Positions 1 to 64,000 of a DNA stretch of 64,000 nucleotides are shown here, one piece after another. Each line of letters opens with the position of its first letter. The first letter of the stretch is position 1. The notes beneath the pieces are model-generated. The model did not search any database. It was given only the letters and a program-made list of their open reading frames with translations, and was not told the origin of the DNA. Made by a program: the position numbers and the translations under genes. The DNA lies in the sequence record MZ443771.1. The stretch is one strand, 5' to 3'.

Positions 1-1458
1 CCAAAGATCAAAGAAGCGTACAGGACGGCCATGATGGGCCGTCTTGGCACTTCCCACTTTAGTTCGGAAGTCACTCGCAAAGCATTCCGCCGCATAACTA
101 AGCTGGTGGAAGTTAAGAGCGAAATAATTGAATGGGACGACTTGCTGGAAGACCCTAACCTGAGTGAAGAGTTCAGGGACAGTCTGCGGGAAGCAGAAGA
201 AACGCCAGCAAAGACCATGAAAGGGTTTGATAAGATCTTCGACAGTCTGGAGAAGTATCGCCAGCGTCGAGATATCATGAACATCGGTAAGATGATTGCC
301 AAAGACTTTGGCGAAGCTGACCCGGAAGAGTTCGACGAGCATGAGTATATGCAGGGGCTTGCTGATAAGCTCGGGCAAGCTCAACGCGGCACACGAACGA
401 CAGAGAAAGTCTGGACGTTTGGCGGCAAGAAGTCGAACGCAACCAAGTTGGCGAAGCAGGTAATCACCAACCCGAAAGAAGTGATGTACAAGACCGGCTT
501 CTCAAGCTACGACAAAAAGAACGGCGGTTGGCCGACGACTGGCGTAGTGTTGTTAGCTGGTTCAACGTCCGGCGGTAAGTCTGTGTTGTCAATGAACATC
601 GCAGATCGCATGGCGAAGATGAATGGCATTCACTGTCTCAAGGTCACTCTCGAAATGACCGCCGAGCAGGAAATGAAGCGTATGCTGTCCATGATCAGTG
701 GCATCGACTTCTGGAAGATCAAGCAAGGCAAACTCTCGCAGCGTGAGCAGAAAGAACTGCTGAAAGCCGCGAAGAAGTACGACAAGCTGATGAGCAAGTC
801 GAAGGGGCGTAACTCGTTCACTTCACCTGAGCGTGGCATGTCGATTGATGACGTTCTGTATATGTCGATTCCGTATGGCGTACACGTAACGTTCATCGAC
901 TACGTTGGTCTGCTTGAAGGTATCGACAACGACAACCAGTGGCGCGAACTGTCTACCGTTGTTCGTAAAGCTAAAGTACACGCGTCAGCAACAGGCCAGC
1001 TTGTTGTTATCCTGTGTCAGCTTGATGATCAGTCAGGTCGTATTCGTTACTCTGGAGGTATGCGTGAGCACGCCGACGTTGTGTGGGCATGGAACTACTC
1101 TGACCCTGAAATCCGTGAAGGCAAAATCATTCCTGTTCAGGTAATGAAAGCGCGTGACGGTGAACTGTTCGAAATGCCTCTGAAAGACGTGTTTGAGAAA
1201 ATGCGTGTCGAAGATGCAGATGAAGGTACAGAAGTTCCGAAGTCGAAGGCCATATCTGCTGATGATATGGAAGGCGGCAAAGATTCCTCGAAAAAGAAAT
1301 TCGGAAAAGGTAATTTCAAGAAGAAGGGAGATAAAATTGAGATTAAGAAGTCGCGTCGTGGCGCTGCTGCATTCCTTAACTCAGGGTCTGACAGTGACGA
1401 TGACGACGGCGATTTGCCGAAGAAAAAGAAAAAGCGCAAGTCCTATGACGTTGCGTAA
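1..1458 (+). CDS. dnaB: DnaB-like (SF4) replicative helicase, 5'-truncated by the window edge
   Basis: Frame is open from base 1. Motifs: Walker A LAGSTSGGKS, LEM (TLEMTAEQ), Walker B FIDYVGLL, LCQL, RYSGGMREHAD, arginine finger KARDG. Ends in a low-complexity K/D-rich tail. Confidence 0.9.
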   Translation, partial: PKIKEAYRTAMMGRLGTSHFSSEVTRKAFRRITKLVEVKSEIIEWDDLLEDPNLSEEFRDSLREAEETPAKTMKGFDKIFDSLEKYRQRRDIMNIGKMIAKDFGEADPEEFDEHEYMQGLADKLGQAQRGTRTTEKVWTFGGKKSNATKLAKQVITNPKEVMYKTGFSSYDKKNGGWPTTGVVLLAGSTSGGKSVLSMNIADRMAKMNGIHCLKVTLEMTAEQEMKRMLSMISGIDFWKIKQGKLSQREQKELLKAAKKYDKLMSKSKGRNSFTSPERGMSIDDVLYMSIPYGVHVTFIDYVGLLEGIDNDNQWRELSTVVRKAKVHASATGQLVVILCQLDDQSGRIRYSGGMREHADVVWAWNYSDPEIREGKIIPVQVMKARDGELFEMPLKDVFEKMRVEDADEGTEVPKSKAISADDMEGGKDSSKKKFGKGNFKKKGDKIEIKKSRRGAAAFLNSGSDSDDDDGDLPKKKKKRKSYDVA

Positions 1459-1467
1459 GGAGTCTTT

Positions 1468-1710
1468 GTGGACGATATCCAATGGCAAGTGTTTGACGAC
1501 GCTGCCCGTGACAACATAGACAAGGATTATGTCTATCACATTCGCACCAAGGAGGGTGCGGAGTACAGTGGTATGTATCCCAACTACGCTGGGTTCCACT
1601 GTCAGAATCCCGGAGAGCCTCGTCGTGTCGATATGAGTGACGTTACTCACTATGCGATACAGATGACGTTCGACGATCACGCAGACAAGTACGTGTTCAA
1701 ACGTGGCTAA
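1468..1710 (+). CDS. hypothetical protein (80 aa)
   Basis: GTG start after the RBS aaggag; overlaps the next gene start. Confidence 0.7.
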   Translation: MDDIQWQVFDDAARDNIDKDYVYHIRTKEGAEYSGMYPNYAGFHCQNPGEPRRVDMSDVTHYAIQMTFDDHADKYVFKRG

Positions 1711-2500
1711 CTACGAAGGCCCGTACGGACTTGTTGAGTCTGACGACATGGTTCCACGTTGGTCGTACCCTGTTAAGCATGGACAGATACGAGCAGTAGA
1801 AGCGTGGGAACTTAATAAGATGGACAACATCACTGCGCCTGTGCGCATGGTGCGGGACATTCATGCGATTCATAGTATACCTGTAGAGGAACCCGATGAC
1901 TTACTCGACCTCGACGAAGAAGCCGAAAAGATCTCAAAAACTGAATCCCGACTTCTTATCAAGCCTCGACTCAATGAAGTCCGTTCCCGTAAGTACAAAG
2001 ACCACATTGGTCCAGAGAACGTCTTCACAGTCGAAGGTGACGTAATCGACGGTGCGCTCGATAGCATAGACGAGTTTTCTTCAACGTTCCGCGAGCACCT
2101 GCTGCGTAATGTATTCAGTGCCGTACTCGGCTTTGACATTGCTGCTGGTGAAGTGGAAGCAATCTCGAAAGACTGCCTCAAAACAGATTTGGAGATTGAC
2201 AGCGAACTCGTCCCATACATTGAGCGCGTGGGTATTGCTAACATCATAGGTGTAATGCTCTCTAAGTCCGAATCAGTACCCGAAGCAGTGCGTAGTGACG
2301 TGCTGAAAGACTGGCTTATCAAATCGTTCGATGATGTGCGTAACGAGTATAGGACGAAGACAGGCGATAACAAATTGCGTGATCGCATTCGTCGTCTAAT
2401 GCACGGTAACGATGAGCTTGTCGCAAAAGGTACGGGCATAGGAACAGCCCGCGGATTTACTGAGTACAGGAAGAAACAGACCGAGAATGGCCAAGCCTAA
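1703..2500 (+). CDS. hypothetical protein upstream of the terminase
   Basis: 265-aa ORF overlapping the terL start; no recognisable motif. Confidence 0.75.
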   Translation: MANYEGPYGLVESDDMVPRWSYPVKHGQIRAVEAWELNKMDNITAPVRMVRDIHAIHSIPVEEPDDLLDLDEEAEKISKTESRLLIKPRLNEVRSRKYKDHIGPENVFTVEGDVIDGALDSIDEFSSTFREHLLRNVFSAVLGFDIAAGEVEAISKDCLKTDLEIDSELVPYIERVGIANIIGVMLSKSESVPEAVRSDVLKDWLIKSFDDVRNEYRTKTGDNKLRDRIRRLMHGNDELVAKGTGIGTARGFTEYRKKQTENGQA

Positions 2501-5321
2501 AAAGGGCCCAGCATTCACTCTGCGTCCGAAACGAATAGCTGCGTTTGATGCGCTGCTTGGTGACGACGTTCGAGTGGAAGCCGCATCCGATGAGGAAGAC
2601 TTCTTATCGGATAATAGTTCGAGTGCGATTAACTTTCTCGAAAAGGGTGAGGTCAACATTGTTGATCTCGTCGAGGGTGCGTTAGAGCAACGTACAATCG
2701 TACCACGCGACTTGAAGTTTGATGACAGTTCAATGCCCAAGGCGAAACACTTCCTTGAGTGGTGTACGAGTCCAGACTTCTTAAAGTCTGACCCCTATCT
2801 CGAACAGGCCCTTATCGGCCTTCGCTTATTCGGCGAAATTTGTGTACGCTGTAGTCCTAACTTGCAGTGGATGTACACAGAAAACCATGAGCCACAAGAA
2901 ACGACAGCCGCGATAGAGACACACTTACACCTACTTCACAACGGTGTGTGCCCTCATTGCGGCGCTCGTCGTTCTGAGATGATCAAAAACGGGGAAATGA
3001 ACTTCTACAACGAACTGGCAGTGAACGCCGGACAGCGTTGTGTGATAGCGTCAACACCTGTTCTTACATCTCGTGGTATCATGCCTATCGGTCACATGAT
3101 GATTGGTCATGACACGCCTGGGTTCCACAAGCCTCGTCGCCACTATAACGCGCACAATGGCCGTGAGATCAAGAACGTCAGTCAAGTCTATGTGTCCGAT
3201 GTTGCGCCTACGAAAGTCGTAATGCTCGCAAACGGTATGTGGATTGAAGCAACCCATGAGCATCCGCTGCGAACCGAACACGGATTCAAGAAAGCCGCCA
3301 AGCTCGTTCCCGGTGACCGTATTGAAGTACGTTTAGGTACGAACTCGTGGGGCAAGATTCAACGCCCTGTCAGTATCTACGATGCTGGTATGTCTACGCG
3401 TGAAGATGCGCTGCGCTATATCTCTGATCGTTCGTTGCCATTCGGCTCGACGATGCAGCAATATGTGTCTAACGATGACGATGCTCTGCAAATGGTTGCG
3501 TCTATCCTGCTTAACGCTGGTTATATGCCAAGCATTCTGCATGGGCCCGGCGATAAGAGCATTCTGTTTGACCTGACTCAGCCGCCTCAGTGTCGTGCTG
3601 CACACATCGAAGTTATCACTGTCAATGATGGTGAAGCTCAGGTGACGTATGACCTACAGATGGAAGGCTTGCCGCAGTTTATTGCTGGTGGTATGCTGCA
3701 CCACAACAGCGGTAAGTCAGTCGTAGTAGCAATGATCTCGACCTACCTGACGCACAGGCTGCTTATGTCTCAGTCGCCTACAGGCATCTTGAGTATCGAC
3801 AGCACAACCGTATTGCACGGTACGTTCGTCGCGCTGACTCAGAAGCAAGCGTCAGATACACTCTGGACTCCGTACTTCAACTACATCATGGGCAGTCCGT
3901 GGTTCCAAGCCTATCACAATTTGATTCGCAAGCACGAACGCAAGTTCGGCATAGAGGTGATGAAGATTCGTGATACGTTCGTACTGTACGGACACAGGAA
4001 CTTCGTTATCTACCCCGCCGGTCCAGATGGTCGTATTCTTCGTGGTCGAACCCGTGTACTAGCGGTAATAGATGAAGTGGCGTACTTCGACAACGACGCC
4101 GCATCGAAGAAGATCAAAGTGAGTGCTGGTGCAGTATACGGTGCACTTGACCGTAGCCTCGCAACTGTACGAGCGAAAGAAAAGCGCCAGGTCGAAGCTG
4201 GCTATGATGAAGCGTTTACAGGTTACTTCTGCAACATTAGTAGCCCTGTACATGCGCGTGACAAGATCAACGAACTGCTTCGTATGTCTGTAGGCTCGAA
4301 GACGCTGCTTGGGATTCATGCTCCTACATGGAAGATGAACCCAGACATGCCGCGTAACTCTGAGTTCCTGCTTGAAGCGTTTCGTCGTGACCCTGTTGGT
4401 GCAGCCCGTGACTACGGAGCCGAAGCACCGTTGTCTGCTAACCCATTCATCACGCAGCCTACGTTTATCGCAGATGCTATTCGTGAGAAGGGTCGTTCGA
4501 TGTGTACCTACACGCATCACATCATTCGACACAAAGACGGGGAACGCCAGCGTTATGGCAGTCTCGTTAAAGCGGCAACGACAACCAAAGCGTCGATACT
4601 CGCAATTGATGCAGGCTTCTCGAACAACAGCTTTGCACTCGTAACAGGCTCACGCGGTGATGACGGCATTATCAGTGTCGATTGTCTCGTTGAGATCGTA
4701 CCGAAGCCGGGTATCCCTTTGAACTATACCCTCATCTTTGATGAACTGCTTATCCCGCTGTGTAAGGCACGTAACGTTCGCGTGATGCTTGCCGACCAGT
4801 GGCAGTCGCTCAAGCTGCTGCAAGATGCGAAACTGAAAGTGGATTCAATTGAGGAGTCTGACCAGTACAGCCTGAAATATCAGGACATGTGGACTGTTAA
4901 GACAATGTTCGAATCTACCCCTTCGAAGATCAGCTTGCCCCGCATGACCCACGCAGCGACAATTGCTGACACGTTGAAGTATGACGGTGATGAATATCCT
5001 CAGTGCTTTGAGAACAAACCAACAGAGCACTTGATAATGCAGCTCCAGACAGTGCAGGACACTGGGCGAAGCGTTATCAAGAACACAGGGGCAACCGATG
5101 ACCTGTGGCGAGCAATGGCACTCATGGTCTATGGCTTCGAGTGTGGTGAGTACGATGAGTATCTGACTAAAGCGGCAGAAGTAACGATGAATCGTGACCC
5201 GAATCGTCTTGGCCGTGTAGCGCATCGTCTGAACAAAGGCGTGGCGGGTTCTCTCAGCACATCGCTTACTGGTGGTCGCGTTCTTGGTAGTGCGCGTACT
5301 CGAATGATTGGCCGTAAATAA
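2487..5321 (+). CDS. terL: terminase large subunit, intein-containing
   Basis: After intein removal Walker A reads NAGQRSGKS. Walker B VIDEVAYF, coupling motif NISSP, RNase H nuclease ILAIDAG and TDDLWRA. N-terminal CxxC pairs (CVRC, CPHC). Confidence 0.9.
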   Translation: MAKPKKGPAFTLRPKRIAAFDALLGDDVRVEAASDEEDFLSDNSSSAINFLEKGEVNIVDLVEGALEQRTIVPRDLKFDDSSMPKAKHFLEWCTSPDFLKSDPYLEQALIGLRLFGEICVRCSPNLQWMYTENHEPQETTAAIETHLHLLHNGVCPHCGARRSEMIKNGEMNFYNELAVNAGQRCVIASTPVLTSRGIMPIGHMMIGHDTPGFHKPRRHYNAHNGREIKNVSQVYVSDVAPTKVVMLANGMWIEATHEHPLRTEHGFKKAAKLVPGDRIEVRLGTNSWGKIQRPVSIYDAGMSTREDALRYISDRSLPFGSTMQQYVSNDDDALQMVASILLNAGYMPSILHGPGDKSILFDLTQPPQCRAAHIEVITVNDGEAQVTYDLQMEGLPQFIAGGMLHHNSGKSVVVAMISTYLTHRLLMSQSPTGILSIDSTTVLHGTFVALTQKQASDTLWTPYFNYIMGSPWFQAYHNLIRKHERKFGIEVMKIRDTFVLYGHRNFVIYPAGPDGRILRGRTRVLAVIDEVAYFDNDAASKKIKVSAGAVYGALDRSLATVRAKEKRQVEAGYDEAFTGYFCNISSPVHARDKINELLRMSVGSKTLLGIHAPTWKMNPDMPRNSEFLLEAFRRDPVGAARDYGAEAPLSANPFITQPTFIADAIREKGRSMCTYTHHIIRHKDGERQRYGSLVKAATTTKASILAIDAGFSNNSFALVTGSRGDDGIISVDCLVEIVPKPGIPLNYTLIFDELLIPLCKARNVRVMLADQWQSLKLLQDAKLKVDSIEESDQYSLKYQDMWTVKTMFESTPSKISLPRMTHAATIADTLKYDGDEYPQCFENKPTEHLIMQLQTVQDTGRSVIKNTGATDDLWRAMALMVYGFECGEYDEYLTKAAEVTMNRDPNRLGRVAHRLNKGVAGSLSTSLTGGRVLGSARTRMIGRK
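3039..3707 (+). mobile_element. intein (223 aa, mini/degenerate) in the TerL Walker A motif
   Basis: Starts CVIASTPVLTSRG (block A), has block B EATHEHPL, block F VTYDLQM and ends HHN followed by Ser+1. Only a remnant of the endonuclease is visible (MVASILLNAGY). Confidence 0.9.
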
Positions 5322-5326
5322 AAAGC

Positions 5327-5340
5327 TAATTTAGACGAGT
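5327..5340 (+). promoter_or_regulatory. motif B (TAATTTAGACGAGT), candidate late promoter
   Basis: Intergenic between terL and the Zn-ribbon/portal genes. The identical 14-mer occurs on the - strand at 48580-48593. Confidence 0.55.
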
Positions 5341-5363
5341 CAGTTAATACAAGGAACTAGATC

Positions 5364-5579
5364 ATGAGCAAGCATTATAACCCGCTTCTGACTTCAAACA
5401 CTGTAAAGTCAGAGTCGAAGGACTCACAGGTGGAAAGCACAAGCGGCGCGTTCGTTGTTGATAGCGCCAATGTCTGTCCTAAGTGCAGTTCTGCAACCGT
5501 GCCTACGCAATTGCTTTCTGGTGAAGGCGTAATGTTCTGCACCAGTTGCCGCGTGAGTCTCGCAATCCCTTTGAAGTGA
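5364..5579 (+). CDS. small zinc-ribbon protein
   Basis: CPKC...CTSC motif; RBS aagga. Confidence 0.75.
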   Translation: MSKHYNPLLTSNTVKSESKDSQVESTSGAFVVDSANVCPKCSSATVPTQLLSGEGVMFCTSCRVSLAIPLK

Positions 5580-5586
5580 GGTAACT

Positions 5587-7521
5587 ATGGGCGTTCAGGT
5601 AGGTCGTCGTCATCTTGGCGGCGCACAGCCAGAGCCTGCGAAAAAGAAAGAGAAATCTATCGGCGCAGCCTCTTTACCGCGCGAGATAGGCAAAGCAATC
5701 CGCAGTGAGAGTTCGAGGCGCAATCTTGACTTCGTATCTCAATCTGCGGGCGGCGCAGGAATGGCTGCCGGTAATATGCAAATTGGTACTGTCCCTCTTG
5801 ATATCGACTTAGAGCCGATGATGGAAGGTATGGACTATGATGCTGACGACCGACAGCTATTCAATGTCTACCGCGATATGTATCACTTCGACCCAATCTG
5901 CGGTTCTTACGTGGACTTGTTCTCAACGCTGCCATTCTCCGATGTGAGTTTCAGTGGCGCGAAAGACAGTGTGCTCGAACCGTATTACGAAGTGAATGAG
6001 CGTCTGTCACTGACGACCAGTATGCCGAACATCACTACCGATATTCAGGTTACTGGTGCGTTCGTCGGCAGTATGATCTACAACAAAGACCGCAAAAAGT
6101 TCATCGACTTGATGACGCACCGTTACGACAACATCGACGTAACGCCACTGCCGTTTATCAGTCAGGACCCTATGTTCGAGCTGCGCATTCCACAGTACGT
6201 TAAAACTGCCTTCGCAAAAGAAGGTAAGCGTATTGACGCGCTGAAAAAAGAGCTGGGCCCTGGGTTTGTCGATAAGCTAATGAACGACACGACGATGGAG
6301 CTTGACCCCATCGGCACGATCTACATTCCGCGTAAGACGTTCAGCTTTGGTGAAGGTATCTCGGTGTTACGCCGTGTGCTGCCAATCTGGTTGATCGAAA
6401 AGAACCTGTATCGAGGAACGTTGATTGAATCGGGTCGTCGTCAACGCGGTATCTTACACGCCCAGTTGGGTGATGGTGATCAGTGGGAACCGTCGCAAGA
6501 AGAAATGGACTTTATGACCGACCTTCTTCTGTCTGCGGATAGTGACCCGATTGGATCTATCATTACCACGCGCTTAGGCGTGAACATCAGTGAGTTCCGC
6601 CAAGGCGGTGACTTCTGGAAGATTACGGACATCTGGGACCAGACTGCTCAATTCAAAATGCGAGCTATGGGCATCAGTGAAGCGTTCCTCAGCGGTGAAG
6701 CGAACTATGACTCGGGTGCTGCTGGCCTGACGATTTTCGTTGAAGCGATGCGAGCGTTCCGTGATCATCTGACGCGTAAAGTCTACTATGAGAAGGTCTT
6801 CCCTCTTATCAGTATGATGAATGGTCTGGCTGTTCAGCGTAACGGCAAGATCATTAAGAAGAACAACATGATGGAAGGTGGCTTGACCGAAATCATGTAC
6901 AAACTGAATGACGGTAGCAAACTGTTTATTCCGAATGTGCATTGGTCTAAGCAACTGCGACCTGATGTTGACCAAGCGATGATGGAAAACTTACGTGCGA
7001 TGACTGAGCTGGGTGTTCCGGTTCCATTACGTGCAATCGCTGCGGCTGGCGGGTACAACTTCGACCAGATTCTTATGGATCAGGATGAAGACCTCGCAAT
7101 GCGCCGTAAGCTGATGGCGTATCGCAAACGTATGGCAGAGATCGACGCTGAGTTCGCTCCTCCTGAACCTGGTGGTGGAGGCGGTGAAGACAGCTTTAGT
7201 TCTGTCAGTTCTATGTCTGCTGACCTCAAACGTCGCCGCAGACACATCGCTGGTATCGGCCTGTCTTCTGCTGTACTCGGTGGCGAACAACGCAAGCTGC
7301 TCAATCGTGACTTCGGTGAACGTTCCGAAATCTACGAAATCGGTAAGACTGGTAAGAAGAAACACGTCTTCCGTCAGTCTGTCGCAAACAGTCGTGCGAA
7401 TGACGCTATCTGGAAAGCGGCGAAGAACTATGAAGCAAACAAAACGATGCCTCTTGATGACGGCAAGGTTTCCTTCAAGCCTACCGCGCAGGAGCTTCGT
7501 GCAATGTCGAGACTCCGTTAA
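5587..7521 (+). CDS. probable portal protein
   Basis: 644 aa, located just after terL. Has a portal-like N-terminal stretch (YRDMYHFDPICGSYVDLFSTLPFSD) and a helical, disordered C-terminus. The call rests mostly on size and synteny. Confidence 0.6.
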   Translation: MGVQVGRRHLGGAQPEPAKKKEKSIGAASLPREIGKAIRSESSRRNLDFVSQSAGGAGMAAGNMQIGTVPLDIDLEPMMEGMDYDADDRQLFNVYRDMYHFDPICGSYVDLFSTLPFSDVSFSGAKDSVLEPYYEVNERLSLTTSMPNITTDIQVTGAFVGSMIYNKDRKKFIDLMTHRYDNIDVTPLPFISQDPMFELRIPQYVKTAFAKEGKRIDALKKELGPGFVDKLMNDTTMELDPIGTIYIPRKTFSFGEGISVLRRVLPIWLIEKNLYRGTLIESGRRQRGILHAQLGDGDQWEPSQEEMDFMTDLLLSADSDPIGSIITTRLGVNISEFRQGGDFWKITDIWDQTAQFKMRAMGISEAFLSGEANYDSGAAGLTIFVEAMRAFRDHLTRKVYYEKVFPLISMMNGLAVQRNGKIIKKNNMMEGGLTEIMYKLNDGSKLFIPNVHWSKQLRPDVDQAMMENLRAMTELGVPVPLRAIAAAGGYNFDQILMDQDEDLAMRRKLMAYRKRMAEIDAEFAPPEPGGGGGEDSFSSVSSMSADLKRRRRHIAGIGLSSAVLGGEQRKLLNRDFGERSEIYEIGKTGKKKHVFRQSVANSRANDAIWKAAKNYEANKTMPLDDGKVSFKPTAQELRAMSRLR

Positions 7522-7877
7522 TGTACAGCATGGCAACGTGTGCAATTGACGGTGAGGAAACGGTGGTTGTGTATCGCCACCCTATCTTCACTGACTACGG
7601 CTTAGGCTTGAAGATTAACCGCGGTGGCGACATGCCTCTTGTTGAATGTAGCATCGTTACAGGCAGCATTGATGGTGTGTCTAAGCTCGAACCAGTGACT
7701 GACCATACTGCACCACTCGAAGTGCAAGCATGGTGTTTTGCTGGTATGCTCTCTTTAAGGGACATGCGGGAATCTGTAAATATGCAGAGCCTATCATTAG
7801 ATGCTTTATTCCCGAATAACGGGGGCATCGTTTATTATCAAACCCAAACTCAGCAAAATCAGGAGAGTGCATCGTGA
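7521..7877 (+). CDS. hypothetical protein
   Basis: TAATG overlap with the portal stop codon. Confidence 0.7.
   Translation: MYSMATCAIDGEETVVVYRHPIFTDYGLGLKINRGGDMPLVECSIVTGSIDGVSKLEPVTDHTAPLEVQAWCFAGMLSLRDMRESVNMQSLSLDALFPNNGGIVYYQTQTQQNQESAS
7771..7782 (+). promoter_or_regulatory. motif A (AATCTGTAAATA), candidate phage promoter
   Basis: Exact copy of the motif that recurs upstream of multiple gene starts. Confidence 0.45.
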
Positions 7878-8260
7878 GTGGATTGTTCCCGCATCGCGTA
7901 ATTACCCAGAAAGAAGGCTTCGTGTTCATCGTTCAGCCCGCTGACGAAACGGATGCAGATGCCGTAGTTGCCGCAGAGCAAGTCGAAGAAGTTCTGGCCG
8001 AAGCGTGGCCGACTGCACCTTCTGAGCTGACTGTCGATGACGTCACTGACCCAGAAGAAGCAGAGCTGATCTTTGCTGACGTTGTGCAACTGCTGGAAGA
8101 AGCGGACCGCGAAGAAGCGAACCAGATCGTTATCACCAGCATCGTTATTGTTGGCGGTCTGGCCATCGTTAACTGTATGCTCACCGGCGAAGATATCGGT
8201 GACGACGAAGAAGACGAAGACGATGATTCCGTTGAAGCCGACGAAGAAGAGTTCGATTAA
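7874..8260 (+). CDS. highly acidic hypothetical protein
   Basis: GTG start after aggagag; D/E-rich with an acidic C-terminal tail. Confidence 0.75.
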   Translation: MSGLFPHRVITQKEGFVFIVQPADETDADAVVAAEQVEEVLAEAWPTAPSELTVDDVTDPEEAELIFADVVQLLEEADREEANQIVITSIVIVGGLAIVNCMLTGEDIGDDEEDEDDDSVEADEEEFD

Positions 8261-8269
8261 CGTCTGTCG

Positions 8270-8289
8270 TGAGGACCTTCGGGTCCTCA
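8270..8289 (+). promoter_or_regulatory. UUCG hairpin overlapping the RBS and start of the next small ORF
   Basis: TGAGGACC-TTCG-GGTCCTCA forms a perfect 8-bp stem with no U-tract. It contains GAGGA and the A of ATG 8289. Confidence 0.55.
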
Positions 8290-8423
8290 TGAATCTCACT
8301 GACAGCAATGTCGCATACGCAGCAAAGTTCCTTACGAACAAGACAGAAGACGAAGCCCGTGCTCTGCTTGCTGCACTCAAGAATGAGGAAGTGGAATCTC
8401 TGTATAACTTCTTGGTGGCGTAA
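8289..8423 (+). CDS. small hypothetical protein (44 aa)
   Basis: MNLTDSNVAY...FLVA; RBS gagga lies in the hairpin; TAATG overlap with the next gene. Confidence 0.55.
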   Translation: MNLTDSNVAYAAKFLTNKTEDEARALLAALKNEEVESLYNFLVA

Positions 8424-8920
8424 TGGAAACAAATTCAGTGGGCGCAAGCCCTAATAACGAAAGGCATCGCATCTTCTACAAGCAGCCGAAACGAGTACCT
8501 CCCTTCGATACAGCTTTCGTCCGTTCATCTAATCGTGAAGGTCTGAAAGTTCTCCTATCGGCTGCTCCTGAACATTGTCAGATTATTTTGTTTACGGACG
8601 GTCCCGGCGCTGCTTACGCCATGAAACGCCTCTTTAAGCGCAACTTCAAACTTTGTTCACAAGCGTTACAACTTGACCTAAGGACTCTCACGTTCACGGG
8701 TCAGGTCGTTTTTCAGTTCGTTCGTGGTGGTGCAATGCTCGACCCACTTGCTCGCTACTTCTGTGCTGGTGACAGTTACCTGCATGAGCTTGCGCAGACA
8801 AATAAGGGCATCGAGTTCGAAACAGACACGATTGATATGTTCTGTTGCGGTATCGGGTTTCATCGTGCGTTACGTGAGCGTGGTCGAGGCCGTTCTCTCG
8901 TATTCGCGGAGGAACAATGA
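8423..8920 (+). CDS. hypothetical protein
   Basis: Translationally coupled on both sides. Confidence 0.7.
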   Translation: METNSVGASPNNERHRIFYKQPKRVPPFDTAFVRSSNREGLKVLLSAAPEHCQIILFTDGPGAAYAMKRLFKRNFKLCSQALQLDLRTLTFTGQVVFQFVRGGAMLDPLARYFCAGDSYLHELAQTNKGIEFETDTIDMFCCGIGFHRALRERGRGRSLVFAEEQ

Positions 8921-9945
8921 GTAGATCGTTTGCCAGTATCGGAAAGAACTCCGCGCCTGGTTCTTTGCCAAAGATGAAGATCAAGTACGGCAAGAAGCCG
9001 ATGCTTCACGTTGTTGATGCGTCGAACTGGATGTGCCGTGCTTACTTCGCTACGCAGAAAAATCCCACGTATGCGAAAGACGGTACGCCTACTTACGGCC
9101 TTCGTCAATTCATGTACATGGTCAAAGACTTGATCGACATTGCTGCTAAAGACCCGAACGGTGCGTATCTCGCTTTCTGCTTTGACCCAAGCTCAAGCGA
9201 TACGTGGCGTTATCGAGCAATACAGCAATGGGCTGCTGAACACAAGAAGAAATACATTCGTCAGGTGTTCAAGAAGTCTAGCGACTACAAAGGCAACCGC
9301 GACCGTACTCAGACCGTAGAGCTTGGCCCGCAGATGACACTCGCTAGAGAGATTCTGCAAATGGCGGGTTACTATGTCGGCATTAAAAAGCCGTATGAGT
9401 GCGATGACCTTGTGGGTACGTTGAGCGACCGCTTCAAGCACGACTACCTGATCAAGCTGTATTCGCGTGACAAAGACTATGTGCAACTTGTTGACCACAA
9501 GAACGTTGAGCTTATCATGCAAGCGCAGTCGAATGCTGCTGAACGCCGCTTCGATTACAAAACAGCAAAAGGTTTCTTCGGTGTTCCTGCCGACCGTGTT
9601 ATCGACATGCTCGCTCTTTGTGGTGACGGCGTGGATAACGTTCCGGGTATTCCGGGACTCGGTGAGAAGACCTCGATTGAGCTTATCAATAAGTGGGGTG
9701 GCGCGATTGGTATTCGTGACGCTCTGCTGAAAGGCAAACTCAAGTCGAACGCTGGCTGGGCTAAAGCACTCATGATGCAAGTGCCAGCTATGGATATTGA
9801 ATTGCAAATGGAGCTTGTAACTATCGACCGCAACGTGCCGTCGTTACCTCGTAACATCGAAGCGTTTGCACCGCGCAGACCAGACATAAAAGCGCTGAAA
9901 GCTGTTAAGAAGCGCCTGGCTCTGCCTCAACTATTACACGTCTAG
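8917..9945 (+). CDS. 5'-3' exonuclease / flap endonuclease (Pol I N-terminal, T4 RNase H family)
   Basis: VVDASNWMCRAYFA, FCFD, YKGNR, ECDDLVGTL, SRDKDYVQL, and helix-3-turn-helix GDGVDNVPGIPGLGEKT. Confidence 0.92.
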   Translation: MSRSFASIGKNSAPGSLPKMKIKYGKKPMLHVVDASNWMCRAYFATQKNPTYAKDGTPTYGLRQFMYMVKDLIDIAAKDPNGAYLAFCFDPSSSDTWRYRAIQQWAAEHKKKYIRQVFKKSSDYKGNRDRTQTVELGPQMTLAREILQMAGYYVGIKKPYECDDLVGTLSDRFKHDYLIKLYSRDKDYVQLVDHKNVELIMQAQSNAAERRFDYKTAKGFFGVPADRVIDMLALCGDGVDNVPGIPGLGEKTSIELINKWGGAIGIRDALLKGKLKSNAGWAKALMMQVPAMDIELQMELVTIDRNVPSLPRNIEAFAPRRPDIKALKAVKKRLALPQLLHV

Positions 9946-9956
9946 TAGAGGACAGC

Positions 9957-10499
9957 ATGACGGAAAAGATTACGCAGTTGGCAAAGTGGTTTGATGCGGC
10001 GAAAGTCGCATTCAAGATGGGGACAGTTAATCCAGACGGTGATGCTGCGTTGCTTCTGGCAATTCACAAACGTCTGATTAAAGAGGTCGAAGATGCTGGT
10101 GATGCAGAAACCAAAGCATTCGCTCAGACAAATCTGTCAGAGTTCATTTCGGATCTGCGCATAGAGCTGCGCATGTTCGACCTGATCTGCAGGCGCTTCA
10201 ACACTGACCTGTACCCTCAGATCAAAATCGGCGATGACGTCAAAATCTATATCGCGCTCATGGCTCAAACGCCGGGCAGTGCTGTAATGGCAATGACGTA
10301 CCTGTATCTTGCTCGCTGCTACACGCTGCAAGACATGATCTTAAACTTCCTCCCGAACGGCTTCCCGGCCTCAGATGCTCTCGGTCTTACGTGGAGCATT
10401 CAGAAAGGGAACAGTGATGCGTTCACCGGAAATCTGGTGGACGATATCGAAACTGTAAATAGCCTGTACAATAAGATGTATAGCTCAGGAGAGAAGTAA
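9957..10499 (+). CDS. hypothetical protein
   Basis: RBS agagga; 180-aa helical ORF. Confidence 0.75.
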   Translation: MTEKITQLAKWFDAAKVAFKMGTVNPDGDAALLLAIHKRLIKEVEDAGDAETKAFAQTNLSEFISDLRIELRMFDLICRRFNTDLYPQIKIGDDVKIYIALMAQTPGSAVMAMTYLYLARCYTLQDMILNFLPNGFPASDALGLTWSIQKGNSDAFTGNLVDDIETVNSLYNKMYSSGEK

Positions 10500-11086
10500 T
10501 GGATTTGTCTGCAATCGGTTACGCTTCGAAACAGTTCCGAGTAATCCCCGTTGAGAAGGGAAATCTCGTGACTGATTTTATTCAAGGTAAGTTCCGCGTT
10601 ATCGGTGTTGAGTGCAATGCCCGTGGTGCTTACGGTAGTCCTATCCAGCAGAGTATCGCACGGCGCTTCCCGGAAGTCATGCGCAAAGTCGAATCAGTTG
10701 ACTACGAGCATGAACTGACTATCGGCAAGACGCATCTTATTCGTGTTGGTACTCAACACCGCCGCAATCTGTTTGTTGCTAACATGCACATTGCTCGCGG
10801 TTTCGGTCTGGGCCTCAATCGTACTATGTCCGAAGGCCCAATCAACCGTTTCAGTGAGCAGCACCTGACGCGAGCGTTTGAACATCTGATTGAACAGTGT
10901 GATAAAGAGAACATCGCACTCGACCGTCAGATCGCTATTCAGCGCTTCTATGGTGGACTCGGCGGAGTTTCGTGGGAAGAAGTATGTGTAGTCCTTGATG
11001 CTATCTGTGAAAAGCACAAGTTCAACATGTACGCGTACCTACCACGTAACTACAATTCTAACTACGTGCGTGGTAGCGCGAACTAA
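10499..11086 (+). CDS. macrodomain (ADP-ribose-binding, Poa1p/DarG-like) protein
   Basis: ECNARGAYGSPIQQSIARRFP and IAIQRFYGGLGGVSWEEV match the macrodomain N..G.MG.GIA..FP and PRIGCGLGGL.W motifs, with deviations. Confidence 0.7.
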   Translation: MDLSAIGYASKQFRVIPVEKGNLVTDFIQGKFRVIGVECNARGAYGSPIQQSIARRFPEVMRKVESVDYEHELTIGKTHLIRVGTQHRRNLFVANMHIARGFGLGLNRTMSEGPINRFSEQHLTRAFEHLIEQCDKENIALDRQIAIQRFYGGLGGVSWEEVCVVLDAICEKHKFNMYAYLPRNYNSNYVRGSAN

Positions 11087-11098
11087 CTCTGGGGTGTA

Positions 11099-11443
11099 TT
11101 GATGAATACAATACGCGGATTTGATTGGCTCTTTTACGGAGATGGAACCGATAGCGGCCAACACTCAATTTTAAGTATCGTCGTTGAACAAGCGGCGAAA
11201 TCAATACAGGTGGAAGTAGAACAAGGAAGTGCCGTGCCTGTAATTCAAGCGATTCAGGAAAACGAAGTCCTGTACGCGCAGACGGACGAAGGGCTTTATC
11301 GCGTTCGTTACAGTTGTTCATTCCGTGGTCTTGACCCGAACTTCTTCCCGCAAGACAAAACGACATTCCGTTTGAAGCTCATCTCGTTTGAGTTTCTTCC
11401 GGGAGTTACTACGCACGATAAGCTGTTGGAGTACGTGCCATGA
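11099..11443 (+). CDS. hypothetical protein
   Basis: ORF in the + strand gene chain; overlaps the next start. Confidence 0.65.
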   Translation: MMNTIRGFDWLFYGDGTDSGQHSILSIVVEQAAKSIQVEVEQGSAVPVIQAIQENEVLYAQTDEGLYRVRYSCSFRGLDPNFFPQDKTTFRLKLISFEFLPGVTTHDKLLEYVP

Positions 11444-12201
11444 TTACTGTGCAGAAAATTGAAGCCCGTTTAAAAAGACTGGACTATACTCGCCCCTCAC
11501 CTAGTCGTGAGATGCTTGAGGGACTTATGAAAGATGGACGCACTCGCATTCTTAGCAAATCAGCTTCGAGTGACCTGTGCAAAGACTCGATGGAATACTT
11601 CGAGTTCTGCCTTTCGCAAGTCGGCTCTTTCTGTACTGCGTCGTACAATGCTGTGGAGATTGGTCTGTCTCTCAACATTCAACCGATTTATATCGCTGCT
11701 GCTATTCACCTGTACGGTAGCGATTGGCAGTTCCGTTTCCTTGAGCTTAAACGTTTCGGTCTGCTTGCCCGCGGTGATTACTCTGTGTGGAAGTCTGCTG
11801 ACGCGTGGTTCGGCCTGGGTGAATGCCGTCGTCGCTTAGTACGTGCTGGGGTAACGAACGAAATCTCCAGCGGTCAGTCTGAGCTTCGCATGGCAGTACG
11901 CAAAGGTGAGCTGGACAAGATTCGTGAGATTGCCAAGAAGTTTCCGCATCGCATGATGTCCATTCTCGACGTGAAGCGTGACCCACTGTATAACGATCCT
12001 CGTATTGCGGCATCACGTAAAGCGCGTGAGAAAGCAAAGGCAGAAGCTGCTGCTGCCGGTAAGAAGCTGGCTGAACCTCGTTCGTACTCTGACCTGAGCG
12101 CTGTGTTCAACGGAGCAATCGCGCCTCGTAATACTGATCGTGGGTTTAGCGATTCGTCAGAAACTCGCGGTACGGTGAACGGTCGTCGTTTTCGTGTCTG
12201 A
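11440..12201 (+). CDS. hypothetical protein
   Basis: 253-aa ORF with a basic C-terminus. Confidence 0.75.
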   Translation: MITVQKIEARLKRLDYTRPSPSREMLEGLMKDGRTRILSKSASSDLCKDSMEYFEFCLSQVGSFCTASYNAVEIGLSLNIQPIYIAAAIHLYGSDWQFRFLELKRFGLLARGDYSVWKSADAWFGLGECRRRLVRAGVTNEISSGQSELRMAVRKGELDKIREIAKKFPHRMMSILDVKRDPLYNDPRIAASRKAREKAKAEAAAAGKKLAEPRSYSDLSAVFNGAIAPRNTDRGFSDSSETRGTVNGRRFRV

Positions 12202-12251
12202 TAACTGCGAACGGTAATTTCTGCTGTCAAAACAAATAACGGAAACCTCCA

Positions 12252-13022
12252 ATGAGCAACATTGATAATACAATGCCTGAGGGCAAGTGGGAGTTCAACG
12301 AGCCTGTTGCTGCTGTGTTCGATAACATGCTGCAAAACTCAATCCCGTCGTATGGCCGTATGCGCGACTTGACCTATCGTCTGGGTCGTCAGTTCGTCAC
12401 GCCCGGTACTGCTATCGTTGACCTCGGAGCTTCTCTGGGTCGTGCTGTTGAGCCGTTCTGCAAAGAGTTCGGCGAGTACATCTACGTTCACGCTGCTGAC
12501 CGTCCTGAGCCAGATCGTGAAATCGGTAACATGTACTGCTGCTACGAAGTCGCTCCTGCGATGCTTGAACGCCTGCGTGAAAACGAAGTGCTGAAAGCGG
12601 CCAAAGCGAAAATCAGTAGCGAATCGCTGGTGGACGTTGACACGTTCCGCTTCGACGAACAGGTTGAGTGCTCGCTCATTCTGTCTGTACTCACTCTCCA
12701 GTTCACGCCGATTGAACATCGTCAACACGTCCTTGAGAAAGTCTATGACTCTCTTGCAAAAGGCGGTGCGTTCATTCTCGTTGAGAAGGTTCTCGGTGAC
12801 GACAACTTCCTCGACCGTCTGCTGGTGGACACGTACTATCACATGAAAGGCGACAACGGCTACACGCAAGAATCTATTGCATGTAAGCGTAAGTCACTCG
12901 AAGGTATTCTGGTGCCTGTCAAAGCTGCATGGAACGAAGAACTGCTGCGCAAAGCGGGCTTCAACCGTGTAGAATGTTTCTACCGCGATCTCAACTTCGC
13001 CGGATGGATCGCAATTAAGTAA
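12252..13022 (+). CDS. cmoA: carboxy-S-adenosyl-L-methionine synthase (CmoA homolog)
   Basis: Collinear with E. coli CmoA: WEFNEPVAAVFDNM..SIPSY, DLGASLG, TLQF, GGAFILVEK, NGYT..I..KRKSLE (the conserved carboxylate-binding Arg), AGF and NF. Confidence 0.9.
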   Translation: MSNIDNTMPEGKWEFNEPVAAVFDNMLQNSIPSYGRMRDLTYRLGRQFVTPGTAIVDLGASLGRAVEPFCKEFGEYIYVHAADRPEPDREIGNMYCCYEVAPAMLERLRENEVLKAAKAKISSESLVDVDTFRFDEQVECSLILSVLTLQFTPIEHRQHVLEKVYDSLAKGGAFILVEKVLGDDNFLDRLLVDTYYHMKGDNGYTQESIACKRKSLEGILVPVKAAWNEELLRKAGFNRVECFYRDLNFAGWIAIK

Positions 13023-13032
13023 GGGAAGTAGC

Positions 13033-14295
13033 ATGAAAGTAAACGGGCGTATCTTAGCAATCGTACCGCACAAGACTCTGGCTGATCGCACGAAGTCTGG
13101 TGTTGGTGCTTACATCGACGGACTCGAAGCGTATGGCTTCTGCGACTTCACCACTGACGGTGAGAACAGTTCCGTAACCAAGAGCTTGTGGTTTAACTAC
13201 GGTGACACCACGCTGAGTGATGGTTACAAAGTAGGGCACATTCAAAGTGAACTGCTTGCTGCTCTTGAGCGTCATCCGTATCGTGCAATCATTTGCAGCA
13301 CATACGAAGCGATTGAAGCTGCTGTCGGTCTGGGCTTGCCAAAGATTATGCCCGTTTACTATCGTTCGCATAACAGCTTCCTGTTGACGCAAGATCTCAA
13401 TGGTCTCGGTGCTGAGAAGATTCACCGTGCTCTACTGCAAGCTGGCGTAACTGGTCTGCGTGTGTTAGCGAACTGTGATTCAACTGCAAACAATCTGGCA
13501 TCACGTTATCCTGTTGCTGCGTCTGTCGCGTACAACTCGTTCAACGTGCCTGACTACAATCCACCAGCAAAGCGCAAGCCGACGCTGTTGATTATCTGTC
13601 GCTACGAAAAGGTTAAGCGCCCTGCGTTTGCTGCTCGTATCGCTGCTGCATCTGGTCTGCCTGTTCGTGTGATGACGGGCAGTGATCGCCAAGTTAAAAG
13701 CTGGCAGAAAGAATTGACCGATGCTGGTGTCAAAGACCATACAGTCGTTAGCGGTATCAGCGGCAAAGAGAAACTTGAGTTCATCGGTGCTTGTACCGTG
13801 GCTCTCTCCTGCGCTGAAATCGAATCGTTCGCTAACGGTGTGCGTGAGTCTATCCCGTACTGCCCAACGTTCATCGTGCAAACATCGAAGTTCGACTGGG
13901 CGAAAGATTACACACGCTTCTGCTCTCTGGACAAACACATCCACGTTCGCACCGTCGACCGTGTGACAGAGCAGGAAGTCACTGAGCTGGGTAATGAGAT
14001 TGCTTACTGGGCTACTACTCGCTACCTGAACAATGCTCAACGTAAAGACTTGATGACCAAGTGGGTTGCTCAAGTCGATAAAGGCTGGGCTGACTTTATG
14101 AAGAATGCCGTTGTTGCTGATGACGGTAAGCCTATGAAAACTGACCTGTCGAAAGAACTCGAACAAAAAGGCGTAGTAGACTGGTCAGAAGTACCTGCGC
14201 TTATGCGTACTGTAAAAGCATTACACAAATGCCATGCTCGTATGGGCCTGACATTCGATGGCACCAAAATCAAAACTAAAGGAAGAAAGAAATGA
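13033..14295 (+). CDS. GT-B fold glycosyltransferase (GT4-like)
   Basis: N-terminal SGVGAYI, C-domain LIICRYEKVKRP (GR...K) and ESFANGVRES (E.FG...EA). Confidence 0.75.
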   Translation: MKVNGRILAIVPHKTLADRTKSGVGAYIDGLEAYGFCDFTTDGENSSVTKSLWFNYGDTTLSDGYKVGHIQSELLAALERHPYRAIICSTYEAIEAAVGLGLPKIMPVYYRSHNSFLLTQDLNGLGAEKIHRALLQAGVTGLRVLANCDSTANNLASRYPVAASVAYNSFNVPDYNPPAKRKPTLLIICRYEKVKRPAFAARIAAASGLPVRVMTGSDRQVKSWQKELTDAGVKDHTVVSGISGKEKLEFIGACTVALSCAEIESFANGVRESIPYCPTFIVQTSKFDWAKDYTRFCSLDKHIHVRTVDRVTEQEVTELGNEIAYWATTRYLNNAQRKDLMTKWVAQVDKGWADFMKNAVVADDGKPMKTDLSKELEQKGVVDWSEVPALMRTVKALHKCHARMGLTFDGTKIKTKGRKK

Positions 14296-15326
14296 GCGTG
14301 ATTGGTGATATCTATAACATTCCTCAACCGTATGCGATGTACTGCGGCAATGCCAAAACCAAAGCAATGGCAAAGATTACTGCCGGTATGGTTGAGTGGG
14401 CTCCTGAGAAGGTATGTTGTGTAGTCGAAGACGCTGAACGTTTGTTCGCTGACGTACCGTGTGTTGAAGTGCGCGATCTCGATAAGACCGACGCTGAAAC
14501 TCTGGTTATCGGCTTTGCGCCATTTGGCGGTCAGATTAACGATGACATTGATCGCGTTGTCTGCGAAGCATTAAAGCGCGGTCTGAACGTTGCTGCTGCT
14601 CTGCACGTCAAACTGGCAGACAATCCTAAATACTTCGCGCTCGCTCGTGAGCACGGTGTATCACTGTATGACTTCCGCCATCACCCTGAGCAATATCCTC
14701 TGGGCACCGGTATTCGTCGTGACGGTATTCGCGTTCTGACTGTTGGCACCGACTGCTCCTGCGGTAAGAAATTCACTGCGCTCGCTCTGACCAAGAAGCT
14801 GACCGAGATGAGTCAGAAAGCTGTGTTCTGTGCTACAGGCCAGACAGGCTTCTTGATTAGCGGTCGTGGCATCAACAACGACACTGTGGTTGCTGACTTC
14901 CTTGCTGGTGCTGCTGAGTGGCTTTCACCTGATGACAAAGACGCAATCTATTTGATTGAAGGTCAAGGCGCTATTCGTCACCCTGCGTATACTGGTGGCA
15001 GCATGAGTCTGATTGCTGGCTCGCAACCTGATGCGCTCGTTATGTGTCACACTGTTGGCCGTAACGTCATGATGGGCACTGAGCGCGAGATCAGTATCAC
15101 GGACGAAATCTCTGCTAACCTTGCAGCGGCTGCGATGCACGACTGGTACCCTCGCGTTGTTGGTATCAGTATCAACTTCTGCGAGTCTGGTATGAGCAAA
15201 GAACAGCGCAAGAAGTATCTGGCGACTATTGAACGTAACATCGGCTACGTAGCGTTCGACCCGCAAGAAGGTGGCGAAGCGTTTGACCGTGTTGCTACTA
15301 CCATAGCGTTGCTGTCGCGCCCATGA
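14292..15326 (+). CDS. DUF1611 / DgcN-family P-loop protein
   Basis: VIGFAPFGG, VGTDCSCGKKFT, ATGQTG, DFLAGAAE, IEGQGAIRHPAY, GSQPDALVMCH. Confidence 0.88.
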   Translation: MSVIGDIYNIPQPYAMYCGNAKTKAMAKITAGMVEWAPEKVCCVVEDAERLFADVPCVEVRDLDKTDAETLVIGFAPFGGQINDDIDRVVCEALKRGLNVAAALHVKLADNPKYFALAREHGVSLYDFRHHPEQYPLGTGIRRDGIRVLTVGTDCSCGKKFTALALTKKLTEMSQKAVFCATGQTGFLISGRGINNDTVVADFLAGAAEWLSPDDKDAIYLIEGQGAIRHPAYTGGSMSLIAGSQPDALVMCHTVGRNVMMGTEREISITDEISANLAAAAMHDWYPRVVGISINFCESGMSKEQRKKYLATIERNIGYVAFDPQEGGEAFDRVATTIALLSRP

Positions 15327-16258
15327 TAGTCCTAATCGACAACGCTGCGTTAGCGAGTAATGCAGCGTATTTAAAATCACTCGCACCGACCATGATTCCC
15401 GTTGTGAAAGGTAATTTCTATGGGCATGGTTTAGATTGCGTGACAGCGTTCGCGTCTGACTTTGACGTGCTTGCAGTGCATAACGTCCAAGAGGCATTGA
15501 CGCTGCGTGAGCTTGGACTTGACCACACGCTGCTGATTCTCGGTGGTACTGACGCGCGTATGTGGAATATAGTTCCTGTATTGAATGCAGCGCAAGCCTC
15601 AACGTATGAAGGCCAGTATGCTGTGTTTGCTGATTGGGGCTGTCGTCGTATCAATGTCAGCCCTGGCCAACTTACCAGTCGCCCAGCTCTCGTTCTCATT
15701 CACTCTGAGGACTACCGTCAGCCTGTGTCTGCGCACACTGCTAACGAGATTGCTGTGCGTTACAACATGCCGCGCTCTCGATTGTCTGTAGGCTCAAGCA
15801 TGAATGCGCTTACACCAGACGCGCCTAAGTTGATGCCGCGTGTTGGTATGGCACTTACCGGTTATAGCAGTGATGAAACTGTTAACGGTAATTTGATCGT
15901 AGCGAAGACAGTGCTTGCTCGCATCTGCGATAAGCTGGATGCGGGTCGAGTATTTGGTTACGGTGCATTAGTGCCTAACAGCGCACACATGTTTCTGTAT
16001 TCGATTGATGTGGGTTATTACGATAACTTATATCAGTCAGAGAACAACACGCCTGTGCATTGCCCTAATGTGCCACACGCTAAGGTCACGTTGCTTACTG
16101 GCGTTGCGCGATCAATCAGCATGAACCATGCCTTCGTATTGTCAGATACTGAGCTACCGTTCGACTCTGAAATTGAATTGCTTGGACCGAACGTTCGCGC
16201 AGATTATCTGGCCAAACTTCACGGAACAACAACTGCGAATATTTTAAGGCTGGGTTAA
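15323..16258 (+). CDS. PLP-dependent alanine-racemase-like protein
   Basis: VVKGNFYGHG (PLP Lys motif VVKANAYGHG), AVHNVQEALTLRELG, PRVGMALTG, FGYG (catalytic Tyr), GYYD and ISMNH. Shorter than a typical Alr. Confidence 0.8.
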   Translation: MIVLIDNAALASNAAYLKSLAPTMIPVVKGNFYGHGLDCVTAFASDFDVLAVHNVQEALTLRELGLDHTLLILGGTDARMWNIVPVLNAAQASTYEGQYAVFADWGCRRINVSPGQLTSRPALVLIHSEDYRQPVSAHTANEIAVRYNMPRSRLSVGSSMNALTPDAPKLMPRVGMALTGYSSDETVNGNLIVAKTVLARICDKLDAGRVFGYGALVPNSAHMFLYSIDVGYYDNLYQSENNTPVHCPNVPHAKVTLLTGVARSISMNHAFVLSDTELPFDSEIELLGPNVRADYLAKLHGTTTANILRLG

Positions 16259-16260
16259 TC

Positions 16261-17130
16261 ATGGCTAAACACGTTTTGCGTAAGCTGTTTGAACAGCACG
16301 TTAAGCAAGAGGTTAAAGCTGACAAAGTTGCGGTGCTGCTGTCAAGCGGCCTTGATGGACTTGTCAGTGCTCTTGCTGCCCACGACTTAGGAAAGAAGGT
16401 ACATGCCTTTACTTTCCAGATGGGTGACAACGAAAGTTTTGACAGCAAACACGCACGTAAAGTAGCAGAGAAGATGGGCTGGGAGTTCACGCTTGTGAAA
16501 GTTCCTACGTCCGACACTGCTATCGCTCAGGGCTGGCGCACACTTCACGCCAAGTATCGCTGTATCAAAAAGCGTGACTACGAGTGTGCTTACCCTATGG
16601 TGTATTGCTACAAGGCAATCAAAGAAGCAGGTTACAAGTACGTTCTCAGCGGCCTTGTTGCTGACGCTTACTTCTGCTTTGCGCGTAATACCCACATCGC
16701 AAAAATCAGCGGCCCGCATAGCGTACTCGAAAAGTTCGACGAGTATCGCAAAGAGTATTGGGCGCCGTGGTTCAAGAACGGTAAGAAGTCTCTCGGCGTT
16801 GACGGCTATAATCCAAGTGGTATGCTGCAACACGAAATGCTGTGCGACACTTTCGGCCTGACTCACGTTAACCCGTGGCTGTTGAAAAAAGTCCATGACT
16901 ACTTCATCGGTCGTTCGTGGCAAGAACTAAATCAACCCAAGCAGAAAATGCCAATAACAGAAGCCTGGGCTGATCACATCGCTGTGGTAGGGCATCGTCC
17001 TCACCGTGGCTATCAAACAGAAGCTGGAGTACCTGCGTACTTCGAACGCTTACTGGATAATCCTGAGATCAACTTCAACGGTCGCAAGCGTGTTATGGAC
17101 CTTGCGCGTGATTGGTCAACGAGGACTTAA
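16261..17130 (+). CDS. asparagine-synthetase-like ATP-dependent amide ligase (synthetase domain only)
   Basis: PP-loop VLLSSGLDG and VLSGLVADAYF (AsnB SGEGADE.F). No N-terminal Cys glutaminase domain. Confidence 0.75.
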   Translation: MAKHVLRKLFEQHVKQEVKADKVAVLLSSGLDGLVSALAAHDLGKKVHAFTFQMGDNESFDSKHARKVAEKMGWEFTLVKVPTSDTAIAQGWRTLHAKYRCIKKRDYECAYPMVYCYKAIKEAGYKYVLSGLVADAYFCFARNTHIAKISGPHSVLEKFDEYRKEYWAPWFKNGKKSLGVDGYNPSGMLQHEMLCDTFGLTHVNPWLLKKVHDYFIGRSWQELNQPKQKMPITEAWADHIAVVGHRPHRGYQTEAGVPAYFERLLDNPEINFNGRKRVMDLARDWSTRT

Positions 17131-17131
17131 T

Positions 17132-17752
17132 ATGTTAGTACACATCATTGACGGAAGCGTAGGCGGTAACTATGTATTCCATAATCTGCAAGAGGCTGGC
17201 ATCAACGCGCGTGTTCATGCTCCTAGTGATCCACGTCGCCGCGCAGTAGCAGCAACCTATCCTTCGCTGTCTATGGGATTTACTCCCGAAGAGATTGAGA
17301 AGCATATCGGTAATGTGCTTGGCACGTATCGCGGTCTGTTCTTGATTAGCAGCTACGTTGGTTCGCTGGTGGCTCGCAACATGATTGACCAGTGTGGTCA
17401 GAGTCATAACATCATCTACTGCGATGATCTCAAGTGCGGGTCTACGCCTGTCGTTGCTTCCTCGATTTCTGTAAATGTCTATCAGAAGCAACGACAACTC
17501 GGACGCATTGCAGGTCGAATCAAACACTTCGACTTCGACCATGAGTTCATTGTAGCTGACAAGGCTGTGCGTTTTGCAGCAGGGTCAGAATTTGATGAGC
17601 ATGGTGCGCGTGAAGAACTGGACGACACGCCCAAGTTCTTATCGAGTCCGTCAATGATTGTTGCTGCACACAAACTCGGTGTGAAGCGCAACGTGTATCA
17701 CAACTACGCTGGTCTGGTGCAAGAGTTCCTTGAAAAGCGCCAGCAGCAATAA
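17132..17752 (+). CDS. degenerate glutamate/aspartate racemase (MurI)-like protein
   Basis: Start reassigned to ATG 17132 (RBS gagga). HIIDGSVGG resembles GVFDSGVGG, and TPEEIEK resembles KS.EEI. The two catalytic Cys positions appear replaced (LISSY, RIKHF). Confidence 0.45.
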   Translation: MLVHIIDGSVGGNYVFHNLQEAGINARVHAPSDPRRRAVAATYPSLSMGFTPEEIEKHIGNVLGTYRGLFLISSYVGSLVARNMIDQCGQSHNIIYCDDLKCGSTPVVASSISVNVYQKQRQLGRIAGRIKHFDFDHEFIVADKAVRFAAGSEFDEHGAREELDDTPKFLSSPSMIVAAHKLGVKRNVYHNYAGLVQEFLEKRQQQ

Positions 17753-17764
17753 CGCGAGGGTACG

Positions 17765-18028
17765 ATGATCAATCGCTTTCAGTTAAAACGAGTTCCAGTG
17801 ATTGAAGCATGTCAGTGGAACGGCGAGAACATTGATGAGATGAATCAATTTCTCAACGGTAGCGGTTACGTTGTAGGTCGCTATGTTCAGATTGGTGTTA
17901 CAGACCAATTCGGTAAGCCGACTCTTGCAAACGTATCAGTCGGCAACTATGCAGTGAAACACGAAGACGGTAAGTTCGACGCAATCACCGCATCAGAATT
18001 GATGGACCTTTACGTACTGGCGGATTGA
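17765..18028 (+). CDS. conserved small phage hypothetical protein
   Basis: IEACQWNGEN...GNYAVK...GKF pattern, common in phage ORFs. Confidence 0.7.
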   Translation: MINRFQLKRVPVIEACQWNGENIDEMNQFLNGSGYVVGRYVQIGVTDQFGKPTLANVSVGNYAVKHEDGKFDAITASELMDLYVLAD

Positions 18029-18035
18029 GGAACAA

Positions 18036-18491
18036 ATGAACCTGTTTTCTATTCTAAAGCAGCAAGTGAAGAAAGCGCTGTCGACCGAAGCTAACCACGA
18101 ACCAGAAATACGTGCGCAGTTCGACTGGCGTTACGCTCTTGAGATCAAAGGGCAGATGTACATTGTAGGCAAGACGGGCGCTAACACCTGCTTCTATATT
18201 GAGCCAGGTACTACCGAGCCTGTTGGTTGTTATCCAGATGCGCTTCTGGAGAAGATTGATCAGTGGGGTGGCAGCAAGTATGTTTCGTTTGCTATCTACT
18301 TCAAACACTTCGATAGCCCTGTCGCTGAGAATATCAAGACAGAAGAACAAGCGCTGAAAGGTAAGCCGAAGACATTTAAGAAAGGTTACTTCATCTGCGG
18401 TGTGACACCGAAAGGCAAGCGTATCAAACTGTATCGCTTGCAGCAAGGTCTCAGCGGTATGCAGTGGGTTGCCGTCGAACCTAAAAAGTAA
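18036..18491 (+). CDS. hypothetical protein
   Basis: RBS gagga. Confidence 0.7.
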   Translation: MNLFSILKQQVKKALSTEANHEPEIRAQFDWRYALEIKGQMYIVGKTGANTCFYIEPGTTEPVGCYPDALLEKIDQWGGSKYVSFAIYFKHFDSPVAENIKTEEQALKGKPKTFKKGYFICGVTPKGKRIKLYRLQQGLSGMQWVAVEPKK

Positions 18492-18519
18492 TCACGGTCT
18501 GTCCGTGTGAGGAGCAAGT

Positions 18520-18813
18520 ATGATTAGCGACATTACAGTTGGCCACATCTATAAGTCACCAAGCAATAAACCTTTTATTGTTGACTGCATTGCTGCGCAC
18601 GGACAGGATTGCTCATTGCCTATGGTTGTCTATCGTAATCTTGAAGCTACGTTTGACAAACCTGCTGATAGCATTTGGGTAATCCCTGAATCGTTGTTTG
18701 TGATGCAGTTCTCTGAGTACGAATCAGGAGAGCACCATGAGCACAACGAGCTTGTATCATCATCTGGAGTCAAGGGGATTTTCTCCTTCTTTCTATCACT
18801 GTTGGCTAAGTGA
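18520..18813 (+). CDS. DUF1653-like small beta-barrel protein
   Basis: GHIYKS...FIVDCIA...MVVYRNL...IWVIPESLF. Confidence 0.65.
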   Translation: MISDITVGHIYKSPSNKPFIVDCIAAHGQDCSLPMVVYRNLEATFDKPADSIWVIPESLFVMQFSEYESGEHHEHNELVSSSGVKGIFSFFLSLLAK

Positions 18814-19253
18814 TACGCAAATGACTGTGCCGCTGTTTGGCTTTGACAGAGCTATGCGCGGCCTACAGGTCTACACACCAAATGCACCTAAGCATGACGC
18901 TAACCCGAAAGCCTGTCGTTACTTCACGCGAGCATTCGGTGGCAAGCAGTTGGTGTGGGGATCAGAAATTAAACCTGAACGGGTCGACCGTATTCTTAAC
19001 TGAGTCTGTGTTCAAGGCATGTGCGCTACATCGTCTTGGACTCAACGCTTGGTCCGTTCTTGGTTCAGATGTTAATCTACATCTCTATCGTCAGTTGCGT
19101 CTTCTTGGTCTGCGTTTCGTTTGTCTTGGTGACAACGATGCTGCTGGTGAAAAGTTCAGTCAGACATTCGGACTAGGCACGACGAGCAAAGACCTCGATG
19201 AGATGACAGACGAAGAACTTCGCGATCTAACTCTACCATTCTTGAGGAAGTGA
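18737..19253 (+). pseudogene. Toprim (primase-like) gene split by a +1 frameshift near 18965-18968
   Basis: Frame 1 gives ...RYFT...LVWGSE. Frame +1 continues LNLNGSTVFLTESVFKA...GDNDAAG (Toprim E and DxD). Removing one A from GAAA fuses them into one ORF. Confidence 0.7.
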
Positions 19254-19254
19254 A

Positions 19255-19707
19255 ATGCCAAACGTAACCGAACAGGCGCGCCAACATAAAGTTGAAGTGC
19301 GCATCTTAGGTGCTGTGGGTAGCGGCAAGTCTGCTGTCTATTCAAAGATTGTTGCTGCCCTGACTAACAGTGGCGCGACTGTCAAACACGCAGACGAGAA
19401 AGCGTGGACGATGTTGAAGAATGCTGGTGAAGTTGACCAGTCTTCTGAAACGCTCTACACTTTCAGCCCGGAAGTGACTATCGAAGAAGTTTGCGTTCGC
19501 GCCAACACCGATATGTCGAACAACAAGATCATGCAGTTCTTCGCCTACGCACATCTGCCGCCGCATCTGCAAAAGGTGAGCAAGCCATTCGCTCTGCTGG
19601 CGCAAGAGATGGACCAGTATCTGCCTGACGGTGCTGAGAAAGCTGCGGGTCTGCGTAAACTTCTCGAAGCTAAAGACTGCGCCGTTCGCGCACTCGTAGC
19701 TAAGTAA
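19255..19707 (+). CDS. fusion of a P-loop-like N-terminus and a conserved phage helical-hairpin domain
   Basis: ILGAVGSGKSAV, then MQFFAYAHLPPHLQKVSKPF...LRKLLEAKDCAVRA. Confidence 0.7.
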   Translation: MPNVTEQARQHKVEVRILGAVGSGKSAVYSKIVAALTNSGATVKHADEKAWTMLKNAGEVDQSSETLYTFSPEVTIEEVCVRANTDMSNNKIMQFFAYAHLPPHLQKVSKPFALLAQEMDQYLPDGAEKAAGLRKLLEAKDCAVRALVAK

Positions 19708-19719
19708 CATGGAGCAATC

Positions 19720-20100
19720 ATGCCTAACTTTATTCGTCCACCAGCTTTCATCAAATCGGTTCCTACTATGTCAACGGTCGATGCAACCGATTTCATAGCA
19801 AGTGGTTCTCCTGTGAACCACGTAGTCAATCTGGATGCTGTACAGGCGCTCCACCGCGAACAGATTAGCGCGGGGCACATCGAGCCCTTCTCTAAGTCTA
19901 TCGGTCTGCACCCTGCCGACCCTCTGCCTGAAAACGATCACGTAAGCGTACCTTCATTGGCCTTCTTCCTTGAAGGCGGCGAGTGTGAAATCTGGTACTT
20001 CTGTGGTCCAGAGCTTCCACTTGTCGAGTGGACGAAGCTGCGTGATAAAGTCGAACAGGCTGTATTTGAAAACGCGTACCATCACGACACAGAGTTCTGA
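19720..20100 (+). CDS. hypothetical protein
   Basis: RBS ggag. Confidence 0.7.
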   Translation: MPNFIRPPAFIKSVPTMSTVDATDFIASGSPVNHVVNLDAVQALHREQISAGHIEPFSKSIGLHPADPLPENDHVSVPSLAFFLEGGECEIWYFCGPELPLVEWTKLRDKVEQAVFENAYHHDTEF

Positions 20101-20123
20101 TAACCTGACCAGAGGAGGCAATC

Positions 20124-20150
20124 ATGAACGATTGGTTCTACGACTGGTAA
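20124..20150 (+). CDS. putative 8-aa micropeptide MNDWFYDW
   Basis: Strong SD AGAGGAGG 5 nt upstream, double TAA stop, directly followed by a terminator. Confidence 0.45.
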   Translation: MNDWFYDW

Positions 20151-20154
20151 TAAC

Positions 20155-20180
20155 AAAGGGTGGCTTCGGCTGCCCTTTTC
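20155..20180 (+). terminator. Rho-independent terminator
   Basis: AAAGGGTGGC-TTCG-GCTGCCCTTT then T/C. Confidence 0.8.
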
Positions 20181-20301
20181 TGATCTTAGACGACTAAAAC
20201 ATGCCTATAGGGATAGCGAATAACCGTGCGTAAAGCGTATAAAACCATGTGTAGACAGCGCAGAAACACCACCTTTTTCTTGAGCAGTGTCAAGCGCTTA
20301 A

Positions 20302-20313
20302 AATCTGTAAATA
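20302..20313 (+). promoter_or_regulatory. motif A (AATCTGTAAATA)
   Basis: Intergenic, about 40 nt before ATG 20353. Confidence 0.6.
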
Positions 20314-20352
20314 AGCATCAGATACCAATAACGATTCTTGAAAAGGATAAAA

Positions 20353-20754
20353 ATGAGACCCGAGACCATCGCACGAACGTATAGAGTCCCAAGCCAGACT
20401 TTGGAGACAGTTCACAATATCTGCGAACGCCAAGGCGTAAGATTATCTGACATTGTTCGACGCTATGCCCAATTCGTCGTGCGTACTCGCGGTGAGTTTC
20501 TGCGTTCGGCTCCTCGGCCAGAATCGTCCCAGCTCAACGTGCGTATGCCTTTTGATTTAGCACATTCGTTTAGTCTTGTGTGCAAACAATCTGGCTCTGG
20601 TACCAACACAACTGTGACCAGTTTCCTGAATGAGATCGTTCAACTCAATCGTATTCCTGAGGAACTTCTGCAAGAGTCGGCAGAAGATGTGCGTGAGTAT
20701 ATCCGCAAAGAACGTGCTCGCCTCGATACACTGGAGGCCCAACTCGGAAAATAA
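20353..20754 (+). CDS. tandem ribbon-helix-helix DNA-binding protein
   Basis: Two RHH-like units: RTYRVPSQTLETV...LSDIVRRY and QLNVRMPFDL. ATG 20353 follows aagga. Confidence 0.6.
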   Translation: MRPETIARTYRVPSQTLETVHNICERQGVRLSDIVRRYAQFVVRTRGEFLRSAPRPESSQLNVRMPFDLAHSFSLVCKQSGSGTNTTVTSFLNEIVQLNRIPEELLQESAEDVREYIRKERARLDTLEAQLGK

Positions 20755-20755
20755 A

Positions 20756-21598
20756 ATGACAGTAATCAGCCCCATTCGTTATCAGGGCAATAAGCGTAGC
20801 CTTATCCCTCTTATTCTTGAAAACACACCTGATGTGAAAGACTGCCCGCGTATGGTCGATGTGTTTGGCGGTAGTGCCACCGTGTGCGCGAACATGCCTC
20901 AGAAGTTTCGCGTCTACAACGAGCTTAGTCCTCAGGTGTATGAGATCGTTAAGATGCTTGTCGAGCAAGACCCGAAGAAAACATTGGGTCAAGTCAAGCG
21001 TCTGGTAAAGCACTGGTGCCTGACAAACAGCAACGAAGCGAACTATGACGCGTTTCGAACTGTCGTCCAGAAGAAGCGTACTCCCATACTTCACTACGTT
21101 GCGCACAGACACGCACACTCGAACATGCTGCGCTTTAACCAGCAGGGTGTGTACAACGTAGGCTTCGGCGATCGTGGTCTGATTGGAAAGTTCGAGGAGC
21201 TTGAGCATGAGCTTACGACATTCCACCAGCACATGCAGGGTGTTCACCTGACGAACATGAAGTACGGTAAGTTGTTGGGTAGATTAGGCAATCAACTGGA
21301 TTGCAATACGTTCTGCTACTTCGACCCACCGTATCTGGCAAGTGGCGCGATGCAGTACGGCAAGTGGACTGAATCAAACGAACGTAACCTGCTTGCTACG
21401 CTTGAACAACTCAATCGCTTAGGCGTACCGTGGATGTTGAGCAACGTTACAGAGCACAGGCATTTCTCGAACGACCTGTTAAAGCGTTGGCTAAAGAAAC
21501 ACGCGACGACCGTGCTCTACCCGAACAAAAGCTATGCGATGAACAACGGCCAGAGTGGCTCGCATGGTACTGTTGAAATTCTGGCAATGAACTACTGA
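20756..21598 (+). CDS. dam: Dam-like (D12 class) N6-adenine DNA methyltransferase
   Basis: SPIRYQGNK, DVFGGSATV and DPPY. Start reassigned to ATG 20756. Confidence 0.88.
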   Translation: MTVISPIRYQGNKRSLIPLILENTPDVKDCPRMVDVFGGSATVCANMPQKFRVYNELSPQVYEIVKMLVEQDPKKTLGQVKRLVKHWCLTNSNEANYDAFRTVVQKKRTPILHYVAHRHAHSNMLRFNQQGVYNVGFGDRGLIGKFEELEHELTTFHQHMQGVHLTNMKYGKLLGRLGNQLDCNTFCYFDPPYLASGAMQYGKWTESNERNLLATLEQLNRLGVPWMLSNVTEHRHFSNDLLKRWLKKHATTVLYPNKSYAMNNGQSGSHGTVEILAMNY

Positions 21599-21605
21599 GG
21601 CTTCT

Positions 21606-21911
21606 ATGACTATGCGCACAAACCAAAAACTGATCTTCGTGTTAAAAGCACTGACTCGTAAACTGGAAGAGGTCAATGCTCTCGCGTGGTCAATTTCGAA
21701 AGATCCCAGAGATACGTGCGGCGCTATTGATATGTCCGCAATTTCTGACTACTCAGACGAAGGTCTGATCAAAGAAATTGAAATGCGCGCCAATCAAATC
21801 GAAGAACGCAAACGCTACATTGCCGGTCTGCATGGCGGTGCTGATGGTCACTGCCGCGTTGCCAATAGACAAGCAGACGAGCTGTACCAGAAATACTGCG
21901 GCAAACGCTAA
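21606..21911 (+). CDS. hypothetical protein
   Basis: ORF in the gene chain; RBS gagg. Confidence 0.65.
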   Translation: MTMRTNQKLIFVLKALTRKLEEVNALAWSISKDPRDTCGAIDMSAISDYSDEGLIKEIEMRANQIEERKRYIAGLHGGADGHCRVANRQADELYQKYCGKR

Positions 21912-21921
21912 TCTGTAAAAC
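21910..21921 (+). promoter_or_regulatory. motif A variant (AATCTGTAAAAC)
   Basis: Intergenic, about 40 nt before ATG 21963. Confidence 0.5.
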
Positions 21922-21962
21922 AACACTGAACCACTTATTTGACTACACATTAAGGATATACG

Positions 21963-22547
21963 ATGAAAGAGTTCCTGTCTAAATATTTCGATCTGGGTGA
22001 GTATGACCGTTGGCCTGTTATCGGCATGTTCATTCCGATGTTTATCGGTCTGTTCACTGATCATCTGGTGTCTGTTGAAAATCAGCTTTACGTCACGGTG
22101 CTGTTTATCGCGTTTCTCGTTGTGTGCGTTTGGCAAGATGCACGTAATCTGAAAGAAGCTGGCTTCGATCATCCGTCACGCGGCTGGGTGCTGCTTATCC
22201 CTGTGTATCTTTTCCGCCGCGACCACGTAACAAAGAAAAAGAACCATCGCATCTTCCTCGCGTGGATGTTGTTGTTCTGTGTCTCTGTTGCAAACGGCGT
22301 CTGGGCAATGAACAAAGACCAGAACTATGCTGTCGAGCAAGACGTGTGCTCTGTGCTTGATACGCTTGACTCTCTCAAAGAGAACAACGTGACCTGCGTT
22401 CGTGCGTACAACATGGAAGAACAATACGACGGCTACTGGAAGGGTAGTGCGCACCTGTCAAACAACCGTGACGTAAACGTAAGCGCTGACTACAACAAGT
22501 ATCAAGGTCAGGTGTACGTTCAAATTCATAGTCTGCTGGTGGAGTAA
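21963..22547 (+). CDS. inner-membrane protein (3-4 TM segments plus a soluble C-terminal domain)
   Basis: Hydrophobic segments VIGMFIPMFIGLF, LYVTVLFIAFLVVCVW, WVLLIPVYLF and IFLAWMLLFCVSV. Confidence 0.75.
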   Translation: MKEFLSKYFDLGEYDRWPVIGMFIPMFIGLFTDHLVSVENQLYVTVLFIAFLVVCVWQDARNLKEAGFDHPSRGWVLLIPVYLFRRDHVTKKKNHRIFLAWMLLFCVSVANGVWAMNKDQNYAVEQDVCSVLDTLDSLKENNVTCVRAYNMEEQYDGYWKGSAHLSNNRDVNVSADYNKYQGQVYVQIHSLLVE

Positions 22548-22549
22548 TC

Positions 22550-23248
22550 ATGGAACAGAACATGCAAGACATGCCTGTGCATATCATCAACGGCTTCCAG
22601 TTCAACAAGAAATCTGCTGCGCTGTTTGGCTACGCGCTCGACCTTGTTCGTCTTGGCGCAGAGATTGATGAATCGTTCTGGATCGATCACATTCGTCCGC
22701 AAGACGAGAAAGCAGATCTGATGCACACGATCTCAATCTCAGGTCCTGTCATTCGTCATCGTGAATTTGACCTCTTCGATTCGCTTGATAAGTGCCGCCG
22801 CAACGCACACATCATTCTCGAAGGTCTGATTGACGGTATGAGCACTATCTGCTCCGAGCTGGAAACAGCGTTCCTTGCAGAAGACGGTCCGTCCCTTCAT
22901 ATCTGCAAGTCAAACCAGAACATGTTCCGTAACGAAACGCTGCAATACTTGACGCGACCTGCGGAAGAACAGGACATTCTCTTGTGTGCTGCCGGACGTA
23001 GACAAGCTGCCCAGCTGTACGACACTGAATCTGTGTTGTTGGCTATTCGTGGTATTGAGTCAAGCTGGCAGTACGTGTGGAACGGCGAGTGGCGGGCACT
23101 GCTTGCGTCAGACGAAGAAACGCGTAGCACTCACTTCCGTCGTTGGTATTACAACCATGTGCTGACAATCCATCGTCTGCGTCATGCCCTATCGTGCCAC
23201 CTGTACACGGTCTATCCTGAACATTTTAACAGAGGTAAGAATGCGTAA
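22550..23248 (+). CDS. hypothetical protein
   Basis: RBS ggag. Confidence 0.7.
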   Translation: MEQNMQDMPVHIINGFQFNKKSAALFGYALDLVRLGAEIDESFWIDHIRPQDEKADLMHTISISGPVIRHREFDLFDSLDKCRRNAHIILEGLIDGMSTICSELETAFLAEDGPSLHICKSNQNMFRNETLQYLTRPAEEQDILLCAAGRRQAAQLYDTESVLLAIRGIESSWQYVWNGEWRALLASDEETRSTHFRRWYYNHVLTIHRLRHALSCHLYTVYPEHFNRGKNA

Positions 23249-23579
23249 GATCAGAGCGTTGTTGAAAATGCGTCATCTGGAACAATTGCGTGATCGTTTC
23301 GAAGATGGTCCGCTGTTTGATATCATCTACTTCGATGGTCAGGCAACCGATGCGCCTCAGTACGTCCGCGAAGTTGTGTGCGACAAGCTGTTCCCTAACA
23401 GCATCGACGAATCTATCGTTGGCGGTTACGACTATCTGGTGCTGGGAGTTCGCGATCAGGACGTGGATATCGAACTCAAGCCGGGTGACTATGTTGTGTT
23501 CCGTGACGACAATAGCTTCGTCACCCTTCGTGGTTTTGATAAAGCAGAGGTGGCTGGTGGAAAACTCGTCCTTCACTGA
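23241..23579 (+). CDS. hypothetical protein
   Basis: ATG 23241 after gagg. Confidence 0.7.
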   Translation: MRKIRALLKMRHLEQLRDRFEDGPLFDIIYFDGQATDAPQYVREVVCDKLFPNSIDESIVGGYDYLVLGVRDQDVDIELKPGDYVVFRDDNSFVTLRGFDKAEVAGGKLVLH

Positions 23580-24036
23580 GTTGCGTGAGCGTCTGGTTAA
23601 GGCGCTCGATATGTCTATCGTAAGTGACGGTCCATCTGCCTGTTACGTCGATGCTATAGGCAAACCAATGGGTCTGGTTAGTCACTGGCGTCCTGAATCA
23701 GCAGAGAACATTCTGCTTGTGATCGAGCGTTACGGTCTGCATGTAGAGCGTATCGTAGCACCTTACCATAAGCCTCGTCCCGGCGAAGAAGATAAGATTG
23801 TGTGGCAGTTCAACGTATGGTCGCGCAATCCAATTTATCGCACACTGTCTCAGGATTACGGACGTAGACTGGAACATGGTCCTCGTGTCGTTGGTCCTGA
23901 TTTGACTACTGCCGTGTTTACGTGGGCGGTACTTCGTGCAGAGCGTGTCAAGCAACTACGCGAGTGTAAAGTAGACGCGAACCTCTACCACTTTGGTGCG
24001 CTGCTGGAGAAGGTATATGTATCACCAGCTCAGTGA
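23557..24036 (+). CDS. hypothetical protein
   Basis: GTG 23557 after gagg. Confidence 0.65.
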   Translation: MENSSFTELRERLVKALDMSIVSDGPSACYVDAIGKPMGLVSHWRPESAENILLVIERYGLHVERIVAPYHKPRPGEEDKIVWQFNVWSRNPIYRTLSQDYGRRLEHGPRVVGPDLTTAVFTWAVLRAERVKQLRECKVDANLYHFGALLEKVYVSPAQ

Positions 24037-24235
24037 CGGCGCGTCTGACGATGAAGTTCGTAAGTATTACGAGCAGATTCACAAGGACGCAGAAGCAATC
24101 ATGCAGCAGGTGTGGGCGCTTCGTGGTTGGACTATTCGCTGGGAGTGGCACAACGGCATTTGCGATGACTGTGAATTTAAACAGGCAAATGCCGTGGCAC
24201 TAAGTCTGATGCCATACCTCAGCAGGTGGGGATAG
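24017..24235 (+). CDS. hypothetical protein
   Basis: ATG 24017 after ggagaagg. Confidence 0.6.
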   Translation: MYHQLSDGASDDEVRKYYEQIHKDAEAIMQQVWALRGWTIRWEWHNGICDDCEFKQANAVALSLMPYLSRWG

Positions 24236-24417
24236 CTGACCGCATCGACGCGCTAAAGCTGTCTGTTTCGCACACCAAGAAATCTGTAAAGATAACTAAC
24301 AAACATGCTGAAAAGCCAGTTGAAGGAAAAGGCCGTAATGTGCGCCTTGCTTATCTCGACTGGTTGCTCAGTGTTGAAAAGCAGAAAGCTGAGGAGAGAA
24401 AGTGCGCTGCAACTTAA
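24226..24417 (+). CDS. small hypothetical protein
   Basis: Overlaps both neighbours; contains a motif A variant at 24281-24292. Confidence 0.55.
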   Translation: MGIADRIDALKLSVSHTKKSVKITNKHAEKPVEGKGRNVRLAYLDWLLSVEKQKAEERKCAAT

Positions 24418-24923
24418 CTGAACTACCAATCAAGCTCGAACAGGCCGAGTTTATTATGGCAAGCGTCTTTGCGCTCGCTGGTGCTTCTAAATCGAAACGC
24501 CGTGCGACTGCTGCGATGCTGGTGCACTTTCACAAAGGCTTCCCCACTATTATCAGTAGTGGCGTGAACGGTACGATGCCTGGTGAGAGCAACGTCATGG
24601 AGAACGCTGACCTGACGCTCTCGCTTGACACTGTTATTCACGCAGAAGCGAACTGCCTGAATCGCATGGAAGAGTACAACATGTGGTCGGACGATCAGGA
24701 CATTTTGTTCTGCACCGATTCGCCGTGTCCAAACTGTCTGGCGTATCTTGAAGCGGAAGGCGTTAAGACGATTGTGTACGCGCGAGAGTATCGCCTGACC
24801 GATCATCTGGATGCGTCTGATATCAAGATGTTCTGTCTCGATATGGATAGCGTTATTCAGCGTATGCAACACAGCATCGACCGCAGCAAAGAAGTGATTG
24901 CAACAACCCCAGCGTCTAATTAA
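24402..24923 (+). CDS. dCMP deaminase (cytidine/deoxycytidylate deaminase family)
   Basis: SGVNG, HAEAN and PCPNC zinc motifs. Confidence 0.88.
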   Translation: MRCNLTELPIKLEQAEFIMASVFALAGASKSKRRATAAMLVHFHKGFPTIISSGVNGTMPGESNVMENADLTLSLDTVIHAEANCLNRMEEYNMWSDDQDILFCTDSPCPNCLAYLEAEGVKTIVYAREYRLTDHLDASDIKMFCLDMDSVIQRMQHSIDRSKEVIATTPASN

Positions 24924-24948
24924 GACCAATAGCAGAGAGGCTCTCAAC

Positions 24949-25752
24949 GTGGAAAAGAATCAGCATTACAATACGGCTATACCGTCGGATGATCAAGTAC
25001 GTCAGGTCTTAGACCAAGAGGACCGCATCTTCGTTGATGCTATGCGTGAGATTGAAAATGCGCGTCGTCGTAATCTGGATCGTCTGGCCGAGATGATTGC
25101 TTCTGATCCCAAGTTGAGAGCCAAGCTGGAAGCGACTCAGCGCAACAAGTTCCAACCAAAATTGGACCTGTCTTCGCTTGAGGAGATTGCTGCTAGGACG
25201 CATACTGGTCGTGTGAGATCTGATCGTAGTAATATCGAACATGTCTCACCTACGTTTCGTCACACGTCAGGCAAAACTCGCGGTGTCATTCAACGCGTAC
25301 CGTTTATGGCAGACAATATCCCGCGTGACGGTCATATCAAAGTTGACGTAGCTCCTGGGAAGCGTGTTCTGCAAACTGATATTCATCTTGGTGATGCCAA
25401 AACAGAGGATTTATCTATGGCAATGGTAGCTGCTGCCTACGGACTGAGTGGCGAACAGCTTGGCGTTATTCCTGCTGTATCTGGTGGCGGTCAGTCTGTA
25501 CCAGATCCGCGTCTGTCTTATATCGACGAAGCCCCTTTCGTTCCGAATCACATGGCGCAGCATTACCTACAGACCGCTAAAGGTCCTGTGTGTCCAGTAG
25601 GTCCTAGTCCTTCAGGCAGAGCGCTACGTGTTGAGAAACTGCAGGGCTGGTCTGCTACTCGCCGTGACCGCGCTGCCACTTCTGCGCCAGTGCGTAAGAA
25701 GCTCCGTGATCGTACACGCGCCCAGAAGCAAGCGCGCCGTAAACAACGCTGA
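24949..25752 (+). CDS. hypothetical protein with a basic C-terminus
   Basis: GTG 24949 after gagagg; ends RAQKQARRKQR. Confidence 0.65.
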   Translation: MEKNQHYNTAIPSDDQVRQVLDQEDRIFVDAMREIENARRRNLDRLAEMIASDPKLRAKLEATQRNKFQPKLDLSSLEEIAARTHTGRVRSDRSNIEHVSPTFRHTSGKTRGVIQRVPFMADNIPRDGHIKVDVAPGKRVLQTDIHLGDAKTEDLSMAMVAAAYGLSGEQLGVIPAVSGGGQSVPDPRLSYIDEAPFVPNHMAQHYLQTAKGPVCPVGPSPSGRALRVEKLQGWSATRRDRAATSAPVRKKLRDRTRAQKQARRKQR

Positions 25753-25762
25753 GGTAACAGCA

Positions 25763-26251
25763 ATGTCTGATTTTAATAAGTTCAAAGATGGTTTCCTTCG
25801 CTCGGTGGGTATCGACCCAAAGCGTCTTGACCTGCCGGAAGATCCTGAGGGTGCTGAAATCTTTAACAGCCTGAATGCGCAAGACCAGCGCAAAGTCAAA
25901 GTTGGTCTTGCGCTGCTGCATCTGAAAGTTCCTGATGAAGTTCGTTATGAGTTGCTGACGAACCATCTCGATGAAACCGAGCGTCTGGTATCTACCGCGT
26001 TTGAAGATCTGACTGCCTCGCTTGTGAACAAGCTGTCGCAAGCGGGTGATGCGGAAACCAAATCGACACTCGGTAGTGTTCGTCTGGCTATGCTGATGAA
26101 CATTCTGGGTTTTGATGACGCTACTCTCACTGGCGTCCTTACCGATCCAATTCTCGCTCGTCGCGCCAGCCTTGTTGCTGTGACGTGCATGAATGAGATG
26201 GGTCAGAAAATCCAACAAATGTACGACGAGAAAAGCAATGAGCCAACCTGA
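25763..26251 (+). CDS. hypothetical protein
   Basis: ATG 25763 after gagg. Confidence 0.7.
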   Translation: MSDFNKFKDGFLRSVGIDPKRLDLPEDPEGAEIFNSLNAQDQRKVKVGLALLHLKVPDEVRYELLTNHLDETERLVSTAFEDLTASLVNKLSQAGDAETKSTLGSVRLAMLMNILGFDDATLTGVLTDPILARRASLVAVTCMNEMGQKIQQMYDEKSNEPT

Positions 26252-26396
26252 AAATCCTTTAGCGAAATTCTTCGATGAATCTGCATCTATCCCGGGTCTG
26301 GACGAAGCCCAAGAGCGCGTTGAAACAATGCGTGATGGTGGCGGTGAAGTTGTAGAAGCATCTGATGAATGCGAAGGTGGCGGCTGCAAGATCTAA
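26238..26396 (+). CDS. 52-aa protein ending in an NrdA-like redox tail (DECEGGGCKI)
   Basis: The C-terminal decapeptide matches the E. coli NrdA C-terminus DGCESGACKI at 7/10 positions. Followed by a terminator. Confidence 0.65.
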   Translation: MSQPENPLAKFFDESASIPGLDEAQERVETMRDGGGEVVEASDECEGGGCKI

Positions 26397-26399
26397 CTC

Positions 26400-26422
26400 A
26401 TGGGGCCTAGTGCCCCATTTTT
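26400..26422 (+). terminator. Rho-independent terminator
   Basis: ATGGGGC-CTAGT-GCCCCAT followed by a T-run. Confidence 0.8.
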
Positions 26423-26434
26423 GTTTTGGGGAAC

Positions 26435-26965
26435 ATGATGCAAACAGCATATCGGTGTAAGCACTGTAAGTACGTCCACATTGGCAAAGTCAGTAGCTGT
26501 GACTGTCAAGGCAGCAAGCGATTCGAATACACGTTGGTGCAAATCATCGACGTGCCAGAAGCTGAGGAGCAGATTCCTCAGTTCAAAGATCTCAAACACT
26601 CTCGTGCCCAGCGTTACGTGAACGTGAAAGACGGTACGTATGGCAACGGCATTTACGAGCTGCGCGAGAAGCGTGAGGGTGAGCGTTACTGGTGGACGCA
26701 TCTAGGCACGATGCAGAGCGGGCTTGATAGCACTGATGCCAGCTACAAAATGTGCGAAGACAACCGCAAGGCAAATGTTGTTCTGGCTGCTGCCGGGCCT
26801 GTTATGCTCGAAGCGCTCTACATGTGCTATCAGTATTTCAATCTCAAACGTGAGGTGCAAGGCAGTTCAATCAAGAACGATAGCCGTATCTCAATCATCG
26901 CAGACGCTATTCGTCAGGGCACGGACTTGTCTGTGTTTGACACACTTCAACATCCAAAGGAGTAA
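26435..26965 (+). CDS. hypothetical protein with an N-terminal Cys cluster
   Basis: CKHC...CDC motif. Confidence 0.65.
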   Translation: MMQTAYRCKHCKYVHIGKVSSCDCQGSKRFEYTLVQIIDVPEAEEQIPQFKDLKHSRAQRYVNVKDGTYGNGIYELREKREGERYWWTHLGTMQSGLDSTDASYKMCEDNRKANVVLAAAGPVMLEALYMCYQYFNLKREVQGSSIKNDSRISIIADAIRQGTDLSVFDTLQHPKE

Positions 26966-26967
26966 CA

Positions 26968-27564
26968 ATGACAACGCGAGCGAAAAACATGCTGGACGAA
27001 ATACGCATGAAACTTAGTAAGTGCCGACATGAGTACCGCAGACAAGAAGCTGCTGATCGTGTGCTCAAGCACGATGCAATACGCGGCGGTCAGGTGTGGA
27101 CAAACATCAAAAACAATGCGCCATACCAAGTGTTGTTCCTGACTAACCTGTACAACGACGGTCACATTCAGGTTGTGTATTCTCAGCATTGGGCATACAT
27201 CTACTCCATGCCTGTTGAAGACTTCTTCGAACAGTTCACACAAAATCTGAACATCGACAACACCTTGGCCAGTGCGCACGATGACCTGATGGCTATGGCG
27301 ACCAACATGCGTGGGAGCACTCGCTTACGCTTACCGCAAGAAGGTGAACGCTGGACGCGTGTTGACCGCATACCAGACGGCTTCGATGAAAATCGTATGC
27401 CTGTATACCGCCCGCAGTCTGTTACCGTTGTGGTTGAAGGCATCGTCGAGCAAAGTCCTGCGCATCCATTCGTTCTGTTTAAAGAAGGCGGCGAGCGCAA
27501 GGTCCTGAACATGTATATGTTCCTAAACTTCTACAGCCCTGAAGGTGAAAACAATGTTGCTTGA
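26968..27564 (+). CDS. protein with two DUF1653-like beta-barrel domains
   Basis: GQVWTN...YQVLFL...VVYS...SMPVEDF, plus LPQEGERW...HPFVLF. Confidence 0.6.
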   Translation: MTTRAKNMLDEIRMKLSKCRHEYRRQEAADRVLKHDAIRGGQVWTNIKNNAPYQVLFLTNLYNDGHIQVVYSQHWAYIYSMPVEDFFEQFTQNLNIDNTLASAHDDLMAMATNMRGSTRLRLPQEGERWTRVDRIPDGFDENRMPVYRPQSVTVVVEGIVEQSPAHPFVLFKEGGERKVLNMYMFLNFYSPEGENNVA

Positions 27565-28189
27565 TGCGCTAAAGGCACTGCCGTTGCTTGTACTGTGTTA
27601 TATCGCGTGGAACTGGTTGATTGCTCGTCGTGACCGTGACCGTCAACTTATCAAAGCGCAAGAGCATTATGATCGCGGTCACCTTGATCGCGGTAACGTC
27701 TGGATTCATTTAAAGACAGGTCGTCCGTATACCGTTCTCGGTCTGACTAATACTGGCACGTCGAAAGCTGGCTGGGAAATCAACGTCATCTATACGAATG
27801 ACTTCAAGCAGATCTATAACAGGCCGTTCAGTGAGTTCTGCCATAAGTTCACGCACGTTAGTCGCGGTTCTAATGAAGAACACTTCACTTTGACGCTGAT
27901 GGGTTTGCAGATGGAAGCTAACACTCGTCTTCTTATTCCACAAGAAGGTGAGATTTGGTTTGAGGGCACCATACACGCGACACCTCCAGAGCTGGTGGAA
28001 CGTGGCCACGCACCGCAAGTAGTCAGTCAACGCCGTGCGCATATCGACATGGTGCTTGGTGTAGGTGAAGCCCACCCAGTAGTCGTGTATACTGTAAATG
28101 ACAAGCAGACAGCAATGCTGCTCTCGCAGTTCATTTTCATCTATCGCAAAGAGGTGTCCTTCGATGGAACAACCAGCTCTTGTGTTTAA
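27554..28189 (+). CDS. paralog of the previous gene with an N-terminal TM anchor
   Basis: LPLLVLCYIAWNWLI; GNVWIH...YTVLGL...VIYT...NRPFSEF; IPQEGEIW...HPVVVY. Confidence 0.65.
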   Translation: MLLDALKALPLLVLCYIAWNWLIARRDRDRQLIKAQEHYDRGHLDRGNVWIHLKTGRPYTVLGLTNTGTSKAGWEINVIYTNDFKQIYNRPFSEFCHKFTHVSRGSNEEHFTLTLMGLQMEANTRLLIPQEGEIWFEGTIHATPPELVERGHAPQVVSQRRAHIDMVLGVGEAHPVVVYTVNDKQTAMLLSQFIFIYRKEVSFDGTTSSCV

Positions 28190-28511
28190 ATACGTGATGT
28201 TCGTTCGTACTCGTAACAAAGAGCGTACGGACGGCGTTCACCTGCCAGTGATCTTCCCTACCCATATCATGCACTCTGATATGGGCGATGTGATGCGCGG
28301 TTACGGTATGCAGAATGGCTATCGTGACAACTACTACCACCAGCGTGTCGAACCAATCTCTGCTGGCTTCATTAACTTGCGGACGCTTCAATGCTTTGGT
28401 GAGTCTGAATCTCTGGAACTCAAATCACGTCCAGAAGACAGTCAGATAATTGCCGAGTACATGAAGACTCAGGGCAAGGGTGCAGAAGCTCCACCGGAGG
28501 AAGACGAGTGA
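28164..28511 (+). CDS. conserved phage hypothetical protein
   Basis: KYVM...PVIFP..IMHSD...SAGF...CFGESESL pattern. Confidence 0.65.
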   Translation: MEQPALVFKYVMFVRTRNKERTDGVHLPVIFPTHIMHSDMGDVMRGYGMQNGYRDNYYHQRVEPISAGFINLRTLQCFGESESLELKSRPEDSQIIAEYMKTQGKGAEAPPEEDE

Positions 28512-28849
28512 TGGAAACGCTCTTAGCATTTTGGAACAGCCCGTTCTGGAGCAGCCCTGCATCTGCGTTCGTCGTACCTGTTGTGGTAATCAGCTACTTC
28601 ATCTTCACCGAATGGCGTGAGCGCCGCATCTTCCGTATGTCACGCAAAGCATTCGCAGACGGCTGGGACCCGAAGAAGAATACGCGCTTTCGTCATAAGT
28701 GGTTTCCATTTTTGACGTGTCGCGTTGACTTCTATTCAAACAGTCCAAATGACGCGTTCGTGCCGACTGTATTCGTTCAACGAAATAGCGGGCGTTATGT
28801 GGAAATACCCGCTGGAATCCTACGCTATCGCTGGAAAGAAATCCAATGA
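28511..28849 (+). CDS. membrane-anchored hypothetical protein
   Basis: Hydrophobic segment AFVVPVVVISYFIF. Confidence 0.65.
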   Translation: METLLAFWNSPFWSSPASAFVVPVVVISYFIFTEWRERRIFRMSRKAFADGWDPKKNTRFRHKWFPFLTCRVDFYSNSPNDAFVPTVFVQRNSGRYVEIPAGILRYRWKEIQ

Positions 28850-29187
28850 CTACACCAGTAATTCGCTTTGACGAACAGACACGTCAACTGCTGGCAAAGA
28901 TCTTCGGCATACATAAGCCGTTCTTTGTTGTGCGTCGTGATACGATCATCTCAGGTGGTGACTTGGGCTTTCGTGTGTATCTGTCGAATGGCACCAACAC
29001 TGTTACCGTTCCTCGCGTTAAAGGCCTTGACTTGGGCGACAAGCTCTATCTTGGTGATGACGAGGAAGTTTATGAGTGGCATCCTCATATAGGCTGCACG
29101 TATATGGCCATTGGCGATAATCAGCCAGAAGCACTCGCATTTGGTCTTCATCCAATCGTTTTTCACAAAGACAGTCGGAACTCTTAA
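28846..29187 (+). CDS. hypothetical protein
   Basis: ATGA overlap with the previous gene. Confidence 0.65.
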   Translation: MTTPVIRFDEQTRQLLAKIFGIHKPFFVVRRDTIISGGDLGFRVYLSNGTNTVTVPRVKGLDLGDKLYLGDDEEVYEWHPHIGCTYMAIGDNQPEALAFGLHPIVFHKDSRNS

Positions 29188-30290
29188 TGGCAAAGCAAAC
29201 TCTTGATCTACGCGATCCTAATCAGTACGAACTCTATTCCCTGCATTGTGTTGACGAGCAATACATCAATCTGGGCAACGCTATCATCTCTCAGGGTACT
29301 GATGAGTCAGACCCAGGCCGTACAGAAGATACGTGGCGCACCATTATCGGCTGTGGCTTCCAGTTGTCAAACACGCTGATCGCTTTCCCTGCGTTAGTCA
29401 GTGCTCGTAAGAACTGGCTGGCAGCAGTCGATGAGATGTGCTGGATGTCTCGCGGCGAAACGAATATCAGCTCGCTCAATTCCAAAATCTGGAATGAGTG
29501 GGCAGATGAAGACGGCGAGTGCGGCCCTATCTACGGTCTGATGTGGCGCATGTGGCCTGATATCAAAACGTTCCCGACTATTGAGTCGATGAAAGAGCGT
29601 CAGATCAGCGATGCAGAAATCGAGCGCATCTCGAAAGAGATCAATCGCATGAAAGCTGCCGGGTACACTGAAACGCAAATGGCTGACGGTCGTGTGTGCT
29701 ACGAAGGTACAGTTGACCAGTTCGCTGATGCGCTGCGTCAGGTAATGGCCCGCAGTCGTTCTCGTCGTATTCGCGTTCAGGCGTACAACCCGTCCTATCT
29801 GCACATGCAGGGTCTGCCTCCGTGCCACACCGAGTTCGAGTTCAACGTAACCAAGCCGACGCTGTATGAAATCGCTCAGATGGAAGCGCGTCAAATGGCA
29901 CCGGCCGAAGATTCGTTGCACATCGTTGTGACCATGAGATCGAACGATGTGCTCTTGGGCAGGCCATTTAACATCATCGGCTACAGCGCCATGCACCAGA
30001 TGATTGCCAAGTGGGCTGGCTTGAACGTCGGTAGCTTTACGCTCAACACTACCAACACGCACCTGTACACGCATCACTTTGAAGCGTTTGAAAAGCAGCG
30101 TGAGCAGTGGGCAGTTCTCGCAGACAACATGAAGCGCACTGGCGAACCTGTTGTCTATCCTATGCTGGAAATCAGCGACGACATTCTCGGTCTGACGCCG
30201 GAAGAGTTGCTGGACAACGCGAACGCAGAGTGGTTCCAGCTTCTCGATTACGCACCATCACCAGCGGTCAAAGGACGTGTGACGAAATGA
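29187..30290 (+). CDS. thyA: thymidylate synthase (ThyA type)
   Basis: EMCWMSRG, IWNEWA, GPIYG..WR, SRRI, LPPCH, RSND..LGRPFN (Asn, dUMP-specific) and HLY. Confidence 0.93.
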   Translation: MAKQTLDLRDPNQYELYSLHCVDEQYINLGNAIISQGTDESDPGRTEDTWRTIIGCGFQLSNTLIAFPALVSARKNWLAAVDEMCWMSRGETNISSLNSKIWNEWADEDGECGPIYGLMWRMWPDIKTFPTIESMKERQISDAEIERISKEINRMKAAGYTETQMADGRVCYEGTVDQFADALRQVMARSRSRRIRVQAYNPSYLHMQGLPPCHTEFEFNVTKPTLYEIAQMEARQMAPAEDSLHIVVTMRSNDVLLGRPFNIIGYSAMHQMIAKWAGLNVGSFTLNTTNTHLYTHHFEAFEKQREQWAVLADNMKRTGEPVVYPMLEISDDILGLTPEELLDNANAEWFQLLDYAPSPAVKGRVTK

Positions 30291-30949
30291 TTGACAATAA
30301 CTTCCTGCTGATTAAACGTATCAGCGCTTTCCTGTACCTTGGTTATGCAGAGAAAGAGCTGTACATCCCGCGCCGTGGCGTAGAAACGTTTGACGTGCTT
30401 ATCCCTAATCCTAAAGGTCTGGCCGAAGAAGGTCCTATCCTGACGATGCGAGCACGTTGCATCTATCATCTGCCGCACAACTGCTTCCTGATTCAACGTG
30501 TCGATGACGGTCGCTCTGGTTCGTATGAGCACCCATCATTGATGAAGTCGCACTGCCAGAAAAACGAAGGCGTGTTCCAGAGGTCAGAGCACGGTCGTGA
30601 GCAGTCTGCCGTTAACCTGATACTGAACGAACTGCGCGATGCAGAAACTGATCATCCTACGTGGCCGGAAGAATGTATTCACGCTGCATCCATCGTTGTT
30701 GAAGAAGCGGGTGAGTTGCTTCGTGACTGCGCTACGTTTGAAGAAAACGGCGATATGCGTCTGATTGAAAACATGGGGATTGAAGCTGTGCAGACAGGCG
30801 CAATGGCAGTTCGTTTCCTCAAGAATCTGCCGCGCAGCCAGAAGCGCACAATCCCACACAATGCCCTGCGTTCTATTCTCGATTCCGGGATGACACAGGA
30901 ACAGCAACTGATTGAGTTGCGCCGCCTTGTAGAAAATGGAGTAAGCTAA
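30287..30949 (+). CDS. protein with a C-terminal MazG-like NTP pyrophosphohydrolase domain
   Basis: HAASIVVEEAGEL...EAVQTGAMAVRFL. Start reassigned to ATG 30287. Confidence 0.6.
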   Translation: MIDNNFLLIKRISAFLYLGYAEKELYIPRRGVETFDVLIPNPKGLAEEGPILTMRARCIYHLPHNCFLIQRVDDGRSGSYEHPSLMKSHCQKNEGVFQRSEHGREQSAVNLILNELRDAETDHPTWPEECIHAASIVVEEAGELLRDCATFEENGDMRLIENMGIEAVQTGAMAVRFLKNLPRSQKRTIPHNALRSILDSGMTQEQQLIELRRLVENGVS

Positions 30950-31839
30950 TGAAGCTATTAGGCTATGCTGCTTGTGGCGGCACACCCTTTCGTATTCTGC
31001 GTGTGCAGGACTATGGTAAGCTGACTGACGGTACGCACGAACGTCTTGACCTGTTCGGTTGTATCTTCACTAACGTAGACGTGTCGCACGACATTGATAC
31101 GAATCTGGCGTATCTGTCTTTACCCACAGCTAATGACTGGCGTGTTAATCTGACCAATCCAATGTTCACCAAAGAGTACATGGACTGGTTCAACGGTTAC
31201 TCACCTACAATCGAAGTCATGCTTGACGCACACAAGCTGAAAGCACTCCTGCCTAACATCACGCAAGAGTTTGACCAGTTCGTTGACTGGCTGAAAGTGC
31301 AGATAGCGAAGATGCCGACGCTTGAAGTCTCGTTTAAGAACGACACTCTTACGGCGGTTGCGACCGGTAATAAGTACGACATTTGGATGCTGTACAAACA
31401 CTACCTGATGGTTGACGGCAATCTGATTGTGACACGCAATCCTGAAGGTGATGTTATCTTCCACGATGCTCACATCTCTGAAAAAGGTACCAAGCATTGG
31501 TTGCTTGAGCACAACAAAGAGATGATGCGCCTCGCAGCAGAAAATGATCTGCTAGCTGCATACATCACTTTCGGTGCGGTGCGCGGACACCCTCAGTATC
31601 AGTACACGTTTGTAACGCGTGAAGGTGACTACATGCACCGGCCAGTAGATGAAGCAGAGTTCACGCACATCGCTATTCGCGGTCAAATGCCTGTCGTGTT
31701 GTTTAAAGATGAGGGCGCTAACCTGAATCTTACTGTCAACATCGATCAGCACTTCCCGCAGAAGTATCTCGACTTCACGCGTACTGCGCATCCAGTCATC
31801 GGCTACAACCATGCACTGAACCTGATTCGCTTCATCTGA
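30949..31839 (+). CDS. hypothetical protein
   Basis: 296-aa ORF; TAATG overlap. Confidence 0.75.
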   Translation: MKLLGYAACGGTPFRILRVQDYGKLTDGTHERLDLFGCIFTNVDVSHDIDTNLAYLSLPTANDWRVNLTNPMFTKEYMDWFNGYSPTIEVMLDAHKLKALLPNITQEFDQFVDWLKVQIAKMPTLEVSFKNDTLTAVATGNKYDIWMLYKHYLMVDGNLIVTRNPEGDVIFHDAHISEKGTKHWLLEHNKEMMRLAAENDLLAAYITFGAVRGHPQYQYTFVTREGDYMHRPVDEAEFTHIAIRGQMPVVLFKDEGANLNLTVNIDQHFPQKYLDFTRTAHPVIGYNHALNLIRFI

Positions 31840-31848
31840 CCGGCTGCC

Positions 31849-31884
31849 GTCTCCTGTCAGTAATTTAACTTTCTAACAGGAGAC
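31849..31884 (+). promoter_or_regulatory. RBS-sequestering hairpin with motif B (GTAATTTA) in its loop
   Basis: GTCTCCTGT (31849-31857) pairs perfectly with ACAGGAGAC (31876-31884), which contains the SD of ATG 31890. Confidence 0.7.
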
Positions 31885-31889
31885 TTGCC

Positions 31890-32225
31890 ATGAAATACGA
31901 TCCGAAGAAAGACTACAAACCATTTCAGTATCTGGGTGCGCCTAAAGCTCCAACGAGCGGGTACTTAGGCAGTACAGTGTATGTCGTAGAGAACGATGTT
32001 AACATCGGAAGTGATGAATGCGAGTTCGTATTCACTGTAGCTCAGATGAATGAGATGGATAGAGGTACTGTTACGTTCCGTGCTAAAGACTCGGGCGGAG
32101 GTATCACGATAAAGAAATGCTCGGTCTCAGGTCTGAAAATGGTAATTAAGCTGGACAGACGCGTCATACAGTTTGGCAAAGTTCAGGTCGAATGGCAGAC
32201 AACGCCCCGACATTATTACTACTGA
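31890..32225 (+). CDS. hypothetical protein, probably late-expressed
   Basis: SD aggag lies inside the hairpin. Confidence 0.7.
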   Translation: MKYDPKKDYKPFQYLGAPKAPTSGYLGSTVYVVENDVNIGSDECEFVFTVAQMNEMDRGTVTFRAKDSGGGITIKKCSVSGLKMVIKLDRRVIQFGKVQVEWQTTPRHYYY

Positions 32226-32236
32226 ATCTGTAAAGA
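32225..32236 (+). promoter_or_regulatory. motif A variant (AATCTGTAAAGA)
   Basis: About 33 nt before ATG 32269, upstream of the ParB-like/C5-transferase pair. Confidence 0.5.
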
Positions 32237-32268
32237 CAGAGAAAGAGCAACCGATAAGAGATACGATA

Positions 32269-32973
32269 ATGGCAAAAACTGCTACCAAAACAAAGGACGG
32301 AAAAAAGAAAGGCGAGTTGAAGTTTGATCTGAAAAAACTCAATTCAGTCTCTCAGCTCAAGGGCGCAGAGTACAACCCGCGCTTCATTACTGACAGTCGC
32401 TTGAAAGCTCTCGAAGGTTCTCTCGGGAGTTTCGGTGATCTGTCTGGTATCGTGTTCAACAACAACATCAAGTCTGGTGTGTTGATCTCAGGCCACCAGC
32501 GTCTGAAATCAATCGACGGTTGGAAAACTCGCATCGAGATTCAGCCGACGACTGACAAGCACGGTACTATCGGTCTGGGCTACATTCATGCAACGCATCC
32601 GAAGAAAGCTGATCGTGTTATCAGCATTCCTCTGCGTGTCGTGAACTGGACTGATAAGAAAGCTGAGTACGCAGCGAACATCGCAGCGAACGCCCACGGC
32701 GGTGAGTTCGATAACAAGAAGCTCGCCAAGCTGGTTGAGAAACTCGATCTGAATACGATCAAGCCTCAGCTGCTGGGTCTCGACCCGCTTGAGATTCGTG
32801 GTCTGCAAGCCAAGATCAAGATTCAGGCGAACGTCGAAGATACGAAACGTGCTGGCAAGACTACTGGCCAGATGAACGGCAGCACCGGTAAGTTTAATGA
32901 GTACAACCCTGATGATGTGGGTGACACTCTGAACTGCACCTGCCCGCGTTGTGGATTTAAGTTCGAGGGATAA
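32269..32973 (+). CDS. ParB/Srx-like N-terminal domain protein with a C-terminal Zn ribbon
   Basis: YNPRFI...LEGSL..FG.L..IV, LISGHQRL, and C-terminal CTCPRCGFKF. Confidence 0.75.
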   Translation: MAKTATKTKDGKKKGELKFDLKKLNSVSQLKGAEYNPRFITDSRLKALEGSLGSFGDLSGIVFNNNIKSGVLISGHQRLKSIDGWKTRIEIQPTTDKHGTIGLGYIHATHPKKADRVISIPLRVVNWTDKKAEYAANIAANAHGGEFDNKKLAKLVEKLDLNTIKPQLLGLDPLEIRGLQAKIKIQANVEDTKRAGKTTGQMNGSTGKFNEYNPDDVGDTLNCTCPRCGFKFEG

Positions 32974-32974
32974 T

Positions 32975-35104
32975 ATGATCATCAAGCCGCCAACCATGAA
33001 GGAAATCAACAAGCTGGCTAAACCCTGGCGTGGTATGAGTTTCTTCGCAGGTTGCGGTGGGTCTTCGACCGGTCACAAGATGGCCGGTATCGACATTCTG
33101 TTGAGCAACGAGTTTATTGACTCTGCGCGTGAGTCGTATGAAGCAAACCACCCGACAACCAAAGTGCTGCCTCATGATATCCGTCGCTTAGACCCAAGCA
33201 AGCTGTTGCGCTACTGCGGTCTTGCTAAGGGTGAGCTGGATTTGCTTGATGGTAGTCCTCCGTGCTTTACCGAAGACACAATCATCCACACTGCTGACGG
33301 CATGAAGTTCATTTCTGATATGCACGTCAACGATCTGGCAATGACGAGCGTTGGTGAATACTTTCCTGTGTACGACACTATGGTTCGTCCGTATGTCGGT
33401 ACGATGCACAAGATTGAAACGATGCTCGGTAGCAACAAAGCAACGCCAGAGCACCCGTTCTTTGTTCGTCGCTCTCAGGCAGACGGTAGCTACTCTGAGC
33501 CGTTCTGGTGTGATGCGAAAGACGTGCAAGAAGGTGACTTGCTCGGTACGCCGCGCACTACCCCTGACATGGGGATTGACGTGTATCAGGCTCAGATTGA
33601 TCAGTTGCCTAAGTTAGTAGCGGACTGGGTGACTTACCCTGAGTTCTGGTGGATGATTGGTCACTGGTGTGATCGTGGCACAATCGAAACAGTTAACGGT
33701 GTTGACGTCATCTGCTTCGAGTCGCACTCAAGCCTTGAGAACGCGATGATCGAGCAGGCGTTTGATGCGCTTAAAATCAGTAGCCTGAATCGTATCGACA
33801 CGACAACGGCGCAGCGCAAAACATTCCGCACTGTTATCGAAGCAGAGCTGGTGCAGTTCCTGCGTCGATTCGTCAGTCAGGAGCAGAACAAGTTTTCTCG
33901 TCGTCTGCCTGCAATCGTGTTCCATTTGTCAAACGAGTTGAAGCAACAATTCATTCTCGGTTGTGCGGGGCATGACTACGTGACTGCTATGGGCACAAGC
34001 CTTGCTATCACATCTGATAGTCGCCGCTTCCTGATTGAGCTGAACTACCTGTGTGCGTCTGCTTTCAATCGTCCGCTGTTTGACGGTCTTATCTGGGCAG
34101 ACGTTAACTTCGGTAGTGCGTTAACGCCGCGTGAGCGTAACAGTTCACGAGCGCATATCGGCTTCCTGTTCCTGCAGGATGAAGCGCTGTTCATGCACGA
34201 GTTCTCCGATGAAGACCCGCATCTCTGGGTTGAAGTGATTGAGAACCTCGCGTATCAGGCGACCTGTGACGTGTATAACTTCTCTGTGCAGACAGACGAG
34301 ACATACGTTGCAAATAGCATGGTCGTTCACAACTGCAAAGGCTTCTCTACTGCTGGTGTGAAAGAAGAAGGCTGGGGCAAAGAAGTTAAATACAGCGACA
34401 ACAAGTATCAGCAGGTTGATGACCTGTTCGATCAGTATTGCCGTATGCTTCAAGGCATGGAGCCAAAAGTGTTCACTGCGGAAAACGTCAGCGGCCTAAT
34501 CAAGGGTACCTCTAAAGGGTACTTTGTCGAAATCATGAAGCACTTCGACAGATTAGGTTATTATGTTCGTGCTCCGATGCTGAATGCTTGCTGGCTTGGC
34601 GTACCGCAGTCGCGTGAACGTATCATCTTCATGGGTGTGCGCAAAGACGTTGCCCATGCTCTCGGCTATAAGTCTGCTCAGACCGCTGTGCCTGATGTTA
34701 TCCCGTGCGAGACGCAAGCGTTTCTCGGTGATGCGTTGCCGCACATCATGCGATACAAAACAACGCAGCGTGACCTGATCAAATATCTGCCTGCCGTTAA
34801 CGGTCCGATGCCTACGATTACTGCTGCTGATGCGATTGCGTATGAGACTGCGCGATTCTCGTCTGCTGGCTTTATCGAAGACAACAAAGGTCATCGGCGT
34901 AAGCTGACCATCGACGAACTCAAAGTTATCTCTGGACTGCCGTCTGACTATAAGCTGATGGGTGAGTTTGAAGAACAATGGGAACGTCTTGGTCGTATCT
35001 GTGTGCCAGCAATGACACACGCTGCATCTAAGGCTTTCATCGAGCACATTCTTCTGCCGTATGCGAAGAAGCGTAAGAAGAAGCCCGGCGATATCTTTAA
35101 GTAA
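32975..35104 (+). CDS. DNA cytosine-C5 methyltransferase-fold enzyme, predicted carboxymethyltransferase; intein-containing
   Basis: Motif I FFAGCGG, IV GSPP|C-KGFS, VI ENV, VIII PQSRER, IX RKLTIDE. Motif X reads LGRICVP (Arg at 34994-34996 in place of Asn). Start ATG 32975; 352 aa after splicing. Confidence 0.85.
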   Translation: MIIKPPTMKEINKLAKPWRGMSFFAGCGGSSTGHKMAGIDILLSNEFIDSARESYEANHPTTKVLPHDIRRLDPSKLLRYCGLAKGELDLLDGSPPCFTEDTIIHTADGMKFISDMHVNDLAMTSVGEYFPVYDTMVRPYVGTMHKIETMLGSNKATPEHPFFVRRSQADGSYSEPFWCDAKDVQEGDLLGTPRTTPDMGIDVYQAQIDQLPKLVADWVTYPEFWWMIGHWCDRGTIETVNGVDVICFESHSSLENAMIEQAFDALKISSLNRIDTTTAQRKTFRTVIEAELVQFLRRFVSQEQNKFSRRLPAIVFHLSNELKQQFILGCAGHDYVTAMGTSLAITSDSRRFLIELNYLCASAFNRPLFDGLIWADVNFGSALTPRERNSSRAHIGFLFLQDEALFMHEFSDEDPHLWVEVIENLAYQATCDVYNFSVQTDETYVANSMVVHNCKGFSTAGVKEEGWGKEVKYSDNKYQQVDDLFDQYCRMLQGMEPKVFTAENVSGLIKGTSKGYFVEIMKHFDRLGYYVRAPMLNACWLGVPQSRERIIFMGVRKDVAHALGYKSAQTAVPDVIPCETQAFLGDALPHIMRYKTTQRDLIKYLPAVNGPMPTITAADAIAYETARFSSAGFIEDNKGHRRKLTIDELKVISGLPSDYKLMGEFEEQWERLGRICVPAMTHAASKAFIEHILLPYAKKRKKKPGDIFK
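33263..34333 (+). mobile_element. intein (357 aa) with a degenerate LAGLIDADG-type domain, inserted just before the catalytic Cys
   Basis: Starts CFTEDTIIHTADG, has block B ATPEHPF, block F DVYNFSVQTDETY and ends VHN followed by Cys+1. Endonuclease-like blocks WWMIGHWCDRG and QFILGCAGHD are degraded. Confidence 0.92.
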
Positions 35105-35113
35105 GGGCGCGTT

Positions 35114-35215
35114 ATGTTCTGGGCCGGCTTAGGCTTAGGTGTCGTTTTAGGCGTAGTGCTGTGCATCGGCATTGCGTGGTATTACCTCAGAGACTTTGCA
35201 GTGTTCAAGTCTTAA
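35114..35215 (+). CDS. 33-aa single-TM micro-protein
   Basis: MFWAGLGLGVVLGVVLCIGIAWYYLRDFAVFKS; below the ORF-track length cutoff. Confidence 0.55.
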   Translation: MFWAGLGLGVVLGVVLCIGIAWYYLRDFAVFKS

Positions 35216-35248
35216 TAACCGTGGACAAGGACGTCCGGAGAATTTCAA

Positions 35249-35815
35249 ATGTCATATACAATCACTCGTGGTGCAATGATCGCTTTCGTCCAGAACGGTC
35301 AGTTGCAATGTCGCAGCATCAAAGTAAAAGCGTCTGGTATTCAAGACGTCTATATCTACAACAAGCTGGCCGGATTACAGGCGCTTCTCAACACGAAGAT
35401 CTTCACGCAGGGTCCGTCCGGCGCTGACGTTCTTCCTACCGATGAATACATCAAGGCTGCCCACTGTCTCTACACTGACCTGGGTATTCTGAAACGTCTG
35501 GAGCGCATGTTCTCCGATGAAGACGTGACGATTCGTATCATCGACAAACAGCGTGATACGCCGCTTTCAGTTGCGTCTGTGTTCTGGATTGATCGCAAAG
35601 ACACGATTGCCTGTCAGGTACTTGAGACTGACAAGAAAGAGCACAACAGAAAGACTATCCTCATTACCGAGGCGGTCGATGTTAAGTACCCAGGCAACCC
35701 AACTGTCCTGCGCTATGATGCGGACGAGCAGTGCGTCTACGACACTGACCTGTGCAACAACGTCTACACGCTGCACGGTTGGAACGAAACAGTTACCCAC
35801 TCAGCGGATAAGTAA
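35249..35815 (+). CDS. hypothetical protein
   Basis: RBS ggag. Confidence 0.7.
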   Translation: MSYTITRGAMIAFVQNGQLQCRSIKVKASGIQDVYIYNKLAGLQALLNTKIFTQGPSGADVLPTDEYIKAAHCLYTDLGILKRLERMFSDEDVTIRIIDKQRDTPLSVASVFWIDRKDTIACQVLETDKKEHNRKTILITEAVDVKYPGNPTVLRYDADEQCVYDTDLCNNVYTLHGWNETVTHSADK

Positions 35816-35816
35816 C

Positions 35817-35984
35817 ATGATACGCTACCCGATAATCTTCTTCGCTACATGGATTCTGGTAGCGTACTCGTTATCTACAGTGGAAGTATCTCCTGAATGG
35901 TGCGAGCGCATTGGCATAGTATGCGCCGCTGTCTTCACGCATTTTGAAATGAAGTGGCAACGTTTTATTAAGGATCGTGGCTAA
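35817..35984 (+). CDS. small membrane protein
   Basis: MIRYPIIFFATWILVAYSL...; TAATG overlap with the next gene. Confidence 0.55.
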   Translation: MIRYPIIFFATWILVAYSLSTVEVSPEWCERIGIVCAAVFTHFEMKWQRFIKDRG

Positions 35985-36394
35985 TGAGCAAGCGCCAAGA
36001 AGCAATTGGTATTCTGAAAGAGTTTGGCTTTGAGCACCATCGTGGTTTTATTCGTTTCGTTCGCGGTGAGTATCTGTCTTCGTTCCAGTTCCATCTGGAC
36101 GAGATACGCGAAGTGACTGTGGCACAGGGTGAAGGTGTCAACAAAGCAGACGGAAGCATCGTTACCGTATGTCGCGTTAACATTGATTTGATTGGCGGTG
36201 GCGTTGCCCACTCAGTACCGATGCACCCTGAACGTGATAAAAGAAACTACGAGCGCCTTTCTGCCGCTCTCTTGTTGTTGCGTGATTCAGCTTGTGGTCT
36301 GCCTTACGCAGATTATCACGTCCGTCTTGTTGATACAAAGTTTTACACCAACCCGCCAGTTGTTGACTGGCCTGTTGAAACTCCCGCCAAGTAA
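35984..36394 (+). CDS. hypothetical protein
   Basis: Coupled start. Confidence 0.7.
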   Translation: MSKRQEAIGILKEFGFEHHRGFIRFVRGEYLSSFQFHLDEIREVTVAQGEGVNKADGSIVTVCRVNIDLIGGGVAHSVPMHPERDKRNYERLSAALLLLRDSACGLPYADYHVRLVDTKFYTNPPVVDWPVETPAK

Positions 36395-36452
36395 TTGGCA
36401 TTCGGTGTGTAGCGTAAACTCGACTACACCCTCTACCTAAAAGGTATGTACT

Positions 36453-37367
36453 ATGACTAAGCAACATGTGTCTTATAGCAGCGCGTTCGCAATCGGTGAG
36501 AGTGCTATTCTGGTTCTCGATAGCTTTGGGCAGAACAAAGTACCGTACGGCGTGATCGAAGGTGTGATGTTCTACGGACGTCAGCGTCTGTACCGTGTGT
36601 CGTTGTTCGTTAACGAAGGTACGGAAGCATCGCCAGAAGCGTTCCTGCATCAGGGTCGTCCTGTTGACGGTTTCATTGCGCAAGATTTAAAGCCGATTCT
36701 TGACCGTCAATACATCGATCATATCGGGCACGTTGGTAAGTTCGAGCGCACTGATTGTGCAGCTATGGGTGACGCGAGCTTTATCCCAGGCCAGCTTGTA
36801 GAAGTCGATATCGACCTCGAAAGCGAAGGCGAACAGGATAAGTTCAACATCCCTGTAGTCGTTACTGGTGTGACTTACGTTGAAGGTAAAGTGTTGTACG
36901 AAGTGAGCATTCAACGTGCCTATTACAATGACGGTCGTGTTAATGGCGGTCGTCTGGTGCGTGACACTCTGAGCAACATCGACAGCATTTACCTGAAACC
37001 TGTAGGCGGTTGGCCAGAGACTGTGCTCGACGAAGAAAAGGGTGACGCCACTCTTACAGTCAAAGGCAACGGTACTATCGCTATCGACTGCGATGCGGAG
37101 CTGACTATCACTGCTAAATCGATCAGCATTGAACCAGCTACGCAGACCAACATGCCAATCTCAAACGATCTGTTTGATGCGGCTTATGAAGCGCACCTGT
37201 TGGGTATTTTCTGCGGCGATAACAACAAGCAAGCGGCTCGTAACTTCCTGGGGCAGTACATCCGTGAACAGGACAAACGCCTGGAAAACTTCCGTGCTCT
37301 TGGCTCTGTTAGCGGTCGTGTTTCTGGCCTGACTGAGAACCAGAGCGCTGAACCTCGTTCTAAGTAA
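36453..37367 (+). CDS. hypothetical protein with two SH3-like repeats
   Basis: FAIGES...VIEGVMFY...LYRV and FIPGQL...VVTGVTYV...LYEV. Confidence 0.65.
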   Translation: MTKQHVSYSSAFAIGESAILVLDSFGQNKVPYGVIEGVMFYGRQRLYRVSLFVNEGTEASPEAFLHQGRPVDGFIAQDLKPILDRQYIDHIGHVGKFERTDCAAMGDASFIPGQLVEVDIDLESEGEQDKFNIPVVVTGVTYVEGKVLYEVSIQRAYYNDGRVNGGRLVRDTLSNIDSIYLKPVGGWPETVLDEEKGDATLTVKGNGTIAIDCDAELTITAKSISIEPATQTNMPISNDLFDAAYEAHLLGIFCGDNNKQAARNFLGQYIREQDKRLENFRALGSVSGRVSGLTENQSAEPRSK

Positions 37368-37373
37368 CTAAAT

Positions 37374-37399
37374 ATGGGTGACTTCGGTCGCCCATTTTT
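37374..37399 (+). terminator. Rho-independent terminator
   Basis: ATGGGTGAC-TTCG-GTCGCCCAT-TTTT. Confidence 0.85.
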
Positions 37400-37407
37400 G
37401 TATCTAA

Positions 37408-37419
37408 ATTCTGTAAATA
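37408..37419 (+). promoter_or_regulatory. motif A variant (ATTCTGTAAATA)
   Basis: Directly after a terminator, about 30 nt before ATG 37449. Confidence 0.6.
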
Positions 37420-37448
37420 TCAGACACACAAACAAAGAGAGTACCGAT

Positions 37449-38102
37449 ATGAATCTTGAGCATGTACAACTGGCAACAGCTGCTGTAGTCAATCTCATTA
37501 ACGAGATGAAAAGCGAAGCAGAGAAGAATGGCTTTGCAGTATCTGACAAGGAAGATGGAGTTCGTATCGTCTTCCCTGGCTTTAATGGCGGTCAGACCTA
37601 TAACTTCCTGAATCTGTCCCGCATGGCTCTTATCTCAGTGGTAACGAAGTGTCCGTTCATAATCAAAACGGATGAACGCTACGGACCAATGATGATACCC
37701 GAAGTTGATCTCAGCAAATACGATGGCGAATTCCCTTCGACGAGAACAATGTTCAGCACAGTCAACAAGGAACTACGTGAGTTCCTGTCGGCGCAAGGTG
37801 ATCTCGAACCATCGCACATCTTCTGGGTACAACCTGAGCCTCCACATATAAACGCCACAGAAGAAGAACGTCATCACTTTGCGGTATTGAGTAACGTGTA
37901 TGAGAACGGGCGTTTCCGCAATCTAACCACTACACTCTATCACTTCTCGTACATCTACCTGACGGATAACGTCAAGTATAAAGTGTTTGAGCATCCAGAG
38001 CGCGGCCAGTACGTTGACTTGCACGAAGACTCAGATAAAGCGTACGGCGAGTTGTGCTGGGAAGTGTTTACTCGCGTTAAGAATGAACTGCGTCCAGCGT
38101 AA
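37449..38102 (+). CDS. hypothetical protein
   Basis: Start reassigned to ATG 37449; the upstream ATG lies in the terminator. Confidence 0.7.
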   Translation: MNLEHVQLATAAVVNLINEMKSEAEKNGFAVSDKEDGVRIVFPGFNGGQTYNFLNLSRMALISVVTKCPFIIKTDERYGPMMIPEVDLSKYDGEFPSTRTMFSTVNKELREFLSAQGDLEPSHIFWVQPEPPHINATEEERHHFAVLSNVYENGRFRNLTTTLYHFSYIYLTDNVKYKVFEHPERGQYVDLHEDSDKAYGELCWEVFTRVKNELRPA

Positions 38103-38108
38103 GTTGAG

Positions 38109-38462
38109 GTGACTGTGGAACAACATAAGCCTGTAGTCAAACAGATGGTCGATTACGTCACGAAGCGTATAAACGAAAACGCGACTGATGGACTCGATAT
38201 CAGCGAAGATGCGTGGCGTAGTCATGCACGAGATATCGTTAACGGTGTAATGCGCGCCTTTAACGATAAACCTGAGAGTGGTGTGCGTGTTGTGTGCGAC
38301 GAATCAAATAACCCGCAATACAACATCGACAACAACATTCTGACCATTGATGTTATCATCACAGGTCAACCGCTGCGTAAACTCATTCTCGGAGAAGAAG
38401 ATGATCAAAAGACTATTAGCGTGGTTTGCTCGCTCGAAGACCCAGCCAAAGAAAACCTTTGA
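38109..38462 (+). CDS. hypothetical protein with a tail-sheath C-terminal-like motif
   Basis: VRVVCDESNNPQYNIDNNILTIDVII resembles the sheath motif V.CDE.NN....ID.N. Confidence 0.5.
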   Translation: MTVEQHKPVVKQMVDYVTKRINENATDGLDISEDAWRSHARDIVNGVMRAFNDKPESGVRVVCDESNNPQYNIDNNILTIDVIITGQPLRKLILGEEDDQKTISVVCSLEDPAKENL

Positions 38463-38880
38463 AGAAAAGCTGGACGATGTTGCGGGCGTGAAGCACGATA
38501 ACTCTTTGGCCGCTGAGATTCGTCGTGACGATGAACAACTGCGTCGAGCGCTGCATCCAGGGTATCAACCGATTCGTAGGGAAGATGATCCAAAGGTAGT
38601 AGACTTCCCTACACGGCGTTATCAGACGCAACGAAGTGCTGATCGACCTAAGCCGTTGAATCGTGGCATGACGGTCAATCAACATGCGTCCAGTCGAGCA
38701 GCAACAGACGATCTGGCAATGGCAATGATGATGCGCCAGACGTTCGTAGCACCATCACCGATTGTCTCTTACGACGATGACTGCCGCAATACTCATCACA
38801 CGCCTAGTCATGGTGGGTACGATAGCCCGTCTGATGGTGGCGGTTCAAGCGACGGCGGTGGAGGAGGTTCCTGTGATTAA
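38401..38880 (+). CDS. hypothetical protein with a Gly/Ser/Asp-rich tail
   Basis: ATG 38401 after ggag; ends SDGGGSSDGGGGGSCD. Confidence 0.65.
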   Translation: MIKRLLAWFARSKTQPKKTFEEKLDDVAGVKHDNSLAAEIRRDDEQLRRALHPGYQPIRREDDPKVVDFPTRRYQTQRSADRPKPLNRGMTVNQHASSRAATDDLAMAMMMRQTFVAPSPIVSYDDDCRNTHHTPSHGGYDSPSDGGGSSDGGGGGSCD

Positions 38881-39214
38881 ACGTTTTCTCAACTGGATAG
38901 GCTTGATGCTTATCTCTGACAAGAACAAGCGCAAGCTCCGTCAACACGAAGCGATGATGCGCGCCTGCACTGACGTGTACGACTGGTGTGGCGCAGACTT
39001 ACCGCAAACAGCAGAAGCAGTTGAGTATGTGCGTACTCGCGCTCTCGGTTATGAGAATCGCTTGAACATACACAACGGTAAGATCATGACGCCATACGAA
39101 TGTCACACTGGTATCAGTGACTGGCGTGATGCGATGCGCCGTAAATACCGCGAACTACCTGAACTTGATTTCGACGGCAAAGACTTCAAGGTCAAGTCAG
39201 TATCTGTAAACTGA
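38873..39214 (+). CDS. hypothetical protein
   Basis: GTG 38873 after ggagg. Confidence 0.65.
   Translation: MIKRFLNWIGLMLISDKNKRKLRQHEAMMRACTDVYDWCGADLPQTAEAVEYVRTRALGYENRLNIHNGKIMTPYECHTGISDWRDAMRRKYRELPELDFDGKDFKVKSVSVN
39201..39212 (+). promoter_or_regulatory. motif A variant (TATCTGTAAACT)
   Basis: About 32 nt before ATG 39244. Confidence 0.45.
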
Positions 39215-39243
39215 TCGCACGAACAACATATACCGAGAAAAAT

Positions 39244-39729
39244 ATGGAAAAGAAACAGAAGCAGCCCAAGAACGATAATCCAAACATCGTTGTCTTGGAC
39301 ATTGAAATGTATCGCACACTTGTGGGTTACGCTAAGTGCGGTGAAGCAGATTGCGGTGAAGGTTTCTTTGGGAAAACAATGCGGGATATCGAAAAACACG
39401 CACGGCACTTCAATGTGCATCTACGCCCGCAGTTCGAGCAGCAGCAGAAGAACGAGCGCATGGCGAAAGCAGAACGCCGTCGTCTGGTGAAGAAAGCTCG
39501 TCGTCTAAGTTCGCAGCGTGAGCCTGTGCGTTTCCTCGTTGACCACCAGCACAAGGTAATCTACCCTATCGTCATTATCGGCGTAGCGTCTGACAATCAA
39601 CTGCGCTTGAAGTATCACGCGCTGTCAGACGGCTGGGAATCATACGCTATGGTTGATCGCATCTTCGAAACACCAGAAGAGTTGCCTCAGTCGTATCGCG
39701 TGATGAAAGAAGGGGAGAAGTGCGAATGA
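39244..39729 (+). CDS. hypothetical protein
   Basis: ORF in the gene chain. Confidence 0.7.
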   Translation: MEKKQKQPKNDNPNIVVLDIEMYRTLVGYAKCGEADCGEGFFGKTMRDIEKHARHFNVHLRPQFEQQQKNERMAKAERRRLVKKARRLSSQREPVRFLVDHQHKVIYPIVIIGVASDNQLRLKYHALSDGWESYAMVDRIFETPEELPQSYRVMKEGEKCE

Positions 39730-40124
39730 AAGCTCTTTCTATCCGTCAACCGTGGGCGTGGCTGATCGTTCAAGGCCACAAGAAGATTGAGAACCGTACG
39801 TGGGACACAAAGAAGCGCGGACGTTTCCTCATTCATGCAAGCTCGAAGCGACCGAGTGACGACGACATGGAAGCAGCGTTAGCTATCTGCACCAAGCTTG
39901 GTATTGCTCTGCCGCATAAAGCAGACTTTACTCTCGGTGCTATCGTTGGCTACGCTTCGCTGTGTGGCACTGTCACTCAGTCTGACGACCCATTTTTCTT
40001 CGGGCCTGTAGGGTTGCAGTTGAAAGACTGTCACGCAGTTGAGCCTATTCGTTTCAAAGGCGCTCTCAGTTTCTTCAACACGCCGTACTGCGTCAACAAC
40101 GGAAAGGTGGTACACTCACGGTGA
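39726..40124 (+). CDS. ASCH domain protein
   Basis: MKALSIRQPWAWLI..GHKKIENRTW...RG..LIHAS. Confidence 0.88.
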   Translation: MKALSIRQPWAWLIVQGHKKIENRTWDTKKRGRFLIHASSKRPSDDDMEAALAICTKLGIALPHKADFTLGAIVGYASLCGTVTQSDDPFFFGPVGLQLKDCHAVEPIRFKGALSFFNTPYCVNNGKVVHSR

Positions 40125-40336
40125 GACCCATACTGGTTGTACATAATGGTAAAGTTCTGCCTGCACAACTGGTTAATGAAGATCGCAATGACGTGTATTT
40201 CGTGCGGCAGATTGTAGTCCGTGGATTCTCAGTCTTCACGACGGGTATATGTCCAGTTGCCTACGTCGTGTTTCTCTACGGCTACTCTCCAACGAAAGAT
40301 GATTACGATGTTGTGAGCGCTATGCGTGGCAGATAA
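40121..40336 (+). CDS. small hypothetical protein
   Basis: GTGA overlap; precedes a terminator. Confidence 0.55.
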   Translation: MRPILVVHNGKVLPAQLVNEDRNDVYFVRQIVVRGFSVFTTGICPVAYVVFLYGYSPTKDDYDVVSAMRGR

Positions 40337-40338
40337 AC

Positions 40339-40366
40339 AAAGGGTGGCCTAATGGTCGCCCTTTTT
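40339..40366 (+). terminator. Rho-independent terminator
   Basis: AAAGGGTGGCC-TAAT-GGTCGCCCTTT-TT. Confidence 0.8.
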
Positions 40367-40394
40367 GTGTTTTACTTTCGAAACGAGGAACATC

Positions 40395-40799
40395 ATGCTA
40401 CCGTTTGCACCTAAGACGCGTGTAGTCAGTATGCGCAATGGAAACAAAGACTATGACGTGCGCATCGACCGTGAGACTAAGTGGGGAAACAAGTTCTACA
40501 TGAAGCGGGAGACAGTCGCAGAACGTAACCGAGTGTGCGACGAACATGAGGAAGATTTGTGGAAGAAGATACTCAGCGGTGAGATTCTATTGAGGCATTT
40601 GCTTGAACTGTACGGTAAACGGTTGGGTTGTTGGTGCAGCCCTAAGCGTTGTCATGGTGACGCGTTGGTCAGAGCAGCAGAATGGGCGTATCAGCTAAAC
40701 TGTAAATATGAACGTATCAAACGTACATACAGGAAACGCCGTCGTGCAGCAGCTAAAGCCAATCGTCAAAAAGACAGGAAGAAAGTTTCTCGCAAGTAG
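40395..40799 (+). CDS. DUF4326 family protein
   Basis: VRIDRETKWGNKF...LYGKRLGCWCSPKRCHGDAL. Confidence 0.85.
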   Translation: MLPFAPKTRVVSMRNGNKDYDVRIDRETKWGNKFYMKRETVAERNRVCDEHEEDLWKKILSGEILLRHLLELYGKRLGCWCSPKRCHGDALVRAAEWAYQLNCKYERIKRTYRKRRRAAAKANRQKDRKKVSRK

Positions 40800-40806
40800 T
40801 CCCTCA

Positions 40807-41298
40807 ATGCGGGCCATGAATTGGGAAGTATATGTCAGCCCATGCAGTGGCCTTGCTTATGGACAGTTTGCAGTCGCGTGGGGTGCAGCGCATCTCGTCA
40901 TCCACACGCTCGATGCCACAGAGCAGATTCGCCATAACTGCGACCAGCTCTACATCGACAAGCTAACGTTAATCATCGACTGCCTGAACGAGTTCATGGA
41001 TCTGCTTGGTACGACAAATACTGGTCGTCGCCGTGAGTGGTTGAACCCGATAGAAACAGGTGCTACGGGCAGCGTGGCCTACTGTTACTCAGTGGCAGAG
41101 AAAGAGTCCACCGTGTATTTCGAGCTTGGCTCATGCACAGACAAGATTCGCTTCTACCCTGCAATGACAGGCCGTAATAAACTGCGCAATCTCAAAACCA
41201 GTATGGAGAGACTGCGCGTAGAGCTTGCTAACCACAGGCAAGCCATGCTTGATACAATGAGCGTAGTCAACGAAACACGGGCTATGCTGAATCTGTAA
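40807..41298 (+). CDS. hypothetical protein
   Basis: Start uncertain (40807 or 40816). Confidence 0.65.
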   Translation: MRAMNWEVYVSPCSGLAYGQFAVAWGAAHLVIHTLDATEQIRHNCDQLYIDKLTLIIDCLNEFMDLLGTTNTGRRREWLNPIETGATGSVAYCYSVAEKESTVYFELGSCTDKIRFYPAMTGRNKLRNLKTSMERLRVELANHRQAMLDTMSVVNETRAMLNL

Positions 41299-41301
41299 AT
41301 A
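41290..41301 (+). promoter_or_regulatory. motif A (AATCTGTAAATA)
   Basis: Overlaps the upstream stop codon; about 39 nt before ATG 41340. Confidence 0.6.
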
Positions 41302-41339
41302 TAGCGTAAGATCACTATACCTAGAATAAGGACCATATT

Positions 41340-41666
41340 ATGGCAATGACTGAATTGCAGTTCGCGCTATCCATGTTTTCTCAGAAGTGTTCTGAGGCTG
41401 CCGTGCTTGCTACAGAGGCCCAACAGTTTGGCCTTGGTCATTTTGACAATAGCGGCAAGCCTGTTGTAGATCGTCTCCTGAGCATCATGCGTGATATTGA
41501 CGCGGCTCAGTATCTGGTTGAAGAAAAAGCGCAGGCGTTTGAGTACGTGCCTGATGTGCTTCGCTCTCTGGACCGTACCGACGAATTGAAAGCACTCATG
41601 GAACAGGCCAAAGATAATGGTCAAGTGCTCCGTGAAGACGAAGAAGATGAAGACGAGGACGAATAA
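41340..41666 (+). CDS. hypothetical protein, degenerate MazG-like helix pattern, acidic tail
   Basis: SQKCSEAAVLAT..QQFG...RDIDA resembles the EEC.E...K..RFG...E..D pattern but lacks the acidic residues. Confidence 0.55.
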   Translation: MAMTELQFALSMFSQKCSEAAVLATEAQQFGLGHFDNSGKPVVDRLLSIMRDIDAAQYLVEEKAQAFEYVPDVLRSLDRTDELKALMEQAKDNGQVLREDEEDEDEDE

Positions 41667-41668
41667 TA

Positions 41669-42184
41669 ATGAGTTACTCTTTCGTTGTTGAGTGGAATAT
41701 CCGACTCAAGGCAGATACGCCTAAAGAAGTTATCAGCATGTTGAAGCAGTGGCACAATAACCCGCACGGCTTTGACGATTTTCTGCATCTGGGCATTGAC
41801 GTAAGTGCAGCGTTGGGTTGTCGTGACAGCGAAGGCTTCGCTAGCGTTGTTCCTGACAGAAACTTCATTCACGGTTCCGGTGTAGTTACCTGCATTCGCA
41901 CCTGCTCAAACTTCTCGCGCCGCTCTCAAGGTACAGACCGTCTTGTTGGTTTCATCAACTGGCTTGAGCCGTACATCGACCATCGTGATGACGTTATTGG
42001 TATCATGCGAGGCGAAGACGATCTGTATAACATTCATGATGACCGCGTGAACATGTGGTCCGATGAACCACAAACGCCTACCGAAACCTACTACGAAATT
42101 CGCGTAGTCAACAACCATGCCCAGATCAAATACGTGCGTGGTGATCTCTATAACCTCTACCCGTGGGTACAACATGCTTACTAA
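41669..42184 (+). CDS. hypothetical protein
   Basis: Coupled start. Confidence 0.7.
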   Translation: MSYSFVVEWNIRLKADTPKEVISMLKQWHNNPHGFDDFLHLGIDVSAALGCRDSEGFASVVPDRNFIHGSGVVTCIRTCSNFSRRSQGTDRLVGFINWLEPYIDHRDDVIGIMRGEDDLYNIHDDRVNMWSDEPQTPTETYYEIRVVNNHAQIKYVRGDLYNLYPWVQHAY

Positions 42185-42848
42185 CATTGCACGTCTTGTC
42201 GCTACACAAGCTCATCACGGCCAAGTACGCAAGTACACTAACGAGCCTTACATCAATCACCCGCTGCGTGTTGCACATTGGTTGTCGCAATTTAACGTGG
42301 GTGAACTGATCGAAGCTGGCGCTATCTGTCACGATGTTATCGAAGACACAGGCGTTACGCACGGTACGTTGGAACTGACTGTCGGCACTCAGGTTGCTGA
42401 TCTGGTACTTGAAGTAACCAACAACGAATACCCTGAAGGTACGCCGCGCGTTGAGAAGTTCTGGGGCAACGTCATCAAACTGCTGCAAGCCAGCCATCAG
42501 GCACAAACGCTGAAATGCGGCGACTGCTACGACAACTGCAAAGACGTGTATGAGCTGGACCCGTCGTATGCTGCGCGTTACATCGCAGAGAAGTTCTTCA
42601 TGATCCGCATGTTCACTCGCGCTCAGGGTGACGTTCGTGCCGCAGTGCTGCAACTACTGTCCGATATCTATAATAAAATGTCTGACGGTCATCGCATCTA
42701 CTGTCTGGAGTACATGCAGCGTCTGGAACGCGAATGCCCGGACAGCCTGTTAATCCACTTCCACAACGCACTGGCGGAAGCCCAGAACTACAACGGCTAC
42801 ACTCTGCGCATCGGTGATAATCATGGAACTGAAACTGCCGCCGTTTAA
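42174..42848 (+). CDS. HD-domain phosphohydrolase, SpoT/Mesh1-like
   Basis: AHHGQVRKYTNEPYINHPLRVA, HDVIEDT, V..LVLEVT, KCGDCYDN. Confidence 0.85.
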   Translation: MLTNIARLVATQAHHGQVRKYTNEPYINHPLRVAHWLSQFNVGELIEAGAICHDVIEDTGVTHGTLELTVGTQVADLVLEVTNNEYPEGTPRVEKFWGNVIKLLQASHQAQTLKCGDCYDNCKDVYELDPSYAARYIAEKFFMIRMFTRAQGDVRAAVLQLLSDIYNKMSDGHRIYCLEYMQRLERECPDSLLIHFHNALAEAQNYNGYTLRIGDNHGTETAAV

Positions 42849-43197
42849 AACTCGTAGCGTGTTGGTTGAGAATATGGAAATCAAAAACAAACACGCTAAT
42901 GCAGTTTTGACTGTCAGTGAAACAAGCTGGTGGGGCTTTCGCAAACGTCATCTGCGAGTGAGGATGAAGTGTGATAAAATCACTCGAAAAGAGCCTGAGT
43001 GGTTCGCACTTGTTGAGTGGACTGACGGCTTTATTTACATGCCTATCTGCGACGATCATGAAGTCCTGACAGTAGCAACCAATACACTACGCGATATGCG
43101 CAACATGAACATGACACACTTTGATCAGTTGCTTGCGCATCGCCTTACTATTCACATGAGGAAGAATCATGGCCGCCTTATCTCTGCACCTGTTTGA
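42823..43197 (+). CDS. hypothetical protein
   Basis: ORF in the gene chain. Confidence 0.6.
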   Translation: MELKLPPFKTRSVLVENMEIKNKHANAVLTVSETSWWGFRKRHLRVRMKCDKITRKEPEWFALVEWTDGFIYMPICDDHEVLTVATNTLRDMRNMNMTHFDQLLAHRLTIHMRKNHGRLISAPV

Positions 43198-43552
43198 GAA
43201 CGTAGTGAACGAGCAAGAGTTTGCTGAACGCCGCTTTCATAAAAGCATTATGCTGATGAAAAGCGCTACGCCGAATAGCGTGTGCGTCAAAGAAGCCGTA
43301 CCACAGACTTTCGCCGTGTACGAAGTGGGTGATACCCGCACGTATGCTGCAACTGTCGGTACGCACCTGCCTGAGCATTTGCAGCAAGCAATGAACCTTG
43401 AGCCAGTGCGTGTGTGGCAATTGGTTCGTCGTGGTGACGATGTATTCTTTGTAGGCGAAAGCTCCGAAGCAATCGTTGCTGAAAACGTTGTACCTGCTGA
43501 GATTCTTGTTGAGGGAGGCCAAGATGCAGAGCGTTGCTGGGCAGCCCGTTGA
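43169..43552 (+). CDS. hypothetical protein
   Basis: RBS gagga. Confidence 0.65.
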   Translation: MAALSLHLFENVVNEQEFAERRFHKSIMLMKSATPNSVCVKEAVPQTFAVYEVGDTRTYAATVGTHLPEHLQQAMNLEPVRVWQLVRRGDDVFFVGESSEAIVAENVVPAEILVEGGQDAERCWAAR

Positions 43553-44204
43553 GTTAACCGCTAAAGACGTTGAAGCATATTGGAGGGGACGTGCCTACAT
43601 TGAAGCTGCGCGACTTGCGCACGAAAGCCATGAAGACCCTACGGCGCACACTCTCAGTCATGCAGAGATCGCTCCGTTTTTAGATCAGGGTAATGCGATC
43701 ATCGAACCGCTGCGTGAACAGCATGAGCAACAACAGGCGGATGCTCAGTTCGAGCACTCTCTGCCTGATGCTGTCTTCGAAGAGGGCAACACGCTTGAGC
43801 CGCGTTTCGTTATCTTGCTTGCGCTTATGCTTGACAGTGAGAAGCAGGTTGGCGGTAAGACGCTGCGAGCTATGGCTGATATCTCTGCCTATGCGCGTGA
43901 CAAAAAGATCGTGTTAGTGCTTAACGGTCATGATACAGAGCTGGCGCGTCACCTTGCGCGTGAGTCAGGCTACGAAGTGAAAGAGTCTGGTCTGATTGAA
44001 GCTACGCAGGCTATCAGTGCAAAGATGCTGCGGAGAGAACAACTCACAGGCTTCTTCGAACTCGATACGCCTCGTGTGCGTAAAGAGCCTGACCCTAATC
44101 TGAAAGCTGTACGTCAGTCGCACAATCGTGTAGGCAGACATTCAGGCCACCAGCGTTTTAACGCGAAGCCTCAACGCCAGAACTTCAAAGGTCGCGGTCG
44201 TTGA
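43524..44204 (+). CDS. hypothetical protein with a basic C-terminus
   Basis: ATG 43524 after gggagg. Confidence 0.65.
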   Translation: MQSVAGQPVELTAKDVEAYWRGRAYIEAARLAHESHEDPTAHTLSHAEIAPFLDQGNAIIEPLREQHEQQQADAQFEHSLPDAVFEEGNTLEPRFVILLALMLDSEKQVGGKTLRAMADISAYARDKKIVLVLNGHDTELARHLARESGYEVKESGLIEATQAISAKMLRREQLTGFFELDTPRVRKEPDPNLKAVRQSHNRVGRHSGHQRFNAKPQRQNFKGRGR

Positions 44205-44398
44205 GCAAGTCACCATCTCTACCGCAGTCTCCACTCGATGCGGTATCAACGCGCACAAGAGTTTTTCTTGATGTGCTGAATAATGAACGTACACCAGCAG
44301 GTGAATGTATCAGCCGTGTTGTGGATGCGGAACTTGCTCAGGGGAATGGCCATGAGTATAAAAGACTGGTTGATACGGACGGAGACAATCGTCCATGA
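44201..44398 (+). CDS. small hypothetical protein
   Basis: TTG start overlapping the previous stop. Confidence 0.4.
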   Translation: MSKSPSLPQSPLDAVSTRTRVFLDVLNNERTPAGECISRVVDAELAQGNGHEYKRLVDTDGDNRP

Positions 44399-44708
44399 GA
44401 TGATTGTTAATGTCGAAGACGGTACAGCGGTAGGCTCAGTGGAAACTGTTTACTACGGACCTAAGCGTACCGGAGGCAATCGCATTCACGGCAGAAATCA
44501 GTCCTGTATGTGCCACGATATCTACCGTCGTCATTTGACGTGGGCGGATGTTAATGGCATGGACGATCTCTTGCCTAAAGACAACACTGCGAAGTCATTG
44601 AGCCGTAGACTACGCACTGAACTCAACAAACTCGTTGCAGAAGGTAAAGTAAATGGCGAGTCCATTATCAGAGATGCAAATAGGCAGCCCACTGCCGAAC
44701 ACGAGTGA
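44352..44708 (+). CDS. hypothetical protein
   Basis: ATG 44352; start uncertain. Confidence 0.6.
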   Translation: MSIKDWLIRTETIVHEMIVNVEDGTAVGSVETVYYGPKRTGGNRIHGRNQSCMCHDIYRRHLTWADVNGMDDLLPKDNTAKSLSRRLRTELNKLVAEGKVNGESIIRDANRQPTAEHE

Positions 44709-45378
44709 TCTGATCTTCAAACAGATACTCGAAGGTAACATCGAGATTCTCGATACAGTCCAAGAGCTACACGAACGCAGTCAGATAAACATGCGTAACG
44801 TTGAGTCGCTTGGGCTGGTTGCACTTAACGGTAGTTGGTGCTATACGCCTAAGTATTTGCACGAAAACAAACACGCTATCTCATACATGCTCGGTCATGT
44901 TCTGCTTGGTCCGACGCTGAACTACACCACTCTCCTGACCGAGATGACTCAGCGTGTAGAGAACGAGATGTACTACGGCCCGTTGCGTCAACTGCGCACG
45001 TTCCTGATCAATCACGATACAGTGTCCGGCAAAACTGATTTGCGTATGCCTGACGAATGGACAATTGACTTCGATGAAAGCCTGACAGTGGCAGACTTCA
45101 TGGGTGTCGTTGAAGCCTATGTGCGTGAACCGCAACGTCAGGCAATCTCGTCGTTTGTGTACGAGCACTTCTACGCAAATGGTCTGAATGACAAAAACGG
45201 TGCTGCGCGTTTCGCATTCATCGGCGGTCAGATGGTATTCGTTGCGCCTGACAGTTTTGCGCCTGGTGTTAACTACAAATACAACATGACGCGAATCATA
45301 CGCTTCATCTCACGTCCGTGGAATCACGGTCTTGACCAGAAGAATCTTCGCGCCTATCGCAGTCTCGTAAATCTGTAA
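44653..45378 (+). CDS. hypothetical protein
   Basis: RBS gaagg. Confidence 0.7.
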   Translation: MASPLSEMQIGSPLPNTSDLIFKQILEGNIEILDTVQELHERSQINMRNVESLGLVALNGSWCYTPKYLHENKHAISYMLGHVLLGPTLNYTTLLTEMTQRVENEMYYGPLRQLRTFLINHDTVSGKTDLRMPDEWTIDFDESLTVADFMGVVEAYVREPQRQAISSFVYEHFYANGLNDKNGAARFAFIGGQMVFVAPDSFAPGVNYKYNMTRIIRFISRPWNHGLDQKNLRAYRSLVNL

Positions 45379-45381
45379 ATA
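45370..45381 (+). promoter_or_regulatory. motif A (AATCTGTAAATA)
   Basis: Overlaps the upstream stop codon; about 52 nt before ATG 45433. Confidence 0.6.
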
Positions 45382-45432
45382 CTGACTGCTAAAGTTAACT
45401 GTCTCTAACTTCTCGATAGAAAGGAAAAAGTA

Positions 45433-46131
45433 ATGGTATCTAAAGTTCGTAAAGGCGGTGCTAGCGGTGATACGCTTCCTGCTGCGGGTAAACGTGTGAC
45501 TGCTCCAGTTTATAATGGCGCTGTTGCTTCGTCTGTTCCTGCTCCGGAACTGCGTACAGCCGTACCATGCAAAGGCCAATCGCTGGCGGGTGCTCTGTAT
45601 AGCCGCATCGACTCACTGCACTACGCCGTATCTTCTCTAACCGATACGCTTACCCGCATGGGCGTATACTCTGCGCCACCGGCAGCAGAAGACAAAAACA
45701 AAGAAGGCGCTGGTCAGCACGAAAACATTCTTCGTATTCTGAACGAAGATCTGAACTACGCTACCACACGCGCCGGTCAGCTTCTGATTGCGTCCATTTA
45801 TGATCGTGAAGATCCAACGGACGATGAAGAAGGCGAAGACGCAGATAAGCAACCAAGCGGTCCTATCCTGCGCACTGCATACGGTCGCTCCATCTACAAC
45901 GACTGCGAAGCACTGATCGAACGTCTGCTGATTATTCAGCGTAACGCAAACGACGTGGGCGCCTCGTTCGTAGGTGAAGGTCCCGAATCAATCTCGCGTG
46001 GCTCGCGTGTGACGGATAGCGTTCACGCGTGTGTTAGCAATCTGGCAGATCACGTCGAAGACACTATCGGCGTTCTGCATCGCATCAACGCGGACCTGGC
46101 CGCAAACATCCTGGGAGAAACTGAGCAATGA
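45433..46131 (+). CDS. helical hypothetical protein
   Basis: RBS aagga; amphipathic helices. Confidence 0.7.
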   Translation: MVSKVRKGGASGDTLPAAGKRVTAPVYNGAVASSVPAPELRTAVPCKGQSLAGALYSRIDSLHYAVSSLTDTLTRMGVYSAPPAAEDKNKEGAGQHENILRILNEDLNYATTRAGQLLIASIYDREDPTDDEEGEDADKQPSGPILRTAYGRSIYNDCEALIERLLIIQRNANDVGASFVGEGPESISRGSRVTDSVHACVSNLADHVEDTIGVLHRINADLAANILGETEQ

Positions 46132-47123
46132 TCGACTTTACCGCTGTCAAATTTGACGATGAGCGCCAGCCGTATATTGTAGAGCGTGGCGCTAAGGGCA
46201 AGTTCACTCGTCGTTACCTGGACGATGGTGAACAGCAAGCCCACAAAGAGTGGGAAGATGAACGCGTCCGTAAGCTGAACGCACAGGCAGTTGCGCCTGC
46301 ACGTGGCCAGACCAAATCGTTCCAACACGCTGACACTATTGGTACTGACCGTAGTGCAGCACGTATCGCTTCTTACCGCGGTTTCCATGAAGGCGCAACA
46401 GGTGTTGCTGGAGGCTGTGCTGGCGGTCCAATTGGCGGTGAGCCTTCTGCGATTCCACCGTCAATAGAAAGTAACGAAGACCAAACTGAAATCCCTATCG
46501 GCCAGCGCGTAGCTCGTCGCTCTGTTAACCTGATGGATAGCGTTGCGCATCTGACCAATGCTCTGTATGAGTTCGGTGCTATCGACAACTCATGTCCGGC
46601 AGATTTACGCGCACGTATCATGGATCGCTTCTCCGGCGAGTGCATCTCTGATCGTGATAATGTTATTCGTGCAGAAGACGAGCTGGAAGAACCGTACTTC
46701 TACATCGAAGGCCTGTCGCAGTACCTGTGCAATGCGTACACGCAGTCACGTACTCAGGCGCCGTTAAAAGTTGTCGGCTATCACGCAGCACCGATGATCG
46801 TTCTGGCGCAGTACCTGATGGGCCTGCTGTTCCCTGAAGGCGATATGGCACGTCGTGCTCAGTCTGGCGACATGCTTGGTCGCGGTGATGAAAACGTGTA
46901 TAGCTTGGCACTCGACCTGCTGACCGTATACAACAACATTCAGGCTGACCTGAGTCATGCCGGTAACACGCTGCTGGGCGTAACACCAGAAGAGATTGGT
47001 GAAATCACCGTAACGATCTCTGACCTGTCTCAGCTTGACGTTGTTCACTGCGTTGACGAGATGCTGGAATATCTGACCCGACGTATCGACGGTCTGACTG
47101 AACTGCTTAACGAACGTCTGTAA
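46128..47123 (+). CDS. helical hypothetical protein, possibly paralogous to the previous gene
   Basis: ATGA overlap; similar helix repeats. Confidence 0.7.
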   Translation: MIDFTAVKFDDERQPYIVERGAKGKFTRRYLDDGEQQAHKEWEDERVRKLNAQAVAPARGQTKSFQHADTIGTDRSAARIASYRGFHEGATGVAGGCAGGPIGGEPSAIPPSIESNEDQTEIPIGQRVARRSVNLMDSVAHLTNALYEFGAIDNSCPADLRARIMDRFSGECISDRDNVIRAEDELEEPYFYIEGLSQYLCNAYTQSRTQAPLKVVGYHAAPMIVLAQYLMGLLFPEGDMARRAQSGDMLGRGDENVYSLALDLLTVYNNIQADLSHAGNTLLGVTPEEIGEITVTISDLSQLDVVHCVDEMLEYLTRRIDGLTELLNERL

Positions 47124-47142
47124 AATTTGCCGTAGAAACGAC

Positions 47143-47179
47143 AAAAGGGCGACTCTCAATTACGAGGGCCGCCCTTTTT
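47143..47179. terminator. bidirectional terminator at the convergence of the two transcription units
   Basis: AAAAGGGCGACTCTC-AATTAC-GAGGGCCGCCCTTTTT, with A and T runs on both sides. Confidence 0.85.
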
Positions 47180-47181
47180 AT

Positions 47182-47646
47182 TTACAACGCCAGTCCTATT
47201 CCGATTGCCGCTGCAATGCGTGTTAACCACAACTGAAAATCTGCTGACTTCTGATCTTCAATACGTGCTTTACGCTCTGCTGCAAGATCATCAGAAAGTC
47301 CATTAGCCCTCACCTCTTCGGCTTGAGCCAAACGCAATAGCTTGTTGCGTTCATCAATAGTCAGATTAAGCACATCGAGTAACTTGTTTCGTTCTTCGGT
47401 GCGCTCTTTCCCTGCCTGATAAAGATTTATCAGATCAACCATCCCCTTGTTATCGAGCACAGCTACCTTCTTGTCGTCTACTACTTTGACAACAACACTA
47501 GGCTTAGCAGGAACGCTTTCCTTCTGCCACTCAACATGATTAATCTGCTGAATGTCCTGCATGGTTGTTTTCTTTTGTGCGTCGATGCTCGACAAGGAGC
47601 TGCAACCACAGACGAGCAAACACAGGAGTAACGTGATTATTTTCAT
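47182..47646 (-). CDS. spanin-like lipoprotein (o-spanin or u-spanin)
   Basis: Signal peptide with lipobox (LLVCG-CSS), coiled-coil body, and hydrophobic C-terminus LWLTRIAAAIGIGLAL. Confidence 0.7.
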   Translation of the reverse strand: MKIITLLLCLLVCGCSSLSSIDAQKKTTMQDIQQINHVEWQKESVPAKPSVVVKVVDDKKVAVLDNKGMVDLINLYQAGKERTEERNKLLDVLNLTIDERNKLLRLAQAEEVRANGLSDDLAAERKARIEDQKSADFQLWLTRIAAAIGIGLAL

Positions 47647-47945
47647 AGCTTATTATACCTGTCTACCAGCTCATCCATGCTGTCATCTACGGACGGAGGC
47701 TTAACATCAGTCTCAGGCTTCCGCGTGTTCAGGTCTTTCACCGCCTCGTTGACAGTCTTGCTGTCTTGGACTTGGTTCTCGATTGCTGCTTCACGCGTAT
47801 TCTCAGCGGCTTTCTGCTCACCTGTAACGGTCGATGGGCTAGTCTTAGGACGACGGAACAACAACGCCGCTACTACCAACACAACAACAGATGCGAAAAC
47901 CTTCCAGTATTTTCTAAACAACTCAATAGCCTTTGACATAATCAC
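47643..47945 (-). CDS. i-spanin (Rz-like)
   Basis: Single N-terminal TM (VFASVVVLVVAALLF), helical periplasmic domain, overlaps the lipoprotein gene. Confidence 0.65.
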   Translation of the reverse strand: MIMSKAIELFRKYWKVFASVVVLVVAALLFRRPKTSPSTVTGEQKAAENTREAAIENQVQDSKTVNEAVKDLNTRKPETDVKPPSVDDSMDELVDRYNKL

Positions 47946-47954
47946 GCACTCCCG

Positions 47955-48263
47955 CTATTCGGCTTTGTCGTCAGCCTGCTTCTGCGCTTTGGTCGTCTGC
48001 AAGTTGACGAGATTCTCAACCGTGAATGCCAAAGAGAAGTAGGTTAAATGATCGGTCTGACCGTTCATCAGTAAACCGATGAACATACCGGTAGACACGA
48101 ACACTGCGGCTATGGACGAGATTGGATTCAGCGTCCAATACTCTTTCCAGTTCAGGCCTTCTCGCTTAGTCTTGACTACATAGTTCATCAAGACGCCGCC
48201 AACGTATGAAAGAAAGAAGGCTACGATTTGAATCGTTGGCATTTGTGATAATACATCACCCAT
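47955..48263 (-). CDS. holin-like membrane protein
   Basis: 102 aa, 2-3 hydrophobic segments, charged C-terminus, upstream of the spanins. Confidence 0.55.
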   Translation of the reverse strand: MGDVLSQMPTIQIVAFFLSYVGGVLMNYVVKTKREGLNWKEYWTLNPISSIAAVFVSTGMFIGLLMNGQTDHLTYFSLAFTVENLVNLQTTKAQKQADDKAE

Positions 48264-48283
48264 GTTAATACTCCCTATTAGAC

Positions 48284-48313
48284 AAAAGAAAAGGGAGAGC
48301 CGAAGCCCTCCCT
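48284..48313 (-). terminator. Rho-independent terminator
   Basis: On the - strand: AGGGAGGGC-TTCG-GCTCTCCCT-TTTCTTTTG. Confidence 0.85.
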
Positions 48314-48318
48314 ATAGA

Positions 48319-48558
48319 TCAAAGCTGTTCAGCGGTAATCTGCCCAGCTTGATACAGTTCCCGTTTGCGCGTTTTCCACGATGAGGAAAGTTCAGAGAAG
48401 AACTCTCTCAGGCGGTCATCGTCCAGTTCAAACGGTTGTGCCACGCCATACTTCTCGCACATTGCTTCGTATGCGGTCACGTATTCCTGTTGAAGGAATG
48501 ACTTCTCAGCGCTAACGCTAACGTACTGCTGCGCTGTCAGAGCTACAGATACTTGCAT
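48319..48558 (-). CDS. small hypothetical protein
   Basis: RBS gaggatgg; flanked by its own motif B and a terminator. Confidence 0.7.
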   Translation of the reverse strand: MQVSVALTAQQYVSVSAEKSFLQQEYVTAYEAMCEKYGVAQPFELDDDRLREFFSELSSSWKTRKRELYQAGQITAEQL

Positions 48559-48579
48559 GATACCATCCTCTTATTTTGT

Positions 48580-48593
48580 ACTCGTCTAAATTA
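48580..48593 (-). promoter_or_regulatory. motif B (TAATTTAGACGAGT)
   Basis: Identical to 5327-5340; intergenic. Confidence 0.55.
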
Positions 48594-49193
48594 TCAAACG
48601 AATTTCAAAACAAGGTCGTTGATAATCACTGCTTTCGACTGGTCAGTAGGGGTGCTGCTATTCGCATACACCTTGCCGCCTTTCAGTCTGAGGTCTGCGT
48701 TCGAGTTCTCATCCCCAACAGAACATATTGCGAGGAACGCACAGCCTGCATCGTTGGTGCCTGTCTGCAAGTTGAGCGTATTCGAATATGCGCAAGCGAC
48801 GATACACCAAGTAGGCGTAGCGTCTTTGAGGAAGTAACTCGAACGATAGTCAGTGTTACTAGCAGCGGCCTTCATGTTCATAGCAGACGCAAGAAGCACA
48901 GGCACGTTGTTCGCATTGAGCGTCATCGCAGCCTTGTTACCTGCCACACCGCCAACGTAATCAGCAGCGTGGGCATTAAGCAACGGAGAGATACGCGTGT
49001 ACAATGCGTTACCACCAGCAAGCTGGGTAGCTTCGGCAAGCAGTGCCTGAACTTCTGCTTTAGTCGGCATCGTACCTGTATAGAACAGGATTGAGTTCGC
49101 AACAGTAGTGTAGTTCGTAGGAATAGCCGCAGACACCAAGCTGCTGAATGCGTTACGCATCATTGCGTTCGCAGTAGAGGGAAGCATTTTCAT
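48594..49193 (-). CDS. paralog-array virion protein, short type
   Basis: ILFYTGTMP...ATPTWC...SVGDENSNADLRL. Start reassigned to ATG 49193. Confidence 0.65.
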   Translation of the reverse strand: MKMLPSTANAMMRNAFSSLVSAAIPTNYTTVANSILFYTGTMPTKAEVQALLAEATQLAGGNALYTRISPLLNAHAADYVGGVAGNKAAMTLNANNVPVLLASAMNMKAAASNTDYRSSYFLKDATPTWCIVACAYSNTLNLQTGTNDAGCAFLAICSVGDENSNADLRLKGGKVYANSSTPTDQSKAVIINDLVLKFV

Positions 49194-49194
49194 A

Positions 49195-50103
49195 TCACAC
49201 ACCCTCCAGGATGTTATCCACGATACGAACGGTAAAATCAGAAGTAGCCATCTGACCGTACTGACCGATAGACGATACGCCGAGCACAAGGTCAGTGCCA
49301 ACATCAAGCACAAGCCCGTAGTAATCGTCCTGCACCTGACTGAGATATTGAGCAGTACCGGAAGGAATGCTCAGAGTCAGAGGCACAAGCACAACATGCG
49401 TGAATGCGGCTGTGACGAAATCGCTCGCTCGTTCTGCATAAGGCGTGAATGCCAACTGGTTATTGGTAGACGTACCGTTCATGCTCAGTCGGAGCTTACG
49501 CGCAGTGATATCCACATCGTTGATGCCAGTGACAACAGTGATGCGTGTCCACACTAACGTTGTAGGGTCCTGATACTCAAGGCGAATGTTGCCTGTATTG
49601 ATAGGCGTAGCATTCGGTACGAAGAACGAACGAAAACGCAGGGTGCGTCCGTAGTCGTACTCGACGATATCATTCGCATCATAAGATGGAGCGACACCAG
49701 TAGTGATATCAGAACAGGCTGCTAAGTTCGCCAGTACCTGCTGAGGAGTTTTGCTCCAACCGGGTGACGGGATATAGCGAGAGTATTCAGGGTAGACAGC
49801 AAACGTTGCAACAGCCTGTTTGTTCGTAGCATCGAATGCCATGCGGCCCTGACCGTACCCGCCAATCGGCATCAGACTGCGAACGCGAGAATACAGACGG
49901 CAGAGAATACCGTTCGCATCAGCAGTCTGGTTCTGGTACTTGAGTTCAACAGCGCAGCGAGAAGTCGCAATCAAGTCAGTGAGTGACTTGGGCATGTTCG
50001 CGCTACTACCGTTGCGGAAGAACGCTGCCCAGCCGCTTGAGTTTGTCGTAGTACCGGCAGTCTGTAGCAATTGATACAGCGCTTGCTTTTCAGAGACTAA
50101 CAT
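49195..50103 (-). CDS. paralog-array virion protein, long type with a discoidin-like insert
   Basis: EYDYGR...LEYQD...W...ARKLRL; C-terminal FTHVVLV...DVGTDLVL. Confidence 0.6.
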   Translation of the reverse strand: MLVSEKQALYQLLQTAGTTTNSSGWAAFFRNGSSANMPKSLTDLIATSRCAVELKYQNQTADANGILCRLYSRVRSLMPIGGYGQGRMAFDATNKQAVATFAVYPEYSRYIPSPGWSKTPQQVLANLAACSDITTGVAPSYDANDIVEYDYGRTLRFRSFFVPNATPINTGNIRLEYQDPTTLVWTRITVVTGINDVDITARKLRLSMNGTSTNNQLAFTPYAERASDFVTAAFTHVVLVPLTLSIPSGTAQYLSQVQDDYYGLVLDVGTDLVLGVSSIGQYGQMATSDFTVRIVDNILEGV

Positions 50104-50112
50104 AATGCCTCC

Positions 50113-50646
50113 TTAGAGTTTGATACGCATATCAGCTACACGTACAGGCTGACCGGCAGTAACAGTACCACCGAGAATACGCAGGTCGGCAGTTGAGTTC
50201 TCATCACCGACAGTACCTGTCATGAGTGCATAACAGTTAGTGCCCGCAACGAAGTTTGTCCATGAATCACCGGCAGAAGCAACAGAAGTCACACGCATCA
50301 GGAACCACGTTGGCGTACCGCTTGTTGCGATAGTCATCGTGTTCGGCTGGCTGCTGAACGGCAGGTTGATGATGTTGTTATCGTAGTCCATGTTCGGTAC
50401 AAACGAAGACAGTGTGGCATCACCGAGGAAGTTCGATTGCGTTGCAAATGAGGAGAGAGCAGCAGCGGACCACGTGAACATCGTGTTAGTCGTAGACAGC
50501 ATCGCTTGTAACTGATCATCAGTCGGTGGCGTACCGGAGAACAGAGCGATATGCACGGTGTTTGCAGAGGCAGCAGACCCTGGGACTAAGCGCCAGTTGA
50601 GTGCAATCATTGCTTGCAGCGAGTTAAAGGCTTTAGAAACGCGCAT
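50113..50646 (-). CDS. paralog-array virion protein, short type
   Basis: IALFSGTPP...GTPTWF...TVGDENSTADLRILGG. Confidence 0.7.
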   Translation of the reverse strand: MRVSKAFNSLQAMIALNWRLVPGSAASANTVHIALFSGTPPTDDQLQAMLSTTNTMFTWSAAALSSFATQSNFLGDATLSSFVPNMDYDNNIINLPFSSQPNTMTIATSGTPTWFLMRVTSVASAGDSWTNFVAGTNCYALMTGTVGDENSTADLRILGGTVTAGQPVRVADMRIKL

Positions 50647-50647
50647 C

Positions 50648-51712
50648 TTAGTATACCTCCAGCACGACAGGTTTAAAGGTCACATTGAACGAGCCTACAG
50701 CTTGTTCCTGTCCAGGGTACACAGTTGCGTCATTCAACACAAGGTCAAAGCTAGCAGACTGTTTCAGATCGTCTGTAACTGTCAGGCCGTAGTGCGGGAA
50801 GATGCGGCCGTAAGACTGCGCGACAAGACCTGTAGAGATTGCAGTTGCGTTGTAGCTTGTACCCCACAGCAGAGGGAACATAACTGCATGTTGGATTTTG
50901 CCCAACGTACGCGGTGCAGTACCCGCAGCGTAATCGCCGTAGAAGTGCAGCGCATAAGTACCGATACCCAGAGGGAATGGGTTCGCTACAGCTTTAGACA
51001 CGATACGGAAGCGACGACCCTGAACAGTAGACGGCAATTGATAGAACTTCTCAGTAGCTACTGAGGTTTGGAACAGGTTCGTTTGCAGGTTGGTCACGTC
51101 TACCCACGAGCTACCCTGCTGCACTTGCAGGAAAGGTAAGTTTGCAGCGGTGTTGGCAAACAGGTTGTTCCCAGCAGTTGTGAGAGTGATGCCCGCCAGA
51201 GAGTTAATAACGACTTCCGCACCGAAGTCATACTCAGCCAGAGTCCATGTACCGTCTGCGTTCGCTTGTTTTACCACAGGCACAGATGCGTTCGTTGAAG
51301 GACTAGCGCATGGTTGCAGCGTAGCACTTGAAGTCGAAGCAACACGGTGCATCAGGATAGTAGCGTACAGCATGTCCAGTTGCAGACCGAAGATAGACAG
51401 GTTAGCTGCTACGTCTTGATACACAGTGCTGTAGGAAGCGAACGTCACTTTAGGCAGAACGCGTTTACCACGGAAGCCTTGTGCAGTAGTCCATGCCGGA
51501 GCAGGAGAGACCTGATAGTTAGGTGCTACAGCCGGTTGAATTTGCTGTAGACTTGCACCAAGAGGCTGCTGCGTACACATACGACCCGACACCATGTTGT
51601 TCAGCAGAGTCTGAATGTCGTAGTTAACAGGGTTAGGAAGATTCCCTTCCATAAAGGCACCGTACATAATGACCGGCGTGTTCTGATAGATAGGTAGGAT
51701 TTTCATATACAT
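50648..51712 (-). CDS. paralog-array virion protein, long type with a discoidin-like insert
   Basis: AEYDFGAEV...LQVQQGSSWVDV...GRRFRIV; RTLGKIQH; TVTDDLK. Confidence 0.65.
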   Translation of the reverse strand: MYMKILPIYQNTPVIMYGAFMEGNLPNPVNYDIQTLLNNMVSGRMCTQQPLGASLQQIQPAVAPNYQVSPAPAWTTAQGFRGKRVLPKVTFASYSTVYQDVAANLSIFGLQLDMLYATILMHRVASTSSATLQPCASPSTNASVPVVKQANADGTWTLAEYDFGAEVVINSLAGITLTTAGNNLFANTAANLPFLQVQQGSSWVDVTNLQTNLFQTSVATEKFYQLPSTVQGRRFRIVSKAVANPFPLGIGTYALHFYGDYAAGTAPRTLGKIQHAVMFPLLWGTSYNATAISTGLVAQSYGRIFPHYGLTVTDDLKQSASFDLVLNDATVYPGQEQAVGSFNVTFKPVVLEVY

Positions 51713-51732
51713 GCCCTTGGTTTAAAGACAGT

Positions 51733-51740
51733 TCAAATTA
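51733..51740 (-). promoter_or_regulatory. motif B variant (TAATTTGA)
   Basis: Intergenic, about 20 nt before ATG 51712. Confidence 0.4.
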
Positions 51741-51772
51741 ATGACGTGGCAGCCGAAGCCACCACGTGTGTC

Positions 51773-52297
51773 TTACAGTTGAATGGTAAGATCGAGGAAG
51801 CGGTATGCTTGACCTGTCTTAATCGTACCACCGATGAACTGTAGTTCTGCGTCAGACCCTTGAGCACCGACACTGCCAATCCAGAACGGTCCAGTAAGGC
51901 TTGCGCTGTAGCTGAACCCTGCCCAGTTGTTTGATGCGTTAGCAGGAAGAATACGCGCAACATAGAACGTAGGCGTACCGTCAGCAGCACCAACCAACGT
52001 AGCGGCCTGCCCAGAAAGAGGCAACGTGACTGTACGAGCAGTGACGTTCACTACTGGAGTGATTGCAGCAGACGCCAACACACCAAGGAAGTCTGTAGAC
52101 GTCAGGCCAAGATTAGCTGCCACCGTACTCCATGTAAGCAGACTGTTAACAGCACCTGGAGCCATGAGATCAAGTGCTTTACTGATCTTAGGAGCAGTGC
52201 CTTTGAACAGAGCAATGTGCAACGTGTTAGCAGCCAGAGCAGTTGCAGGGAATGCAGCGTTCATCTGGGCAAGAGAGATACCTTTGTTGCTAATCAT
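51773..52297 (-). CDS. paralog-array virion protein, short type
   Basis: IALFKGTAP...GTPTFY...SVGAQGSDAELQFIGG. Confidence 0.7.
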   Translation of the reverse strand: MISNKGISLAQMNAAFPATALAANTLHIALFKGTAPKISKALDLMAPGAVNSLLTWSTVAANLGLTSTDFLGVLASAAITPVVNVTARTVTLPLSGQAATLVGAADGTPTFYVARILPANASNNWAGFSYSASLTGPFWIGSVGAQGSDAELQFIGGTIKTGQAYRFLDLTIQL

Positions 52298-53370
52298 ACG
52301 CCCCTCCCTACGAGTGCATCTTGCTTAATGCGGAACGTTGGCACAGGCGCTTCACCTAACGCAATGCTGTATGTCGTATCTGGCATCACGATATCGTTGC
52401 TTGCAGCGAGCTTGAGATCGTCAGTGACGGTCAGATGTGTCATACCGAAGTAACGTCCGGCAACCGTTGCTTCTGCGGCAGGCCAGTTGAAGTGCCACTG
52501 GGTGCTGTTAGCATAACTACTGTTTGCCATGAGTGTGAGCAGAGACATGTGCTTGTACTTGCCCAACGTGCGAGGCTTCGTTCCTGTGTAGTTGCCATAG
52601 AACTGCAAGCTAAACGGATAGTGGCCTGTAGTAGACCACGGCCATGCGGTAGTCTTGTTCACCAGACGCCACTTCTGCGCTTTGATAGACACAGGCAGGT
52701 TGTACGCTACTGGTGACCAGTTGGTGGTTGTGCGGACGTTCGTGTAACAGTCAACTGCATCAACCCACTGACCATCAACATAGGCCTGCAGGAAAGTATT
52801 CGCAGTGCCGAGCACCATCAGGCTACTTACCATAGAACCGATAGATACGCCCACCAGCCCTTTGAGTTCCATCTCAGCGCCGAAGTCATATTCAGCAATC
52901 AACCAGTTGCCAGCTTCTGTCAGGTTGTACTGAGGACTCAGGTACAGACTGGTATTGATGGAGAACTGAGTCTGAATAGTCCCCATCTTATGTGCGAGAA
53001 TAGTTGTCGCCACGCTCTCATTGTATTTACCAACAGTCGCAGCGAAACGGTTGTCGAGTGCAGGCAGTCGCACTTTAGGAACGATGCGCGATAGCACATT
53101 GATAGCAGCACCATATCCTAGCGACCCACTGAACTCGACCCACGCAGGATAGAAGTTGGTGCAGAGGAACGTTGACGCTGTTACTGGCTGATACCGCCAG
53201 CTAAACGGTGCAGTAGACATAAATGTTTTCTGAAACAGACGCATAGCGATAGCGTCATTGAACGTGCTATGAATGCCACGCTCGCCATTTGCTGGCACGT
53301 CTGTATCATACAGCAGACCGAGCGCAAACACCGACGCTACGTTTGCGGCTTGATACGGAAAGAGTTCCAT
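52294..53370 (-). CDS. paralog-array virion protein, long type with a discoidin-like insert
   Basis: AEYDFGAEM...LQAYVDGQWVDA...AQKWRLV; RTLGKYKH; TVTDDLK. Confidence 0.65.
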   Translation of the reverse strand: MELFPYQAANVASVFALGLLYDTDVPANGERGIHSTFNDAIAMRLFQKTFMSTAPFSWRYQPVTASTFLCTNFYPAWVEFSGSLGYGAAINVLSRIVPKVRLPALDNRFAATVGKYNESVATTILAHKMGTIQTQFSINTSLYLSPQYNLTEAGNWLIAEYDFGAEMELKGLVGVSIGSMVSSLMVLGTANTFLQAYVDGQWVDAVDCYTNVRTTTNWSPVAYNLPVSIKAQKWRLVNKTTAWPWSTTGHYPFSLQFYGNYTGTKPRTLGKYKHMSLLTLMANSSYANSTQWHFNWPAAEATVAGRYFGMTHLTVTDDLKLAASNDIVMPDTTYSIALGEAPVPTFRIKQDALVGRGV

Positions 53371-53379
53371 AGAGCGTCC

Positions 53380-53961
53380 TTAGCTGAATGAGATGTTGTT
53401 GATGTTGACAGTACCATTCAGGTTGAATGTACCGTCACCGTTGTCAGTCAAAGGTACACCCATGCTGATCAAGTCTTGTGGCGTGAACTCAAACACCGTA
53501 GTTGTAGACACAGTTCCCGCGGCGTATGCAGAAGTGCTGTTACTGACTAACAGGTACATGCGATTGAATGCTTTCGCGTAGCTGAAACGTCCGAGTAGAC
53601 CGTTCAGGTCGAGAGTACGCTTGCCGCCACCAACATTGATAACACGCACAGTACCAGACGAAATGAACGATGCGTCCATGACACAGTTAGGCAAATTCGC
53701 TGCGAGATATGTGCGCAACGAAGTGAGACTGAACAGAGCTTGTGACTGGTTTGTCCAAACGCTGTCTGGAATTGTGTCGCCCGTGGAGAACACGATAGCA
53801 GCAGAAGGTTCAGCCGATATAGGAACGCCACCAGACTGATAGGCACCAGCTTGGTTGTATGCAGTAAACGCACTCGGTACCCAGGGCATATCCACGGTAA
53901 TAGATGCAGTAGAACTAAGCGAGTCACCACGCATGTTGAGCATTGCTTTAGAGATATACAT
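53380..53961 (-). CDS. paralog-array virion protein, divergent short type
   Basis: MYISKAML N-terminus like the other short members; IVFSTGDTIP. Confidence 0.55.
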   Translation of the reverse strand: MYISKAMLNMRGDSLSSTASITVDMPWVPSAFTAYNQAGAYQSGGVPISAEPSAAIVFSTGDTIPDSVWTNQSQALFSLTSLRTYLAANLPNCVMDASFISSGTVRVINVGGGKRTLDLNGLLGRFSYAKAFNRMYLLVSNSTSAYAAGTVSTTTVFEFTPQDLISMGVPLTDNGDGTFNLNGTVNINNISFS

Positions 53962-54863
53962 CAGCTACTCCTTTGCGTGAAGCGAAGTTTAGGGCAGTAC
54001 ATCAGCGTCTTCTGGTTAGGAATAACCTGATCGACTAACTTGAACGGACCCTGATTGCCGACAGCACCAGCAGTGAACATGATCTCGTCACTGTAGTTAA
54101 TGTCGCCATGAGTGAACGTGTTGCAGTGCGCAAGAGCAGCCCACGTAGGTGAAGTAACTGCCGTAGCACTAGGCACATCCACAGAACTAAGCAGCACACG
54201 CATAGCAGACTGCGCGGACGTGCTGGTGGACTTGTAACGGTAGCGCTTAGAAGCACGAGGCGCACTTAGCACTAGGCAGGTTGTGTCGCCTGCAATAGCT
54301 GTAGCACTACCGAGTTGATATTCAGTTAGACCGTCATCAGACAGAGCCACCAGCTGGAACGCATCACCAACTGTATTGTTGAATTTGATATGCGTTACGG
54401 TAACTGCCGTGTCGAACTCGAAGTCTATATCAGTGCCCAGATTACGCGGAGCAGGAACGTAGCCAGTACCTGCACCCATAATCAATGTGATGCTACGATC
54501 AGTAAAACCTGAACGAGTGATACGATGAGGCACAAGTTGAGATACCACAAGAGCAGCAGTGCCAATGGTCCCATAGTACGATACCCCTTTAGGGATGTAC
54601 TGAGATTGAAGGGCAAGTGCAATCACGTTGCCGTTTTCAATTCCAGTAATAGGGTTTCGCACGATACCGATAGACTGATTGTACATATCAGCAAGTGACT
54701 TATTGTTGAAGGCTGCTTCGAAGCCCTCTTTTGAGGTAGGCAGTTTGCCGCTAAACGCAAAAATATTCCACCCAGCACCTACATTGGGATCTTGCAGGAG
54801 AGTGTTATTTGTGTTTGTGCCAACAACTGCCTGAGCCATGTTACGTGTGTTAATGATTTTCAT
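53961..54863 (-). CDS. paralog-array virion protein, long type
   Basis: IFAFSGKLP...DFEFDTAVTVTH...KRYRY...PTWAAL...AVGNQG. Confidence 0.6.
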   Translation of the reverse strand: MKIINTRNMAQAVVGTNTNNTLLQDPNVGAGWNIFAFSGKLPTSKEGFEAAFNNKSLADMYNQSIGIVRNPITGIENGNVIALALQSQYIPKGVSYYGTIGTAALVVSQLVPHRITRSGFTDRSITLIMGAGTGYVPAPRNLGTDIDFEFDTAVTVTHIKFNNTVGDAFQLVALSDDGLTEYQLGSATAIAGDTTCLVLSAPRASKRYRYKSTSTSAQSAMRVLLSSVDVPSATAVTSPTWAALAHCNTFTHGDINYSDEIMFTAGAVGNQGPFKLVDQVIPNQKTLMYCPKLRFTQRSS

Positions 54864-55318
54864 TAGCTCACCACCGGTGCAACAGATTTGTTATTAGCTT
54901 TCGTGTCAGACAGGTCAAGCTGAGGAACAGACACGCGGAACACGATGTTATCGAACAGAGGTTCAATCGTCTGGTCAGTAACGAAAGAACCTGTAGCGAT
55001 AGGAACATCAATACGAGACTTCCCAGGGTTCGACGCAAAGTTGCGTGGTGTGAACTTGGACTGAACCTGATTCACACCTGCGGGAACAAGCACAATGCTG
55101 TCTGAACTGCTCACCTGCTGATTGAGAATCTGCGACCAGCGATACGCCTGAATAGCAAGCGTTACCGTATCTGCGACACGCTCTGCTGGGTGCAGTGCGG
55201 CCTTCTCATTCGTCATAGGCTTTGACGGTTGTGAGTTCGTACTGATCTCAATCTGAGACATAACGAACACGAAGTCAGCAAAGAGATCTGGATCATACGC
55301 AATGACAGGTACAAACAT
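54863..55318 (-). CDS. hypothetical protein within the array
   Basis: Coupled to both neighbours. Confidence 0.6.
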   Translation of the reverse strand: MFVPVIAYDPDLFADFVFVMSQIEISTNSQPSKPMTNEKAALHPAERVADTVTLAIQAYRWSQILNQQVSSSDSIVLVPAGVNQVQSKFTPRNFASNPGKSRIDVPIATGSFVTDQTIEPLFDNIVFRVSVPQLDLSDTKANNKSVAPVVS

Positions 55319-55319
55319 G

Positions 55320-56408
55320 TTATGCTCCTTGTCTCACGCTGTAGCGGTTGATTATTGGCGTGAACGCAGCGTTACCACCTCCGTAGCCACCTTGAACCAT
55401 AACGTTAGTCGCTACAGGCTTCTGCAACGCATACGTGAACTGATCCACCTGAGTACCGTTCAAGAACACAGTGTGCGTGTTGGTAGTTGCGTCATACACA
55501 TATTTGATGTGGACAACACTACCAGACCAGAGCGCAGAGTACGGAGAAATTGAGCGCGTGACTTTAGCAGGCGCGGTTCCACCGTTAACGTTGTTCCAGA
55601 TGAGCAGACCACGTTCGTTAGAACGGTCGAAAGCAATGACCATTCGGTTAGACGCAGCGCCGCCGATATTGAGCAGACACCATTCAGCGTAATCAGAGTT
55701 ACCTGATTGGTGGTAGTCACACTCGATTGTGAATGACTTGCTGCAATCAAAGGCAGTTGGCGTTGAAGTCGTGCAGATACCGTTAGTGCCCAGGTCGATG
55801 CCGCTACCATCAGCAGCAACTTTCAAAGCGCCTGACGTTGTGTATGCGTTGCCAATGTAATCGGTAAACGCGCCAGTGTTGAAGCTACCTGTGTCGAACG
55901 CTATCGTTTCGTTGCCAGCAAGCCATGTCACGCCAGCAGTCTCAGTCCAGAAGCTCGACAGGCTAATGTTGAACGCAAGAATGGTGATTTGCGTCTTATA
56001 GCCGTTCGGGTCATACTTGATATTCAAGTCAGGATAGAGCAGCGTAACGTCAGTGCCTACAGTCAGACACACAGGCAGAATGCCGCCGAGAATCAAATGG
56101 GTTGGCACACCTTCGGCTGTAGCAGTAAGCAGACAGTCAGAGACAGCGATCTTAGTGCGGTCGATTGTGCGCACACAGTTGGTGCCTTTCGCAAGCACGG
56201 TACAAATGCCTGTAGATGCAGCGAGCGCCGCGTCGAATACATAGCCTGCACCTGTCTGCGTCTGATAGTTCAGGCATTTGTTGATATCAGCTTCGGTAAA
56301 ACCGGCATTCAACTTGACCAGATAGCAGGACTTATCGTCTGCTGTAGCCTGAGCGAACAAACGAGTCAACTGAGGTACAACAGAGTTTGCGAATAACTTA
56401 TAGTTCAT
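55320..56408 (-). CDS. array core domain fused to a C-terminal LamG/concanavalin-like domain
   Basis: Core GVPTHLI...TVGTDV; C-terminal FTIECDY...VHIKYVYD...VFLNG. Start reassigned to ATG 56408. Confidence 0.6.
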   Translation of the reverse strand: MNYKLFANSVVPQLTRLFAQATADDKSCYLVKLNAGFTEADINKCLNYQTQTGAGYVFDAALAASTGICTVLAKGTNCVRTIDRTKIAVSDCLLTATAEGVPTHLILGGILPVCLTVGTDVTLLYPDLNIKYDPNGYKTQITILAFNISLSSFWTETAGVTWLAGNETIAFDTGSFNTGAFTDYIGNAYTTSGALKVAADGSGIDLGTNGICTTSTPTAFDCSKSFTIECDYHQSGNSDYAEWCLLNIGGAASNRMVIAFDRSNERGLLIWNNVNGGTAPAKVTRSISPYSALWSGSVVHIKYVYDATTNTHTVFLNGTQVDQFTYALQKPVATNVMVQGGYGGGNAAFTPIINRYSVRQGA

Positions 56409-56409
56409 G

Positions 56410-57366
56410 TCATACCTCGGTAGATAGACGGAGCTGGGCGACAGATGCAAACTCACCAGGACCGAGTGATGTGCTTAACAACTCGATAGGCTTGCCACTA
56501 CCAATCGCACCAACTTCACATGCGAAGTAAGTAGGCACGTAGCTGCCGTTTGCCAGAGCACCATAGTTCGTGTCTTGAATGACAACGATAGCACTCTTAA
56601 TCGACTTGTACGCTGCGGTGCGACCTACATCCGATGCAGTCACAGGCAGAACGCGACGAGTACCTGACGTCTGAATGAAACGATAACGGTTCGACTGAGG
56701 GATAGACGTGGCAATCACGTTACCTTCTTGGTTAGCAGCAATCGACCAAGCGACAGCAGTACCAACTGTACCAGAGCCATCAATAGGAGCAATCGTGCCC
56801 GCCGCGGCGGTTGATATGTCACCCACATCAGACAGCACTGCGTCAATCGTAACAGCGAAGTCATACGTCAGGTCAGTAGTAGACAGATGAATGCCGGGCA
56901 TCAGTGCATCGTGCGGCACACCTGCATAGTCCCACGGTCTGAACCCAGCAGGACCAATTCCCCACAGAGCTTTGTTACCTGCATCGTTGCTGGTGTTGTA
57001 CGCTGTCTGAATCTGAACAGCAGCAACACCGTTATAGCCTACAGGACGCGCTTTCGAAGGATAGTGAATTGTAGCACCGTTCTTGATCTCATACACATGA
57101 CCAGAGCGAGCTTTCCAGCCTTCTTGCTGATCCATCAGAGGCAGCAGACCTTCTGTAGTTGGACGCAGCACAAGGCGCGTAGCAGCAACAGCGTTGTCAT
57201 ACAGGTTACGCATGTCGAGCAGATGCTGGGAGAAGTTACCTTGATCGGCAATTTCCGTATCGAAGAAGAACACGTTAACAGTCTGACCGTTAGCCGCATT
57301 CGATGCCCAGCCAGTGCCTAAGTTAAGCACACTGAAAGGCAGTAGGTTGTGACCTAAGATGCGCAT
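56410..57366 (-). CDS. paralog-array virion protein, long type
   Basis: VFFFDT...LTYDFAVTIDAV...NRYRF...EVGAIGSG. Confidence 0.6.
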   Translation of the reverse strand: MRILGHNLLPFSVLNLGTGWASNAANGQTVNVFFFDTEIADQGNFSQHLLDMRNLYDNAVAATRLVLRPTTEGLLPLMDQQEGWKARSGHVYEIKNGATIHYPSKARPVGYNGVAAVQIQTAYNTSNDAGNKALWGIGPAGFRPWDYAGVPHDALMPGIHLSTTDLTYDFAVTIDAVLSDVGDISTAAAGTIAPIDGSGTVGTAVAWSIAANQEGNVIATSIPQSNRYRFIQTSGTRRVLPVTASDVGRTAAYKSIKSAIVVIQDTNYGALANGSYVPTYFACEVGAIGSGKPIELLSTSLGPGEFASVAQLRLSTEV

Positions 57367-57863
57367 TAGAACTCCTTAGAATCTTTGACGACTGTAGCGA
57401 GGAATTTACCGTTGCGCAGATTCGCTGCGGACAGAATCAAGTCAGCACCAGAGCCAGCAGCACCGATAGTCAGAATCAGGAAGCCGCCGTAAGGTGTGCT
57501 TGCAATGTCCTTGTTAAACACAATAACATTGTATGCTGTCAGCAAGTCAGAGATAGTCCCGGCAAAAGTACCAGACAGAGTTGCGCTCAGTCGGAACTTA
57601 TACTTGTTATCTTGACCGTGAATCCAGCGCACAGGGTTAACAGTAACAGAAGTCAGGTCGAGCACCGCAGTAGCACCGATAGCTGTTTGCACTGTAGTGC
57701 CGTCGGCAACAACAATGTTAGCAGGGTCAGGCACTTTAGCGAGGCAGATAGTCTTCTGCATATTCGAGAGGCCGTACTTCAACGGCGGATCAGAAGCAGG
57801 ACGTTTACCTGCATCGGGGATCGTAATGCCGTTGGCGACCAGAGGGAATGAAACTATTTCCAT
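57366..57863 (-). CDS. paralog-array virion protein, short type
   Basis: C-terminal LTIGAAGSGADLIL. Confidence 0.6.
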   Translation of the reverse strand: MEIVSFPLVANGITIPDAGKRPASDPPLKYGLSNMQKTICLAKVPDPANIVVADGTTVQTAIGATAVLDLTSVTVNPVRWIHGQDNKYKFRLSATLSGTFAGTISDLLTAYNVIVFNKDIASTPYGGFLILTIGAAGSGADLILSAANLRNGKFLATVVKDSKEF

Positions 57864-57879
57864 TTTAGATCTCCAGTTA

Positions 57880-57900
57880 ACTCGCTATAAATTACTGACA
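57880..57900 (-). promoter_or_regulatory. motif B (TGTCAGTAATTTATAGCGAGT)
   Basis: Shares TGTCAGTAATTTA with 31855-31867 and CGAGT with 5336-5340. Confidence 0.6.
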
Positions 57901-57919
57901 ACAAAGGTTCGTGTAGGAC

Positions 57920-58972
57920 TTAACACCTAAAGGAGCGCTCAATCGCCAGCGGTGTGTAGTCTCTCAATGCAGCTACAGGTTTCTCATTTGGCAGAATCGC
58001 TGAGGCTACATCAAAATCAATTCCCGCTTTAGCCACCAGCACATAGACTGGAGCGCCATAAGCAAACGCTATAGGCATTGCTCCCCATGTGATAAAGTAT
58101 GCGGGAGTATCTTCATGAGTACCTTGTCCATAGTACACAAGATTTTCATTCGCAGGGGCTGTCCCATAGGAACCGGGAGAGTATGATGTTGTATACGACC
58201 AACCTCCACCCGAAAAGTACGTCGTACCGTAAACAACAGATCTATACGGCTGAAATAGACGAGGTGCTCGCGCGAAAGAGTATGCACCATGGTTATAAGG
58301 TTGATTGGCTGTTATGCCTGGCAATGACTGAGATGCAGTAACAAGGACTGCTGTATCTGCAACTCTGTCCATTGAGTTCACGCCTATATTTTGCAGATAG
58401 GACGTTGTGTTTCTTGACCAATAACCGATACCGCTGCCACCACCGCCATAGATCGTCCCTGACTCTGAGAGCGTTGTATTTGCGTTGGCCGATGGTGTCG
58501 TATACAAAGACACACTGTAGCTGGTGTTATCAAACGACGGTAGTACCATATCAGAGTAGGCAGGCACTGTAGGATTGCTTGTGCCTAACGTATCAAGCAG
58601 ACTACCAGACCCATTGAGTGCACCGCCACCTGTATCATCTTTTCCTATGGCATAGTATCGACAGAACAGGTTGAACGCAGTTGTGTTGCGACTTTGGTTG
58701 GTCTGATCGAATGTAGACTCCTTTCTCACATTCGGAACATAGTTGTAGAACAACTTATTACCAGACCAACCAGCTCCTCTGACACACAGCATATTCTTAT
58801 CTGCATCAACTGAGGCACAGAAAGAGAGTGACGTGTTTATCTTGTCCCACATGTCAGAGAACGAAGACTTGTCAGTTGGTTTTGGTGTGCTATCAGAAAA
58901 CAGAAACATGCGCTTTCTGGCTATCTCAACTTTCTTCTCCAACAGCTGGGCACCGTTTGAAACAAAAAGCAT
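57920..58972 (-). CDS. divergent array member, putative fibre/receptor-binding protein
   Basis: MLFV...MFLFSDSTPKP N-terminus and ITWGAM...LVAKAGIDF C-terminus. Confidence 0.55.
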   Translation of the reverse strand: MLFVSNGAQLLEKKVEIARKRMFLFSDSTPKPTDKSSFSDMWDKINTSLSFCASVDADKNMLCVRGAGWSGNKLFYNYVPNVRKESTFDQTNQSRNTTAFNLFCRYYAIGKDDTGGGALNGSGSLLDTLGTSNPTVPAYSDMVLPSFDNTSYSVSLYTTPSANANTTLSESGTIYGGGGSGIGYWSRNTTSYLQNIGVNSMDRVADTAVLVTASQSLPGITANQPYNHGAYSFARAPRLFQPYRSVVYGTTYFSGGGWSYTTSYSPGSYGTAPANENLVYYGQGTHEDTPAYFITWGAMPIAFAYGAPVYVLVAKAGIDFDVASAILPNEKPVAALRDYTPLAIERSFRC

Positions 58973-58981
58973 AATGCGTCC

Positions 58982-60019
58982 TTACATCAGATACAGCGTC
59001 TTAGAACCAAATGGCAGTTCAGATTCGATGTTCAGCACAGCAACATCACCAGTGGCCGCGGGTGCGGTCTGTATAATGTCTTGGCCAATCTTGGCACGAA
59101 GCATATATCCTTGTCCGTTACATTTAAACATCATCATGCACGAAGACAAGGTTACGTCAGGTGTGTTTGATTTACCAGTCACAGCAACTCGCATGTTGAA
59201 TGCGGCTGCGGCAGTTCGATCATATCCACCAATACCGTTCGACACTGTAGGAACATCCCACGCAGTGTTTTGGTTGAGGCCGTTAGCGCTATATCGTTTA
59301 CCTACAGGACGCACGAACACAATGTGGTCGGCTGCAACATTCTGTACAGGCATTGATTGCATAGGCGTAGCAGTAGGTGATATGTAGGCGTAAGCGTTCG
59401 TAGTAGTCTCTTGTCGTGTGCTCAGGTTAAGCGCAGCATTCATAAAACCTGCTTCGTAGCCGCTGTACGTTCCCCAGAACGGGTCAGTGCTTATCGAATA
59501 CTGAATACCAGCTTTGGAGCTGTACGTTTCAATAGTAGTAGACTGTCTAATGCCGTTAGGGAAAACGAGCATTGACTGCGAAGGCCAGTAGTAGCCTGTT
59601 TCGCAAGTGTCTCTGCTTGGACCGTTCCAGCCGTTGAACACAGGGTTACCGTTCGACCACTGCTGGGATGTACCTACAGGTGAATCATATACACAGAAGT
59701 AACGCTCGGCCGTAGCTTTTGGCGTCTGCACAGTCGTGTAACTGTTATGCGCAGCATTCACGCCAGAAATCAAGTTAGCACTACGCGCAGGGTAGAAGTA
59801 GTTATCTTTGATGCCACTCATAGGACTGAGCGTGATAGACTGAGCGTTTGTGTCTGAACTGTTTCCCCAAGCCCTTACATTTGGAATCTTAGCAAGGTAG
59901 TGGCTTTCGTCAAGATGCGCGTCGGACAAGTCTGTCTGATCGTCAAAGTACATGGCACGATGCAGTGCCAGCGTAGCGATGTTGTTTGCTTTCTTGTTGT
60001 GGTACGTTGCAAAGAGCAT
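58982..60019 (-). CDS. divergent array member, putative fibre/receptor-binding protein
   Basis: MLFA...AMYFDD; ATG 60019 after ggagg. Confidence 0.55.
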   Translation of the reverse strand: MLFATYHNKKANNIATLALHRAMYFDDQTDLSDAHLDESHYLAKIPNVRAWGNSSDTNAQSITLSPMSGIKDNYFYPARSANLISGVNAAHNSYTTVQTPKATAERYFCVYDSPVGTSQQWSNGNPVFNGWNGPSRDTCETGYYWPSQSMLVFPNGIRQSTTIETYSSKAGIQYSISTDPFWGTYSGYEAGFMNAALNLSTRQETTTNAYAYISPTATPMQSMPVQNVAADHIVFVRPVGKRYSANGLNQNTAWDVPTVSNGIGGYDRTAAAAFNMRVAVTGKSNTPDVTLSSCMMMFKCNGQGYMLRAKIGQDIIQTAPAATGDVAVLNIESELPFGSKTLYLM

Positions 60020-60042
60020 CGTAACCTCCTTATAAATAGGTA

Positions 60043-60972
60043 TCACAGAGCAAACTGGTTACGAGCGTACAGGGAGAACTCTTTCACTGAGGTAACTGTA
60101 GCATTCATACCAGCCAGAGTGTTTCCGTGTGCGAAGTCTCCATCGGCACTAGAAAGAACGACAGCGCGAAGTGTTGGCCCCTCGTCAACTACAAGCAAAC
60201 CCTTAGTCAACTTGATTGCAGACTCAACGCCACCACTGAAAGCGAAATCACTGGACACAGCATTAGCATACGTTGACGTGTCGCTACGCGTTGGCGTCGT
60301 AATTCGGTTCTGACCGCTGATTAGAAACGAGGGTGACCACTTGAACGCAACAGTCGTGCCATTCGTATAGGTAGGTGCGAATATGTTTATACTGTTATTG
60401 TCGTTGTAGGCCCAAGATGCAATAGTGGAAGTGGCCTCCGTTGGACCAGAAGGAGTAAACTCTCGGTGCCAATGCGTCCATGCTGCCGCATACTGGAGAC
60501 TCTGTTTAGAGGCTTGCGAGGTGAGTTTCGGGAATGTCATTGTCGTGTTAGTGAATGCGTAAGCACCAACATAAGCAGGACGTACCCATATAGGACCTTC
60601 ACGTTCACCAGCAGCACCTTGAGGGAATGGTATAGAGTTCTCAAGGAAATCAATCTCCGTGCGAGGATTCAGGCCACGCCCCGGATGCAACATTGTCTGT
60701 ATGAAACGCTTATCCGTAGTGAAGTCTGGGTCTTCGGACAGGAATGATATCCGCGCAAAGTGAACTCGTTGTGTGCCACCAGCAACGCCTGCCACAGCAC
60801 CCATCATGCGGTGAGTAACAAGAGTGCTGCCTGACTGAGACTTCACAGTTGCGCGTGTGCTTCTTATCGTATCTTTGAGCGCTGCCATTGAAGCGAAGTT
60901 CAAAGGTGTGGCATCGTCGTAGAAATAGAGAAGTTTTCTTAGGTCTTGTTGTGCAGGGAATATGTATTGCAC
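60043..60972 (-). CDS. divergent array member
   Basis: LLYFYDDATP N-terminus. Confidence 0.5.
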   Translation of the reverse strand: MQYIFPAQQDLRKLLYFYDDATPLNFASMAALKDTIRSTRATVKSQSGSTLVTHRMMGAVAGVAGGTQRVHFARISFLSEDPDFTTDKRFIQTMLHPGRGLNPRTEIDFLENSIPFPQGAAGEREGPIWVRPAYVGAYAFTNTTMTFPKLTSQASKQSLQYAAAWTHWHREFTPSGPTEATSTIASWAYNDNNSINIFAPTYTNGTTVAFKWSPSFLISGQNRITTPTRSDTSTYANAVSSDFAFSGGVESAIKLTKGLLVVDEGPTLRAVVLSSADGDFAHGNTLAGMNATVTSVKEFSLYARNQFAL

Positions 60973-61027
60973 TATCCATCTCCCAGAAGGTAAAAAGGCC
61001 CGTACCGTTAAGATACAGGCCAGAGGG

Positions 61028-61609
61028 CTACACCAACAGACGACCTGCGATGGTGATCGCTACACCGTTAAGTGTTGTGTCAGCAGTGTCAGGCGCAACT
61101 ACACGCAACTGGTCGCCAGCAACAAGAATGATCTCTTGATCCTGATACGCAGCAAGCGGTGTAAACACACCAGTCTTCGAGCCAGCACCAAACGTCACAG
61201 TACCAAGCTGAATAACTGCTTGGGTTGCTGAGTCGTATGCACTGATCTTAAACGCAGCCGCAGCAGTAGCCGCAATGTCAGCGTTGGCCATAGAGCCGCC
61301 GAAGTTTTTGATGATTGCAGTTGTGCGGACAGACAGGTAGCGAGCGATCTCCTGACCACCTGCATAACGCTTGAGCACACTCATGCCTACATCATAGGGA
61401 TTTACAGACTGCAACTGATTAACCCACTTGGCGCGTACTTGACTGTAGACGTACAGGCCAGGCTGGTTAGCGCCAGCTACAGCGGTCAGGTTCCATACGC
61501 GACCGTTGCTTGGGTTAGATGGAAAGGTAGGCCCAGATGAGTTTGGATCTCCCGGTGCGCGTGTAATCTGCGCCTGTTCGCCCGCTAATTGAATACCAAA
61601 AGCGTACAT
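61028..61609 (-). CDS. putative tail-fibre-associated structural protein
   Basis: FPSNPSNGRVW...LYVY...KW module; RBS ggag. Confidence 0.55.
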   Translation of the reverse strand: MYAFGIQLAGEQAQITRAPGDPNSSGPTFPSNPSNGRVWNLTAVAGANQPGLYVYSQVRAKWVNQLQSVNPYDVGMSVLKRYAGGQEIARYLSVRTTAIIKNFGGSMANADIAATAAAAFKISAYDSATQAVIQLGTVTFGAGSKTGVFTPLAAYQDQEIILVAGDQLRVVAPDTADTTLNGVAITIAGRLLV

Positions 61610-61620
61610 TGTTTATCTCC

Positions 61621-61839
61621 TTAGGCGATTCGCGCTTCGCCCGTAACTGCATACGGGAAGACGATTTTTACCGTGTTGTTATCAACGATGATAACGTCAA
61701 GAGGTAGCACTTGATGGAGTTTACCATCAGGCATATTCACGCACGTTGTCACAGCAACTGGACGCCCGAAGTTGTGTGTAATCGTCCATTCAGATGCTGG
61801 CGTTTCTTGCTTGTAGCTACGCCCCATTGAATAGTTCAT
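61621..61839 (-). CDS. small structural protein with one W.ITHN.G module
   Basis: SEWTITHNFGRPVAV...PLDVII.DNNTVKIVF...GEARI. Confidence 0.6.
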   Translation of the reverse strand: MNYSMGRSYKQETPASEWTITHNFGRPVAVTTCVNMPDGKLHQVLPLDVIIVDNNTVKIVFPYAVTGEARIA

Positions 61840-61846
61840 AAGTTCC

Positions 61847-62752
61847 TCACATATCGAAGATGTATTGTGACTGAATACTGGATGATAGAGCGGCCGTACC
61901 GTAACCATCAAGCACAGGCGTCACATGCGCTAAGTCGCTCTCTGCAACCAATGCAATGAGCAACGTGCTTTTCTCATTGACGAAAGCAGCCATTCCCCAT
62001 GTAGGAGCAGACACGCCGGGAGTACCACCAGTGATAGGATGATACAAGTTTTGTGTGCCCCAGTAGATAGAGAAGAAAGTGCCGCCTGAGTTGTTGAAGT
62101 TGATATTCCTATATGTGACTGCGTACTGCAACCTGTTGGCTGGAATGCCGTTGGCACCCATAACAATGTTACCGTTGCTCGACCATGAATACGAAGGACC
62201 AGCGACGTTAGTGAACGAGTCCAATGTCTCAGGGTACACGAATACGCCCATATTGGTTGTATACATGTTGTTGCCCTGTTGACCGTTAAGCTGACCGTTA
62301 GCAAGAATATTCAGTGTTCGGTCTATACCATAAGCAGCTCTCGCTTGCGGCACACTCTCACCCGTTGGCACAGTAATCATACCTAGGGGATCACTCAGAT
62401 TGAGAGCAAACTGACGTTCCATGTATCGGTAGCTGGGCACTGTCGGTTGATTCACAGGAGCGAGTGTTCCTGATACTGTACCGTTATTGCTGGCATACGT
62501 GTGGCTAACCAAACGTGTATGTAACCAGCGACGTGTACCATCAGCACTGACACCGGCTGCTGGGTTAAGCGGGATCTCTCCGTTTGTCGGATAGTCTCTG
62601 GCGCTCGTCACAGATTTTTCAGCACACAACTTAACGAAACTGTTCCATGTCAAAGTACCCATGTCTGGCTTAGGCGTGGACGCTTCGAACAGGAACAGGC
62701 TTCGTTCTATCATATGCTTTTGAGCGGTACGTCTTGACGGCACAAAAAGCAT
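61847..62752 (-). CDS. divergent array member
   Basis: MLFV...LFLFEASTPKP...PTWGMA...LIALVAESDL. Confidence 0.55.
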   Translation of the reverse strand: MLFVPSRRTAQKHMIERSLFLFEASTPKPDMGTLTWNSFVKLCAEKSVTSARDYPTNGEIPLNPAAGVSADGTRRWLHTRLVSHTYASNNGTVSGTLAPVNQPTVPSYRYMERQFALNLSDPLGMITVPTGESVPQARAAYGIDRTLNILANGQLNGQQGNNMYTTNMGVFVYPETLDSFTNVAGPSYSWSSNGNIVMGANGIPANRLQYAVTYRNINFNNSGGTFFSIYWGTQNLYHPITGGTPGVSAPTWGMAAFVNEKSTLLIALVAESDLAHVTPVLDGYGTAALSSSIQSQYIFDM

Positions 62753-62764
62753 ATGCCACCTACC

Positions 62765-63361
62765 TTAGTACAGGATGACAGTACCAGACTGCGCACTATC
62801 GAACGTGATGGTGAGCTGGCTGTTGCTGTCATGTACGATTGACTTAGGTTGGACCTCTTCCGTACCCTGATAGATGCGCACCGCTGGGTGATAGCCGAGG
62901 TTGTGAGTAACAACCCATACAGCTTCATCAGTGAATGATGTGGTGAACGCTACGGTAGGAGTAGGCAGACCGCTTTCGATACCAGACAGAAGCACAGCGG
63001 TACCGGCAACGGGTTCAGGGAACAGCACGATAGTCGTGTTTGCATCCTGAGCTTTGATGGAGGAAGGCTGAACCACTTCGCCGTTCTCGTCGTAGCACTG
63101 CACGATAGGCGTAGCAGTATTCATGTTGTGCGCGATTTCCCAGCGAGACGACGCAGATGCCTGAGCATAACGGTACATCGTCATTTGCTGCGTCAGTGGC
63201 ACCCAGATTGGCAGAGTTTCGAACTCAACACAGAACATAAGACGCTTGTCCATGAAGATTGCCATGCCGGGCTGCGGGTTCTCAGGCCAGTCAGTTACTT
63301 CTGCGAACTTAAAGTTCTTGATTGAGCCGAACGCTAAGTCTAAGCTCCCGATGACTTTCAT
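62765..63361 (-). CDS. structural protein with two W.ITHN.G modules
   Basis: RWEIAHNMN... and VWVVTHNLGYHP...; start reassigned to ATG 63361. Confidence 0.6.
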   Translation of the reverse strand: MKVIGSLDLAFGSIKNFKFAEVTDWPENPQPGMAIFMDKRLMFCVEFETLPIWVPLTQQMTMYRYAQASASSRWEIAHNMNTATPIVQCYDENGEVVQPSSIKAQDANTTIVLFPEPVAGTAVLLSGIESGLPTPTVAFTTSFTDEAVWVVTHNLGYHPAVRIYQGTEEVQPKSIVHDSNSQLTITFDSAQSGTVILY

Positions 63362-63380
63362 AAATCTTCTCCTGAAAGGT

Positions 63381-63408
63381 AAAAAGGGCAGGCAGATGCC
63401 CACCCTTT
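63381..63408 (-). terminator. Rho-independent terminator
   Basis: On the - strand: AAAGGGTGGGC-ATCT-GCCTGCCCTTT-TT. Confidence 0.75.
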
Positions 63409-63429
63409 ATTTTATGCTACTGAGTCGAA

Positions 63430-64000
63430 TTACTCTGCTGGCGCAACGTAGGCGTTAGCACCAGTCACGAATGCAATTGCGACTTTCTTAGCAGTGGTCA
63501 GCTCAACGCGCAGGCTGTTAGCGTCGATGAACACGATCTCATCAGGAATGATCTGATAACCGGTGTCGTCAACAACAGTAACGGTACCGTACTTCACGCC
63601 AGCGTTGTGGGTGAAGGTGTGCGCTGTAGCAGCAACATCACCGCTAGCGGTTTTGTCGTACTGGTACAGTTTAGCAGCGGAGCCGCCAGCAGAAGCTGCG
63701 ATTGTATCAACAACGAACTTCTTGCTTACCGCAGAGTTGTCTGTGTAGTCTGCGCTATCACCGGTCAGGGTGATTTCAGCAACAGAGCCACCGGTCGCGT
63801 CGATGAAGCCGCCAGCAGTTTTAACCGCTGCAACGTCAACAGCGATTTTGCTATTGGTAGTGTCCTGTTTCAGGCCATCACCCAGAGCGGCAGCAGCAAT
63901 CTGGTCGTAACCAACGCCACCAGCAGCAATTGCCAGACCATCAACAGAACGTGCCAGAGTAGCGCCGTCCAGTTTCACGCGGGTAGAACCTGCGTTATCT
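63430..64000 (-). CDS. 3' end of a tail fibre-like structural protein (5'-truncated)
   Basis: Frame is open to base 64000. Ala/Gly-rich GDGL repeats and a C-terminal FTHNAG module. Confidence 0.65.
   Translation of the reverse strand, partial: DNAGSTRVKLDGATLARSVDGLAIAAGGVGYDQIAAAALGDGLKQDTTNSKIAVDVAAVKTAGGFIDATGGSVAEITLTGDSADYTDNSAVSKKFVVDTIAASAGGSAAKLYQYDKTASGDVAATAHTFTHNAGVKYGTVTVVDDTGYQIIPDEIVFIDANSLRVELTTAKKVAIAFVTGANAYVAPAE

Follow-up and report, generated by a model that had tools for sequence, protein, structure and literature searches.

A gene array beside the tail-fibre genes of Erwinia phage pEa_SNUABM_20 that may encode bead-type and lectin-bearing subunits of peripheral tail structures

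Introduction

What do the approximately 15 neighbouring genes encode that are all annotated as "hypothetical" in Erwinia phage pEa_SNUABM_20 (MZ443771.1), an Alexandravirus jumbo phage with a genome of 266 kb? The window, the whole stretch of this genome that was analysed, comprises 64,000 nucleotides. A preliminary description, made from the letters alone, had seen here a single family of about 13 paralogues with one core, arranged as long and short pairs and forming surface fibres in the manner of major and minor pilins. The 15 genes that it names are minus-strand CDSs annotated in MZ443771.1, and all the coordinates and lengths that it gives are correct when compared with this annotation. 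The numbering used here, g79 to g98, follows the locus tags pEaSNUABM20_00079 to _00098.

Results

Layout and gene context of the array

The array is located directly downstream of tail-fibre genes: g104, g105, g110 and g111, which are upstream and on the same strand, match tail-fibre PHROGs. The short genes encode proteins of 165-199 aa and the long genes proteins of 300-362 aa. The spacers of the long-then-short pairs are -4 to +1 nt inside a pair and 9, 66 and 9 nt between the pairs. The four pairs that had been proposed all exist with such tight spacers, but the limits of the g86/g85 pair do not stand out, because g90 to g85 form a single block in which each junction is -1 to +1 nt. The array is subdivided by four terminator-like hairpins. 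The flanking and intervening features include the following.

62765..64000, minus strand: g97 (198 aa) together with the 3' portion of g98 (541 aa, which leaves the window), fibre-type virion proteins upstream of the array
63383-63408: terminator-like hairpin between g98 and g97, separating these flanking fibre-type genes
61028..61839, minus strand: g94 (193 aa) and g95 (72 aa), outside the family
60997..61021, minus strand: terminator-like hairpin downstream of g94, with a T-run behind it that opens a 12-nt motif
54863..55318, minus strand: g87, 151 aa, phrog_28837, with conserved ends and a variable middle in the alignment
51744..51767, minus strand: GC-rich, weakly terminator-like hairpin between g83 and g82

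The 12-nt motif behind the g94 hairpin is found again behind the g98/g97 hairpin. The match of g98 to phrog_16122, "virion structural protein", is at 8e-192, g94 has a weak tail-fibre PHROG match, and g95 has a domain of ~60 aa that is common to g97 and g98 (hhalign g95~g97, 94%). The hhalign comparisons of g87 gave no profile link to the array families.

Paralogy groups

Sequence comparisons firmly point to three groups of paralogues, referred to as S, L and V. The S group (g79, g81, g83) consists of short proteins with mutual BLASTP E-values of 7e-10 to 6e-24, all three in phrog_17152; two more short proteins are discussed with them.

48594..49193, minus strand: g79, 199 aa, a short S protein of the "bead" type and short partner of g80 (BLASTP to g81 7e-10; S profile E 1e-38)
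50113..50646, minus strand: g81, 177 aa, likewise a short S protein of the bead type, the modelled representative
51773..52297, minus strand: g83, 174 aa, likewise a short S protein of the bead type (BLASTP to g81 6e-24), having a 4-nt overlap with the g84 stop
53380..53961, minus strand: g85, 193 aa, short, with a probable S-like fold and no sequence signal (hhalign 2-3%)
57366..57863, minus strand: g90, 165 aa, S-like, short and conserved (90-96% identity across the genus), having a 1-nt overlap with the g89 start

The L group consists of g82 and g84 (BLASTP 9e-33, both in phrog_22190), and profile comparisons link it to g80, g86 and g89. With richer profiles, the hhalign values are 94% for g80~L, 89% for g86~g89, 94% for g89 and 89% for L when each is compared with the long paralogues of phage NCTB. 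g88 is listed below with these proteins as a long protein outside the group.

49195..50103, minus strand: g80, 302 aa, long, L-related (hhalign with g82/84 94% over 166 columns), with a 1-nt spacer to g79
50648..51706, minus strand: g82, 352 aa, L-family long protein, whose central discoidin-like domain is deduced from its paralogue g84
52294..53370, minus strand: g84, 358 aa, L-family long protein, with a predicted central discoidin/CBM32-like β-sandwich at about residues 150-290
53961..54863, minus strand: g86, 300 aa, long, with the literal N-terminal and PTW motifs and a g89-related central region
55320..56408, minus strand: g88, 362 aa, with an N-module of ~150 aa and a probable C-terminal ConA-like lectin domain at about residues 161-361
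56410..57366, minus strand: g89, 318 aa, long and conserved (85-91% identity within the genus), its C-terminus being S-like

The V group is formed by g91, g92 and g93 (hhalign g91~g92 96%, g91~g93 93%) and, weakly, by g96, for which the BLASTP match to g91 has an E-value of 0.013 and hhalign gives 8-12%.

57920..58972, minus strand: g91, 350 aa, V, whose middle, rich in G, S, T and N, is hypervariable between conserved N- and C-termini
58982..60019, minus strand: g92, 345 aa, V by hhalign and alignment, no PHROG
60043..60972, minus strand: g93, 309 aa, V, more divergent than the other copies (identity to any relative <=29%)
61847..62752, minus strand: g96, 301 aa, probable V-family member, its likeness being mainly N-terminal

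In PHROGs, eight other genes are each in a separate family of their own, and g92, g93 and g96 have no assignment. The single family of about 13 members is not recovered; the firm groups are S, L and V.

Extent of the shared core

The shared core was tested with an S profile of 145-179 sequences. Against this profile g90 reaches 83-90% (hhalign A4~A5 89%, E 2e-6), the NCTB long paralogues 94-97%, with separate and collinear N- and C-terminal matches, the C-terminus of g89 71%, and g86 57% for its N-terminus and 11% for its C-terminus. For g80 (C-terminal segment 5.6%), g82/84, g85, g88 and the V proteins the values are only 2-10%, the positions being collinear, and for unrelated neighbouring genes they are at most 1.3%. 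An iterated HMM search of 586 proteins, 98 of them decoys, gathered the S proteins, g90 (in iteration 3) and the NCTB long proteins, with g86 and g89 borderline and 0 of the 98 decoys; the Yoloswag orthologue of g86 was included. When searched as a literal regular expression, the N-terminal motif is present in 8 of the 15 array proteins and in 1 of the 98 decoys, and the complete three-part motif in S-type members only.

The sequence data therefore give statistical support to a shared core in the S proteins and g90 and borderline indications of it in g86 and g89, and in g85 the core rests on fold evidence. For g80, g82 and g84 there is indirect support only; in g82/g84, where the direct match is 2%, an S-like core is suggested by transitive profile links and by the order of the secondary-structure elements. 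In the reading proposed below, all long forms would have this core. Of the one core proposed for about 13 genes, some four cases are confirmed and some six more are plausible, but it is unproven for g88 and for the four V genes, which profiles do not significantly connect with S or L.

It is also conceivable that there is no single core, and that the array combines three or more families without common origin (S, L, V and some singletons), whose motifs would reflect the β-strand and turn composition common to tail proteins. The separation of the families by PHROGs, which is a remote-homology clustering, the isolation of V and the low values of g82/g84, g80, g85 and g88 against S agree with this. 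However, the weak matches are always collinear (N to N and C to C) and above those of unrelated neighbours, the NCTB long paralogues connect S with L (89-97%), g90 belongs with S at 89%, and the N-terminal motif is much rarer in the decoys than in the array. The absence of a common core is rather improbable for the array as a whole; for V specifically, it is quite possible.

Solved relatives of the S-type proteins

The AF2 model of g81 has a pLDDT of 87.6. When this model is compared with the PDB (Foldseek), the sole significant fold match among the best 50 of 202 matches (E<=10) is 9rkv_A (E 3e-5, prob 1.0, TMq 0.50, TMt 0.60). This chain of the tail-fibre entry of phage 7-7-1 is probably the garland protein gp014, as assigned by size and elimination. 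Neither T4 gp8 nor A511 gp105 is among these best 50 of 202 matches. In the sequence comparison, the broad S profile (A4, 145 sequences) matches 44nx_B over residues 27-143 of 147 (E 1e-4, 25 bits), and all three conserved S motifs are aligned; the narrow S profile has no PDB match, and the match to 44nx_B is obtained with the broad profile only. The 147-aa chain of 44nx is A1002 gp40, the dimer subunit of a chain-like fibre (PMC13730344).

The S model also matches entries of BFVD, one from Yoloswag (186 aa) and one from JA13 (197 aa), with E about 1e-3 and prob 1.0, which are equated with g85 orthologues by length only; as judged from these models, an S-like fold of g85 is probable. In metagenomic relatives, the S domain is found in fusions with Pfam F5/8 type C or PKD domains.

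Binding-type domains of the long proteins

The AF2 model of g84 (pLDDT 84.6, pTM 0.87) has 41 PDB matches with E<1e-3 and prob about 1.0, covering 111-170 aligned columns for single-domain matches. The 41 listed matches are discoidin domains (F5/8 type C, including factor VIII C2), neuropilin b1, CBM32 and glycosidase-borne domains of the galactose-binding type. The model has the galactose-binding-like β-sandwich fold of this family, whereas g84 has no likeness to it at the level of Pfam or profiles: the long proteins have no Pfam match above the cut-off, F5/8 type C included, and hhalign of the g84-type domain with the Pfam-verified F5/8 type C region of P0174 gives <1%. The domain is, moreover, inserted within another domain and not appended. 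In the absence of a sequence-level match to Pfam F5/8 type C, ligand binding by this domain is a guess. Only links between the profiles of the central regions suggest that the domain extends to g80, g82, g86 and g89.

The C-terminus of g88 is a probable ConA-like lectin domain, as suggested by its match to Pfam Laminin_G_3 over residues 208-349 (E 6e-4, 20.4 bits, below the cut-off of 27.6). The earlier idea that long members display binding domains is in agreement with these predictions for g84 and g88.

Variation among relatives

In 11 phages and in the window, which include every relative with g82/84-type genes, there is always one S gene more than there are g82/84-type genes. The exception is NCTB, with four S genes and no g82/84-type gene. 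Long-short pairs thus behave as units that vary in copy number. When compared with the orthologues in six relatives of the genus, the pairs and the V genes have 48-89% identity (g93 <=29%), and g89, g90, g94 and g97 have 82-96%. The g96 slot is empty in AD1, pEa_SNUABM_1, pEa_SNUABM_7, Yoloswag, JA11 and fHe-Yen9-02, as seen from synteny. Modules are shuffled among relatives: the lectin part of g88 is fused to a g89-type carrier in JA11, and the N-module of g88 is free-standing in fHe-Yen9-02 (E 2e-37).

Discussion

Comparison with known tail structures

The chain-like fibres of podophages (A1002 gp40/gp41, PDB entry 44NX; GP4 gp80, 8JOU; VP1 gp11) are built from small, β-rich subunits of 140-171 aa, like the S proteins. 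In A1002, whose gp40 is the protein matched by the broad S profile, dimers are strung along a rope protein, and a pair of divergent paralogues is encoded by adjacent genes, next to tail genes, as in the array. The dimers of such fibres are held together by a hydrophobic interface. The differences are that these hosts of the fibres are podophages and not a 266-kb myovirus, that they have one or two paralogues, as compared with at least five short and at least five long proteins here, and that long forms with an inserted discoidin-like domain have not been described for them. Only S resembles a solved subunit in this size range (about 140-170 aa), and dimers and stringing would apply here by analogy.

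The garlands of Agrobacterium phages (7-7-1 gp014 in PDB entry 9RKV; Milano gp125/gp127), which wrap around the distal fibre ends at the baseplate, belong to myoviruses, like pEa_SNUABM_20. The Milano garland consists of two paralogues of about 30% identity, which form homo- or heterodimers (PMC10811340), and this paralogue pair resembles g79/g81/g83. Garland proteins are described as touching tail fibres, and the array adjoins tail-fibre genes. On the other hand, the sequence match between the 9rkv garland chain and S is insignificant (E 0.55), garland proteins are about 140 aa long, whereas S proteins have 174-199 aa and the g81 model an extra N-terminal helix, and there are one (7-7-1) or two (Milano) garland genes, without lectin insertions, instead of an array.

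T4 gp8 is about the same size as the long array proteins. The g84 model matched the PDB only through its discoidin-like domain. According to the Milano authors, T4 gp8 and gp105 of Listeria phage A511 have the garland fold and behave as beads on a string (PMC10811340).

Proposed role of the array

The array products are very probably proteins of the tail periphery of the virion, in agreement with the structural role proposed earlier. No virion proteomics or imaging of array proteins was found in the accessible literature. The reading that we favour, with a probability of roughly 0.55, is that these genes provide the subunits of peripheral tail structures, either chain-like fibres or garlands in type; the set would have expanded and be diverging fast, and its long forms would bear lectin domains. 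This reading is carried by the paralogy groups, the likeness of S in sequence and fold to solved subunits of fibres and garlands, the discoidin-like fold of the g84 model, the exchange of modules among relatives and the adjacency of tail-fibre genes; dimerisation, stringing on a rope and glycan binding would be as in the analogous systems. The S-type proteins g79, g81 and g83, and probably g85 and g90, would be beads, whose dimers would dock serially on an extended polypeptide by β-sheet augmentation, by analogy with A1002 gp40/gp41, GP4 gp80, VP1 gp11 and the 7-7-1 and Milano garlands. The long proteins g80, g82, g84, g86 and g89 would be bead-type subunits in which a discoidin/CBM32-like sandwich is placed between N- and C-terminal core elements, and g88 would have its ConA-like lectin domain behind a short module. 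It is possible that the two products of each tightly spaced long-short pair join in a bead that is a heterodimer and has a single lectin arm. The pair g90/g89, which is conserved, may be an invariant, baseplate-proximal element, and the divergent pairs and hypervariable V proteins may be host-facing, glycan-binding elements.

The proposal that short members polymerise fits, by analogy, with their solved relatives being dimers on a rope in chain-like fibres (A1002 gp40) or garlands (7-7-1). The pilin comparison is to be dropped, as the known mechanism is that of beads on a string by β-sheet augmentation and not pilin-type polymerisation. No rope or string protein was found, g98, g107 and g108 being without internal repeats; from its size and position only, g87 is a speculative candidate for the string.

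Two other roles have been considered. The proteins could be baseplate-proximal connectors of the T4 gp8/A511 gp105 type (BW3-tail-fibre-network), which tie many fibres to the wedge and form no fibres, garlands or hairs, their paralogue number matching the many fibre types encoded upstream. By the account of the Milano authors, garland proteins have the gp8/gp105 fold and gp105 dimers are also beads on a string along a wedge protein (PMC10811340); several tail-fibre genes adjoin the array, and high conservation, as in g89/g90, is expected of structural adaptors. Connectors are nevertheless unlikely, since gp8 and gp105 are missing from the best 50 of 202 fold matches of the S model, the closest solved relatives being a distal garland, the closest among the matches listed, and a chain-like fibre, and since lectin-type insertions and fast divergence fit exposed, host-facing parts better than buried connectors. 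Still less probable, indeed very unlikely, is an arrangement in which the long proteins are stand-alone, lectin-like adhesins or fibre tips, each served by the short protein downstream as an assembly chaperone or adaptor, possibly not in the virion, as for tail-fibre assembly proteins. This would suit the long-then-short order with tight or overlapping junctions, the gain and loss of pairs as units and the discoidin-like domain of the g84 model, but the solved relatives of the short proteins are stoichiometric virion components and not chaperones, metagenomic S domains are fused directly to binding domains, and in g90/g89 the order is reversed, short then long.

The preferred reading, a set of bead-type and lectin-bearing subunits, also bears on the "hairs" of this phage group. 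Nothing ties the array genes to hairs rather than to the baseplate. The relatives Y3 and AD1 have, however, been described as hairy (PMC13282480, PMC6143709), which makes it a reasonable guess that the array proteins are the material of these hairs. As most of the array proteins resemble diversified copies of bead proteins and several have domains of a sugar-binding type, they may be components of such "hairs".

Organization and genomic setting of the array

The genome of Erwinia phage pEa_SNUABM_20 (Alexandravirus) is 265.9 kb, and the window, its bases 1-64000, matches MZ443771.1 at 100% over positions 48594-62752. This region holds 18 annotated minus-strand genes, g79 to g96 (numbered after the locus tags), each of which is labelled "hypothetical protein". 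The coordinates, the lengths and the long-then-short gene order of the preliminary description all agree with the annotated CDSs. The junctions inside the four long/short pairs (g80/g79, g82/g81, g84/g83 and g86/g85) range from -4 to +1 nt, the spacers from one pair to the next are 9, 66 and 9 nt, and g90 through g85 form a single unbroken block in which each junction lies between -1 and +1 nt.

In all 11 phages with g82/84-type long genes (family L), and likewise in the window, genes of the short family S (g79, g81, g83) outnumber these long genes by exactly one, the extra S gene being the partner of g80. One pair fewer is present in Yoloswag and JA11, and one pair is translocated in fHe-Yen9-02; the phage NCTB, having four S genes and no g82/84-type long gene, is exempt from this rule. 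With g82 and g84 being 30% identical and g81 and g83 being 33% identical, the g84/g83 and g82/g81 pairs look, by their sequences, like a tandem duplication of a two-gene unit.

Upstream of the array, on the same strand, are g97 and g98, the latter belonging to phrog_16122 ("virion structural protein"), followed by g104, g105, g110 and g111, which match tail-fibre PHROGs. Downstream there are four small genes, one of which encodes a lipoprotein. The features of the region and its flanks that are referred to in the text are the following.

Features in and around the array (window coordinates, unless locus L001 is named)
47182-48558, minus strand: g75-g78, four small genes directly after the array
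57920-60972 and 61847-62752: V-family turnover region, in which the V copy number varies and g93 is without a relative above 29% among those compared
60986-60999 and 63375-63388, minus strand: 12-nt T-rich motif, following GC-rich terminator-like hairpins
61621-61839, 62765-63361, 63430-64000 and L001:37584-38408: g95, g97, part of g98 and, in L001, g103, sharing a domain of about 60 aa
L001:35081-36330: g99 and g100, between g98 and the tail-fibre genes

In the downstream group, the N-terminus of g75 is of the lipobox type, its C-terminus is hydrophobic and the protein matches a PHROG labelled "lipoprotein", and orthologues of g77 are annotated as membrane protein in relatives; g75-g78 may be a spanin or lysis cassette. 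The PHROGs labels of g99 and g100 are "ABC transporter" and "membrane protein" (moron category), and both genes are kept in Yoloswag and fHe-Yen9-02. The domain of about 60 aa is common to g95, g97 and the C-termini of g98 and g103. The PHROG that includes g103 bears the label "HNH endonuclease", which looks doubtful in view of an N-terminus matching tail proteins. Shortly upstream of both g93 and g97 lies a GC-rich terminator-like hairpin, and one 12-nt T-rich motif follows each of the two hairpins (4 overlapping matches, compared with 0.46 expected by chance); this motif could be the motif that had earlier been described as subdividing the array.

Family membership and the shared core

Direct similarity supports three relationships only, being those within S, within L (g82, g84) and a weak N-terminal g91-g96 similarity, and the PHROGs grouping recovers the same two sets only, g79/g81/g83 and g82/g84. 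With richer profiles, built from 13 genomes, profile comparison relates g80 to L (94%), g86 to g89 (89%), and the NCTB long paralogues to both g89 (94%) and L (89%). The V family (g91, g92, g93 and extra copies in relatives) is held together at 93-98%, with g96 attached weakly. An apparent paralogy of g88 and g89 (99.8% in hhalign) was rejected, as a JA11 fusion protein sat in the g89 alignment.

In metagenomes, the S family spans at least 150 clusters (at 50% identity), nearly all of 160-215 aa, as found when 1.84 billion cluster representatives were searched with a profile, and there is no Pfam model for the S core. A broad S profile was built from these metagenomic cluster matches.

Comparison of array proteins with the S profile
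g90: 83-90%
NCTB long paralogues: 94-97%, as separate collinear N- and C-terminal matches
g89, C-terminal segment: 71%
g86, N-terminal segment: 57%
g80, g82/84, g85, g88 and V subfamilies: 2-10%, at collinear positions throughout
Unrelated neighbouring genes: <=1.3%

The separate, collinear matches of the NCTB long paralogues are, at the sequence level, the mark of a core into which another segment has been inserted. When 586 proteins were searched by iterated HMM, 98 of them decoys encoded elsewhere in the window, the set that was gathered consisted of S, every g90 orthologue, the long proteins of NCTB, one orthologue of g86 and seven genes of the metagenomic locus, with g86 and g89 being borderline; none of the 98 decoys was recovered, also when the borderline zone is included. 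The literal N-terminal motif is present in 8 of the 15 array proteins, versus 1 of the 98 decoys. A fold search with the S model found BFVD entries from Yoloswag (186 aa) and JA13 (197 aa), both at E ~1e-3 and prob 1.0, which are equated with g85 orthologues by length only. When V was compared with S or L, using whole and segmented profiles and an alignment enlarged by 23 homologues, the best value was 14%, between the V N-terminus and g86, which is not significant.

The preliminary description had proposed one core for about 13 genes. This core is established in S and g90, likely in g85, g86 and g89, indirectly supported in g80, g82 and g84, and unproven in V and g88.

Solved relatives of the short proteins

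The AlphaFold model of g81 is confident (pLDDT 87.6), and its sole significant PDB fold match among the matches listed is 9rkv_A (E 3e-5, prob 1.0), from the "tail fibers" entry of Agrobacterium phage 7-7-1. Besides the long and the short fibre, this entry contains gp014, the small garland protein, of which 36 homodimers ring the distal baseplate, contacting both fibre types (PMC12796354). By elimination, 9rkv_A, a 141-aa chain, is probably gp014. The garland of the related phage Milano is made of two paralogues of about 30% identity; its fold is compared by the authors with T4 gp8 and A511 gp105, and a beads-on-a-string behaviour is described (PMC10811340).

PDB sequence searches with the narrow S profile, and with the profiles of L, g90 and g85, gave no match. 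The broad S profile matches 44nx_B (147 aa) by sequence (E 1e-4), with the N-terminal strand motif, the G-T-x-x-F strand and the G-T-V...S-G-A-D motif all aligned. This chain is gp40 of the Pseudomonas podophage A1002, in which 11 dimers, formed by gp40 and its paralogue gp41 (16% identity), are bound in tandem on the extended fibre-dock region of a nozzle-rope protein. Each dimer forms an augmented beta-sheet with the rope, and the resulting chain-like fibre follows the tail in a winding course; proteins of this kind are also found in phages GP4 (gp80) and VP1 (gp11) (PMC13730344). These solved relatives of S assemble differently from pilins, and pilin-type polymerization of the array proteins, as suggested by the earlier analogy with major and minor pilins, is therefore rejected.

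Binding-type domains of the long proteins

The model of g84 is also confident (pLDDT 84.6, pTM 0.87) and has 41 PDB matches at E<1e-3. All 41 listed matches are discoidin, F5/8 type C, neuropilin b1 or CBM32-type sandwiches, or glycosidases carrying one, and the single-domain matches span 111-170 columns. The sandwich comprises approximately residues 150-290; it is preceded by a strand, a helix and strands and followed by a strand, a helix, a strand and a strand, which gives the impression, in the model, of the same order of secondary structure as in S. At the sequence level, the Pfam search found no discoidin family match in g84, and hhalign of a Pfam-verified F5/8 type C region with the long families gave <1%. 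The possibility that the discoidin part of L is more variable than the remainder was rejected, its variability not being higher.

Pfam searches with all 20 proteins gave only two matches of interest, both sub-threshold, being a galactose-binding domain in g97 and Laminin_G_3 in g88 (E 6e-4). The g88 protein has two parts, a module of about 150 aa at the N-terminus and, behind it, a probable ConA-like lectin domain, to which the Laminin_G_3 match corresponds. In fHe-Yen9-02 the N-terminal module occurs alone, as the 150-aa protein 314c (L010:9238-9690, E 2e-37), and in JA11_080 (L009:10680-12254) a g89-type protein is fused to the ConA-like domain of g88. Metagenomic S proteins are also fused, to two Pfam-verified F5/8 type C domains (the 555-aa protein P0174 of contig SRR11566349_167562), to a PKD-like domain or to other extensions. 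Two longer proteins, P0083 (1617 aa) and P0172 (1049 aa), have five matched stretches each, with a Pfam pattern that looks like low-complexity noise. The V proteins have conserved ends, and the hypervariable middle between them is rich in the residues G, S, T and N. Considering the domain exchanges in g88, JA11, fHe-Yen9-02 and the metagenomic S proteins, a carrier core with exchangeable binding-type domains is a recurrent theme.

Distribution and turnover among relatives

The array is syntenic in every Alexandravirus genome examined, and this synteny extends to Sasquatchvirus Y3, Snuvirus, Yoloswagvirus, Salmondvirus JA11 and Yersinia phage fHe-Yen9-02, as well as to the cyanophage-like NCTB and one metagenomic contig. 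The latter, the 75-kb phage contig SRR11566349_167562 (region 1-21668), has the same array, in which long and short genes alternate, and includes at least seven genes with the S core. Among isolated phages, tblastn searches with distant S members and an NCTB S protein found none outside the same lineage, and S was not detected in Lu11, PaBG and the Rak2-like hairy phages. A g81 homologue of 79% identity (P0002) is found on a 266-kb contig deposited as Salmonella enterica serovar Infantis; judged from this sequence, an Alexandravirus-like genome may be present in that bacterial assembly.

When compared with six relatives of the genus, orthologue identities are 82-96% for g89, g90, g94 and g97, 51-89% for the four pairs and 48-80% for the V genes, with at most 29% for g93. 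Between the orthologues of g90 and g94, the count of V-type genes varies from none in fHe-Yen9-02, where V genes are wholly absent, to five in Yoloswag, and the g96 slot is frequently empty. This variation in copy number and the divergence of g93 mark the V region, by sequence comparison, as a hot spot of gene turnover.

Proposed role of the array

The similarities, the domain shuffling and the genomic context are observed; in the interpretation that they support best, the array would code for a diversified set of subunits of a peripheral tail structure, of the chain-like-fibre or garland type. This structure may be a garland at the baseplate, a network of proximal connectors or the hairs along the tail. 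The interpretation given in the preliminary description is partly supported, by the similarity of S to fibre and garland subunits and by the discoidin-like fold of g84, but not its pilin-style assembly. We infer that the proteins would be present in the virion, at this location, and would dimerize, be arranged on a string and bind sugars. The short beads would join the lectin-bearing long forms, possibly as heterodimers, with g90 and g89 as a conserved base, and the variable pairs and the V proteins would be host-facing. So far, the bead family has been described from three podophages and from two myophages of Agrobacterium, each of which has one or two such genes; if this interpretation holds, the family is here expanded to at least 10 paralogues, and lectin-type domains have joined the bead core both by insertion and by fusion.

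Hair-like appendages along the tail have been described for AD1, which belongs to this genus, and for Y3, both being termed "hairy" myoviruses (PMC6143709, PMC13282480), and as far as the accessible literature shows, no genes have been assigned to the hairs of such phages (PMC6143709, PMC13282480). A more specific and rather unlikely proposal, to which we would give about one chance in five, is that the hairs of Y3, AD1 and their relatives are chain-like fibres of at least 12 different S-core beads, many with lectin-type insertions, bound as long-short heterodimers on a rope. The resulting necklace, a heteropolymer with combinatorial glycan binding, would run along the tail or around it. At its base would be the conserved g90 and g89, and the fast-evolving pairs and the V proteins, the latter with their varying copy number, would face outward. 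This proposal is kept because, of the known chain-like fibres, that of A1002 runs along the tail and that of GP4 extends up to the capsid. A search for a rope by self-comparison of g98, g107 and g108 found no repeats.

With these results, about 14 kb of "hypothetical" genes, conserved across a jumbo-phage lineage of plant-associated bacteria, gain a testable structural hypothesis. If true, the S core would be a recognizable domain for annotators, the array would supply candidate genes for the hairs of the hairy myoviruses, and a bead scaffold would have been diversified into a multivalent adhesin system. The unannotated array and the "hairy" morphology would then become directly testable structural questions.
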